Shown here one piece after another: positions 1 through 15,828 of a DNA stretch of 15,828 bases. Under the pieces are notes generated by a model. It saw only the letters and a program-made list of their open reading frames with translations, did not search any database and was not told where the DNA came from. Where the stretch lies: IMG/VR virus record IMGVR_UViG_3300031997_002496. One strand, written 5' to 3'. Origin of the DNA: a virus. How positions within the stretch are numbered: position 1 is the stretch's first letter; each line of letters starts with the position of its first letter. The translations under genes were made by a program, and so were the position numbers.

Positions 1-40
1 TTTAGCCGGGCCTTCGACCTTCAAGATGTTCTCGCACCAA

Positions 41-301
41 TTAGGCATCGCGTTTGTACTCCATCCTCTGATTCTCTTCCGCGACCAACTTCTCGAACTG
101 CTCGATCAACTTCTGCTTGTTTCCCTTAAGCCCGTACTCCTGCTTCACGCGGGTGAAGCACGAAGGACCTCGGGTCAGTTTCATGCCGGTCTTGAGCTCG
201 GTCTTCATCCCATGCAGCAGGGTGTTCATGCGAAAAAAATTGACTGCCTTCGGACCGTCGAACAACGTCGGCGTTCCGTCCTTCGTTACGCTGATAGTCA
301 A
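41..301 (-). CDS. hypothetical small protein (86 aa), Lys/Glu-rich C-terminus
   Basis: Minus-strand ORF with a TTG start at 301. A perfect AGGAGG Shine-Dalgarno lies 5 nt upstream on the minus strand (reverse complement of 306-311). The overlapping plus-strand frames look antisense-like (Leu/Ser/Pro-rich). No recognisable domain. Confidence 0.5.
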   Translation of the reverse strand: MTISVTKDGTPTLFDGPKAVNFFRMNTLLHGMKTELKTGMKLTRGPSCFTRVKQEYGLKGNKQKLIEQFEKLVAEENQRMEYKRDA

Positions 302-377
302 TGCAGCCTCCTTTGTGTGCAGGGGCTTATACCCAAATCACCCCGCTTTTACGGGTGGCCGGGCCTACACTTGGGGC

Positions 378-731
378 GTGAAGACGGTACTGGTAGTAGA
401 CGACGACACCCTCATACGGAGGCTCGTACATGACGCGCTGACCAAGCGTGGGGGCTACGCTGTGCTCGAAGCCGAGGACGGTGTGGACGGGGTAGCGCGC
501 TTTCTGCTGCACAGGCCTGACATCCTCATCACGGACATCTCGATGCCAAACAGCGACGGCTTGGAGATGCTCGACGTTCTCAAAAAAGGAAAGCTGCTCG
601 AAGGCGTCCGCGTCGTCATCATGTCCGGCGTGTTGAACACGGAGACGCTCCGCGCAAAAAATACCGGCGCCGCCGCGCTACTGAGTAAACCGTTCAACCT
701 TCAAGAGCTGTACGATGCCATTGGGGGATGA
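378..731 (+). CDS. single-domain response regulator (CheY-like receiver domain)
   Basis: The translation has the complete receiver signature: the acidic pair in VLVVDDD, the phospho-acceptor Asp in ILITDISMP, the Ser/Thr position in VVIMSG and the Lys-Pro in LSKPF. There is no output domain. GTG at 378 is the first plausible in-frame start, immediately before the domain. Upstream, the longer ORF from 117 runs into antisense-looking sequence. The GGGG just upstream is a weak SD, so the start is uncertain. Confidence 0.7.
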   Translation: MKTVLVVDDDTLIRRLVHDALTKRGGYAVLEAEDGVDGVARFLLHRPDILITDISMPNSDGLEMLDVLKKGKLLEGVRVVIMSGVLNTETLRAKNTGAAALLSKPFNLQELYDAIGG

Positions 732-734
732 GGC

Positions 735-1010
735 ATGCGTCGAACAAAGCGAGCAGGAATCGGGGAAGAGAAAGTGAAGAAGATTTCCGTCAAGCGACTC
801 CCCCGCAAGACCTCCTTCATTGTGCAGTACTCTGACGGACGTCGAGTAGAAACGTCGTACGTAGAGATCCAAGGAAATGCTACGCTCTACCTGGACCCTG
901 GAACGAAAGAGCCCGTCCTCCGGACAGAAGCAAACGTAAATCTCGGACACGCCACAGGAACCTGCGCGGTATGCGGGGGAGATACAGATGACCAACACGC
1001 CCATGCTTGA
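735..1010 (+). CDS. hypothetical protein (91 aa), translationally coupled to the response regulator
   Basis: ATG at 735 lies 4 nt after the TGA of the receiver gene, and the sequence GGGGGATGAGG sits upstream. The 3' end overlaps the SNF2 gene start by 23 nt. Basic N-terminus, C-terminal CAVCGG. No recognisable domain. Confidence 0.45.
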   Translation: MRRTKRAGIGEEKVKKISVKRLPRKTSFIVQYSDGRRVETSYVEIQGNATLYLDPGTKEPVLRTEANVNLGHATGTCAVCGGDTDDQHAHA

Positions 1011-3207
1011 CCGCTTCAAGATCGCCGCCAAGCAAAAGAAAGAAAAGAAGAAACCGGCGGAGCCGGAGTCCTTCAAATGGACAAGCGGCCCTGAGGAAAA
1101 AGAAGAGCCGGATGGTGCGGTCATGCGCGCCGCAAAGATGTTCGGTAAGGGTATGGGCGGGCTCGCCGCGGGAAATCTGGCAGCGACGCCTCTGGCCATA
1201 GGTACTTTCGCGCTGGACGACCGCCTCAAAGAGCAGAGGCCTGTAGGTACTCGGCAGATTGCCTCAGAGATGGGGCAGAAGATCGACAAGTATACGCACG
1301 GGGATCCTGGGGGCGGAGTCGGAGCGACCAGGGATGGGAAACTGGTTACGCTCATTCGTACGCGGCCAAAGGACTCAGAAGCCATCAAGGCGCACGAAGT
1401 GGGCCACGTCAAAAACGTTGAGATGGTTGGGAAGATGCCGTGGGGCCTCGCGCGAAGCGGCTCCGGAATGTTGACCAGTCTGAGTGGCCCCGCGGCGGGA
1501 GTCTATTCCGCCGTCGCCGACGACCCGTCGTACACCCCCTCGATGGTGCACCTCGGACTGAGCGCGCCGATCCTGTTGGACGAAGCTCTCGCATCTCTCC
1601 GAGCCCTGCATCACATGACTGGAAAGCATGGCCTCGGTACAGGGATGAAGCGGTCCCTCCCTCTGCTGCCAGCCTTTGGGTCGTATGCGGCGCAAGCCCT
1701 CGCACCGGCCGGAATCGTAGCGCTGCGCCGCTTCCTCAAAAAGAGGGAGGATGAAAAAAAAAAGACCAGCGGGGGAGTAGCCGAGAAAACGGCTAAGATC
1801 ACAACCAAGCTCAAGCCGCACCAACAGCGGGTCGTTGACCGCATGGAAGACGAAGACCAGCCGGGCATTGTGGCGGCCCATGGGTTGGGTTCCGGCAAAA
1901 CGCTGACAAGCCTGGCGGTGCAAGAGGCGCTCGGACTTCCTGCCGACATCGTAACACCTGCGGCCCTCCAGTCGAACTACCAAAAAGAGATCAAAGCTCA
2001 CACCACCAAGCATCCCGAAACACACATTCAAAGCTTGGAGGGCGTCGCTCGTACGGGCGGCTCGGGTCTCAAGAGCCCCTTCCTGGTGGTGGATGAAGCC
2101 CACCGTCTGCGAAATGCGGGCAAGGCTCGCACGGGGATCAAAGCTTCTCCAGCCAAGAAACGCCTCGCCCTCACCGGGTCCCTTCTCTACAACCACCCCT
2201 CCGACGTATCAGGCCCCATCAACATGGTAGCGGGGCGCTCCGTGCTTCCGGAGAACCCCGACGAATTCACTCAACGTTTCCTGCAAGACGTCCCCATGAG
2301 TCGCAGTCTCTGGGAACGTCTCCGGGGTACGCCCGCGTTCTATCAGACCCGTCTCAATCCAAAGTCGGTGGGGTCGCTCCAGGCAGCTCTCGACAAGTAC
2401 GTTGATTTTCACCCCGGTAGCACTGAGGACTTCCCGACGCGAGAAGACGCGACTGTCCGCGTACCGATGACCCGCGACCAGATGAAGCTGTACGAAAACG
2501 TTGGTAAGGATCAACCTGGCTGGCTGCGTCGGAAGGTTCTGATGAACCTCCCACCGACCAAAGCCGAAGCGAAACAGCTCAACGCTTTCCTCACCGGTGT
2601 CCGGCAGGTAGCCAACACAACGCAGGGATTTGACACCAGCGCCCACCCGGCGCACCAGCCGAAGATCGACCGAGCTGTGACAGAGCTGCAGAGCATGCTG
2701 GCGAAGAATCCTCGTGCGAAAGCAATCGTCTACTCGCACTACCTCGAATCAGGGATCGACCCGTACAAGAAGAAGCTTGAGGAACTCCACATCCCGCATG
2801 GTTCTTTCACCGGCGAGATGCCGCGCGCTGAACGGGACCGCATGGTGAAAGACTACAACTCCGGGAAGCTGAAAGCCCTGCTGCTCTCCAGCGCCGGCGG
2901 CGAAGGCTTGGACCTCAAGGGAACTCGCCTCATCCAACTCCTCGAGCCCCACTGGAATCAGGAGAAGCTGAAGCAGGTCATCGGTCGCGGCATCCGCTAC
3001 AAGAGCCACTCCGGCCTCCCCGAGAATGAGCGAAACGTCCTGGTGCAGCGGTACCTCGCAACGCGAGCTCCCTACGGAGCCATGGAGCGCCTGGGCCTAC
3101 GCAAGCCCGGCTACGGCGTAGATGAGTACCTCGATGAGATGGGCGCCCGTAAGGAGCAGCTGAACGAGCAGGTCCGGCGCATGCTGCGAGAGCCACAAAG
3201 TACTTGA
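988..3207 (+). CDS. SNF2-family helicase/ATPase with an N-terminal HExxH (zincin-like) domain; polyvalent-protein-like
   Basis: 739-aa ORF. GGGGAG sits 6 nt upstream of the ATG. The N-terminal ~260 aa contain AHEVGH (nt 1393-1407). A Lys-rich linker (KKREDEKKKTSGG) follows. The SNF2 N-domain motifs are present: GLGSGKT (Walker A), VVDEAHRLRN (DEAH box) and LALTGSLLYNHP. The helicase C-domain carries AIVYSHY...LLLSSAGGEGLDL...QVIGRGIRYKSH (motif VI). Confidence 0.85.
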   Translation: MTNTPMLDRFKIAAKQKKEKKKPAEPESFKWTSGPEEKEEPDGAVMRAAKMFGKGMGGLAAGNLAATPLAIGTFALDDRLKEQRPVGTRQIASEMGQKIDKYTHGDPGGGVGATRDGKLVTLIRTRPKDSEAIKAHEVGHVKNVEMVGKMPWGLARSGSGMLTSLSGPAAGVYSAVADDPSYTPSMVHLGLSAPILLDEALASLRALHHMTGKHGLGTGMKRSLPLLPAFGSYAAQALAPAGIVALRRFLKKREDEKKKTSGGVAEKTAKITTKLKPHQQRVVDRMEDEDQPGIVAAHGLGSGKTLTSLAVQEALGLPADIVTPAALQSNYQKEIKAHTTKHPETHIQSLEGVARTGGSGLKSPFLVVDEAHRLRNAGKARTGIKASPAKKRLALTGSLLYNHPSDVSGPINMVAGRSVLPENPDEFTQRFLQDVPMSRSLWERLRGTPAFYQTRLNPKSVGSLQAALDKYVDFHPGSTEDFPTREDATVRVPMTRDQMKLYENVGKDQPGWLRRKVLMNLPPTKAEAKQLNAFLTGVRQVANTTQGFDTSAHPAHQPKIDRAVTELQSMLAKNPRAKAIVYSHYLESGIDPYKKKLEELHIPHGSFTGEMPRAERDRMVKDYNSGKLKALLLSSAGGEGLDLKGTRLIQLLEPHWNQEKLKQVIGRGIRYKSHSGLPENERNVLVQRYLATRAPYGAMERLGLRKPGYGVDEYLDEMGARKEQLNEQVRRMLREPQST
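1754..1763 (+). repeat. A10 homopolymer containing an in-frame A_AAA_AAG slippery heptamer inside the SNF2 gene
   Basis: Ten consecutive A residues in a ~60% GC sequence. The main frame reads gaA AAA AAA AAG (E-K-K-K). This places the dnaX-type X_XXY_YYZ heptamer A_AAA_AAG (1758-1764) in the zero frame, exactly in the linker between the HExxH domain and the SNF2 domain. Confidence 0.6.
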
Positions 3208-3263
3208 CGCTGATATACAAATAGTGTCTAAGGGCGCTTCCTCGCGGTACCCTGGGAGCGCCT

Positions 3264-3521
3264 ATGTGGAAACCCGTTGCTCGCGGTGACTGGCCGTTCT
3301 GGGCCTTGGACCTGAACTCGCTCTGGCAACACAAGTCGGGACACTGGCTATCGAGTACAACCAACAGCCACTCAACGCTGTGGGAACTCCGCGCTGTGGA
3401 CGGGAAGACCTTGACGAATCAGATGGACCTTCCCTTCCGTGAAGGGCTGGACGGCGCCCCCGTAGCGTGGGCAAACCTGGAGCTGGATCGGCGAAAGGGG
3501 AGTGTCAATGCTCAGCCTTGA
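3264..3521 (+). CDS. hypothetical Trp-rich protein (85 aa)
   Basis: ATG at 3264 with GGGAG 5 nt upstream. First gene after a short, relatively AT-rich intergenic stretch following the SNF2 gene. Confidence 0.5.
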   Translation: MWKPVARGDWPFWALDLNSLWQHKSGHWLSSTTNSHSTLWELRAVDGKTLTNQMDLPFREGLDGAPVAWANLELDRRKGSVNAQP

Positions 3522-3699
3522 TGTACAGCTGCGCCGCGCCGCTCTCAACTACGGGAAGTGGCAAAAGAAGGCGAAGGAATCCCAAACCATGAAAGATCGA
3601 ATCCGGTTCGTGCACGCCGAAACAAAGTTGGGTATGGCAGCCCAAGCGGTTTTCGAGAAGGAGCAAAAACGTGAAGCGCGAGGAAGAAACAAAGGCTAG
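3508..3699 (+). CDS. hypothetical small basic protein (63 aa from ATG 3508; GTG 3502 alternative)
   Basis: GGGGAG at 3497-3502 sits 5 nt upstream of ATG 3508. The gene overlaps the end of the previous gene. Lys/Arg/Glu-rich. Confidence 0.45.
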   Translation: MLSLDVQLRRAALNYGKWQKKAKESQTMKDRIRFVHAETKLGMAAQAVFEKEQKREARGRNKG

Positions 3700-3880
3700 G
3701 TCCCGCGCTGCATGGCGGGCATGGTACAGACGGCACCACGCCGAAGCGAAGGCATACTACCGGGAACGGTACGCAGAAAAGCTGAAGAAGGAGACCTCCG
3801 AGGAACGCGAACTGCGATTGGCGCAGGCACGCAAACACCAGAAGAAGTACGCAAGTCGTAAAAAGAAAATCAAGGAGTAG
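3671..3880 (+). CDS. hypothetical highly basic helical protein (69 aa)
   Basis: GTG start with GAAGGAG 7 nt upstream. Overlaps the previous ORF by 29 nt. About 40% Lys, Arg and Glu, with RAAWRAWYRRHH and KKYASRKKKIKE. Probably nucleic-acid binding. Confidence 0.45.
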   Translation: MKREEETKARSRAAWRAWYRRHHAEAKAYYRERYAEKLKKETSEERELRLAQARKHQKKYASRKKKIKE

Positions 3881-3883
3881 CCC

Positions 3884-4378
3884 ATGTTCGTCGTACTCGA
3901 TCTTGACCAGACCCTCGCTGACAATGCCCACCGCGCCCATCACGTAGAAAAGGAACCCAAGAACTGGGATGCGTTCTTTGCTCCGGACCTCGTCATCAAA
4001 GACACGGTCATCGTGGGCGCAGAACGTGTCCTCACCCACTTCAATGACTTGAAATACGACTTCGTCATCCTCACAGGACGTAACGAAGATCTCCGCGACA
4101 CGACCATGCGCTGGATCCAAGAGAAGCTGAGCATCACGGTGCTCGATACACACCTGCTCATGCGCCCCAACGGAAACATGCTCAACGCGGCGGAGTTCAA
4201 GCGGGAGCAGCTGCTCAACTTCAAGCAGGGGCTCGAGAATCGAGACAGCGACTTCATCATCATCGATGATGACTCCGCGGTAGGAGCGGCTCTGAGTTCT
4301 TTCGGTGTCGTCCTCAAGGCGCCGGAGTGCTGGCCTCTTCTTTTCCCGGTCCAGGAACCCGAGAAAATCGAAGAGTAG
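3884..4378 (+). CDS. HAD-superfamily phosphatase (polynucleotide 3'-phosphatase / 5'-nucleotidase-like)
   Basis: AAGGAG lies 8 nt upstream of the ATG. HAD motif I is VVLDLDQTL (DxDxT), motif II is VILTGR, a conserved Lys is present, and motif IV is IIIDDD. At 164 aa it is a cap-less minimal HAD, as in phage PNK phosphatase domains. Confidence 0.8.
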   Translation: MFVVLDLDQTLADNAHRAHHVEKEPKNWDAFFAPDLVIKDTVIVGAERVLTHFNDLKYDFVILTGRNEDLRDTTMRWIQEKLSITVLDTHLLMRPNGNMLNAAEFKREQLLNFKQGLENRDSDFIIIDDDSAVGAALSSFGVVLKAPECWPLLFPVQEPEKIEE

Positions 4379-4379
4379 C

Positions 4380-4392
4380 CCTATACTGGCGC
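4380..4392 (+). promoter_or_regulatory. CTATACTGG motif copy 5 nt upstream of ATG 4393 (possible -10 of a leaderless transcript)
   Basis: cccCTATACTGGcgcATG. No convincing -35. Confidence 0.2.
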
Positions 4393-5028
4393 ATGCCGCT
4401 CAACGGGGCATACTCCTGGAAAGAGGACAATCTCTCCCCCGACGAGCGGGTTGACCATTTTTTCAATTTGATTGATCACGCCGTCGAGAACGGAATTCCG
4501 CTAGCTGAGCTGTTCCACCGGAAGCACGTCAAAAGCTTCCTCCTCTATCTCTTGCAACGGTACGACGAGCCCTGTAAAACCTGCAACCTTCGCCCAACTA
4601 AAGGATCAACCACAATGCCCAAGCTGACTCTGACCAGTACGTTTGCCTCGTCCATCGTCATCGGTGATCCGGCCAACATCACCTTCACCTTGCTCCCCAA
4701 AGAGACGAAGTCCGTAGAAGTGACGGATGTCCAACTCCGCCAGCTCACCCCAGGCCTGGAGAAGCTCAAAGGAGCTGGCTGGCTGAACTACGTGGCAGGC
4801 GTCGCGGCTCCCGTCGCTGTCCCAGAGCCCGTCAAGGTGGTCGAAGACGTGAAGGTCGTCGCAGTGCCGGTGGCCCCGCCGCCCGCTCCTGAGCCCGTTG
4901 CCGCCCCTGAACCCGTAGCGGCCCCTGAGCCTGCCGCTGAGGAAGCCGCCGCCCCTGAGGCTCCCGTGGCGAAGGTGGAAGAGGCTCCGAAGCAGAACCT
5001 CTTCGACCGGAAGAATCGCAACCGCTAA
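4393..5028 (+). CDS. hypothetical protein with a C-terminal Pro/Ala-rich repeat region (possible virion/structural protein); an internal alternative start at 4615 is plausible
   Basis: Continuous frame. ATG 4393 has no SD but follows a CTATACTGG motif. In-frame ATG 4615 has AAAGGA 9 nt upstream and would yield a 137-aa protein (MPKLTLTSTF...). The C-terminus carries VAVPEPVKV...APEPVAAPEPVAAPEPAAEEAAAPEAP. Confidence 0.5.
   Translation: MPLNGAYSWKEDNLSPDERVDHFFNLIDHAVENGIPLAELFHRKHVKSFLLYLLQRYDEPCKTCNLRPTKGSTTMPKLTLTSTFASSIVIGDPANITFTLLPKETKSVEVTDVQLRQLTPGLEKLKGAGWLNYVAGVAAPVAVPEPVKVVEDVKVVAVPVAPPPAPEPVAAPEPVAAPEPAAEEAAAPEAPVAKVEEAPKQNLFDRKNRNR
4886..4960 (+). repeat. imperfect 18-bp tandem repeats (gcccctgaRcccgtWgcS, about 3.5 copies) encoding an (A/P)PEPVA linker
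   Basis: Direct reading: the copies are gctcctgagcccgttgcc, gcccctgaacccgtagcg and gcccctgagcctgccgct, plus a partial fourth. Confidence 0.6.
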
Positions 5029-5038
5029 GCCGTTTTTC

Positions 5039-5053
5039 ACTATACTCGGAGGC
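5039..5053 (+). promoter_or_regulatory. CACTATACTCGG motif copy 7 nt upstream of ATG 5054 (possible -10 of a leaderless transcript)
   Basis: tcaCTATACTcggaggcATG. The 7-nt -10-to-ATG spacing fits a leaderless start. Alternatively GGAGG is an SD, but only 1 nt from the ATG. Confidence 0.2.
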
Positions 5054-5470
5054 ATGAGCCACCCTCTCGAGAATGCCTACTGGACCGGCCAGGTCGCGGC
5101 CTGTGAATCGTTTGGCGTCAAAGAAGCTGGAGTCCTCGGACAGATCGGCAAGTGGGGCGGCAAAGCCCTGCAATGGGGTGGGCGTGCCGCCGGAGTTGTA
5201 CCGGTCGCCGGTGAGGCCGTCGGCGCTATCGCTGGTGGCCTCGGCGGCGTGATGCAGGGCGCTGCCCAAGGTGAAGGCTGGAAGGGCATGGCCGCTCGCG
5301 GAGCGGCCGGTGCTGCCACTGGCGCGATGCCTCTCGGAGCTGGTCTGGTCGCTGGCGCTGCGAGTGATCTCGCGCTCGACAAGATGCTGGCGAAGAAACC
5401 CCCGGGGCCTCAGAACGCCCCAATGCCGGGGATGATGGGGCAGGGGCACCTTCCGGGGCATGCTGCGTGA
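5054..5470 (+). CDS. Gly/Ala-rich protein with glycine-zipper-like segments (138 aa)
   Basis: ATG 5054 is preceded by CTATACTcGGAGGc. The protein has GxxxG/AxxxA runs (AGEAVGAIAGGLGGVMQGAAQG, AAGAATGAMPLGAGLVAGAAS). Its stop overlaps the next start. Caveat: high GC alone can inflate Gly/Ala content. Confidence 0.5.
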   Translation: MSHPLENAYWTGQVAACESFGVKEAGVLGQIGKWGGKALQWGGRAAGVVPVAGEAVGAIAGGLGGVMQGAAQGEGWKGMAARGAAGAATGAMPLGAGLVAGAASDLALDKMLAKKPPGPQNAPMPGMMGQGHLPGHAA

Positions 5471-5952
5471 TGTCCCTCTCTCACCACGCATACAGCCTCG
5501 GAGCCTCGGACGCCAAAGTGGCGTTCTTTGGAGAGCTCTACGAGAAGCACATCAAAGGGGATCTTGGCCCCTTCGCGAGCGGTCTCTTCGTAGGGAGCCC
5601 TCTTAGTGCCGCGGCGGCAGGAGCCGCGGGACAAGCTCTCGACACGCCGGCTGGAGGATCAAAGATTCTCCGAAGTATCGGTGTCGGAGCCGGTGCAGCG
5701 GCGGCGAATAAGGTAGTTTCCCCTATCGCTAATTTCGTAGCCCATGCGGTAATGATGGGGCTCAACCCCATTCTGTATTCTTTGCCGGTGTTGGGATACC
5801 CGCCAGTCGCCGCGGCTATTTCGCAGCTGCTCGGAACCGCGATCCACGAGATTCCGACAGGTATCGCCCAGTCGTATGCTGCAACAAAGGGCCGAGCAGC
5901 GGCGCAACATCTTGAGAAGTTCCTACAGAAAAAGGACGTGAGGGTACCATGA
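5467..5952 (+). CDS. Gly/Ala-rich protein (161 aa)
   Basis: Its start overlaps the stop of the previous ORF, and its stop overlaps the next start in an ATGATG arrangement (translational coupling). Ala/Gly zipper segments. C-terminus is SYAATKGRAAAQHLEKFL. Confidence 0.5.
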   Translation: MMSLSHHAYSLGASDAKVAFFGELYEKHIKGDLGPFASGLFVGSPLSAAAAGAAGQALDTPAGGSKILRSIGVGAGAAAANKVVSPIANFVAHAVMMGLNPILYSLPVLGYPPVAAAISQLLGTAIHEIPTGIAQSYAATKGRAAAQHLEKFLQKKDVRVP

Positions 5953-6563
5953 TGACCAAAGAATGCACCTGCAAGGACGGCAAGAAAGATCCGAAGTGCA
6001 AGGCTTGCTCGAAGGGTGACGTCAACCTGGACAGCTTTCACCGCCTGAATCCTGAGGCCAAGCCCAAGACGGCTGGGCAGTTCAAGCTCGCCGGAGGGAA
6101 CCCCGGACTGTGGGGTGGGCTGAGTCAGGCCACCAAAGACCGCATCCTCAGCGCGGGCAAGGCGGGGCTCACCAGCGCCGTGCTGCCTGCGGCGGGCTCT
6201 GCGCTCGCAGCGGGTCTGGCGGCTGAACCGGGGCAGGGCTGGTCCGACGCGGCGAAGGCAGGGCTCGTGGGCGCAACGGCTGGCGGGCTTGCTGGCGCAG
6301 GACACCACCTCGGCATGACGGGGTCCAGCGACCTGGCGCACAGCTACCAGCGCGGCATCGGCGGCGACGTTCGAAACATGGGCAACTGGGGACGAGAGCA
6401 GATGGGACGCCCACTTCTGGCGCACCCCAACACCCCGCCACCGCCGAAAGTTGTTCCTGCTCCCGATGTGACGCCGACTCCCTCTGTCACCCCTGAAATT
6501 CCGAAGACGGGGATGTTCTACGAGTTCGGGAAGACCGCGGCGCTCTCTGCCTTCGCAATCTGA
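5949..6563 (+). CDS. Gly/Ala-rich protein (204 aa) with an N-terminal Cys cluster and a conserved C-terminal peptide
   Basis: ATGA overlap with the upstream gene. N-terminal CTCKDGKKDPKCKAC looks like a zinc knuckle. The middle is a Gly/Ala zipper, followed by a Pro-rich segment (PPPPKVVPAPDVTPTPSVTPEIP). The C-terminal peptide is FYEFGKTAALSAFAI. Confidence 0.55.
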   Translation: MMTKECTCKDGKKDPKCKACSKGDVNLDSFHRLNPEAKPKTAGQFKLAGGNPGLWGGLSQATKDRILSAGKAGLTSAVLPAAGSALAAGLAAEPGQGWSDAAKAGLVGATAGGLAGAGHHLGMTGSSDLAHSYQRGIGGDVRNMGNWGREQMGRPLLAHPNTPPPPKVVPAPDVTPTPSVTPEIPKTGMFYEFGKTAALSAFAI

Positions 6564-6570
6564 GACTCCC

Positions 6571-6756
6571 ATGCCTTTCAAAAGCGAAGCACAGCGCCGG
6601 CTGTTCCACGTGAAGGCTGACAAGGGAGAGATCTCCAAGGACACCGTGAGCGAGTGGGAGCACGCCACCAAGAACAAGAAGAAACTCCCAATGCACGTAA
6701 AGAAGTCCTACGAGCTTGGAAAACAGGCGGCGCTGAAAAGCTTTGCACTGAGGTGA
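6571..6756 (+). CDS. small Lys-rich protein (61 aa) ending in the same C-terminal peptide; in frame with, and one TGA away from, the next large ORF
   Basis: ATG at 6571, 8 nt after the upstream stop. C-terminus SYELGKQAALKSFALR. TGA at 6754-6756 is in the same frame as GTG 6760. Confidence 0.45.
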   Translation: MPFKSEAQRRLFHVKADKGEISKDTVSEWEHATKNKKKLPMHVKKSYELGKQAALKSFALR

Positions 6757-6759
6757 GCG

Positions 6760-9700
6760 GTGGGTGAGTACGACCGGGGAGCTCGAGCAGCGCTAGCCCT
6801 CTTCAGCAAGGAGGCCAATACCGGTGTGACCGCGGGCCACGTCAATCCTCTTCCGGTCGCAGGCAGCGGGTTCAATCAAGTAGCACAACAGGGAAATCCG
6901 ATGGCAGGACGGGTCGCCCACTCCCTCGTCGGTGGCGCCACTGGCGGAATTCTCAACGCGATGATGGCCCCCTCAGGGGACCGCATGCGGCAGGGGGCCA
7001 TTGGCTTTGCGTCAGACGCCATCGGAAGCGCCCTGGGCCCTTGGGGGATGATTGCCAGCCCCCTTCTGAACATGGGGCTCCAACAGCTGACATCCTCAAG
7101 TGGGGAAGAGAAGCGCGCTGACCACGCGGATGATCGGCTGAAAGAGCGAATCAAAACGGAGTTCCCGCCGGACACGCTGGCAAAACTCAGAGCACAAGCA
7201 AAAGAACTCGAGCTCGCTCCGGGACGGTACTACCTCCCGATGAAAGACAAGGCCGGGAACACAGCGGCAATTGCAGCGTTCAAGACCGTTGGCCCGAAGG
7301 ATCAGCTGGTACTGGCGACAGTTCTGAAACCCAAGAACAACCCTCCGTCAGGCACATCACTTTCGCACCTGATGAAGCAACCTCTCGGGTCCCAGATTGC
7401 CAAGGTGGATGCGTCCCCCAAGACATACACGATCCGCAAGAACGACGCAGGGCGCCTGACGTGCACCTGCAAGAGCTTCAAGTTCAACCACCGAGCGGCG
7501 GGCACGAACTGTAAGCACATCGACGAGCACCTTGGAAACACGAAGGAGTCTGCGAACCGGTTTGAGCAGTTCCTCCTCAACCAGGGTAACGTCAGCGATC
7601 CTCAGAAGACGCAACTCCGTGGACAGTTCGGACGGCTGACCCCTCGCCCGACGGCGAAGTCGAAGGCCCTCACCAGCCAAGCTTTGGCGCTGGAGCCTGG
7701 TCCGCAGCAAGCAGCGTCTCTGCGGTCCATGCGGACGTTGATGCAGACGCCGCACTACCCGGACAAAGACAGCCTCGAACGAACGCGCCGAATTCACGAG
7801 CTCTCCCTCACACCAAAGCTTCGAGCAATGGGCGGCAAGAGTCTTGACGCTCGGCGTGCTGCGGCGACCGACCCCACGTTCTTCTACGACGAGAAGAAAC
7901 GGTTCGCGACGCCAGGAGAGTACCAGGCCAAGTCGTTACGTCTCGGCGAAGAAACAGCTCCCACAGGGCTCCGGGCCGAACACGTTCTTCGCTCTGCGGC
8001 GGCAGGGAAACCCATCGAAACCAAGCTCTCCCCTGAAGCAGGGCGGCTGGTGATGTACCCAGACGCCTTGAAGGTGCAGCGTGAGCGCCTGAACAAGCAA
8101 CGCACCACCCCCGGCCAAACCAAACCCTGGGACCCCACCGACATGCGCCAGACCCTTGAGCACGAGGGGGCGGAGCGCAAGATGGTTCTCGAAGGCGTGC
8201 GCAGAGGCAAGCCGTCCACAGCGTACTCTTCGCACTGGGGCAGTGAGGCTGACGTCGCGGCGAACCAGGTCGCAGCCAAGGATCCCAAGAGTCAGTGGGT
8301 TCCAAACAACCCCGACTCCTTCATCGAGAAGGAACACTGGGACCGCCTCTACAAGCAGCACGGCGGGACTCGGGGACGCCCCATCCCGTCAGACAGTCGA
8401 GCTTCACGCAGCTTGGATAGATCAATCGCAGGCGTCATGGCGAAGACCCCCTTGACCGAGAAAACGCGGCCAGATCTCACAGCCGCCTTGGACGCAGGAG
8501 TCATGGGAATGCCTCTCCATCCGGAACTCGAAGCGCGTCTGAAGCGTGACTTCACCAAACTGAAGCCGGAGCTCGGTGAAACCTCCGCGCCCTGGGACGA
8601 CGCATCCCGGAGCCAAAAGGCTCTCGAAGTCCTGAAGAGTCGAACCCGGATGAAGACGTCCGCGGAAGGCGTGCGTCACTCTGGTGAACCCATCGACAAC
8701 CAGGAGGAGCCTCAGACCACGGAGGCTCCGATGCCTCCGCCTGAGAAGAAGAAGTCCTGGCTCCCTGCCTTGGGTACCGCGGCGGCGCTGGGACTTGGGA
8801 CGTACGGCCTCCTTCGCCGACCCTCGTTCTCTGCGAACCCCGCCCTGCGGAAAACACAGCAGTTGGCGGCGGAGAAAGGGTTCCACCGCATCGTTCCGGT
8901 GATGAAGTCCACAGATCTCCCAGACCCTGAGGCGGGGTTCCTGGGGCGGCTGCACCACAAGATTCAACCCAAAGTCGATGAGCAGGGCCGCATGAACTTG
9001 CTCAACCGCTTCAAGTTCTGGGCGCAGGAAGGCGGAGAAGCCGTCCCTATCGGGTACACGGACAAAGGGAAGGCGTTCATCCCCAACGGAGGGAAGCCGG
9101 TCAAGACTGAAGGCGTTGTCTTCGGTCGCCCCATGCTCGAGCCGAAGGAACGCAAACTTGTACGGGGTGGGGTGGACATCGAGGGGTCGGCGAAGACCCA
9201 ACGAGCCCTTACCGACATGGGGTTGAAGGGCAAGGGCATGGAAGCAACCCTCCTTCAGCGCCATTCCCCAGGAGCGGCGCCAAAGACGGTCGTCGATCTC
9301 TCCAAGTTCATGGCGCCTCCAAAGGGGAGAGAAACTTCGAACCAGCGGGTTGCGCGGATTCGCGAAATTCAGAAAGCAATGCAGGCAAAATTCAAAGGTA
9401 CGGAGATGGAAGACCACCTCCTCAAACCGACCCTTGGATTCAACTCCGGCGGGAAGTTCCCCATGAGCGGGGACGATTGGGGCAAACACCTCGCCAGGTT
9501 CGACAAAGCCATGGCAGATCCGGCGTTCAAGGCGAAATTTCAGAAAGCCACCCCCGACGAATTCGCCAACATGGTGTGGGACAAGAAGATTCTCGAGGGA
9601 CACACGCTCCACGAGATGCTGAAGAACCCGCAGTCGGCGATTGCTCAGCAGCAGATCCCCAACCGGCTTGGGGAGTGGCGCGTCAACGTTACCAAGGGTG

Positions 9701-10158
9701 AAGCCCCGTTGAGCATGATGGCGCCGCGTGGGGCTACCGACAACCCGATGGAGTCTCTCAAAGAACTGGCAACTGAGGGAGTAAGCCCCTTCAAGATCAA
9801 ACAGTTCGTTGAAGGCCACGTCCGAAAGCTTCCGAAGCACTACCGCGAAGGAACGTACGGCGCTGACGTGATGCCGTACTACACGCCTGAAGGGAAGCTG
9901 GACTACAAATTCGTCGAGCTCAACCCATCAGAGCGGGCGGGGTACCACGGTAGCGCCGGTGGCGGCTCAGGCTTCCTCGACGCCAGCAACATCCCCTGGG
10001 CGGGGCACGCACACTACCGCACGGCGACGGGCCGCCACACGACGCCAGTGGCTATGGCCGGAGGCTTGGCAGCGGCTGGGCTGGGCGGTATGGCGGCTCG
10101 AGCGCTGACGCCTGAGCAGAAGGATGAGGAAGAAGACGCCCCACATCCTGTGGGCTAA
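6760..10158 (+). CDS. very large protein (1132 aa) with a Gly/Ala-rich N-terminus, a SWIM-type zinc finger and one predicted TM helix; candidate internal virion / ejection protein
   Basis: Uninterrupted 3.4-kb frame. GTG 6760 has GAGGTG 4 nt upstream. ATG at 6901 (MAGRVAHS...) is an alternative start. A SWIM-like CxCx(n)CxH is present (LTCTCKSFKFNHRAAGTNCKH, nt ~7454-7520). A hydrophobic helix (SWLPALGTAAALGLGTYGLL, ~8754-8815) is also present. The N-terminal 16 aa repeat the peptide motif seen at the ends of the two preceding ORFs. Confidence 0.8.
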   Translation: MGEYDRGARAALALFSKEANTGVTAGHVNPLPVAGSGFNQVAQQGNPMAGRVAHSLVGGATGGILNAMMAPSGDRMRQGAIGFASDAIGSALGPWGMIASPLLNMGLQQLTSSSGEEKRADHADDRLKERIKTEFPPDTLAKLRAQAKELELAPGRYYLPMKDKAGNTAAIAAFKTVGPKDQLVLATVLKPKNNPPSGTSLSHLMKQPLGSQIAKVDASPKTYTIRKNDAGRLTCTCKSFKFNHRAAGTNCKHIDEHLGNTKESANRFEQFLLNQGNVSDPQKTQLRGQFGRLTPRPTAKSKALTSQALALEPGPQQAASLRSMRTLMQTPHYPDKDSLERTRRIHELSLTPKLRAMGGKSLDARRAAATDPTFFYDEKKRFATPGEYQAKSLRLGEETAPTGLRAEHVLRSAAAGKPIETKLSPEAGRLVMYPDALKVQRERLNKQRTTPGQTKPWDPTDMRQTLEHEGAERKMVLEGVRRGKPSTAYSSHWGSEADVAANQVAAKDPKSQWVPNNPDSFIEKEHWDRLYKQHGGTRGRPIPSDSRASRSLDRSIAGVMAKTPLTEKTRPDLTAALDAGVMGMPLHPELEARLKRDFTKLKPELGETSAPWDDASRSQKALEVLKSRTRMKTSAEGVRHSGEPIDNQEEPQTTEAPMPPPEKKKSWLPALGTAAALGLGTYGLLRRPSFSANPALRKTQQLAAEKGFHRIVPVMKSTDLPDPEAGFLGRLHHKIQPKVDEQGRMNLLNRFKFWAQEGGEAVPIGYTDKGKAFIPNGGKPVKTEGVVFGRPMLEPKERKLVRGGVDIEGSAKTQRALTDMGLKGKGMEATLLQRHSPGAAPKTVVDLSKFMAPPKGRETSNQRVARIREIQKAMQAKFKGTEMEDHLLKPTLGFNSGGKFPMSGDDWGKHLARFDKAMADPAFKAKFQKATPDEFANMVWDKKILEGHTLHEMLKNPQSAIAQQQIPNRLGEWRVNVTKGEAPLSMMAPRGATDNPMESLKELATEGVSPFKIKQFVEGHVRKLPKHYREGTYGADVMPYYTPEGKLDYKFVELNPSERAGYHGSAGGGSGFLDASNIPWAGHAHYRTATGRHTTPVAMAGGLAAAGLGGMAARALTPEQKDEEEDAPHPVG

Positions 10159-10188
10159 AAAACGCCCCCAGCTACGGGGGCGGTACTT
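10157..10188 (-). terminator. intrinsic terminator (7-bp GC stem plus U6) oriented for the minus strand, lying between convergent genes
   Basis: Plus strand reads aaaaaaCGCCCCCagctacGGGGGCGgtacttc. On the minus strand the transcript is CGCCCCC-guagcu-GGGGGCG followed directly by UUUUUU. On the plus strand the A-run precedes the stem and no U-tract follows it. Confidence 0.7.
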
Positions 10189-10613
10189 CACTGAGTCCTG
10201 ACAACCAGGCACCAGTTGGTCCAACGCTTACGGAATGCGTTGTGCGTCATCTTCGTTCCCAAGAGCCGGAGCGGCGCCGGGTCCGCCAGGTAGACGTACT
10301 TCGCGTCACAGCCGTGCACGACGCCGAAGTGGTCGCCGTCGAGATGAACAAGCAGCAGCTTCTCCTTCTTCAGCGCGGCTTGCAGCTCTCGGAATCGCAT
10401 GCGGTAGTTGTGCTGCACGTGAAGCTTTCGCTTGCGAAACGCTTTGATCATCGCATGTACTCGCGTGCCCTTTTCAGGGGTGCACCCAAGCTCACGCTTC
10501 AAGCGGCGGTACGGTGACCGGTCGCCGAAGTGATGAAGGATCATCGCTACAGAGTGCACTCCGCACGAATAGCTGTCGAGCTGAATGGATCTACGGAAAA
10601 CGGATATCGTCAC
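10188..10613 (-). CDS. standalone C39-like papain-fold cysteine peptidase domain (141 aa)
   Basis: GTG start with AGGAGG 6 nt upstream on the minus strand. Catalytic Cys context YSCGVHSVAMILHHFG matches the bacteriocin-processing C39 signature ([DE]CGxAxLAM(I/V)LxxxG). The His block is DHFGVVHG, followed by VYLADPA (the conserved DPA/Asp region). No ABC-transporter domains are attached. Confidence 0.7.
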   Translation of the reverse strand: MTISVFRRSIQLDSYSCGVHSVAMILHHFGDRSPYRRLKRELGCTPEKGTRVHAMIKAFRKRKLHVQHNYRMRFRELQAALKKEKLLLVHLDGDHFGVVHGCDAKYVYLADPAPLRLLGTKMTHNAFRKRWTNWCLVVRTQ

Positions 10614-10665
10614 AGAGTACCTCCTTTCTACGGGTTCAGCCCTTATACCCGGAGGGGGCTCCTTT

Positions 10666-11196
10666 TTACGCCGCTCGGAGGTGCTTAGGTGTATTCCGAA
10701 CGGGGTCAGTTTTCAGGTACTCGCACAGCTTCTCCAGCTGATTGGGGGAAATCGTGTACCGCTGCATGCGGCCCTTCTTCCCCTTGGTACGGTACGTCGT
10801 TAGCTTCCAGTCCTGCCGAAGGGCTTCTCGGGCTCGCTTCAGTTGGTACTGGTGGTAGCCTGTCTCTCGAGCAGCGCTCTCCATCGAGAACACGTTTGCC
10901 CTCGTACGCATGTTGAGAGACTGGATCTTCTTGAAGACGCTGGCGGGTGTTCTGTTCAAGATTTTAGCGATCTCTCGAAAACCCCAACGGTCAACCAGAA
11001 CGTACAAGCGAGCAACCTCCGACTGAGACCACTTCTTGTATGTCCCTTCGAAAACTGGGATCTGATTACGCCGCATGAATTTGCCGACGCCGGAACTATT
11101 ACGGCCAAGACGTCGTGCGAGCTCTGCTTTAGACGTAGTACTGCCAAACTGCCAGAGGAATTCGATCTCCTCCGGCGTGAATGCTCCTTTTGCCAT
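10666..11196 (-). CDS. DNA-binding regulator: two tandem N-terminal HTH-like repeats plus a C-terminal Xis/MerR-like HTH (176 aa)
   Basis: ATG at 11196 has GGTGGGGG 4 nt upstream. The duplicated segments are FTPEEIEFLWQFGSTTSKAELARRLGRNSSGV and WSQSEVARLYVLVDRWGFREIAKILNRTPASVFKKI (W..G....E.A..L.R). The C-terminal segment FSMESAARETGYHQYQLKRAREAL...RYTISPNQLEKLCEYL fits the excisionase/HTH_17 pattern. Confidence 0.65.
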   Translation of the reverse strand: MAKGAFTPEEIEFLWQFGSTTSKAELARRLGRNSSGVGKFMRRNQIPVFEGTYKKWSQSEVARLYVLVDRWGFREIAKILNRTPASVFKKIQSLNMRTRANVFSMESAARETGYHQYQLKRAREALRQDWKLTTYRTKGKKGRMQRYTISPNQLEKLCEYLKTDPVRNTPKHLRAA

Positions 11197-11258
11197 AGTA
11201 CCCCCACCACTTAGATTACCTTCCAGCTGCCTGGCGACATCAGGTGCACGGCTAGGCC

Positions 11259-11300
11259 GGAAACCTGTGTCGCCAAGCCAGTGTCGCTGTCGCCGCTACG
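11259..11300. promoter_or_regulatory. operator-like cluster: GTGTCGC direct repeats plus a perfect GTCGCCG-cta-CGGCGAC palindrome, in the upstream region of the HTH regulator gene
   Basis: Plus strand reads cctGTGTCGCcaagccaGTGTCGCtGTCGCCGctaCGGCGACtttactg. The repeat centres are 14 nt apart. It lies 60-100 bp upstream (minus sense) of the regulator start at 11196. Confidence 0.3.
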
Positions 11301-11327
11301 GCGACTTTACTGAGTAGACTGGTGAGG

Positions 11328-11636
11328 TCAAAAGCCTTTCGGCCAAACGCTGTGAACCGCGTGCTCTTTCAAGACAGCGCGGATCATGTTCTCCACCTGC
11401 TTCTTAGGGACCGTGAGATCAGAAGCGGCGGCGCTCATGGCAAGATACAAAGCGTCACCGCCTACGGTGTGTCGGACGAGGTACCGCGTGAACGCGGCAA
11501 GGAGTTCAAACGGGATATCATCTGGTCCCGGTCCGTGTTGAACAGGCTCGCGCTGCAGCCCTCTCCGATCCCCATCGCCTCCTCCATTTCCTTTTTCAAC
11601 TTCGGCTCCGCGTCGATATACATCCCGCAGCGCCAT
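11328..11636 (-). CDS. hypothetical protein, or the C-terminal part of a frameshifted gene (conflicts with 11462..11770)
   Basis: Only the last ~60 aa look like real protein (PFELLAAFTRYLVRHTVGGDALYLAMSAAASDLTVPKKQVENMIRAVLKEHAVHSVWPKGF). The N-terminal part is low-complexity. Confidence 0.25.
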   Translation of the reverse strand: MALRDVYRRGAEVEKGNGGGDGDRRGLQREPVQHGPGPDDIPFELLAAFTRYLVRHTVGGDALYLAMSAAASDLTVPKKQVENMIRAVLKEHAVHSVWPKGF

Positions 11637-11770
11637 TGAATCCCCACCTGTCGAAGGTACGGGCAACCCACTTTCTTGTCCCATGTCTTTCCCTCCTCGT
11701 TCATTCGGTAAGCGCTGAAGCCGCAGGGGCCTCGGCGGCATTCGAAACCACACCCTACGCAGTCAGCCAT
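11462..11770 (-). CDS. Cys-rich metal-binding small protein (N-terminal CxxCxxxCxxxxC cluster); the 3' boundary is uncertain because of a frame conflict
   Basis: ATG at 11770 overlaps the stop of the upstream gene (ATGGCTGA). MADCVGCGFECRRGPCGF...GCPYL...WRCGMY. The first ~70 aa look protein-like; the tail does not. An overlapping frame (11328..11636) has a convincing C-terminal 60 aa. Confidence 0.4.
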   Translation of the reverse strand: MADCVGCGFECRRGPCGFSAYRMNEEGKTWDKKVGCPYLRQVGIQWRCGMYIDAEPKLKKEMEEAMGIGEGCSASLFNTDRDQMISRLNSLPRSRGTSSDTP

Positions 11771-12074
11771 CTTTGAGCAACCATTCGGCGATCAAGTTAG
11801 CTACCTTGTTACTTAGCTCCTCGTCGCCGTCCTCCTCCAAGCCACAGATGTAGTGGCAAAAGTTGTGGACGACGTACCGCTCGAGCGACATATCGGGGCT
11901 ATTCCGCCGCCACGCCTCGATGTTCAACCGCACCTCCGGGGGCGACGTGAAGTCGCACCGGTCTGTCGCCGCCGCCGGTTTCACCGCCGGGAACGGCATG
12001 TTGTAGATCCTGCACAAGAGGTTGAACCGCGCCCGTGCCGTCTTGAACAACTTGCTACGCTTTGAAGCCGCCAT
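11763..12074 (-). CDS. hypothetical protein (103 aa) with an HxxCHxxC motif
   Basis: ATG at 12074 with GGAGGA 3-4 nt upstream. YVVHNFCHYICGLEEDGDEE may bind metal. Overlaps the next gene by 8 nt. Confidence 0.6.
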   Translation of the reverse strand: MAASKRSKLFKTARARFNLLCRIYNMPFPAVKPAAATDRCDFTSPPEVRLNIEAWRRNSPDMSLERYVVHNFCHYICGLEEDGDEELSNKVANLIAEWLLKDG

Positions 12075-12273
12075 GCTTCCTCCTGTTGGCGTTTGGGTTT
12101 GCAGCGATGCACGTTGGGCATCGCCGTTCAGTCTTCCCGGACTTGAGCCCGAGCTCCTTCAGGTTGATGCTGTGCCCACAAGACAGCGCCTCTGAGATCG
12201 TGCGCCCGTCTTTGTCACGGATGCACTTCTCGACGGACTTGGTGTTCGGGCTACCGCTTCGGTAGAGGGTCAT
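12055..12273 (-). CDS. small zinc-ribbon-like protein (72 aa from ATG 12273)
   Basis: EKC...SCGH...RRCPTC gives four Cys plus a His. The N-terminal extension of the long ORF (to 12432) is GC-rich junk-like sequence (GCGGTGGLRKPASACLRC). The SD is weak. Overlaps the downstream gene by 20 nt. Confidence 0.4.
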   Translation of the reverse strand: MTLYRSGSPNTKSVEKCIRDKDGRTISEALSCGHSINLKELGLKSGKTERRCPTCIAANPNANRRKHGGFKA

Positions 12274-12520
12274 AGCCCAAGTCCAGGGGTGGTGGCGTGG
12301 TGGGATCCGTGTCCCCCCACCAGCAACACTCGGAAGAGGGAAGCAGCGAAGGCACGCCGATGCAGGTTTTCGTAACCCACCCGTGCCGCCACAACCCGCG
12401 TACCCAGAAGACTGGGGACCCGTAAGCTCCACAAATTCGGTCGGTCAAGGAGAGGGCTCCGCCAACTCCCAACCGAGAATCACCAGGGCTTTGTCTACCG
12501 CGGCCGCTGACGTCCAGAGG

Positions 12521-12748
12521 TCACGTCTCGCCAGCTGATCCTTTACCAGCAGGAGGGACAGAACCTCCTTGTCGGGGATCGGTGCAGAGACCTTCTTTGA
12601 TGTATCTTTCCGCTTGGCGGCCATAGTGTCCTTGTAGTGTCCAGGCCATGCCTGAATCGATTAGCTTTTGGAAGAAGGCCACCTCCTCCGCGCTGGTCAT
12701 CTCGTCGTTCTCGTACTTGATCAGGTCCTCGGTCAAAATCTGATTCAA
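12521..12748 (-). CDS. small acidic hypothetical protein (75 aa; TTG start overlapping the ligase stop, or an internal ATG)
   Basis: TTGA overlap with the ligase gene stop. NQILTEDLIKYENDEMTSAEEVAFFQKLIDSGMAWTLQGHYGRQAERYIKEGL. Low-complexity Gly/Ser tail. Confidence 0.35.
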   Translation of the reverse strand: MNQILTEDLIKYENDEMTSAEEVAFFQKLIDSGMAWTLQGHYGRQAERYIKEGLCTDPRQGGSVPPAGKGSAGET

Positions 12749-13863
12749 ATGTTTTCCCTCATTCGAAGCGCCACCGGGAATCGGGGGACGCCGTTTTTGG
12801 TTGTGTAGCCCTGGAACTTCACCGTCAGCAACTTGCCGACGACCAGTCCAGGTCGCTCGTAGTACTGCTTCAGGCTTTCGAGCTCGCCTTTCATCTTGGC
12901 CCGGAACTCGACTCCAGCGTTCGTCTTGCAGACGAAGATGCCGTGGCCCGCCAACTTGCCACGACCCTCTTCGACTCCGATGACAACGAACTCCTCGTCG
13001 ATGAACTCCTTGACCTTCTGAAGATCGTACGAGCGCTTGTTGACGTACTCGCCCGCCATGTTCCTAACCATCAGACCTTCATATCCTTGTACCAAGAATC
13101 GGTCGAAGGTGAGCATCAACTCGTCCTCGTCGGCGATCTCAACGGTCTCCACCTGGCAGAGGCTTCCGACTAGCGTGAACGCCCCCAAGAGGGCGTGACG
13201 ATCCGCGAACGTCCCCGGGCCTGCGACGTCGTAGACGTGGTACTCAACGACCTCGTGCCCAGGCTTGGGATCCTCGTTCCGAATGAAGCTGGTAAGCTCT
13301 TCGAACTTCTCCCGGTACGCGTGGTTGTAGAGCTCGCCGTCCAGCACGACGCTCCGTTGCCCACGACTCTCCGCCCAGAACTCGACGTCCCGGATGATGT
13401 GGGGCAAACCGGTGATGGGCTTCCGGGTGCGAGACCAGAGCGTCGCTCTGCCCTCCGCGTCCACCATGGCGATGCAGCGATGCCCATCGAACTTGGGCTG
13501 AGCAAACGCCGGGTACGTGATTTTGTGCCCCTGCTCGTCGAAGCGGTGAGCCAACATCGGGTCCACCCCTCCCAGGACCAAGGCGTCCCGTTTGCCCTTC
13601 CTGGCGTCGCCAAGGCTCTCGACGTAGCCCTTGGCCGTCTTCTTCTTCTCCCACTGGGCCTTGGCCTCGAGCTCCGCCTGCTCTCGAGGAGTGGTCTCGT
13701 TGGCTCGACCACGGTTCTTGCCGACCTTGATGACGTCGGACGTTTCTTGAATCTTACCACCCACCTGCCCGAAGCGGGTGATGATGGTGTTCTCGGCGGT
13801 CTCGATTTGCCACATCTGGTCAGCGCCGGTGCTGGTCTTCTTGTACAGGGTTGGTAGCTTCAT
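12745..13863 (-). CDS. ATP-dependent DNA ligase (phage T7/Chlorella-virus-type minimal ligase, 372 aa)
   Basis: GGGAG lies 4 nt upstream of ATG 13863. Motif I is KFDGHR (adenylation lysine). Motif III is VLDGELY. Motif IV is EGLMVR. Motif V lysines are in DLQKVK. An OB-fold-like C-terminal region follows. Confidence 0.9.
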   Translation of the reverse strand: MKLPTLYKKTSTGADQMWQIETAENTIITRFGQVGGKIQETSDVIKVGKNRGRANETTPREQAELEAKAQWEKKKTAKGYVESLGDARKGKRDALVLGGVDPMLAHRFDEQGHKITYPAFAQPKFDGHRCIAMVDAEGRATLWSRTRKPITGLPHIIRDVEFWAESRGQRSVVLDGELYNHAYREKFEELTSFIRNEDPKPGHEVVEYHVYDVAGPGTFADRHALLGAFTLVGSLCQVETVEIADEDELMLTFDRFLVQGYEGLMVRNMAGEYVNKRSYDLQKVKEFIDEEFVVIGVEEGRGKLAGHGIFVCKTNAGVEFRAKMKGELESLKQYYERPGLVVGKLLTVKFQGYTTKNGVPRFPVALRMRENI

Positions 13864-13875
13864 GGGACTCCCGGT

Positions 13876-13910
13876 TTGAGGGTGGAAAAATACGAGCTAT
13901 ACTGGGGAAC
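13876..13910 (+). promoter_or_regulatory. candidate sigma70-like promoter TTGAGG-16 nt-TATACT (carrying the recurrent CTATACTGG motif), divergent from the ligase operon
   Basis: -35 TTGAGG at 13876-13881, a 16-nt spacer, then -10 TATACT at 13898-13903. The predicted TSS (~13911) falls just before GGAGG (13912-13916) and GTG 13921. The same 9-mer occurs at 4381-4389, and a near-copy at 5039-5048. Confidence 0.4.
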
Positions 13911-13920
13911 TGGAGGCTTC

Positions 13921-14382
13921 GTGTCCGACACCTTGCCCGCGGAAGCCCCCGCGACCCAACACAAAACATCGATGGTCGCTGACCCGCTGGGGCAGGTCGA
14001 ACGGGCACAGGTCATGTTCGAGAAGGGTCCGGTGACCGCAGTCGCTGGCTTCTTCGCAGTGGCGTTCTTCGTGGCGCTTTACCTCTTGCTGCGCGCCAAG
14101 GACAAGCACCAGGCGGTTCAAAGTCGTCTCCAAGCAGAACAAGCAAGAGAGATCTCGAAGCTCACAGAGAAACACAGCGACGAGATGGCGGAGCTCTACA
14201 CGAGCGAACGCGAACGCGCTGTGAAGCACGAAGTCACAATGAGCAACTACCTGGACATGATGGACGACGTGCGGTTCATCGCATTCGAGATGCGGCGAGT
14301 CAAACAAGCGCGCGAAAAGAAGTCGAGAACGATCTCAGGCGAACACGAAACCGTAAAGGGAGACAACGATGGCAAAGACTAA
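13921..14382 (+). CDS. membrane protein with an N-terminal TM helix and a long charged coiled-coil (type-II topology; i-spanin-like or other membrane-anchored protein)
   Basis: GTG 13921 has GGAGG 4 nt upstream. ATG 13972 is an alternative start. TM helix VTAVAGFFAVAFFVALYLLL, then ~100 aa of Lys/Glu/Arg/Gln-rich helix (QAVQSRLQAEQAREISKLTEKHSDEMAELY...). Confidence 0.5.
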   Translation: MSDTLPAEAPATQHKTSMVADPLGQVERAQVMFEKGPVTAVAGFFAVAFFVALYLLLRAKDKHQAVQSRLQAEQAREISKLTEKHSDEMAELYTSERERAVKHEVTMSNYLDMMDDVRFIAFEMRRVKQAREKKSRTISGEHETVKGDNDGKD

Positions 14383-14575
14383 CTCCGCGGTCCTGAAGCT
14401 CGCGCCGTCAAGCCATTCCCGCGGATCTCCTCTAACCGAGAGACTCAATAACGAAGTACTCCGGACCATTCGAGACTTGGCCAAGCCTCTTGAGGAGGAC
14501 CCTGGAATCGAAGACGAGTACGAGTTCGAGATCTTCGGTGACACAGGCCCCACCAAGCCAAAGAAGAAAAAGTGA
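14369..14575 (+). CDS. small hydrophilic hypothetical protein (68 aa)
   Basis: ATG with GGAGA 5 nt upstream. Overlaps both neighbouring genes (GTGA with the next). Acidic EEDPGIEDEYEFEIF and a KPKKKK tail. No lipobox. Confidence 0.4.
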   Translation: MAKTNSAVLKLAPSSHSRGSPLTERLNNEVLRTIRDLAKPLEEDPGIEDEYEFEIFGDTGPTKPKKKK

Positions 14576-14841
14576 CGACTACGACGCTCTTCATCGTTCT
14601 CGCAGGCGCCTACGGCCTCATCACCATCTACTTCTGCTGGAGATACTTTCTTCGTCGCCGTCTTCCTTCACTCGTCTGCGCCTTCATGCCGCTAGGTTGG
14701 GTTGCCGCCTTCGGGATGCAAGTTGAGCGCATCTCCACAAACTGGATCCCTGCGCTGTTCATCGCCGCTTTGCTCGTAGCTGCGGGGAGCCTCTACATCA
14801 TCATCACGCACGAGCTCCAACGAGAGCGACCGTTCAGGTAA
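14572..14841 (+). CDS. small integral membrane protein (89 aa, ~3 TM helices; holin-like by size and topology only)
   Basis: GTG start overlapping the upstream stop (GTGA). Hydrophobic segments are LFIVLAGAYGLITIYFCW, LVCAFMPLGWVAAFGM and WIPALFIAALLVAAGSLYIII. Charged C-terminus. Confidence 0.5.
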   Translation: MTTTTLFIVLAGAYGLITIYFCWRYFLRRRLPSLVCAFMPLGWVAAFGMQVERISTNWIPALFIAALLVAAGSLYIIITHELQRERPFR

Positions 14842-14878
14842 AAAAAGCGACGAGGACCCCGATGTTCTGGGGTCCCCG
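14841..14878 (-). terminator. intrinsic terminator oriented for the minus strand (13-bp stem including two G-U pairs, then U8), between convergent genes
   Basis: Plus strand reads aaaaaaaagcgacgaGGACCCCgatgttctGGGGTCCccgccg. On the minus RNA the arms are CGGCGGGGACCCC and GGGGUCCUCGUCG, which pair with two G-U wobbles, followed by C plus UUUUUUUU. On the plus RNA the stem is only 7 bp and no U-tract follows. Confidence 0.65.
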
Positions 14879-14887
14879 CCGAGCTGC

Positions 14888-15820
14888 TTAGCCCTGAATG
14901 CTGACCGTGGGCTTCGCCGTGCCATTACCCGGCACGACCGTACCCTGCGTCAGCTTCTGCATCAGAGGAGCGAGCGGCGTGTTGGCGAACACCTTCGACA
15001 GGGCGTCGGAGACGGAGTCTCCGCCGATTGCCTGCTGAATGCTCCAGGCCTTGGCGACCTGAACCATGGTGTCGTTGTTGCTGAGCGCCAGCAGCGCCTC
15101 GGAGAACCCGGCCTGCGCTGCGCCGAACTTCGAGACGATTGCTTCTGCTTCCGCCTTCATGCCGATGATGGCTTGGTCCTGCGCCATCTTCTTGAGGCCG
15201 AGCACCTGGTCCTGTGCCCGCTTCTGGCGGGACAGTTCCTGGTCGAACTCGAAATTCTTGAGTTCCTCAGCCGATGCTTCGAGGTCCTTTTGAGTCCCGA
15301 TCCGCTTCAGCTCGTTCGCCAGCTTGGCCATGACGACGGTGAGCTCAGAAGCTGCGAGCTCGGTGCTGAGCTCGTTCTTCCGCATCAGGGTGGCGGCGCG
15401 CACTTCAGCCTCCTCCTTGACGACGCTCTCCTTCTCCTTGGTGACCTCGAGGCCCCGCTTCAGCTGGGACAGCTCGATGTTGGTCTTGACCACCGCGAGG
15501 GCGCTCTGCTTGAACGTCCCTTCGATGGCCTGGTCCAGGCAGTCCACCGCCAAGACTTCGACGTCGGTGACGCGCATCCCGTTCTCCGGGAAGCTGCGGC
15601 CCTTCGCCTTGCCCGTGCCTTCCGGAGCCCCGAGCACCAGGCCCTGAAGAATCTCAGTGGCGTTGGGACGGAAGTCCTCGAAGCGGAGCTTCTTGACGGC
15701 GCCCTTCAGATCCGAGCGCATGCGGTCACAGAGGAACTTGACGTAGTTCTCCACGTTCCACCACTTCGAGCTGTCACCCTCGAAGTTCACCCGGTAGCCC
15801 AGGCGCAGGTTGAACTGCAC
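14888..15820 (-). CDS. SPFH/band-7 (flotillin/YqiK-like) protein, 5'-truncated by the window edge
   Basis: The frame stays open to the window end (…DYVQFNL), so the true start lies beyond 15828. The SPFH-like core includes MRVTDVEVLAVD. A long Ala/Glu-rich coiled-coil follows, with the flotillin-type KAEAEAIVSKFGAAQAG repeat and a C-terminal tail. The stop at 14888 is followed by the strong terminator. Confidence 0.5.
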   Translation of the reverse strand: MQFNLRLGYRVNFEGDSSKWWNVENYVKFLCDRMRSDLKGAVKKLRFEDFRPNATEILQGLVLGAPEGTGKAKGRSFPENGMRVTDVEVLAVDCLDQAIEGTFKQSALAVVKTNIELSQLKRGLEVTKEKESVVKEEAEVRAATLMRKNELSTELAASELTVVMAKLANELKRIGTQKDLEASAEELKNFEFDQELSRQKRAQDQVLGLKKMAQDQAIIGMKAEAEAIVSKFGAAQAGFSEALLALSNNDTMVQVAKAWSIQQAIGGDSVSDALSKVFANTPLAPLMQKLTQGTVVPGNGTAKPTVSIQG

Positions 15821-15828
15821 GTAGTCCT

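Follow-up and report, generated by a model that had tools for sequence, protein, structure and literature searches.

A seven-nucleotide element, C + TA(T/C/A)A(C/T)T, recurs shortly 5′ of gene starts in a 15,828-nt stretch of viral DNA (the window) and in four related phage genomes. It is probably the −10 element of a −35-independent, mostly leaderless promoter class that is read by a sigma-70-family factor. RNA polymerase binding, the positions of transcription start, and the identity of the sigma factor are what we infer from the comparisons described below.

Copies of the element in the window

A preliminary description of the window had reported an exact 9-mer at two places and a near-copy at a third. 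The 9-mer CTATACTGG was verified on the plus strand at 4381 to 4389 and 13897 to 13905, as was the near-copy CTATACTCG at 5040 to 5048 (plus strand), and the start codons downstream were those given previously (ATG 4393, ATG 5054, and GTG 13921). Common to the three sites, designated A, B, and C, is CTATACT on the plus strand, each copy lying shortly 5′ of a gene start (Table 1). The rarity ascribed to the 9-mer was substantiated for its core: the TATACT hexamer is in real excess, with four copies in the window versus 0.55 expected and with four or more copies in 0 of 200 dinucleotide-preserving shuffles. The count of the degenerate 9-mer (one mismatch allowed), however, was not significant (3 versus 1.89 expected). 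The trailing (S)G of the proposed motif (GG or CGG) was not upheld either, with the bases 3′ of the hexamer varying among orthologous sites. Because the trailing GG is not kept in orthologs, the exact 9-mer identity of two window sites would be partly a coincidence on top of a real 7-mer, and the unit selected across the related genomes is the 7-mer C + TA(T>C,A)A(C>T)T.

A fourth, variant site (site I), which had been overlooked, was also found in the window. Sites A and B lie in gaps of 14 and 25 nt, respectively, within a co-directional gene string (the 14-nt gap of site A being 3′ of the PNKP-phosphatase stop codon), and read-through transcripts must therefore also exist there.

Table 1. 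Coordinates of the candidate promoter elements and associated features in the window
Feature	Position	Strand	Remarks
Site I, variant −10 element CTACACT	365..371	+	C at −13, hexamer TACACT 366-371, then N6 and GTG 378
Receiver-only response regulator, 117 aa	378..731	+	putative leaderless GTG start
Stray TATACT	1289..1294	−	outside the feature; within helicase ORF; preceded by G; unconserved; no start codon at 5-18 nt
Site A, −10 element CTATACT	4381..4387	+	5 nt (ggcgc) before ATG 4393
211-aa ORF	4393..5028	+	putative leaderless start; conservation from first codon (M/V-P-L/I-N/T-G)
Site B, −10 element CTATACT	5040..5046	+	7 nt before ATG 5054
138-aa ORF	5054..5470	+	putative leaderless start; first gene of co-directional string to 10158
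−35-like hexamer TTGAGG	13876..13881	+	16 nt 5′ of site C hexamer
Site C, −10 element CTATACT	13897..13903	+	in 57-nt divergent gap between ligase (−) and 13921 operon (+)
Shine-Dalgarno GGAGG	13912..13916	+	in predicted ~11-nt leader, 4 nt before GTG 13921
153-aa ORF	13921..14382	+	leadered case; first gene of three-gene rightward operon

Conservation of the element among related phages

Four IMG/VR contigs of 168 to 190 kb from related phages served for comparison, giving with the window a set of five genomes, G1 to G5. Related DNA totaling 180 kb was scanned; between 21 and 71 kb of each contig was covered (71 kb for G3), and coverage reached about 37% of the genome in one relative. Sites within a family share descent, and the independent cases are thus the approximately 10 families and not the approximately 35 sites. 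At orthologous junctions of the five genomes the 7-mer was found to be retained between flanks too diverged to align. At site B, CTATACT is present in all five genomes despite scrambled flanks and with a spacer of 6 to 7 nt. The orthologs of site A read CTATACT in G2 and G5 and CTATATT in G3, with the element absent from G4; those of site C read CTATACT in G3, G4, and G5 and CTATGCT in G2; and site I reads CTACACT-N6-GTG in G1, G2, G3, and G5 and CTAAACT-N6-GTG in G4.

Across the gene-linked sites, T at −12, A at −11, and T at −7 are invariant, and changes in the hexamer are confined to positions 3 (T, C, or A), 4 (A, once G), and 5 (C or T). Sigma-70-type −10 elements (TANNNT) vary in this way. 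The C at −13 accompanies 23 of 23 gene-linked TATAYT copies, compared with 0 of 11 unlinked copies. More distant relatives were found to have canonical promoters of the form TTGACx-N17/18-C-TAYAAT-N6-RTG, identical in geometry. A relaxed pattern in which G was permitted at hexamer position 4 returned only unconserved singletons, which were regarded as chance. The genomes of this lineage are approximately 60% GC. When the whole window was searched by megablast, none of 50,697 phage records matched, and the best tblastn match of the ligase, at 36% identity, was to phiEco32/7-11-like phages; with no cultured relative found, no host was assignable.

Placement upstream of genes and start codon geometry

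The preliminary description had proposed a scan for positional enrichment, and the motif was indeed found to be concentrated upstream of genes: all 24 copies of CTATAYT in the 180 kb of related DNA lie 5 to 18 nt 5′ of a start codon, versus a null rate of 9.7%. The gene-linked copies are in non-coding DNA and point toward the gene. When the pattern CTA[ACT]A[CT]T-N5-7-RTG was applied to the 71 kb of G3, nine of nine matches opened ORFs of at least 70 aa, and across 300 Markov simulations the pattern averaged 0.12 such matches and never exceeded 2. Similarly, a long-ORF start is found 5 to 9 nt downstream of 10 of the 19 TATACT copies, compared with about 6% for control hexamers. The motif sites are clustered in part of the DNA scanned, and the outer regions of about 20 kb with structural genes have zero copies; the motif would therefore be one promoter class among others. 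The minus-strand cluster (10545 to 12744) has long gaps, but no second promoter motif was evident in them or at the start of the G3 structural operon.

The set of sites with leaderless geometry comprises 29 sites in eight families, in which the spacer between hexamer and start codon is 5, 6, 7, or 9 nt in 3, 19, 6, and 1 cases, respectively (mode 6). The sequence of the spacers is unconserved, and protein conservation begins precisely at the motif-linked start codons. The initiators at these 29 sites are ATG (19) and GTG (10) and never TTG; a TTG start was found at two of six leadered sites, in the site C family only. Leaderless translation is supported only by a 5′ AUG or GUG (PMC4633059). 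Furthermore, a TA-like signal about 10 bp before the translation start is a signature of leaderless genes (PMC3160421), and at our sites a −10-like signal was found about 10 bp 5′ of the start codon with no Shine-Dalgarno sequence in between. No Shine-Dalgarno sequence is conserved across the families of leaderless geometry, and the GGAGG at 5048 to 5052, 1 nt before ATG 5054, is not kept in orthologs. The two leadered families (C and G) have the motif 16 to 18 nt 5′ of the start codon and GGAG in the leader, the GGAG of site C being kept in all five genomes.

Other genes of these genomes use AAGGAG-type Shine-Dalgarno words at the distance where the motif sits. The position of the motif thus coincides with where a Shine-Dalgarno sequence would be, which was counted against the promoter reading. 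Such a position would also suit a motif that acts in RNA, either through ribosome recruitment of a non-Shine-Dalgarno kind or as an endonuclease processing site on polycistronic transcripts: in eight families the start codon follows the motif after 5 to 7 nt (once 9), the distance at which the AAGGAG-type words accumulate, and sites A and B are within a gene string of one direction. A function in RNA is nevertheless very improbable, as (i) at sites C and G, where the motif is 16 to 18 nt 5′ of the start codon, the proper Shine-Dalgarno distance is occupied by a conserved GGAG of its own; (ii) the motif is found at divergent junctions of 16 to 57 nt, which need a promoter; and (iii) it occurs as an overlapping opposite-strand pair in a palindrome, and its variation is TAnnnT-like. 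A structured RNA was likewise considered and rejected, with the folding of four upstream regions of the window giving z-scores of −0.4 to +0.6 versus shuffled controls and with Rfam giving no match.

Divergent junctions

Divergent junctions speak for the promoter reading because a promoter is obligatory there. The motif was found at three of these in the families examined, site C (57 nt), site E (48 nt), and F/H, with nothing but the motif conserved. The F/H junction measures 27 nt between start codons if the GTG of H is correct and 78 nt to the called ATG. In addition, a 16-nt divergent junction of G3 consists of the palindrome CCTAAATTTAGG, from which C-TAAATT-N6-ATG is read on both strands. 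This junction, CAT-gtCCTAAATTTAGGtc-ATG, resembles the symmetric bidirectional promoters of bacteria (Warman et al. 2021, as summarised in PMC10268837) in that a −10 element on one strand would overlap a second on the other, with divergent start points within the 7- to 25-bp range that defines the class in that summary. It differs in that the separation is 17 nt compared with the modal 18 (PMC10268837) and in that both transcripts would be leaderless mRNAs of protein genes; the junction is also from a relative and not from the window.

Flanking signals

No −35 element, UP-like element, or other conserved block was found across the families, and neither information at the −35 position nor a TGn extended −10 (TG at −15/−14) was present across the sites. 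This agrees with the earlier observation that sites A and B have no convincing −35. The arrangement TTGAGG-N16-TATACT that had been described at 13876 to 13903 is present, but a −35 at this site is common to only three of the five genomes, with TTGAG kept in G2 and G3 and missing from G4 and G5. A TT(G/T)TAC sequence was observed 13 nt 5′ of the hexamer in families E and I only. Promoters with neither a −35 nor an extended −10 are known (sigma-S class), and the missing partner element thus does not exclude promoter function.

Site B reads CACTATAC, which resembles CACTATAG, given as the core of T7-type promoters, and on this basis a likeness to promoters of phage single-subunit (T7-like) RNA polymerases had been suggested. 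T7-type promoters are conserved over about 20 bp. At our sites, by contrast, conservation is limited to 7 bp and is missing both at −14 and farther upward and between −6 and +6; where site B has the CA of CACTATAC, its orthologs have cc, at, gc, or cc. The likeness to CACTATAG fails on these grounds, and it is hardly conceivable that the motif is the core of such a promoter. Searches of Pfam, PHROGs, and PDB sequences found no RNA polymerase-like protein in the 71 kb examined of a genome of about 190 kb, and the large proteins of 1132, 1208, and 830 aa had no matches when compared with PDB sequences for RNA polymerase-like folds.

Taken with the placement and conservation data, the reading originally put forward, in which TATACT is a −10 hexamer mostly without a −35 and the start codon lies at +1 of a leaderless transcript, is supported by every computational test run.

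Candidate sigma factors

In the proposed promoter, C occupies −13, the hexamer begins with T at −12 and A at −11 and ends with T at −7, and the reader would be a sigma-70-family holoenzyme, most likely with the host primary (group 1) sigma or a close group 2 sigma. Two other readers of the same element were considered.

The first is a 233-aa sigma-70-family protein of the phage itself, found in G3 and G5 (84% identity), which would make the motif a phage-specific class of middle or late promoters. The protein matches phrog_351 (E = 2.7e-6) and Pfam Sigma70_r3 (37 bits versus a cutoff of 25.3), and a motif that is highly invariant, lacks a −35, and is found on only a subset of genes is typical of phage-sigma promoter classes. 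The analogue is T4 gp55 with its late promoter TATAAATA, which is short, near-invariant, and −10-only, without a −35, and yields late mRNAs that have leaders. The phages studied here are like T4 in combining a −10-only motif with rIIA/rIIB-type genes and unlike it in the sequence of the motif; furthermore, no gp55-like sigma was seen, and the sigma of the lineage has region 3 and resembles group 3. It is unlikely that this protein reads the motif. Its nearest relatives, below threshold, are group 3 sigmas (FliA/WhiG, SigB/F/G), which read −10 elements other than TATAAT, and its region 2 has STHVASRLPK in place of the STYATWWIRQ of RpoS and is without the aromatic residues that engage TATAAT-type hexamers. 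Primary sigmas also carry STYATWWIRQ. The gene is located among baseplate genes, in a structural block of about 20 kb that has no motif copies, and no sigma gene was observed on the 21-kb contig to which the window belongs. Finally, the canonical −35/−10 promoters of the distant relatives have the same C-TAYAAT in the same geometry.

The second is the RpoS-type (group 2) sigma of the stationary phase and general stress response of the host, with the genes expressed in starved or stressed hosts. CTATACT is the RpoS −10 consensus of E. coli and Pseudomonas; this consensus includes C(−13), and a distinctive −35 is missing from sigma-38 promoters (PMC11784136, PMC3923258, PMC5650638). Both the 7-nt core and the lack of a −35 recur in the phage motif, in which all gene-linked sites (100%) have C at −13 and the dominant hexamer is TATACT. 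However, the extended RpoS consensus KCTAYRCTTAA is unmatched, as position −14 is C at a frequency of 0.60, G at 0.17, and T at 0.16, and no TAA is found 3′ of the hexamer. According to the paper giving this extended consensus, the −10 boxes of sigma-70 and sigma-38 are very similar, and the core sequence thus cannot discriminate between the two. The host may also lack RpoS, with weak hints pointing toward soil Acidobacteriota: when the response regulator was compared with 185,579 species genomes, matches had at most 39% identity and came from many phyla, Acidobacteriota MAGs being frequent among them, though not decisively so. Moreover, robust leaderless initiation at GUG is untypical of E. 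coli-like bacteria (PMC4633059), in which RpoS is best known. RpoS promoters are not known to be characteristically leaderless, and they differ from the phage motif, which does not match K at −14 or TAA at −6 to −4. Reading by an RpoS-type sigma of the host is accordingly given only a slim chance. A somewhat broader proposal, that the RpoS −10 match is functional and the gene block is expressed through either a host stress/stationary sigma or a primary sigma with sigma-S-like specificity at −13, together with leaderless translation, has a small chance of being right. If it is true, these genes could be expressed in starved, slow-growing soil hosts where expression dependent on sigma-70 and Shine-Dalgarno sequences is weak.

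Genes downstream and corrected starts

The motif bears on two gene starts in the window. The response regulator had been started at 228 by the gene caller, and a start at 378 is predicted here as a correction: the N-terminus V/M-KTVLVVDDD is conserved, the alignment to NCBIfam receiver profiles begins at profile position 1, and, for the long form, homology to G4 begins only at residue 51. The site C gene had been started at GTG 13882 by an independent gene caller, which puts the motif inside coding sequence. Two relatives have a 1-nt indel between the site C hexamer and the GGAG; this stretch is therefore non-coding, and the start is GTG 13921 and not 13882. The orthologs of the 153-aa ORF start with GTG or TTG. 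Searches of Pfam and PHROGs with the 211-aa ORF (4393 to 5028) gave no match, and searches of Pfam, PHROGs, and NCBIfam with the genes 3′ of sites A to G identified no function; hence no early or late temporal class could be given to the motif-linked genes.

Proposed expression and relation to known systems

In the model we favor, sites I (365), A (4381), and B (5040) and five families in the relatives, in which the hexamer ends 5 to 7 nt before the start codon, would be transcribed from the A or G of the ATG/GTG itself, yielding an mRNA with no 5′ leader or Shine-Dalgarno sequence that would enter a leaderless route of translation. At site C (13897) and in one other family, the element 16 to 18 nt upstream would instead yield a leader of about 10 nt with GGAG. 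The leaderless part of the model assumes a host capable of leaderless translation, especially from GUG.

This arrangement is already known, and the phages described here provide a clean further example and no new mechanism. In the large, lytic Thermus phages most mapped transcripts begin at the A/G of the initiator codon, and the promoters fall into −10-based classes, including the extended −10 of the middle/late class of P23-45, that are read by the host RNA polymerase (bioRxiv 10.64898/2026.04.20.719267; PMC7403470). Phages phiYS40, Lalka27a, and P23-45 thus share with ours leaderless, −10-based promoters that have little or no −35, a feature that is predicted from sequence in our case. They differ in that their −10 is TGx-extended or TAGGGT compared with C-TATAYT, and the phages are unrelated in sequence. 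Leaderless genes of Actinobacteria and Deinococcus-Thermus are also similar, with a TAnnnT −10-like signal adjoining the start, no Shine-Dalgarno sequence, and ATG or GTG only (PMC3160421, PMC4633059). These genes are cellular, however, and their TANNNT is degenerate, whereas the phage motif is a near-invariant 7-mer and other genes of the phages use AAGGAG-type Shine-Dalgarno words.

In this uncultured phage clade, with genomes of about 190 kb, the motif provides an annotation rule by which C-TAnAYT followed by 5 to 7 nt and ATG/GTG would mark promoters and true starts, a rule that already mends two gene calls in the window (378 instead of 228 and 13921 instead of 13882). It also suggests that the host translates leaderless mRNAs well, including those initiated at GUG, which narrows the prediction of the host. 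Overall, a high-GC group of environmental phages would thereby join the few phages, those of Thermus, with systematic leaderless transcription.

Position and conservation of the CTATACT sites

The window matches a 21-kb metagenome contig in ENA, and the IMG/VR contigs closely related to it are 168 to 190 kb long, with ligase identities of 75 to 85%; no close cultured phage was found for it. Syntenic DNA was assembled by contig walking for five genomes: G1 (21 kb; source contig plus window), G2 (31 kb), G3 (71 kb), G4 (21 kb) and G5 (46 kb), with about 37% of one relative's genome examined. The three motif sites of the preliminary description and the start codons downstream of them were borne out on the plus strand (sites A, B and C in the table). 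The window contains four copies of TATACT compared with 0.55 expected, a count reached by 0 of 200 dinucleotide-preserving shuffles; the fourth copy (1289-1294, minus strand), which has G before it and falls within the SNF2-helicase ORF, is outside the motif set.

Coordinates of motif sites and genes in the window and in pieces of related phage DNA (L003, L116, L119)
Feature	Position	Strand	Remarks
Site A, CTATACTGG	4381-4389	+	then ATG 4393
Site B, CTATACTCG	5040-5048	+	then ATG 5054
Site C, CTATACTGG	13897-13905	+	then GTG 13921
Family I, CTACACT-N6-GTG	365-380	+	five genomes; reads CTAAACT in G4
Family H, CTAAACT-N6-GTG			back-to-back with site F
Families J/J', C-TAAATT-N6-ATG each way	L119:3095-3116 (G3 67884-67905)	both	
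SNF2 helicase	988-3207		phage-type replication gene
HAD phosphatase, polynucleotide-kinase type	3884-4378		phage-type replication gene
T5 D5-like transcription regulator	10666-11196	-	176 aa; PHROG 323 'transcriptional regulator, D5-like', E = 1e-11
ATP-dependent DNA ligase	12745-13863	-	phage-type replication gene
Major-vault-protein-like, C-terminal part	14888-15828	-	runs off right window end; fuller copy L003:6148-8907
Phage sigma-70-family protein	L116:17845-18546	+	233 aa, divergent; also G5 ortholog

All 24 copies of CTATAYT in 180 kb were located 5 to 18 nt upstream of a start codon, compared with 9.7% of random positions, and the ORFs they open were almost all at least 100 aa. Against a first-order Markov expectation the counts were 5 vs 0.38 in G1, 7 vs 1.5 in G3 and 3 vs 3.4 in the lower-GC G4; since copy number exceeds expectation only moderately, what marks the motif is where it lies and how well it is conserved, not how often it occurs. 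When gene calls were set aside, 10 of 19 TATACT copies were followed at 5 to 9 nt by the start of an ORF (at least 60 aa); the figure for control hexamers was about 6%. Apart from TATACT, enrichment at this distance was limited to Shine-Dalgarno (SD) words (e.g., AAGGAG); thus, other phage genes do use SD. A relaxed pattern, with T, C or A allowed at hexamer position 3, added more conserved families (e.g., H and J/J'), and the gene-linked sites form about ten independent site families. In G3, the relaxed pattern combined with N5-7 and RTG gave nine matches, each of which opens an ORF of 70 aa or more; the mean in simulated sequences was 0.12 and the maximum 2 (300 runs).

Orthologous junctions were aligned irrespective of motif presence, and constraint was found to be limited to seven bases: C, then TATA(C/T)T. 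All five genomes have CTATACT at site B amid unalignable flanks; at site A, CTATACT is present in three genomes and CTATATT in one, with the site lost from G4; and at site C, four genomes carry CTATACT and G2 has CTATGCT. The C at -13 belongs to the motif, preceding 23 of 23 gene-linked TATAYT copies and 0 of 11 unlinked copies. The family-weighted profile held no information at -35, at -15/-14 or between hexamer and start codon; the trailing (S)G proposed earlier and the CA of CACTATAC therefore fall outside the motif. A GC-rich hairpin abuts the site-B motif in G2 (L002:15558-15575, minus strand) and its G5 ortholog, the hairpin's last C being the -13 C. The hairpins, GGGGAGC-ttcg-GCTCCCC and GGGGAGA-cgt-TCTCCCC, display compensatory changes, are absent in G1, G3 and G4, and look like a terminator set directly against a promoter.

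Spacing, start codons and predicted leaderless transcripts

Leaderless geometry was found for eight families (29 sites), with gaps between hexamer and start codon of 5 nt (3 sites), 6 nt (19), 7 nt (6) and 9 nt (1); the 6-nt gap sets the first base of the codon at the predicted +1 of a sigma-70-type -10 element. Of their start codons, 19 are ATG, 10 GTG and none TTG. Families C and G are leadered, with gaps of 16 to 18 nt containing GGAG or AGGAG, and TTG starts are present at two of their six sites. In mycobacteria, TTG fails at the 5' end in leaderless translation and works behind an SD, and leaderless GTG is poorly handled by E. coli (PMC4633059). The exclusive use of purine-initial ATG and GTG at the 29 phage sites of leaderless geometry matches this mycobacterial leaderless rule, which was defined experimentally there (PMC4633059).

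Protein conservation was found to start exactly at the motif-spaced start codons. Full-length receiver-domain profiles match the 117-aa product of family I from their position 1 onward, and so the gene caller's 167-aa response regulator (228-731, plus strand) is probably a receiver-only protein starting at GTG 378, not at 228. With this start, the 170 nt separating it from the divergent gene ending at 208 would be non-coding; this stretch is strongly conserved at the DNA level (atgcagcctcctttgtgtgcaggggcttatacccaaa) and includes a small hairpin with compensatory changes and the loop TTTTAC (347-352). Families E (G1 contig, to the left of the window) and I (window 347-352), and no others, share a TT(G/T)TAC that precedes the hexamer by exactly 13 nt, a spacer too short for a normal -35 element. 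At site C, two relatives carry a 1-nt indel after the hexamer and before the conserved GGAG, indicating that the stretch is non-coding and that the gene starts at GTG 13921 rather than at the caller's 13882.

Conservation, position, spacing and start-codon usage thus support the initial proposal of a -10 hexamer without a -35 and with the start codon at +1. The C+TATAYT-type 7-mer would be read as a -10 element by a sigma-70-family holoenzyme with no need of a -35, and transcription would begin at the A or G of ATG or GTG at sites of leaderless geometry; at C and G, the same element would give a short leader with an SD. The -35 suggested at 13876 was also found, as TTGAGG-N16-TATACT (13876-13903), the sole sigma-70-type -35/-10 pair among the window sites.

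Promoter element or RNA signal

The sequence comparison supports a promoter element, and it is very improbable that the motif instead acts as a signal in the RNA. Sites C, E, F/H and J/J' sit in divergent gaps of 16 to 57 nt, where a promoter is required and where nothing except the motif is conserved; at C and G, the motif is well upstream of a separate conserved SD. Its variation follows the classic TAnnnT, with T-12, A-11 and T-7 fixed and the middle positions free. At the J/J' junction, 16 nt separate the divergent genes, and this spacer forms a perfect palindrome (CCTAAATTTAGG) of overlapping -10 elements, one per strand, each 6 nt from ATG. This pair resembles the symmetric bidirectional promoters of bacteria, in which divergent TSS pairs are 7 to 25 bp apart, most often 18 (PMC10268837), compared with 17 nt between the start-codon A's of J/J'. 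The upstream regions in the window folded no better than shuffled controls, and an Rfam search returned no match. A similar overlapping -10 pair is present in a distant relative (L005, near 18837-18852).

Candidate readers of the motif

A likeness to single-subunit phage RNA polymerase promoters had also been suggested; such a promoter is contradicted by the conserved extent of just 7 bp, with CA not part of it. No RNA polymerase-like protein was found in the 71 kb examined, a minor part of the genome. The 7-mer is exactly the RpoS (sigma-38) -10 consensus, CTATACT, and sigma-38 promoters have no distinctive -35 (PMC3923258, PMC11784136, PMC5650638). Because the extended RpoS consensus KCTAYRCTTAA is unmatched by the phage sites, and the -10 boxes read by sigma-70 and sigma-38 are very similar, this match is best taken as a resemblance, not an assignment.

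The phage sigma-70-family protein scored 37 bits on Pfam Sigma70_r3 (region 3 above cutoff), is 84% conserved between G3 and G5 and is closest to group 3 sigmas. Its region 2 lacks the aromatic residues, reading STHVASRLPK compared with STYATWWIRQ in RpoS; primary sigmas likewise have STYATWWIRQ. Since it is group-3-like, has this divergent region 2 and is encoded in a structural block of baseplate and lysozyme genes holding 0 motif copies, we infer that it is a less likely reader. More distant relatives (46 to 48% protein identity) have canonical TTGACx-N17/18-C-TAYAAT promoters in the same N6-RTG geometry, which suggests that the reader is a host primary-type sigma and that leaderless expression characterises the wider group. 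We therefore consider a host group 1/2 sigma the most likely reader, followed by the phage sigma and then by a dedicated RpoS-type sigma.

Gene content of the window and its relatives

The D5-like protein also gave weak HTH, Myb and sigma-70 region 4 matches; one of the promoter classes could be the target of this candidate phage transcription factor. The vault-like protein (about 919 aa) has major-vault-protein repeats and a shoulder domain (Pfam Vault, Vault_3, MVP_shoulder) and is unusual in a phage. A 1132-aa protein (6760-10158, plus strand) is without Pfam or PDB sequence match and has a marginal PHROG hit to an uncharacterised family (E = 0.0013). Across relatives both of its ends are kept and its middle is replaced or expanded (1482 aa in G3), with only the first ~200 aa common to the window and G2; this mosaic pattern is typical of host-interaction proteins. 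The minus-strand cluster at 10545-12744 contains five small genes with unusually long gaps of 120 to 171 nt, where no recognisable promoter motif was found; in the gap at 11637-11762, an SD-ATG may open an unannotated small ORF.

G3 also encodes rIIA/rIIB, a baseplate-J gene, a lysozyme-domain protein, a tmRNA with tRNAs and a sigma-factor-like gene. The tmRNA was detected in three segments of the relatives (L002:3825-5888, L003:4456-6101 and L035:13392-14834; e.g., tag peptide ANDNVDFPQYALRAA in L003), accompanied by a tRNA cluster (Met, Ser, Gln, Ala). As these RNAs are directly downstream of the 137-aa gene under site D, on the same strand, site D may drive them too.

Parallels and use of the motif

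Functionally, the nearest comparison is with the Thermus phages phiYS40 and Lalka27a: in most of the transcripts mapped for them the first base is the A or G of the initiator codon, and their promoter classes are built around distinctive -10 elements (bioRxiv 10.64898/2026.04.20.719267; PMC7403470); their starts were mapped, whereas those described here are predicted from sequence comparison. The leaderless genes of Actinobacteria and Deinococcus-Thermus, with a TA-like signal ~10 bp upstream of the start codon (PMC3160421), are a further parallel. The leaderless strategy itself is already known and is mechanistically unsurprising; what is new is the example of this uncultured phage clade, which is unrelated to the Thermus phages and appears to follow that strategy by means of a nearly invariant 7-mer of its own. 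The motif is useful for annotation and for host inference.

Follow-up and report, generated by a model that had tools for sequence, protein, structure and literature searches.

Organization of the locus

The window analysed here, i.e. the complete stretch of 15,828 nucleotides from IMG/VR virus record IMGVR_UViG_3300031997_002496, carries on its plus strand the genes A (5054..5470; 138 aa), B (5470..5952; 160 aa), C (5949..6563; 204 aa) and D (6571..6756; 61 aa), followed by a gene encoding a giant protein, G (6760..10158; 1132 aa). A CTATACT element (5040..5046, plus strand) is positioned 7 nt upstream of the ATG of A. This element is invariant in 10 of 10 loci and is present three times in the window, where 0.17 copies would be expected and where none of 200 shuffles reached three. 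We infer that this promoter-like sequence is a promoter and that it marks the start of an A-B-C-D-G transcription unit. Downstream, between the stop codon of G and a convergent Peptidase_C39 gene (10188..10613, minus strand; E 7.6e-19), a strong hairpin on the minus strand (10163..10182) with eight pairs, seven of them G-C, is followed by T6 and may act as a terminator. The C39 gene adjoins the module in type I loci only and is missing at L011, L021, L023 and L024.

The surroundings of the module are those of a DNA-metabolism region, with helicase, PNKP, ligase, C39, HTH, HNH and major vault protein (MVP) genes as neighbours. Specifically, an SNF2 helicase is encoded upstream (988..3207, plus strand). 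Its extreme N-terminus contains a short motif, the second of this locus next to the tag described below, MLDRFKIA (1012..1026, plus strand), which is also found in C (6078..6092) and is shared between the two proteins as FK[IL]A. The window's copy of the helicase also contains an insertion of approximately 259 aa that includes the motif HEVGH (1393..1407, plus strand). At the other end, the C-terminal third of an MVP homologue (14888..15828, minus strand; MVP_shoulder, E 6e-20) runs off the window. In the relatives, which are contigs of 167-190 kb, the MVP is 892-919 aa long and comprises Vault repeats, the shoulder domain and a C-terminal helical region. Its gene is separated from the module by 5-6 kb wherever a locus extends far enough to include it; it is on the opposite strand, and DNA ligase is among the genes in between.

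No portal, capsid, terminase or protease gene was found within ±10 kb of the module in this lineage. Likewise, the PHROG search for virion hallmark genes on both flanks returned only a helicase and an HNH endonuclease, apart from one protein in the L007 flank with a domain common to tail-fibre and decoration proteins. In a distant phage (L008), the conserved DVNLDSFHKLNPEAKPK segment of C is found inside a protein of 612 aa whose gene is the third upstream of a portal-like gene (weak match, PHROG E 2e-6), a link comprising approximately 25 residues.

Coding status and coupling of A, B and C

Gene A encodes an N-terminal tag (see below), a variable Gly/Ala-rich body and a conserved C-terminal element, PMPGMMGxGxHLPG (5420..5467, plus strand), while B combines an N-terminal tag with a moderately conserved body. 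In C, a Cys-rich N-terminus is followed by a highly conserved segment, DVNLDSFHRLNPEAKPKTAGQFKLA (6018..6092, plus strand), a Gly/Ala-rich helical region, a variable Pro-rich linker and a C-terminal tag. D consists of a small basic domain (MPFKSEAQRRLFH...) and a C-terminal tag, with a dN/dS of 0.04.

In the initial annotation, A, B and C were described as three coupled reading frames joined by ATGA-type overlaps. This applies to the B/C junction, which is ATGA, whereas the A/B junction reads GTGATG, and here the overlap is 4 nt if B begins at GTG 5467 (5467..5952; 161 aa) and 1 nt if it begins at ATG 5470. The latter start was picked by an independent gene caller, the calls for A, B and C being otherwise in agreement. 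The overlaps are kept in 10 loci (-4 to 0 for A/B and -4 throughout for B/C). Moreover, the three genes are syntenic in approximately 15 related metagenomic loci, at 45-75 % protein identity and with frames, overlaps and motifs kept; gene B is missing from the type II loci L021, L023 and L024. The suggested check of GC3 per frame was indecisive, since GC3 alone fails to separate the frames at approximately 60 % GC, and dN/dS was therefore used in its place. Relative to L001, the values are 0.30 (A), 0.15 (B) and 0.31 (C), with the changes concentrated at the third codon position, which backs the annotated frames. The antisense open reading frame (5538..6677) is Arg/Pro/Ser-rich as originally described (R+P+S = 28 %). 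On the comparative evidence, that is synteny, dN/dS, conserved overlaps and independent gene calls, A, B and C are genuine, co-transcribed and translationally coupled genes.

A 12-residue tag at the protein termini

A feature overlooked in the initial annotation is a 12-residue tag, Y-x-x-G-x-x-x-A-x-x-x-[FY]. It is N-terminal in A (YWTGQVAACESF; 5078..5113, aa 9-20), B (YSLGASDAKVAF; 5491..5526, aa 8-19), G (6769..6804) and a 383-aa protein, and C-terminal in C (YEFGKTAALSAF; 6519..6554, aa 191-202, two residues before the C-terminus) and in D (6709..6744; all coordinates on the plus strand). The tagged set has at least eight members: A, B, C, D and G are joined by three or more low-complexity proteins whose genes are located immediately upstream of the window. 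Among the seed copies, Y0 and G3 are present in 45 of 45, A7 in 43 of 45 and [FY]11 in 44 of 45; in the A family, A8, Y9, G12, A16 and F20 do not vary, and the same holds for Y191, G194, A197 and A198 in 19 sequences of C. The invariant residues of the tag form a single Y/G/A/F stripe, that is, a GxxxA close-packing stripe between two aromatic residues. The hydrophobic moment of the tag falls short of the shuffle mean in A, B and D and exceeds it in C and G. In C, the tag is modelled as a helix of its own (187-202), preceded by a disordered linker (AlphaFold2, low confidence); the Pro-rich linker is variable in both length and sequence, and the tag following it is invariant.

The tag is specific. 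The strict regular expression matches only four times in the six-frame translation of the window, each time at a protein terminus. With the tag profile, scores above 8 bits in the 443,260-aa six-frame translation of 17 loci were confined to genuine coding frames of this lineage, and these matches include non-seed proteins.

There is also one tag per polypeptide: fusions drop a copy and split genes keep one each. Where D and G are separate genes, i.e. in the window, L004, L015 and L007, each has its own tag, and where D is fused in frame to the giant (L001, L011, L014, L018, L021, L023 and L024) the fused protein has a single, shared tag, the L018 fusion being an exact merger. In the B-C fusions of L007 and L019 the B tag is lost and the C-terminal copy alone is kept. 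The D domain occurs tagless in bacterial genomes, as a free-standing protein of approximately 51 aa, and the tag is thus portable. All loci bearing the module come from one narrow lineage, and the fusion and split events are therefore informative but few.

No conserved T4-type or phiKZ-type cleavage site adjoins the tags in the A, B and G families: [LIV]xE is present near the tag in 4 of 12, 2 of 8 and 0 of 10 sequences, respectively, and [SAG]xE in 1 of 12, 0 of 8 and 2 of 10.

The giant protein and homology searches

The giant is modular, with five separable modules that differ in distribution. Along its length, the N-terminal tag is followed by a Gly/Ala-rich region (6805..7104), a widespread domain (7108..7389), a SWIM finger (7435..7521; weak Pfam match), a middle domain (8110..8577) and an R2K-like ATP-grasp region (8707..10155; all on the plus strand). 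For the ATP-grasp region, R2K_3 ATP-grasp matches were obtained twice in relatives, both sub-threshold (P0144, E 3.7e-5; P0056, E 1.4e-4). Proteins related to pieces of G carry LigD_N, ligase and SNF2 (P0123), SNF2 (P0076 and P0095) or KTSC/DUF5661/InPase (P0058). In G itself the weak SWIM match was the only one in Pfam, with no MuF, MPTase, DarB-type methylase(-helicase) or ART domain; in agreement with the initial annotation, the Pfam search also revealed neither a lysozyme nor a transglycosylase domain. A PDB sequence search with G returned noise only. Domain sharing together with the sub-threshold Pfam matches suggests that G is a polyvalent-type multidomain protein.

No significant match to A, B, C, D, a Pro-rich open reading frame, the protein of 383 aa or the tagged proteins encoded upstream was obtained in Pfam, PHROGs, NCBIfam and PADLOC, and the A/B/C/D/G set appears to match no known family in these collections. 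With respect to internal virion proteins, the only match was to phrog_342, at a non-significant E of 0.042 and over the low-complexity region of C. No match was obtained when C, G and the D-G core were compared with 50,697 phage records (tblastn), or when the region was compared with deposited phages (blastn). The search for co-occurrence with MVP in viral contigs returned close relatives only, and around the MVP genes of huge phages (approximately 40 % identity) neither a homologue of the module nor the tag was found within ±20 kb. Finally, no BMC-H/T/P or encapsulin shell gene was matched by Pfam in any of the locus gene tables.

Possible roles of the tagged proteins

We propose that the tag would be a docking peptide, and that every separately translated chain would need one copy to enter a common assembly, either via one shared receptor surface or via tags bundling together. 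The assembly would be centred on G, which may be a polyvalent-like hub because it is modular and because parts of it recur elsewhere in fusion with SNF2, ligase, LigD phosphoesterase and pyrophosphatase. The Gly/Ala/Pro-rich bodies of the tagged proteins would be flexible spacers or filler, given that the linker of C varies, that 32 residues of the Gly/Ala core of A are absent in P0032 and P0033, and that AlphaFold2 gave pLDDT values of only 53 for C (19 sequences) and 47 for A (7 sequences), too poor for a fold search. By analogy with the T4 capsid-targeting sequence (CTS) proteins, the set may be packaged inside the head of the phage and delivered together with the DNA.

These parts differ in strength. 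That the tag mediates co-assembly of the tagged proteins is suggested by its sequence and distribution, and we regard it as fairly probable; the phage head is the likeliest destination of the set but in itself less probable than not, and the statement as a whole, a tag-docked and head-packaged assembly around a polyvalent giant, is offered tentatively. Packaged cargo is nevertheless the leading reading for the tagged set, favoured by the shared terminal tag and by the polyvalent-like build of the giant, and polyvalent phage proteins have been predicted to be packaged in the head (PMC5512222). Several observations count against it: the lack of portal, capsid, terminase and protease genes within ±10 kb and the DNA-metabolism setting argue against head packaging; a tag that can be C-terminal and that adjoins no conserved cleavage site is unlike the T4 CTS; no clear amphipathicity is seen in the tags of A, B and D; and the supporting link to L008 rests on the approximately 25 residues mentioned above.

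The tagged proteins might instead remain unpackaged, as an intracellular scaffold or condensate that concentrates the SNF2 helicase, the PNKP phosphatase, the ligase and the giant during infection, with sticky terminal helices on flexible Gly/Ala/Pro spacers. We consider this unlikely. It would accommodate the position of the module within a DNA-metabolism region, where the CTATACT element is common to neighbouring genes, as well as the FK[IL]A motif in both C and the helicase N-terminus, the occurrence elsewhere of three parts of the giant in fusion with SNF2, ligase or phosphoesterase enzymes, and the low-complexity bodies with their low structure confidence. However, according to the profile search the helicase, PNKP and ligase lack the Y-G-A-F tag, such a tag system has no experimental or comparative precedent in phages, and a packaged role fits the evidence equally well.

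The neighbouring MVP gene raises another, quite unlikely, role for the tag, as a cargo-loading peptide for a vault-like cage. Here, the full-length MVP would assemble into a vault-like shell inside the infected bacterium, and A, B, C, D and G would be its contents or lining. Eukaryotic vault cargo uses an INT domain of approximately 160 aa and not a short helix, and no INT-like domain is among the Pfam matches of A-G. The 5-6 kb spacing between the module and an 892-919-aa MVP would suit such a role, but all loci belong to one lineage with global synteny and this proximity therefore carries little weight; moreover, ligase and other genes intervene and the MVP is on the opposite strand. Neither the module nor the tag accompanies the MVP of the huge phages, and no deposited phage was matched by G, C or the D-G core in tblastn. 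A short terminal peptide on a flexible linker is, on the other hand, the loading layout of other cages, as in the encapsulation peptides of bacterial microcompartments (BMC; PMC4594438). If true, this would be the first non-eukaryotic vault for which the cargo is defined and for which a targeting peptide is short and transplantable, and with the MVP cage as receptor of the tag a direct test of what prokaryotic and viral vaults do would become possible.

In the initial annotation, A, B and C were read as glycine zippers that insert into membranes or form pores. Such proteins would be holin-, spanin- or channel-like and would serve lysis or the passage of DNA. The composition on which this was based is real: G+A amounts to 43.5 % in A, 30.6 % in B and 28.9 % in C compared with 17-20 % in adjacent genes, and D, E, K and R together make up 6-12 % of the Gly/Ala segments compared with 26-28 % elsewhere. 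The N-terminus of the giant does have the same character (residues 16-115; 32 % G+A and 7 % charged). As in transmembrane glycine zippers and the Pfam Gly-zipper families, the segments are thus Gly/Ala-rich, charge-poor and helix-prone. The reported GxxxG/AxxxA/GxxxA runs exceed composition-matched shuffles in C only (z 2.9 for small-xxx-small and 3.8 for triple small-xxx-small); they are at the level expected from composition in A (GxxxG, p 0.08; [GA]xxx[GA], p 0.13) and in B (p 0.60 and 0.22, respectively). Unlike transmembrane zippers, none of the three proteins reaches the threshold of 1.6 for a membrane-spanning segment, the maximal Kyte-Doolittle values over 19 residues being 1.53 (A), 1.44 (B) and 1.53 (C), little above the 1.35 reached by the soluble ligase and helicase of the same window. 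No Gly-zipper or holin family was matched (no Pfam family at E <= 0.1, and none in NCBIfam). Furthermore, the Gly/Ala core of A is partly dispensable and the conserved positions are at the termini, outside the putative helices. The AlphaFold models proposed as a check do predict helices, albeit at the low confidence given above. Taken together, the case for membrane helices in A, B and C is weak, insertion or pore formation is not borne out, and we judge this role distinctly improbable.

It is very improbable that A, B and C are microcin- or bacteriocin-like precursors cut by the adjacent C39 peptidase, with the N-terminal motif as a double-glycine leader. Class II microcins such as colicin V have a Gly/Ala-rich composition that A, B and C recall, and the Peptidase_C39 gene is located directly downstream of the giant. 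However, the C-terminal position of the motif in C and D cannot be reconciled with a leader role, and there is no ABC exporter nearby. The identity as a double-glycine leader was rejected, as the hydrophobic -4/-7/-12/-15 pattern was found at none of the G[GAS] sites (the best candidate has 2 of 4) and C39 is missing beside the module in L011, L021, L023 and L024. Finally, that A, B and C are chance Gly/Ala open frames of GC-rich DNA, as the indecisive GC3 and the long antisense frame might suggest, is refuted by dN/dS values of 0.15-0.31 with third-position bias, by conservation over approximately 15 loci and by a tag profile that matches this frame only.

Comparison with known systems

The initial annotation likened the organization to the internal core or ejection proteins of podovirus-like phages. 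As for gp14, gp15 and gp16 of T7-like phages, a co-oriented gene run ends here in a very large protein. Unlike these, the module shows no homology (the PHROG match at E 0.042 only) and no transglycosylase domain, and it is located outside the structural genes of a genome of approximately 170-190 kb.

With the polyvalent proteins (Iyer et al. 2017, PMC5512222) the giant shares the joining of several unrelated modules that recur in other fusions, and the helicase of the window has an extra HExxH-containing insertion. In contrast to them, G gave no match to a MuF, MPTase, DarB-type methylase or ART domain in Pfam, and tagged small companions are absent from the described polyvalent theme.

The layout of BMC encapsulation peptides, with a terminal helix of approximately 15-20 aa after a poorly conserved linker, is closely fitted by C as modelled at low confidence, where the helix (187-202) comes after the disordered Pro-rich linker. 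This locus differs from BMC and encapsulin cargo-loading systems in having an MVP gene in place of a BMC or encapsulin shell gene, in a "cargo" that is mainly low-complexity sequence rather than enzymes, and in a tag that is not clearly amphipathic.

The CTS of T4 occurs exclusively at the N-terminus, and the prohead protease cuts it off at an LxE site. The tag described here is found at either terminus and has no sequence similarity to the CTS, an N-terminal position combined with a conserved cleavage site was not observed in the A, B and G families, and packaging is putative. The likeness is in the architecture: in T4 the CTS of IPI-III and Alt is a short terminal peptide that is the sole common feature of small proteins and one large enzyme, and that directs diverse internal proteins and Alt into one assembly (PMC3012670). 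The small proteins are encoded by clustered genes. Correspondingly, a short terminal peptide is present here on the otherwise unrelated proteins A, B, C, D and G and on those encoded upstream. Should the tag merely be a lineage-specific assembly motif of internal head proteins, it would represent a modest extension of the T4 CTS principle. If it is a docking or packaging signal, it would be a new, position-independent peptide of 12 residues by which a group of proteins is brought to a phage assembly, which would help to annotate dark-matter genes of large uncultivated phages, might offer a handle for engineering, and would provide an entry to the role of a full-length MVP in a phage and to how polyvalent-type giants are recruited for delivery.

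Coding status and gene order

The Gly/Ala-rich genes A (5054..5470, + strand, 138 amino acids), B (5467/5470..5952, +, 161/160 amino acids) and C (5949..6563, +, 204 amino acids) are followed, after a gap of 7 nt, by the small gene D (6571..6756, +, 61 amino acids) and, 3 nt further on, by the gene for the giant protein G (6760..10158, +, 1132 amino acids). The A/B junction reads GTGATG, where the TGA of A shares 4 nt with a GTG start, or 1 nt if B begins at the in-frame ATG 5470, and the B/C junction is ATGA; the three ORFs overlap as described in the initial annotation, and the overlaps are kept in ten loci (A/B -4 to 0; B/C -4 in all). GC by codon position, which had been proposed for choosing the frame, could not tell sense frames and antisense ORFs apart at the GC content of the window, and since it was uninformative the coding status was tested by comparison with relatives. 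All five genes recur, in unchanged order and at 51-58% amino-acid identity, on a ~190-kb IMG/VR contig (L001); the differences from the window pile up at third codon positions, and dN/dS is 0.30 for A, 0.15 for B, 0.31 for C and 0.04 for D. Moreover, an independent gene caller gave identical calls on the 21,099-bp ENA contig that contains the window. Judged by these sequence comparisons, A, B and C are real genes.

Among 5.8 billion proteins A, B and C have 7, 4 and 22 relatives, respectively, only in small, unannotated, metagenomic families; Pfam, PHROG, NCBIfam and PADLOC gave no family match, and by these searches the three proteins belong to no described family. About 15 distinct related loci were recovered, with the fixed order response regulator, SNF2 helicase, PNKP-type phosphatase, Pro-rich ORF, A, B, C, (D), G and, on the opposite strand after G, C39 peptidase, HTH, DUF7417, DNA ligase and full-length major vault protein (MVP). 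In the type II loci (L021, L023 and L024) B and the C39 peptidase gene are missing, C is swapped for a version of 360-446 amino acids, and D and G form a fusion of 246-301 amino acids that ends at or just before the SWIM finger of G, which leaves A, a C-type protein and a D-G core as the universal core. G, C and the D-G core had no match in any deposited phage, and the finding extends no further than a narrow lineage of phages of ~167-190 kb, which are uncultivated and for the most part drawn from JGI freshwater-type metagenomes and ENA/Logan assemblies.

A shared terminal peptide

The initial annotation missed a 12-residue terminal peptide, Y-x-x-G-x-x-x-A-x-x-x-[FY], here referred to as the Y-G-A-F tag. 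Across all six frames of the window, the strict pattern [YFW]xxGxx(x)[AS][AC]xx(x)[FLW] matches only four times, in each case at the very end of one of a series of consecutive proteins: the N-terminus of A (residues 9-20, YWTGQVAACESF), the C-termini of C (191-202, YEFGKTAALSAF) and D (47-58, YELGKQAALKSF), and the N-terminus of G (4-15, YDRGARAALALF). The copy in B, at residues 8-19 (YSLGASDAKVAF), is looser. By a hand estimate for proteins of these lengths, five such motifs would all fall within about 9 residues of a terminus by chance with a probability of ~1e-6. A profile built from 45 copies was searched against 443,260 residues (six-frame translation, 17 loci); matches above about 8 bits were confined to true coding frames of the lineage, with none in wrong frames or in the three distant phages. 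Proteins outside the seed were also matched: one of 383 amino acids directly downstream of G in three loci (L001, L002 and L015) and, 5-8 kb upstream, three or four clustered low-complexity proteins. The contig from which the window comes has this cluster too (348, 113 and 94 amino acids), just beyond the window, giving at least eight tagged proteins in ~11 kb.

Among the seed copies Y0 and G3 are invariant (45/45), while A7 and F/Y11 are present in 43 and 44 of the 45. In a helix these positions would form one stripe, a GxxxA close-packing motif between aromatic residues; the hydrophobic moment of the A, B and D copies is not above that of shuffles, that of the C and G copies exceeds the shuffle mean, and the tag is thus not clearly a classical amphipathic helix.

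The tag behaves as an autonomous module with one copy per polypeptide. It is found at either terminus; where D and G are separate genes (the window, L004, L007 and L015) each has a copy, and in the D-G fusions (L001, L014, L018, L021, L023 and L024) a single copy is left, the L018 fusion reading ...LPMHVKKSYDQGVQAALALFSKSANV..., an exact merger. Likewise, the B-C fusions (L007 and L019) have lost the N-terminal copy of B and kept the C-terminal copy of C alone. The N-terminal ~45 residues of D (MPFKSEAQRR..EWE..KLPERV) constitute a widespread domain (L029-L052) with no Pfam or NCBIfam family, which occurs untagged as a free-standing basic protein of ~51 amino acids in Acidobacteriaceae, Bdellovibrionales and Verrucomicrobiae genomes and one Firmicutes MAG; by this distribution the tag was added to an unrelated domain in this phage lineage. 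In C, conservation is highest in the tag and the N-terminal segment, and a Pro-rich linker of variable length and sequence connects tag and body.

The Gly/Ala-rich bodies

The Gly/Ala richness noted initially was borne out (43.5, 30.6 and 28.9% Gly+Ala in A, B and C vs 17-20% in the helicase, ligase and G), as was the paucity of charges in these segments (6-12% D+E+K+R vs 26-28% elsewhere) and the same character of G near its N-terminus (residues 16-115). The proposed zipper spacing holds in C only, with an excess of small-xxx-small over composition-matched shuffles (z 2.9; triple motifs z 3.8), but not in A or B (GxxxG/[GA]xxx[GA], p 0.08/0.13 and 0.60/0.22, respectively). Membrane insertion was not supported by hydropathy: the best 19-residue Kyte-Doolittle windows in A, B and C score 1.44-1.53, below the usual 1.6, and soluble ligase and helicase controls reach 1.35, hardly lower. 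AlphaFold2 with family alignments gave helical propensity and no confident fold (mean pLDDT 53 for C and 47 for A), and two divergent A homologues, conserved at both ends, lack 32 residues of the Gly/Ala core. Shuffles (A and B), hydropathy, family searches, AlphaFold2 and the A homologues leave the glycine-zipper or membrane reading unsupported, and the bodies look like variable, flexible sequence, not precisely packed zippers.

Architecture of the giant protein

An exhaustive phmmer search against 1.84 billion representatives shows G, whose length among relatives ranges from 245 to 1482 amino acids, to be modular at the sequence level. Residues 1-115 (tag and Gly/Ala region) are confined to the lineage; residues ~117-210 form a domain widespread in proteins of 90-1250 amino acids; residues 226-254 match a SWIM finger weakly in Pfam and PHROG; a middle domain (~451-606) also occurs in SNF2-containing proteins; and the ~470-residue C-terminal domain (~650-1132) is usually a standalone protein of 450-510 amino acids. 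Relatives of the latter, P0144 and P0056, match R2K-clade ATP-grasp (PF14243) just under the cut-off (E 3.7e-5 and 1.4e-4). Elsewhere, the 117-210 domain heads a 1232-amino-acid protein (P0123) with LigD phosphoesterase, DNA ligase and SNF2 helicase, P0076 and P0095 join the middle domain to SNF2 helicases, and the ATP-grasp-like domain lies between KTSC/DUF5661 and InPase pyrophosphatase (P0058); by these matches, the fused activities are those encoded beside the module (A-B-C-(D)-G) in the window. In its build G resembles phage polyvalent proteins, for which packaging into the capsid and delivery along with the DNA have been predicted (PMC5512222).

A mobile His-rich insert, HIHSHPE(x)WTMHED(x)HP, occupies different positions in D-G proteins of different loci (~aa 700-800 of the 1482-amino-acid giant in L001; 7505..8596 in L011) and is possibly a metal-binding module.

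Neighbouring genes and a promoter-like element

CTATACT occurs three times on the + strand (4381..4387, 5040..5046 and 13897..13903; 0.17 expected by chance). Every copy closely precedes the start of a + strand gene, and the one in front of A is invariant in 10/10 loci. No -35 element accompanies it, and the first two copies lie 5-8 nt from the ATG, which suggests a lineage-specific promoter for leaderless or very short-leader mRNAs. The Pro-rich ORF upstream of A (4393..5028, +; 211 amino acids from the conserved start), conserved in all loci, has its own CTATACT, no tag and no family match; a ~120-residue N-terminal domain precedes PEPVAAPEP-type Pro/Glu/Ala repeats.

The motif [DEQRL]-F-K-[IL]-A turns up nowhere but in true frames of two families: the SNF2 helicase (1012..1026, residues 9-13; MLDRFKIA at the extreme N-terminus in every locus) and C (6078..6092, residues 44-48, TAEQFKLA; extra copies in long versions). 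Possibly this too is a binding peptide, here shared by C and the helicase and connecting the two. Right after this motif the window's helicase (988..3207, +) has a ~259-residue insertion (about residues 15-273), missing from all relatives (480-498 amino acids), with a Gly/Ala-rich stretch and a HEVGH metalloprotease-like motif (1393..1407), making it a two-module polyvalent-like protein.

A strong terminator-like hairpin (10163..10182; 7 G-C pairs, then T6) separates G from the convergent gene for a stand-alone C39 peptidase (10188..10613, - strand, 141 amino acids). This peptidase was rejected as a consistent partner, its gene being missing in four related loci and no double-glycine leader pattern being found.

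Proposed assembly and its destination

We suggest that A, B and C would be spacer-like low-complexity proteins whose conserved termini carry the function, and that the tag would act as a docking peptide through which every chain translated on its own joins a single assembly built around the polyvalent-type giant G. Docking, receptor and packaging are all three what we infer; co-assembly through the tag is rather probable, and the phage head, the likeliest of the destinations considered, is still less likely than not.

The evidence for a virion role is mixed. In its favour, the most conserved segment of C (DVNLDSFHKLNPEAKPK) recurs in a distant 197-kb phage (L008) inside a 612-amino-acid protein encoded three genes ahead of one with a weak portal-like match (PHROG E 2e-6). 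Against it, no portal, capsid or terminase gene lies within ±10 kb of the module in the lineage, where helicases, HNH and other DNA-metabolism proteins flank it. Tagged proteins forming an intracellular scaffold or condensate with DNA-repair enzymes are less probable than the head. In L008, two proteins between the C-like protein and the portal (11315..11845 and 12762..13760) share a different N-terminal motif, SFFDELEKIS/LLDELEKIA, which may represent an analogous tag system beside a portal gene.

Cargo loading into an MVP cage, likewise of lower probability than the head, is suggested by an MVP homologue beside peptide-tagged proteins (14888..15828, -; shoulder and C-terminal helical part, E 6e-20). 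In relatives MVP is full-length (892-919 amino acids, with Vault repeats, shoulder domain and C-terminal helical region; L004 16818..19499, L001 18634..21393, L021 11894..14572) and 71-76% identical across the lineage. The link to the module has, however, no support beyond synteny within this one lineage: the only other MVPs in the deposited phage collection come from the huge phages LR756500, LR756501 and LR756503 (~40% identity), where neither a homologue of the module nor the tag occurs within ±20 kb (462- and 735-kb phages), and the viral MVP literature, all of it in silico, says nothing on partner proteins. Insertion of A, B and C into membranes is also less probable than the head.

Shared terminal targeting peptides are known in principle, the Y-G-A-F tag itself being undescribed in the literature searched. 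The proposed docking action of the tag is likened to that of the T4 capsid-targeting sequence, the sole element conserved among the diverse internal proteins of T4 (PMC3012670); next to the tags there is no conserved protease site of the T4 or phiKZ type, which counts against a T4-style mechanism. Finally, the layout of the tag is similar to that of the encapsulation peptides of BMCs, which are helices of 15-20 residues at one or the other end of the protein, attached through a linker of low conservation (PMC4594438).

Follow-up and report, generated by a model that had tools for sequence, protein, structure and literature searches.

A short peptide found at the ends of five consecutive open reading frames (ORFs) in a viral DNA stretch of 15,828 nucleotides (hereafter the window; IMG/VR record IMGVR_UViG_3300031997_002496) looks like an undescribed address peptide that brings its carriers to one place. 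The peptide is best read as a portable amphipathic α-helix of 14–17 residues, on the strength of structure predictions and of conservation along one face. We tentatively propose, at a little under an even chance, that this tag is a docking or targeting helix on polyvalent-type phage modules and that it has a putative common partner, the most likely destination being the virion interior or ejection complex.

A scan of the window in six reading frames with the loose pattern Y-x-x-G-x-x-x-A-x-x-x-F returned 5 matches, against a mean of 0.055 and a maximum of 1 in shuffled sequence. The strict pattern occurs 3 times and never in 200 dinucleotide-preserving shuffles, and a position matrix trained on other proteins gave 4 window matches of at least 12 bits against an expected mean of 0.07. 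Chance origin of the motif copies is excluded. All 5 loose-pattern matches are ends of consecutive plus-strand ORFs, N-terminal in ORFs 5054..5470, 5467..5952 and 6760..10158 and C-terminal in ORFs 5949..6563 and 6571..6756:

5075..5119, + strand: tag copy 1, N-terminal, AYWTGQVAACESFGV, residues 8–22 of ORF 5054..5470; 17.4 bits
5488..5532, + strand: tag copy 2, N-terminal diverged variant, AYSLGASDAKVAFFG, residues 8–22 of ORF 5467..5952
6516..6560, + strand: tag copy 3, C-terminal, FYEFGKTAALSAFAI followed by the stop, residues 190–204 of ORF 5949..6563
6706..6753, + strand: tag copy 4, C-terminal, SYELGKQAALKSFALR followed by the stop, residues 46–61 of ORF 6571..6756; 13.6 bits
6766..6810, + strand: tag copy 5, N-terminal, EYDRGARAALALFSK, residues 3–17 of ORF 6760..10158; 29.0 bits

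A preliminary description of this DNA had placed three copies, with Tyr codons at 6519, 6709 and 6769 (FYEFGKTAALSAFAI and SYELGKQAALKSFALR, each ending at a stop, and EYDRGARAALALFSKE, residues 3–18 of ORF 6760..10158), and we confirmed all three. The weak fourth copy that it saw at the end of ORF 5467..5952, SYAATKGRAAAQHLEKFL, scores −3.5 bits with a different spacing and is not this motif; it is a conserved C-terminal helix of that ORF's family. Its figure of ~65% DNA identity between copies fits one pair (6519 versus 6709, 64%), whereas the other pairs share 36–51%; third-position identity between copies is 15–46%.

The copies are conserved in relatives. Tyr9, Gly12 and Ala16 of copy 1 are invariant in 8 orthologues of its ORF. 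Copy 2, which matches the loose pattern and scores 6.6 bits by the matrix, keeps its Tyr, Gly and Ala-Lys in 7 orthologues, and the orthologue in locus L009 has a canonical tag (17.7 bits). In 21 homologues of the ORF bearing copy 3, Tyr191, Gly194, Ala197 and Ala198 are invariant and the Pro-rich linker before the tag varies. The arrangement of copy 4, a C-terminal tag on the 61-aa ORF, recurs in L004/L005 and L006, and copy 5 is conserved in homologues P0023, P0024, P0026, P0056, P0069 and P0072. Loss of the motif from homologues, named at the outset as a result that would tell against a targeting peptide, was thus not seen: the key residues are invariant in orthologues across lineages.

Across the window and 13 related loci, the position matrix found 52 matches, compared with ~1 in shuffles and 6 in reversed translations. 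The consensus is (K)-(K)-A-Y-x-x-G-[AV]-x-x-A-L-x-x-[FY]-[GA]-[LIV], and no match to the tag was found in Pfam or the PDB. Among 44 instances, position 4 is always Gly (44/44), position 1 is Tyr or Phe in 43, and Ala8 and Phe/Tyr12 are each present in 41; these four positions fall within a 100-degree arc of the helical wheel, giving a face with aromatics at both ends and small residues mid-helix. The residues past Phe12, [GAS]-[LIVK], read as a helix cap. Orthologue alignments show invariant Tyr, Gly and Ala, and variable Pro/Ala/Glu-rich linkers that tether the tag. AlphaFold2 predicts the tag of P0031 within a helix spanning residues 2–21 and followed by coil, and for the 204-aa protein (ORF 5949..6563) it predicts low-confidence coil at 153–186 and a terminal helix at 187–202.

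The tag shows a preference for the ends of proteins. Within 14 codons of a possible start lie 36 of the 51 non-redundant matches, where ATG, GTG or TTG counts as a start, a permissive criterion that takes in some internal copies; 12 of the 51 lie within 20 codons of a stop. By called starts, the Tyr is residue 3–9 in most carrier families, and in most homologues of the giant ORF it is residue 2–11. The tag is found at either terminus or, in fused proteins (P0034, P0056, P0072 and P0178), where two modules meet. The terminal docking or targeting peptide first suggested for the motif gains partial support from these free termini, from the variable linkers, the predicted helix and a face that is invariant across lineages, and from presence on at least 10 unrelated families and on both split products in 3 lineages.

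In the mechanism we propose, flexible linkers would attach the tag to a free N- or C-terminus, and fusion of modules would leave it at a junction. The Tyr1/Gly4/Ala8/Phe12 face would lie against a helix or groove of the partner, so that all carriers would be brought to the same partner or assembly. Off-face residues are also conserved, family by family (ALALFSK in the giant type, GAQxALRxYGIL in the ATP-grasp type), which points to extra constraints beyond one shared receptor and counts against this reading.

The five carriers in the window, and the junction between the last two, are:

5054..5470, + strand: 138-aa carrier; N-terminal tag, then a Gly/Ala-rich glycine-zipper-like region
5467..5952, + strand: 161-aa carrier; N-terminal tag and a conserved C-terminal helix unlike the tag
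5949..6563, + strand: 204-aa carrier; N-terminal Cys-rich region (CxC...CxxC), Gly/Ala-rich helices, Pro-rich linker and C-terminal tag
6571..6756, + strand: 61-aa carrier; basic MPFKSEAQ-type domain of ~45 aa, then C-terminal tag
6748..6762, + strand: fission junction; Shine-Dalgarno-like GAGG overlapping TGA, one codon, then the GTG start of the giant ORF in the same frame
6760..10158, + strand: 1132-aa multidomain polyvalent-type carrier (the giant ORF), with domain-wise matches in an exhaustive search

ORF 5054..5470 has no match in Pfam or PHROG and is syntenic in L001, L002, L004, L006, L007, L009 and L010. The counterpart of ORF 5467..5952 in L010 is fused to the next gene and lacks the N-terminal tag. 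Untagged MPFKSEAQ domains occur as stand-alone phage proteins of 40–70 aa in 29 IMG/VR loci. The window's own 21-kb contig (L016) encodes 8 tag carriers, 3 of them upstream of the window's five. In distant lineages only 1–3 tagged genes were seen per 20 kb, which counts against the docking reading. Carriers across the clade include the ATP-grasp ligase module, an uncharacterised domain with a SWIM zinc finger, kinase-like and peptidase-like proteins, Cys-rich and Gly-zipper proteins, a small basic protein, several disordered proteins and a family of 66–113 aa in which the tag is followed by a conserved C-terminal segment, DAGTGYATxGAQYGADxRK. The initial idea of a Gly/Ala-rich internal or ejection set is not supported, since the carriers also take in ligase, kinase-like, peptidase-like and disordered proteins. 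That the carriers are otherwise unrelated proved mostly right, with two exceptions: ORFs 5054 and 5949 have a common Gly/Ala-rich stretch, and some relatives have the 61-aa and giant ORFs as a single gene.

The giant ORF begins with the tag, a Gly-rich region, the HADDRLKER-motif domain, a SWIM zinc finger and a middle domain, and continues with a hydrophobic helix (aa 663–691, conserved), an ATP-grasp domain, a second hydrophobic helix (aa ~1095–1115) and an acidic tail ending PHPVG:

~7108–7389, + strand: widespread uncharacterised HADDRLKER-motif domain, aa ~117–210 of the giant ORF
7462–7518, + strand: SWIM zinc finger, aa 235–253 of the giant ORF, found by Pfam and PHROG
8746..10158, + strand: C-terminal module of the giant ORF; hydrophobic helix, ATP-grasp, second hydrophobic helix, acidic tail PHPVG

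Gly/Ala-rich hydrophobic helices lie near the tag in many carriers, and the tag might therefore be a membrane-binding amphipathic helix that anchors carriers at the cell membrane beside these segments. We regard this as most improbable: the 14-mer has a mean net charge of −0.23 and a narrow hydrophobic stripe centred on Gly and Ala, unlike cationic membrane-targeting helices, and several carriers lack a hydrophobic segment. In P0178, moreover, a hydrophobic helix lies between an SNF2 domain and an ATP-grasp domain; both domains need ATP, so this helix cannot simply span a membrane.

In relatives, the same modules are joined to domains of the SNF2 helicase, DNA ligase and peptidase kinds, and the tag carriers look like polyvalent effectors. 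In polyvalent proteins of phages and conjugative elements (Iyer et al. 2017, PMC5512222), as in the giant ORF and its relatives, several unrelated domains share a polypeptide and are shuffled among relatives, here ATP-grasp, SNF2, DNA ligase, peptidase and SWIM. The words 'amphipathic', 'transmembrane' and 'glycine' are absent from that paper, which mentions ATP-grasp twice, both times for RNA ligases. The present proteins differ from classical polyvalent proteins in having a short tag at module boundaries and no MuF or other known packaging module; Pfam and PHROG scans of the window ORFs returned no MuF match. Under the docking reading, with the virion as destination, the tag would do for polyvalent-type effectors what MuF fusion does for classical polyvalent proteins.

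Gene fission offers a second view of the tag's placement. The 61-aa and giant ORFs are fused in L001 and L007, with one tag at the junction, and split in the window, L004 and L006, where each product has its own tag; L009 also has a split gene, of which only the upstream product is tagged. Both products are thus tagged in 3 of 4 split lineages, window included, and the untagged downstream product of L009 indicates that the tag is not obligatory for every product. The junctions in L004 and L006 resemble the window's (GAGG/GGAG, TGA, one codon, ATG/GTG), and this layout indicates that both ORFs are real and their translation coupled, and that the split is no sequencing error. The concern, raised at the start, that the three ORFs are fragments of one duplicated gene bears in part on this pair, which are fission products with an internal motif when fused; the terminal preference holds across all other families.

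One alternative built on this arrangement is that tags pair with each other as a self-associating zipper (Gly-x-x-x-Ala with aromatic caps) and so keep separately encoded modules joined as a non-covalent polyvalent protein. In split lineages one tag ends the upstream product and another starts the downstream product while fused relatives have a single tag, tags lie at module boundaries of fused proteins, and the small-xxx-small face of Gly4 and Ala8 is typical of close helix–helix packing. Split polyketide and non-ribosomal peptide synthases have docking domains similarly placed at the fission point, C-terminal upstream and N-terminal downstream, but the phage has one motif in both places, and most of its carriers do not form split pairs. 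Pairing seems quite unlikely to us, as 14 residues make a short helix for stable pairing in water, the downstream product in L009 has no tag, and many stand-alone tagged proteins without a fused counterpart are left unexplained.

The fold of the ATP-grasp module was modelled on a stand-alone homologue. This protein, P0031, gave an AlphaFold2 model with a pLDDT of 89.3, and all top Foldseek matches to this model are ATP-grasp ligases (Ddl, LysX, RimK, TTL and MdnC among them); on this modelling, the C-terminal domain of the giant ORF has an ATP-grasp ligase fold. Most stand-alone homologues of the module start with the tag, including ones from deeply diverged lineages. Next to the giant ORF lies a peptidase gene with conserved Gln, Cys and His motifs:

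10188..10613, − strand: Peptidase_C39 gene (Pfam PF03412, E = 7.6e-19), convergent with the giant ORF

The convergent ATP-grasp/C39 pair also occurs in L002, L004, L007, L010, L011, L012, L013 and L047, and in all lineages examined (the window lineage, L011, L012, L013 and L047) the tagged ATP-grasp gene adjoins a convergent C39 gene. By BLAST, distant loci have only the ATP-grasp, C39 and dCMP deaminase genes in common with the window lineage.

This constant pairing bears on the strongest competitor of the docking reading, in which the ATP-grasp/C39 pair recognises the tag as a helix of leader or follower type. Tagged proteins would then, like precursors of RiPPs, be marked for proteolysis, for an ATP-dependent modification (a cross-link or an addition at a carboxylate) or for both, with the ligase's own tag acting in cis. 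The C39 peptidase is the only gene consistently linked to a tagged gene, which favours this idea, and binding of amphipathic leader helices is an established property of C39 domains. Among the fold matches are a RiPP ATP-grasp and two leader-guided macrocyclases, MdnC and AMdnB; the C39 gene of L012 is flanked by tagged genes, and the conserved segment of the 66–113 aa family looks like a precursor core. RiPP leaders (graspetide and double-glycine types) are likewise conserved short helices on several neighbouring products, in clusters that combine an ATP-grasp ligase with a C39 peptidase, as here. We nevertheless judge this explanation unlikely, if worth keeping in view. No double-glycine site is present, nor any Gly-Gly, Gly-Ala or Gly-Ser at a fixed distance past the tag; extreme C-terminal tags misfit leader geometry; the ligase itself is tagged; and the carriers are not just short peptides such as the precursor-like 66–113 aa family but include enzymes of 330–1132 aa.

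We now return to the docking reading and its destination. The element is a tailed phage, as judged from IMG/VR membership and from holin, amidase, minor-tail-like and tailspike-type domains in related contigs. Two observations on the gene neighbourhood count against the docking reading. The window neighbours of the tagged genes are replication and repair genes (SNF2, PNKP phosphatase and DNA ligase) and not a structural module. Nothing encoding a capsid, portal or scaffold was seen close to the tagged genes, nor was a capsid, portal or shell gene linked to the motif.

Known address peptides offer partial parallels. The internal proteins of phage T4, which are unrelated to one another, are packaged and injected with the DNA and, like the carriers here, have a short signal at one end, the capsid targeting sequence. 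That signal is confined to the N-terminus and cleaved off by the prohead protease, whereas the present tag is also C-terminal (12 matches) and at junctions; no prohead protease or cleavage site was identified in tag-bearing loci. Encapsulin cargo-loading peptides are also conserved terminal peptides on flexible tethers that mark diverse cargo, but the tag is mostly N-terminal and a longer helix, and its consensus is unrelated to the Gly-Ser-Leu type of encapsulin loading peptides. No Pfam family of encapsulin (HK97-fold) shells was found in loci including L016, L002 and L004. The encapsulation peptides of bacterial microcompartments (BMCs) are short amphipathic helices at an N- or C-terminus with poorly conserved linkers, common to several unrelated proteins encoded side by side. 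The tag is likewise a terminal amphipathic helix of ~15–20 residues with a linker, according to helix predictions and one-sided conservation. It differs in sequence pattern, phage context and carriers, which include multidomain polyvalent-type proteins, and Pfam assignments contained no BMC-H or BMC-P shell genes in L016, L002, L004, L011–L013 and L047 (~20 kb per genome).

A candidate shell protein is encoded nearby, and the tag could be a cargo-loading signal that fills a vault-like shell of the phage's own major vault protein (MVP) with phage enzymes. The window lineage encodes, 5–9 kb downstream of the tagged cluster and in synteny with it, a full-length MVP homologue of 886–900 aa that has the domains Vault, Vault_3 and MVP_shoulder and is complete in L004 and L010. 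In the window its trace is:

14888..15820: MVP_shoulder, found by Pfam

Vault loading is nonetheless very unlikely. In the MVP-bearing phage-like contigs L014 and L015, the DNA up to 10 kb from MVP contains no credible tag, the 20-kb regions of distant tag-bearing lineages showed no MVP (within 10 kb of the tag), and eukaryotic vault cargo uses a ~160-aa domain, not a short helix.

These findings define a clade of previously unannotated tailed phages of 130–190 kb, in which a C39 peptidase accompanies the tagged ATP-grasp ligase; the window's lineage has a full-length vault protein as well. Terminal address peptides are known from encapsulins, bacterial microcompartments and phage T4 internal proteins; to our knowledge, no such peptide is on record for the large, shuffled effectors of big phages. 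Were the vault explanation true, the tag would be the first vault cargo-loading code and its shell the first viral protein compartment of a vault-like kind. The docking reading, which we favour, touches on how polyvalent-type effectors lacking a MuF module are gathered or packaged, and if it is true, the tag would be a simple means of bringing foreign proteins into a phage assembly.

The terminal motif shared by neighbouring proteins of the window (15,828 bases, 60% G+C) is real, non-random and modular, is common to unrelated proteins and is under selection at the protein level. This tag, a predicted amphipathic helix of 14-17 residues with the consensus (K)-(K)-A-Y-x-x-G-[AV]-x-x-A-L-x-x-[FY]-[GA]-[LIV], marks a run of close-set ORFs. 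Three copies reported in a preliminary description were confirmed in place, and a six-frame scan with the loose pattern Y..G...A...F returned five matches, all five inside the tagged ORF block and all five at ORF ends, including two extra N-terminal copies.

Close-set ORFs carrying the tag
5054..5470, + strand: 138-aa protein; extra N-terminal copy AYWTGQVAACESFGV at residues 8-22
5467..5952, + strand: 161-aa protein; extra N-terminal copy AYSLGASDAKVAFFG at residues 8-22
5949..6563, + strand: 204-aa protein; Tyr codon of the tag at 6519
6571..6756, + strand: 61-aa ORF; Tyr codon of the tag at 6709
6760..10158, + strand: giant ORF (1132 aa); Tyr codon of the tag at 6769

Chance or low complexity is ruled out as the source of the motif: across 200 shuffled versions of the window that preserve dinucleotides, matches to the loose pattern averaged 0.055 (maximum 1) and the strict pattern Y-[ED]-x-G-[KA]-x-A-A-L-x-x-F-[AS] gave 0. 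A recent DNA repeat is also ruled out, the sole pair of copies reaching 64-73% identity spanning 33-39 nt with third positions near random. The earlier figure of ~65% DNA identity holds for one pair (64%) but not for the remaining pairs (36-51%), and third-position identity between copies is 15-46%. The copies are thus alike at the level of protein rather than DNA, which upholds the original claim of selection on the peptide.

Across 44 instances, tag position 1 is Tyr or Phe in 43, position 4 is Gly in all 44, position 8 is Ala in 41, position 9 is Leu in 30 and position 12 is Phe or Tyr in 41. On a helical wheel, positions 1, 4, 5, 8 and 12 fall inside a 100-degree arc and the remaining positions are polar; mean net charge is -0.23. 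Position 12 is followed by [Gly/Ala/Ser]-[aliphatic], often with Pro next, and we therefore read the end of the tag as a helix cap. In AlphaFold2 models the tag lies within helix 2-21, followed by coil, in the stand-alone giant-ORF homologue P0031 (mean pLDDT 89.3), and in helix 187-202 of the 204-aa protein (mean pLDDT 60), after low-confidence coil at 153-186. A profile of the tag matched nothing in Pfam or among PDB chains, and neither the tag nor the small carriers matched anything in Pfam, PHROGs or PDB sequence profiles.

We compared syntenic loci L001-L010 and L016 (the window's own 21-kb contig), drawn from contigs up to 190 kb. Absence from homologues would have spoken against the motif; instead, orthologues of every window carrier keep the tag, with gene-level exceptions in L009 and L010, and both N-terminally tagged small proteins show no variation in its Tyr, Gly and Ala. 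At the very C-terminal end of the 204-aa protein, Tyr191, Gly194, Ala197 and Ala198 do not vary among 21 homologues, while the Pro-rich linker ahead of them varies in length and sequence.

A 17-column position matrix, trained on 48 tag instances from stand-alone homologues of the giant ORF's C-terminal domain, gave 52 matches scoring 12 bits or more when run across the window and 13 loci, versus ~1 in shuffled DNA and 6 in reversed translations. The terminal placement originally proposed was upheld: 36 of the 51 non-redundant matches lie no more than 14 codons from a possible ATG/GTG/TTG start, a permissive criterion that also takes in some gene-internal tags (for example, in fused ORFs of L001 and L007), and 12 of 51 lie no more than 20 codons from a stop. 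Counted from called starts, the Tyr of most carrier families falls at residue 3-9. Scored with a position matrix, a weaker fourth copy suggested at the C-terminus of ORF 5467..5952 gave -3.5 bits; its spacing differs, and the stretch is a conserved helix of that protein family, not a copy of the motif.

New carriers include a ~330-aa protein with a weak PI3/PI4-kinase-like match, a 383-aa protein whose residues, judged by eye, resemble a permuted papain-like peptidase, and several apparently disordered Pro/Gly/Ser-rich proteins of 66-165 aa. Three more carriers lie upstream of the window on its 21-kb contig, for a total of eight. One 66-113-aa family joins the tag to a strongly conserved C-terminal segment, DAGTGYATxGAQYGADxRK (L002 1786..2121, L004 2301..2642, L006 3312..3512 and L016 1728..2012), and, in a cluster that also encodes a C39 peptidase and an ATP-grasp ligase, resembles a modified-peptide precursor.

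The 61-aa and giant ORFs share a frame, with a single TGA between them. They form one ORF in L001 and L007/L008, where a single tag separates the MPFKSEAQ domain (the basic N-terminal ~45 aa of the 61-aa ORF) from the remainder; in L002/L003 this small domain is missing and the giant ORF begins with the tag. The window, L004/L005 and L006 have a split gene, with a tag on each of the two products. Sequencing error or read-through at the TGA is unlikely and a real split likely, because the junction layout (a Shine-Dalgarno-like GAGG/GGAG, TGA, one codon, then ATG/GTG) is conserved in these three lineages. L009 also has a split gene, but with a tag on the upstream product alone; L010 has a fusion of the second and third small genes, with the C-terminal tag kept and the N-terminal one lost. 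Since MPFKSEAQ-type domains are widespread as tag-free, stand-alone basic phage proteins of 40-70 aa, the tag is an add-on in this clade. The domain itself (6571..6705, + strand; L018-L046) belongs to a widespread family of very basic 40-70-aa phage proteins, phrog_1375, and also heads some 500-880-aa proteins.

An exhaustive homologue search showed that the giant ORF is modular. Its C-terminal domain (~470 residues) occurs alone, as 450-550-aa proteins at 28-47% identity, across many diverged lineages; most of these proteins start with the tag (for example, KKAFLDGAQAALRQYGILPEEE and MPPYDQGQQAALDQYGVDP). The domain has an ATP-grasp fold: every top Foldseek match, whether in the PDB or among viral models, is an ATP-grasp ligase, with Ddl, LysX, RimK, tubulin tyrosine ligase and the graspetide macrocyclase MdnC among them. 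The module (8746..10158, + strand) is flanked by two conserved hydrophobic helices. It closes with an acidic tail and, as its last residues, PHP[VA]G (10120..10155, + strand), an ending conserved in many homologues and, among the loci, present only on this protein. Pfam and PHROGs also identify a SWIM zinc finger in the giant ORF, which contains in addition a widespread ~90-residue HADDRLKER domain (7108..7389, + strand; K-x-A-x-H-A-x-D-R-L-x-E-R-T) found alone or within many multidomain proteins, with no Pfam match and no significant match in a PDB profile search.

Relatives join giant-ORF modules to SNF2 helicase, DNA ligase and peptidase domains. Such mixed combinations of enzymatic modules are the hallmark of polyvalent proteins (PMC5512222), which the giant ORF's relatives resemble in their shuffled modules. 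The giant ORF lacks a MuF module. Fused relatives carry the tag at module boundaries; homologue P0178 runs tag-like helix, SNF2, tag, hydrophobic helix, ATP-grasp. In other lineages (P0132, P0097, P0101, P0102 and P0083), the tag's slot is filled by a short helix, [SA]-F-[LFW]-D-E-L-x-K-I-A, which precedes either the HADDRLKER domain or the hydrophobic helix and ATP-grasp module and may be a second tag type. A search for viral contigs encoding P0102, a stand-alone ATP-grasp relative with this helix, found none.

On its 3' side, the tagged ATP-grasp gene adjoins a convergent Peptidase_C39 gene (10188..10613, - strand) with conserved catalytic motifs. The convergent pair was present in every lineage examined, five diverged ones in all (the window lineage, L011, L012, L013 and L047), and BLAST of the distant loci against the window lineage found only ATP-grasp, C39 and dCMP deaminase genes shared. 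The chief support for a competing explanation, that the tag serves the ligase and peptidase as a leader-like recognition helix, comes from this conserved linkage. Against that explanation, no double-glycine site follows the tag, many carriers are large enzymes, C-terminal tags exist and the ligase is tagged itself.

The window also encodes an MVP_shoulder-domain gene (14888..15820, - strand) that runs off its end. Relatives encode this major vault protein (MVP) homologue at full length, 886-900 aa, with Vault, Vault_3 and MVP_shoulder domains (L004 16818..19499 and L010 17236..19896, both - strand); earlier work had already noted such homologues in phages and bacteria (bioRxiv 10.1101/2023.11.10.566534; 10.1101/872010). 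The tag could conceivably be a cargo-loading signal for a vault shell, a reading we do not favour because, on two further phage-like contigs with MVP, the 10 kb around the MVP gene contain no credible tag. No tag was found on the MVP or C39 proteins themselves. Among 120 of 5530 matches listed, the nearest non-phage MVP homologues (~50% identity) are from metagenome-assembled genomes of Kofleriaceae (Myxococcota), which hints at a myxobacterial host, possibly of Kofleriaceae type.

Several findings indicate that the element is a tailed phage, 130-190 kb in size. Contigs related to it carry genes for a holin, an amidase, a minor-tail-like protein and a tailspike-type domain, and its relatives include two IMG/VR contigs, IMGVR_UViG_3300049844_000277 (168 kb) and IMGVR_UViG_3300037493_005727 (190 kb). 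The ATP-grasp module, moreover, had no relative in a scan of bacterial species-representative genomes, and tblastn with the giant ORF as query gave no cultured relative among deposited phage genomes. A locus search with a narrower alignment of homologues added only one viral contig. Upstream of the tagged block, a stand-alone response-regulator receiver domain (117..731, + strand), syntenic in all related phage loci, precedes an SNF2 helicase (988..3207, + strand) of 739 aa, versus 480-494 aa in relatives; its extra N-terminal ~250 residues contain a metallopeptidase-like HEVGH (HExxH) motif and a Gly/Ala-rich segment. A conserved ORF (4327..5028, + strand) with C-terminal PAPEP/VAAPEP-like repeats, whose run length varies among relatives, carries no tag and matches no known family.

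Terminal address peptides are already known as a concept from encapsulins, microcompartments and phage T4. Neither this motif nor the phage clade is described in the resources searched, and there seems to be no earlier description of such a tag where modules of polyvalent-type proteins meet. The best-supported mechanism is a portable docking helix that would bring carriers to a common partner or assembly; both that partner and the virion destination are inferred. Because the carriers are polyvalent-type, we favour the virion or an ejection complex as the place to which this helix may deliver them.

What the first reader, a model, noticed from the sequence alone, without database searches (positions are those of the whole stretch)
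6754..6762. The 61-aa ORF and the 1132-aa ORF share a frame, separated by a single TGA; the repeated peptide is tandemly duplicated across the stop
ORF 6571..6756 and ORF 6760..10158 are in the same frame (6760-6571=189). The only intervening stop is TGA 6754-6756, followed by gcg and GTG. Reading through would give ...KSYELGKQAALKSFALR-X-A-V-GEYDRGARAALALFSKE..., two motif copies 20 residues apart. There are three possibilities. One is programmed TGA read-through or recoding, giving a minor N-terminally extended giant protein. Another is a recent nonsense mutation or sequencing error splitting one gene. The third is a deliberate termination-reinitiation arrangement, since GAGGTG overlaps the stop 4 nt before GTG 6760.
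Basis: seen in the sequence. Interest (0 to 1): 0.55.

Follow-up and report, generated by a model that had tools for sequence, protein, structure and literature searches.

The report
Split gene with translational coupling
The small and the giant reading frames are two halves of a gene that is whole in some related viral-type contigs and split in others; the stop codon between them is real and conserved, and the shared frame is an evolutionary leftover, not a read-through device.

Summary
ORF 6571-6756 (61 aa) and ORF 6760-10158 (1132 aa) share a frame. Only TGA 6754-6756 and one codon lie between them, and a copy of the peptide Y-x-x-G-x-x-x-A-x-x-x-F sits on each side.

I compared 25 related lineages from independent metagenome assemblies. 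Fourteen have the split. Their stops are TGA, TAG or TAA, and the stop-to-start spacing is 3 nt, 2 nt, a 1-nt overlap, a 4-nt overlap or 43 nt. Seven are in frame and seven are not. Eleven lineages carry one fused ORF.

A GGAG/GAGG Shine-Dalgarno-like element in the last two codons of the small ORF, followed by ATG or GTG, recurs in ten of the twelve lineages with 2- or 3-nt spacers. No RNA structure or Rfam family was found at the junction.

This excludes a sequencing error, a recent nonsense mutation and TGA-specific recoding. It argues against programmed read-through. The best explanation is a conserved gene fission with ordinary translational coupling.

The more interesting pattern is that every split small protein keeps its own peptide copy, while every fused protein has just one. 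One relative (L002) has CAG in place of the stop and a decayed first copy. This suggests the peptide is a tag needed once per polypeptide. The junction itself is ordinary.

The parts
6571..6756 (+). Small gene (61 aa). It consists of an N-terminal ~45-aa module (MPFKSEAQRR...LPMHVKK, 6571-6705) and its own copy of the tag peptide.
   Evidence: ORF and called gene. There are free-standing 61-70 aa homologues on many contigs. dN/dS is 0.10 for the module and 0.29 for the tag. AlphaFold2 predicts two helices at residues 6-18 and 23-37 with pLDDT 80-89.
6709..6744 (+). Tag copy at the C-terminal end of the small protein (YELGKQAALKSF), 3 residues before the stop.
   Evidence: Regex and HMM hits. 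It is present in all 14 split lineages and absent as a second copy from all 11 fused ones.
6750..6756 (+). Shine-Dalgarno-like GAGG (6750-6753) running into the stop codon TGA (6754-6756). GAGGTGA matches the extended SD consensus.
   Evidence: Sequence. GGAG or GAGG occupies the same place in ten of the twelve lineages with 2- or 3-nt spacers, GGGG in one of those twelve and in the 1-nt-overlap lineage. The stop is TGA, TAG or TAA in relatives.
6757..6759 (+). 3-nt spacer (gcg).
   Evidence: It varies among in-frame relatives (agg, cgc, cgt, ccg, agc, tgc). It is 2 nt, or replaced by an overlap, in others.
6760..10158 (+). Large gene (1132 aa, GTG start). In order it has an N-terminal tag, a Gly-rich conserved N-domain, a SWIM-like CxC...CxH motif (about 7435-7521), a variable middle region, hydrophobic segments and a C-terminal ATP-grasp domain (within 8740-10158).
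6769..6804 (+). Tag copy at the N-terminal end of the large protein (YDRGARAALALF).
   Evidence: It is conserved in all relatives, whether split or fused.
6519..6554 (+). Tag copy at the C-terminal end of the preceding 204-aa ORF (5949-6563), 2 residues before its stop.
   Evidence: Homologues in most of the 17 loci scanned show it at the same position (not found in L020). It is the closest DNA relative of the small ORF's copy (27/42).
5078..5113 (+). Tag copy near the N-terminus of the 138-aa ORF (5054-5470).
5491..5526 (+). Tag copy near the N-terminus of the 161-aa ORF (5467-5952).

Best explanation
The 61-aa and 1132-aa ORFs are the two products of a gene that exists in two interchangeable states in this family of large virus-like contigs: fused into one ORF, or split at this point.

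In the window it is split. Ribosomes terminate at TGA 6754-6756. The large ORF is then initiated at GTG 6760 with the help of the Shine-Dalgarno-like GAGG (6750-6753) embedded in the last two codons of the small ORF. This is ordinary translational coupling, either re-initiation or SD-assisted initiation within a tightly packed operon. It yields two separate polypeptides.

The shared frame is a vestige of the fission or fusion history. It is also an evolutionary hinge, because a point mutation of the stop or a short in-frame deletion re-fuses the gene. It is not a device for programmed read-through.

Each polypeptide of the five-gene block 5054-10158 carries exactly one copy of the peptide Y-x-x-G-x-x-x-A-x-x-x-F at or near an end. 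When the gene is split both halves carry a copy. When it is fused only one copy is kept. I infer that the peptide is a docking or assembly tag needed once per polypeptide.

Shown: the conserved stop, the variable frame, the recurrent SD and start, the fused orthologues and the one-tag-per-polypeptide pattern.
Inferred: coupling as the initiation mechanism, and the tag's function.
For: (1) Split state in 14 lineages from independent assemblies.
- In frame with a 3-nt spacer: window, L003, L004, L005, L007, L013, L025.
- Out of frame: L006, L010, L016 and L026 (2 nt), L027 (TGATG), L029 (GTGA overlap), L019 (43 nt).
- Sources.

(2) All three stop codons are used.

(3) GGAG/GAGG sits directly before the stop, followed by ATG or GTG, in ten of the twelve lineages with 2- or 3-nt spacers. 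Other genes of the window have similar SDs 5-10 nt upstream of their starts.

(4) Fused orthologues with one tag: L002, L014, L011, L012, L017, L020, L023, P0005, P0006, P0010, P0009.

(5) Two fused relatives show how the states interconvert (DNA alignment).
- L014 equals its near-identical relative L013 minus a clean 54-nt deletion. The deletion removes tag copy 1, the stop, the spacer and the ATG.
- L002 has CAG where L013 has TAG, keeps the old ATG as an internal Met, and has lost tag copy 1 through a 30-nt deletion plus Y>H and G>E changes.

(6) Fused and split states are interleaved on the tree. Fitch parsimony gives 10 changes, and 6-10 across 100 bootstrap trees.

(7) The association of split state with two tags and fused state with one tag is 10/10 versus 11/11 for the lineages scored at that point (Fisher p = 2.8e-6, not corrected for phylogeny). 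The four split lineages found later also fit.

(8) The small ORF is under purifying selection.

(9) The junction has no RNA structure beyond shuffles, no Rfam family, and no promoter or terminator.
Against: - No expression data exist. Coupling versus independent SD-driven initiation cannot be told apart in silico.
- Within the window's own clade the 3-nt in-frame spacing is retained in 7 lineages. Basal read-through of TGA followed by G would produce a small amount of a fusion protein, and natural variants such as L002 suggest that product would be tolerated. A minor functional read-through product in this clade is therefore not excluded.
- The direction of change (fission or fusion first) is not resolved. 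Recombination between contigs could inflate the number of apparent transitions.
- The tag's function is inferred only from its distribution. The AlphaFold2 model of the tag region is low-confidence (pLDDT about 50), and its amphipathicity is not significant.
Confidence: 0.8

Rival explanations
1. Programmed TGA read-through (or recoding to Sec or Trp) makes a minor N-terminally extended giant protein that carries the module and both tag copies, in the manner of the Q-beta A1 protein.
For: The two ORFs are in frame with a single TGA between them. The 3-nt in-frame spacing is kept in 7 related lineages. Fused orthologues show that a module-plus-large-protein polypeptide is functional in relatives.
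Against: - The in-frame relatives use TAG (L003, L013) and TAA (L005) as well as TGA.
- Seven split lineages are out of frame.
- The downstream ORF has its own SD and start.
- The spacer codon is not conserved.
- There is no stimulatory structure (z = +0.57) and no SECIS or other Rfam hit.
- TGA is the ordinary stop of 11 of 21 genes and is absent in frame from the long ORFs.
- In natural fusions the first tag copy is always lost, so a two-tag polypeptide is not what selection keeps.
Confidence: 0.07
2. The stop is an artefact or a recent lesion: a sequencing or assembly error, or a fresh nonsense mutation that broke a single gene, making the 61-aa ORF a dead fragment.
For: Fused single-ORF orthologues exist at up to 73-78% identity. 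The two ORFs are in frame.
Against: - The same split, with a 61-aa ORF, SD and start, is found in 14 lineages from ENA, JGI, Logan and NCBI assemblies of different samples.
- The small ORF shows purifying selection, with dN/dS of 0.10 and 0.29.
- Its C-terminal tag copy is conserved as a pattern although its sequence has diverged.
- Many free-standing module-plus-tag proteins exist.
Confidence: 0.02
3. The two genes are translated independently. The GAGG is a normal SD, the proximity of the stop is just phage-style gene packing, and expression of the large gene does not depend on translation of the small one.
For: L019 has a 43-nt spacer with its own AAGGAA upstream of the start, and L028 has the small gene with no downstream partner. 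SD-like sequences precede most genes in the window.
Against: Thirteen of the 14 split lineages keep the stop and start within 3 nt of each other or overlapping. This is the classical signature of coupling. The distinction is quantitative and cannot be settled from sequence.
Confidence: 0.11

Closest known systems
Translational coupling / termination-reinitiation in bacterial and phage operons (for example trpE-trpD and trpB-trpA UGAUG overlaps, and closely packed phage late genes). Established knowledge, from memory.
   Same: The stop of the upstream gene and the start of the downstream gene lie within a few nucleotides of each other or overlap. A Shine-Dalgarno element lies inside the 3' end of the upstream coding sequence. 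Relatives show the usual interchangeable forms: 2-3-nt spacers, TGATG, GTGA.
   Different: Nothing mechanistically unusual. The peculiarity is only that the two coupled genes are halves of what is a single gene in relatives, and that both halves carry the same short peptide next to the junction.
Gene fission/fusion ('Rosetta-stone') pairs. Established concept, from memory.
   Same: The same two protein parts are encoded as one ORF in some genomes and as two adjacent, co-oriented ORFs in others. This implies that they act together.
   Different: The toggling is unusually frequent within one narrow family (6-10 inferred changes). It also comes with gain or loss of a short tag, so that each polypeptide has one.
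Programmed stop-codon read-through producing minor extended virion proteins (Q-beta A1 via UGA; retroviral gag-pol UAG). Established knowledge, from memory.
   Same: In-frame ORFs separated by a single stop codon, here UGA.
   Different: In those systems the leaky stop and its context are conserved and the extension has no start of its own. Here the stop identity, spacing and frame all vary, and the downstream ORF has its own SD and start.
Short terminal targeting peptides that load several different proteins into one assembly: encapsulin cargo-loading peptides, microcompartment encapsulation peptides, the phage T4 capsid-targeting sequence. A resemblance from memory, a lead and not a test.
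   Same: A short conserved peptide sits at the N- or C-terminus of several otherwise unrelated, co-encoded proteins, one per polypeptide.
   Different: There is no sequence similarity to those peptides. No shell or partner has been identified, and no experimental evidence exists. In fused proteins the tag is internal, after the 45-aa module.

Membership tests
Programmed stop-codon read-through / recoding site | Downstream ORF in the same frame, separated by one stop codon | tested here: met
   Met in the window.
Programmed stop-codon read-through / recoding site | Identity and context of the leaky stop conserved among relatives | tested here: not met
   TGA, TAG and TAA all occur. The following base and the spacer codon vary.
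Programmed stop-codon read-through / recoding site | Frame relationship conserved among relatives | tested here: not met
   Seven lineages are in frame and seven are out of frame, with 2-nt, -1, -4 and 43-nt spacings.
Programmed stop-codon read-through / recoding site | Extension has no independent initiation signal | tested here: not met
   ATG or GTG is conserved in all split lineages. It is preceded by GGAG/GAGG in ten of the twelve lineages with 2- or 3-nt spacers.
Programmed stop-codon read-through / recoding site | Stimulatory RNA element (hairpin, pseudoknot or SECIS) downstream of the stop | tested here: not met
   The fold of 6725-6825 has z = +0.57 against shuffles. No Rfam family matches in the window.
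Programmed stop-codon read-through / recoding site | Extended protein detectable in vivo | not testable with these tools
   This needs proteomics or ribosome profiling.
Translationally coupled gene pair | Stop and start within a few nucleotides of each other or overlapping | tested here: met
   The window has a 3-nt spacer. Thirteen of the 14 split relatives are within 3 nt or overlap.
Translationally coupled gene pair | Shine-Dalgarno element inside the 3' end of the upstream ORF, at a suitable distance from the start | tested here: met
   GAGG at 6750-6753 lies 6 nt before GTG 6760. Relatives have GGAG, GAGG or GGGG at this position.
Translationally coupled gene pair | Downstream translation depends on upstream translation | not testable with these tools
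   This needs a reporter with a premature stop in the small ORF.
Gene fission/fusion (Rosetta-stone) pair | Orthologous single ORF covering both parts in related genomes | tested here: met
   L002, L014, L011, L012, L017, L020, L023, P0005, P0006, P0010 and P0009.
Gene fission/fusion (Rosetta-stone) pair | Both split parts maintained by selection | tested here: met
   dN/dS is 0.10 and 0.29 for the small ORF. The large ORF is intact and 70-83% identical among relatives.
Terminal targeting / cargo-loading peptide systems | Same short peptide at the termini of several co-encoded, otherwise unrelated proteins | tested here: met
   There are five copies in five consecutive ORFs against 0.11 expected. 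Their positions are conserved across the 17 loci scanned.
Terminal targeting / cargo-loading peptide systems | Identified shell or receptor that binds the peptide, with the peptide necessary and sufficient for loading | not testable with these tools
   No partner was identified. The neighbouring vault-like and C39 peptidase genes are only candidates.

The most novel reading that the evidence does not exclude
The peptide Y-x-x-G-x-x-x-A-x-x-x-F is a portable, position-independent docking or packaging tag. Every polypeptide of this five-gene block would need it exactly once, for example to be loaded into or anchored on a particle. That particle could be the virion or the shell of the conserved neighbouring major-vault-protein-like gene. 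The repeatedly toggled split/fused junction at 6754-6762 would then be a natural experiment that reveals the rule: fission is tolerated only when the freed 45-aa module acquires its own tag, and the spare tag decays after fusion.
Probability: 0.3. Interest if true: 0.65.

Novelty: new member of a known kind. Interest (0 to 1): 0.3.

Why it matters
For genome annotation the result is practical. The stop is real, both ORFs should be kept as separate genes, and no recoding event should be annotated.

The wider interest is the comparative pattern around the junction. Split lineages have two tags, fused lineages have one, and the spare copy has decayed in L002. That pattern gives a testable handle on an uncharacterised short peptide shared by five consecutive proteins. 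One of them is a large protein with an ATP-grasp ligase domain. The contigs also encode a vault-like protein. The peptide is a candidate assembly or targeting signal.

Tried and rejected
- GenBank phages. A DNA search ('distant' mode) with 5000-10200 and a tblastn with the 61-aa protein found no match.
- GTDB genome contigs. The scan found no relative, so no host or prophage context was obtained.
- Pfam and PHROGs. There was nothing for the 61-aa protein, even at E = 10, or for the other tag-bearing small proteins. The large protein gave only one weak PHROG hit (E = 0.0013, unknown function).
- PDB. A profile search and a Foldseek search with the 45-aa module gave nothing meaningful.
- Amphipathic-helix idea for the tag. 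The hydrophobic moment is not consistently above shuffles, so I dropped the claim.
- Recent tandem DNA duplication across the stop. I rejected this because the two copies are 20/42 identical, which is the background level.
- prfB-like +1 frameshifting for the out-of-frame relatives. I considered this and rejected it. The downstream frame is -1/+2 relative to the upstream frame, and the downstream ORFs have their own starts.
- Alternative genetic code with TGA as a sense codon. I rejected this because TGA terminates 11 of 21 genes, and homologues of the 204-aa ORF end at the same place.
Full report
**1. Observation**

The window reads ...ctg agg TGA gcg GTG ggt gag tac... at 6748-6771.
- ORF 6571..6756 (61 aa, ATG start) and ORF 6760..10158 (1132 aa, GTG start) are in the same frame. 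They are separated only by TGA 6754-6756 and the codon gcg.
- The gene caller used on the source contig (ENA ERZ27247761 k141_2973883, 21 kb) made the same two calls.
- Reading through gives ...KKSYELGKQAALKSFALR*AVGEYDRGARAALALFSKE....
- GAGG is at 6750-6753.

**2. The motif is real and wider than the finding**

The pattern Y..G...A...[FY] occurs five times in the six-frame stop-free stretches of the window, against 0.11 expected from shuffles with a maximum of 1. All five copies are on the + strand in five consecutive ORFs:

| ORF | Position of the tag | Sequence |
|---|---|---|
| 5054 (138 aa) | near the N-terminus | AYWTGQVAACESF |
| 5467 (161 aa) | near the N-terminus | AYSLGASDAKVAF |
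| 5949 (204 aa) | 2 residues from the C-terminus | FYEFGKTAALSAF |
| 6571 (61 aa) | 3 residues from the C-terminus | see above |
| 6760 (1132 aa) | residue 4 | see above |

A small HMM built from the copies finds no further convincing copy in the window. The same positions are occupied in homologues across the 17 related loci I scanned, with occasional gaps.

At the DNA level the two copies flanking the stop are 20/42 identical, no more than any other pair (15-20/42). The small ORF's copy is closest to the copy at the end of the 204-aa ORF (27/42). The 'tandem duplication' is therefore a shared peptide pattern, not a recent duplication.

**3. Relatives**

Sources of related sequences:
- A protein search with the conceptually fused N-terminal 699 residues found 16 homologues.
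- Scans of IMG/VR and JGI metagenomes with an alignment of the N-domain found 16 loci.
- A second protein search with the 61-aa protein found 37 small homologues.
- Look-ups of encoding contigs gave DNA for 12 more places.

After removing duplicates there are 25 lineages whose junction can be read.

Split lineages:

| Lineage | Junction | Spacing | Frame |
|---|---|---|---|
| window | GAGG TGA gcg GTG | 3 nt | in frame |
| L003 | GAGG TAG agg ATG | 3 nt | in frame |
| L004 | GGAG TGA cgc GTG | 3 nt | in frame |
| L005 | GGAG TAA cgt GTG | 3 nt | in frame |
| L007 (= L008 = L015) | GGAG TGA ccg ATG | 3 nt | in frame |
| L013 | GAGG TAG agc ATG | 3 nt | in frame |
| L025 | GAGG TGA tgc GTG | 3 nt | in frame |
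| L006 | GGAG TGA tc GTG | 2 nt | out of frame |
| L010 | GAGG TAA aa ATG | 2 nt | out of frame |
| L016 | GGGG TAA ag ATG | 2 nt | out of frame |
| L026 | GGAG TGA cc GTG | 2 nt | out of frame |
| L027 | GGGG TGATG | 1-nt overlap | out of frame |
| L029 | aaGTGAct | 4-nt overlap | out of frame |
| L019 | own AAGGAA upstream of the start | 43 nt | out of frame |

L028 has the small gene at the end of its operon with no partner downstream.

Eleven lineages have one continuous ORF: L002 (= L009), L014, L011 (= L022), L012, L017 (= L018), L020 (= L021), L023, P0005, P0006, P0010 and P0009.

**4. What this says about the three hypotheses**

Sequencing error or recent nonsense mutation. This is excluded.
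- The split recurs in assemblies of many different samples (ENA, JGI, Logan, NCBI).
- The small ORF is under purifying selection: dN/dS is 0.10 for the module and 0.29 for its tag. dS is near saturation, so these values are rough.

TGA-specific recoding. This is excluded.
- TAG and TAA replace TGA in relatives.
- TGA is the ordinary stop of 11 of 21 genes in the window.

Programmed read-through. This is not supported.
- Half of the split lineages are out of frame. Seven of 14 in frame against an expectation of 1/3 gives p = 0.15.
- The in-frame lineages all lie in the window's own half of the tree, where L006, L010 and L019 are out of frame.
- The spacer codon varies.
- The downstream ORF keeps its own start, with an SD-like element in ten of the twelve lineages with 2- or 3-nt spacers.
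- The junction RNA folds no better than shuffles (z = +0.57).
- Rfam finds nothing, and there is no promoter or terminator at the junction.

The stop-start arrangement, with an SD inside the last two sense codons, is the classical signature of translational coupling. The whole block is packed in this way: there are 4-nt overlaps at 5467 and 5949, a 7-nt gap at 6571 and a 3-nt gap at 6760.

**5. Fission/fusion history**

The DNA alignment of the junction shows two independent routes from split to fused.
- L014 is its near-identical relative L013 minus a clean 54-nt deletion. The deletion removes tag copy 1, the stop, the spacer and the ATG (KKA|YDAGVREARRQFDLR*SM|SDVKDYDKG).
- L002 keeps the former ATG as an internal Met and has CAG where L013 has TAG. 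It has lost tag copy 1 through a 30-nt deletion plus Y>H and G>E substitutions.

On a neighbour-joining tree of the shared N-domain (186 columns), fused and split states are interleaved. Fitch parsimony needs 10 changes, and 6-10 over 100 bootstrap trees. Recombination could account for some of these changes, and the ancestral state is not resolved.

The in-frame 3-nt spacing is best read as a vestige of such events. It is also a hinge that allows one-step re-fusion. The 2-nt, -1 and -4 variants show that the frame itself is not under selection.

**6. One tag per polypeptide**

All 14 split small proteins end in their own tag copy ([AS]-Y-x-x-G-x-x-x-A-x-x-x-[FY]-x-[LV]-x-stop). All 11 fused proteins have a single copy after the module. 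For the lineages scored this is 10/10 against 11/11 (Fisher p = 2.8e-6, not corrected for phylogeny). The four lineages added later fit the pattern.

Together with the decay of the spare copy in L002, this suggests that the peptide is needed once per polypeptide. I infer a docking or assembly tag. Nothing here identifies its partner. The AlphaFold2 model of the tag region is low-confidence, and I could not show amphipathicity.

**7. What the proteins are**

The 45-aa module (MPFKS[EK]AQRR...W.....LP.HVKK):
- It matches 468 cluster representatives at E <= 1e-3.
- It sits almost always at residue 1 of proteins between 47 and more than 1000 aa long.
- Its partners vary: DUF5661, inorganic pyrophosphatase, a Zn-peptidase and Gly-zipper segments. 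It also occurs free-standing.
- It is not in Pfam, PHROGs, the PDB or GenBank phages.
- AlphaFold2 predicts a helical hairpin, with helices at 6-18 and 23-37 and pLDDT 80-89.

The large protein:
- It has a conserved Gly-rich N-domain. This domain exists as a stand-alone ~200-aa protein in L026, L027 and L029.
- It has a sub-threshold SWIM-like zinc finger.
- Its middle region is variable and is absent from the 761-804-aa homologues.
- This agrees with the sub-threshold R2K ATP-grasp Pfam hits in homologues. The R2K clade was described in PMC4431377.

Genomic context. The contigs are 21-190 kb, and several are IMG/VR viral contigs. Conserved neighbours are a C39 peptidase, an ATP-dependent DNA ligase, an SNF2 helicase, a PNKP-like phosphatase and a major-vault-protein-like gene. 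I did not see structural hallmark genes in the stretches I fetched, so 'phage' is IMG/VR's label and not my result.

**8. Comparison with known systems and verdict**

The junction works like any translationally coupled gene pair. In evolutionary terms it is a fission/fusion ('Rosetta-stone') pair.

It fails four of the five testable defining features of a programmed read-through site. It shares with Q-beta A1-type sites only the single in-frame UGA.

I file it as a new member of a known kind, and the junction itself is ordinary. The one-tag-per-polypeptide pattern is the part worth following up. The most novel reading still open is that the peptide is a cargo or docking tag for a particle, whether the virion or the vault-like shell. 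I give that about 0.3.

Noticed in passing
window 14888-15828 (- strand, cut by the window end); full-length copies in L002 18634-21393 (-), L003 7848-10517 (-), and also L004, L005, L007, L027: A major-vault-protein-like gene (MVP_shoulder E = 6e-20; Vault repeats in the full-length 889-919 aa copies) is a conserved neighbour of the tag-bearing gene block. A 2023 preprint (bioRxiv 10.1101/2023.11.10.566534) reports MVP homologues in gut phages. I did not read it.
   Followed up: partly
window 5054-10158 (+): Five consecutive ORFs each carry one copy of Y-x-x-G-x-x-x-A-x-x-x-F at or near an end (5078, 5491, 6519, 6709, 6769). The positions are conserved across the 17 related loci scanned. L002 has possible further copies in other genes (1986-2327 on +, and about 1590-2021 on -).
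   Followed up: partly
window 988-3207 (+): The SNF2-type helicase is 739 aa here but 480-483 aa in relatives. The extra ~260 N-terminal residues contain an HEVGH motif and a Gly-rich hydrophobic stretch. This is possibly another fusion event.
   Followed up: no
window 10163-10613: A small stand-alone C39-family cysteine peptidase (10188-10613, - strand, E = 8e-19) lies convergent to the large gene here and in six related loci (L003-L008). A GC-rich hairpin with a T-run (10163-10182) sits between the two genes. Whether the peptidase processes the tag-bearing proteins is unknown.
   Followed up: no
window 6709-6750 versus 6519-6560: The small ORF's tag copy is more similar in DNA to the tag at the end of the preceding 204-aa ORF (27/42) than to any other copy (15-20/42). 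It is also more similar to that tag than to the corresponding copy in relatives. This may reflect gene conversion between neighbouring tags.
   Followed up: partly
large ORF 6760-10158; relatives P0006-P0008, L026, L027, L029: The large protein is modular. Its middle part is missing from the 761-804-aa homologues. The ~200-aa N-domain exists alone in three lineages. P0009 and P0012 (L019) carry an extra ~290-aa domain in front of the tag.
   Followed up: partly
proteins P0017-P0165 (relatives of the 45-aa module): Many module-bearing proteins from other contigs carry a different short motif after the module, of the form (A/S)FFDELEKIA, in place of the Y..G...A...F tag. This hints at a family of interchangeable short peptides behind one N-terminal module.
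   Followed up: no
window 4327-5028 (+): The ORF has a Pro/Ala-rich repetitive tail (PVAAPEPVAAPEPAAEEAAAPEAP) and no family match. The gene caller starts it at 4393.
   Followed up: no
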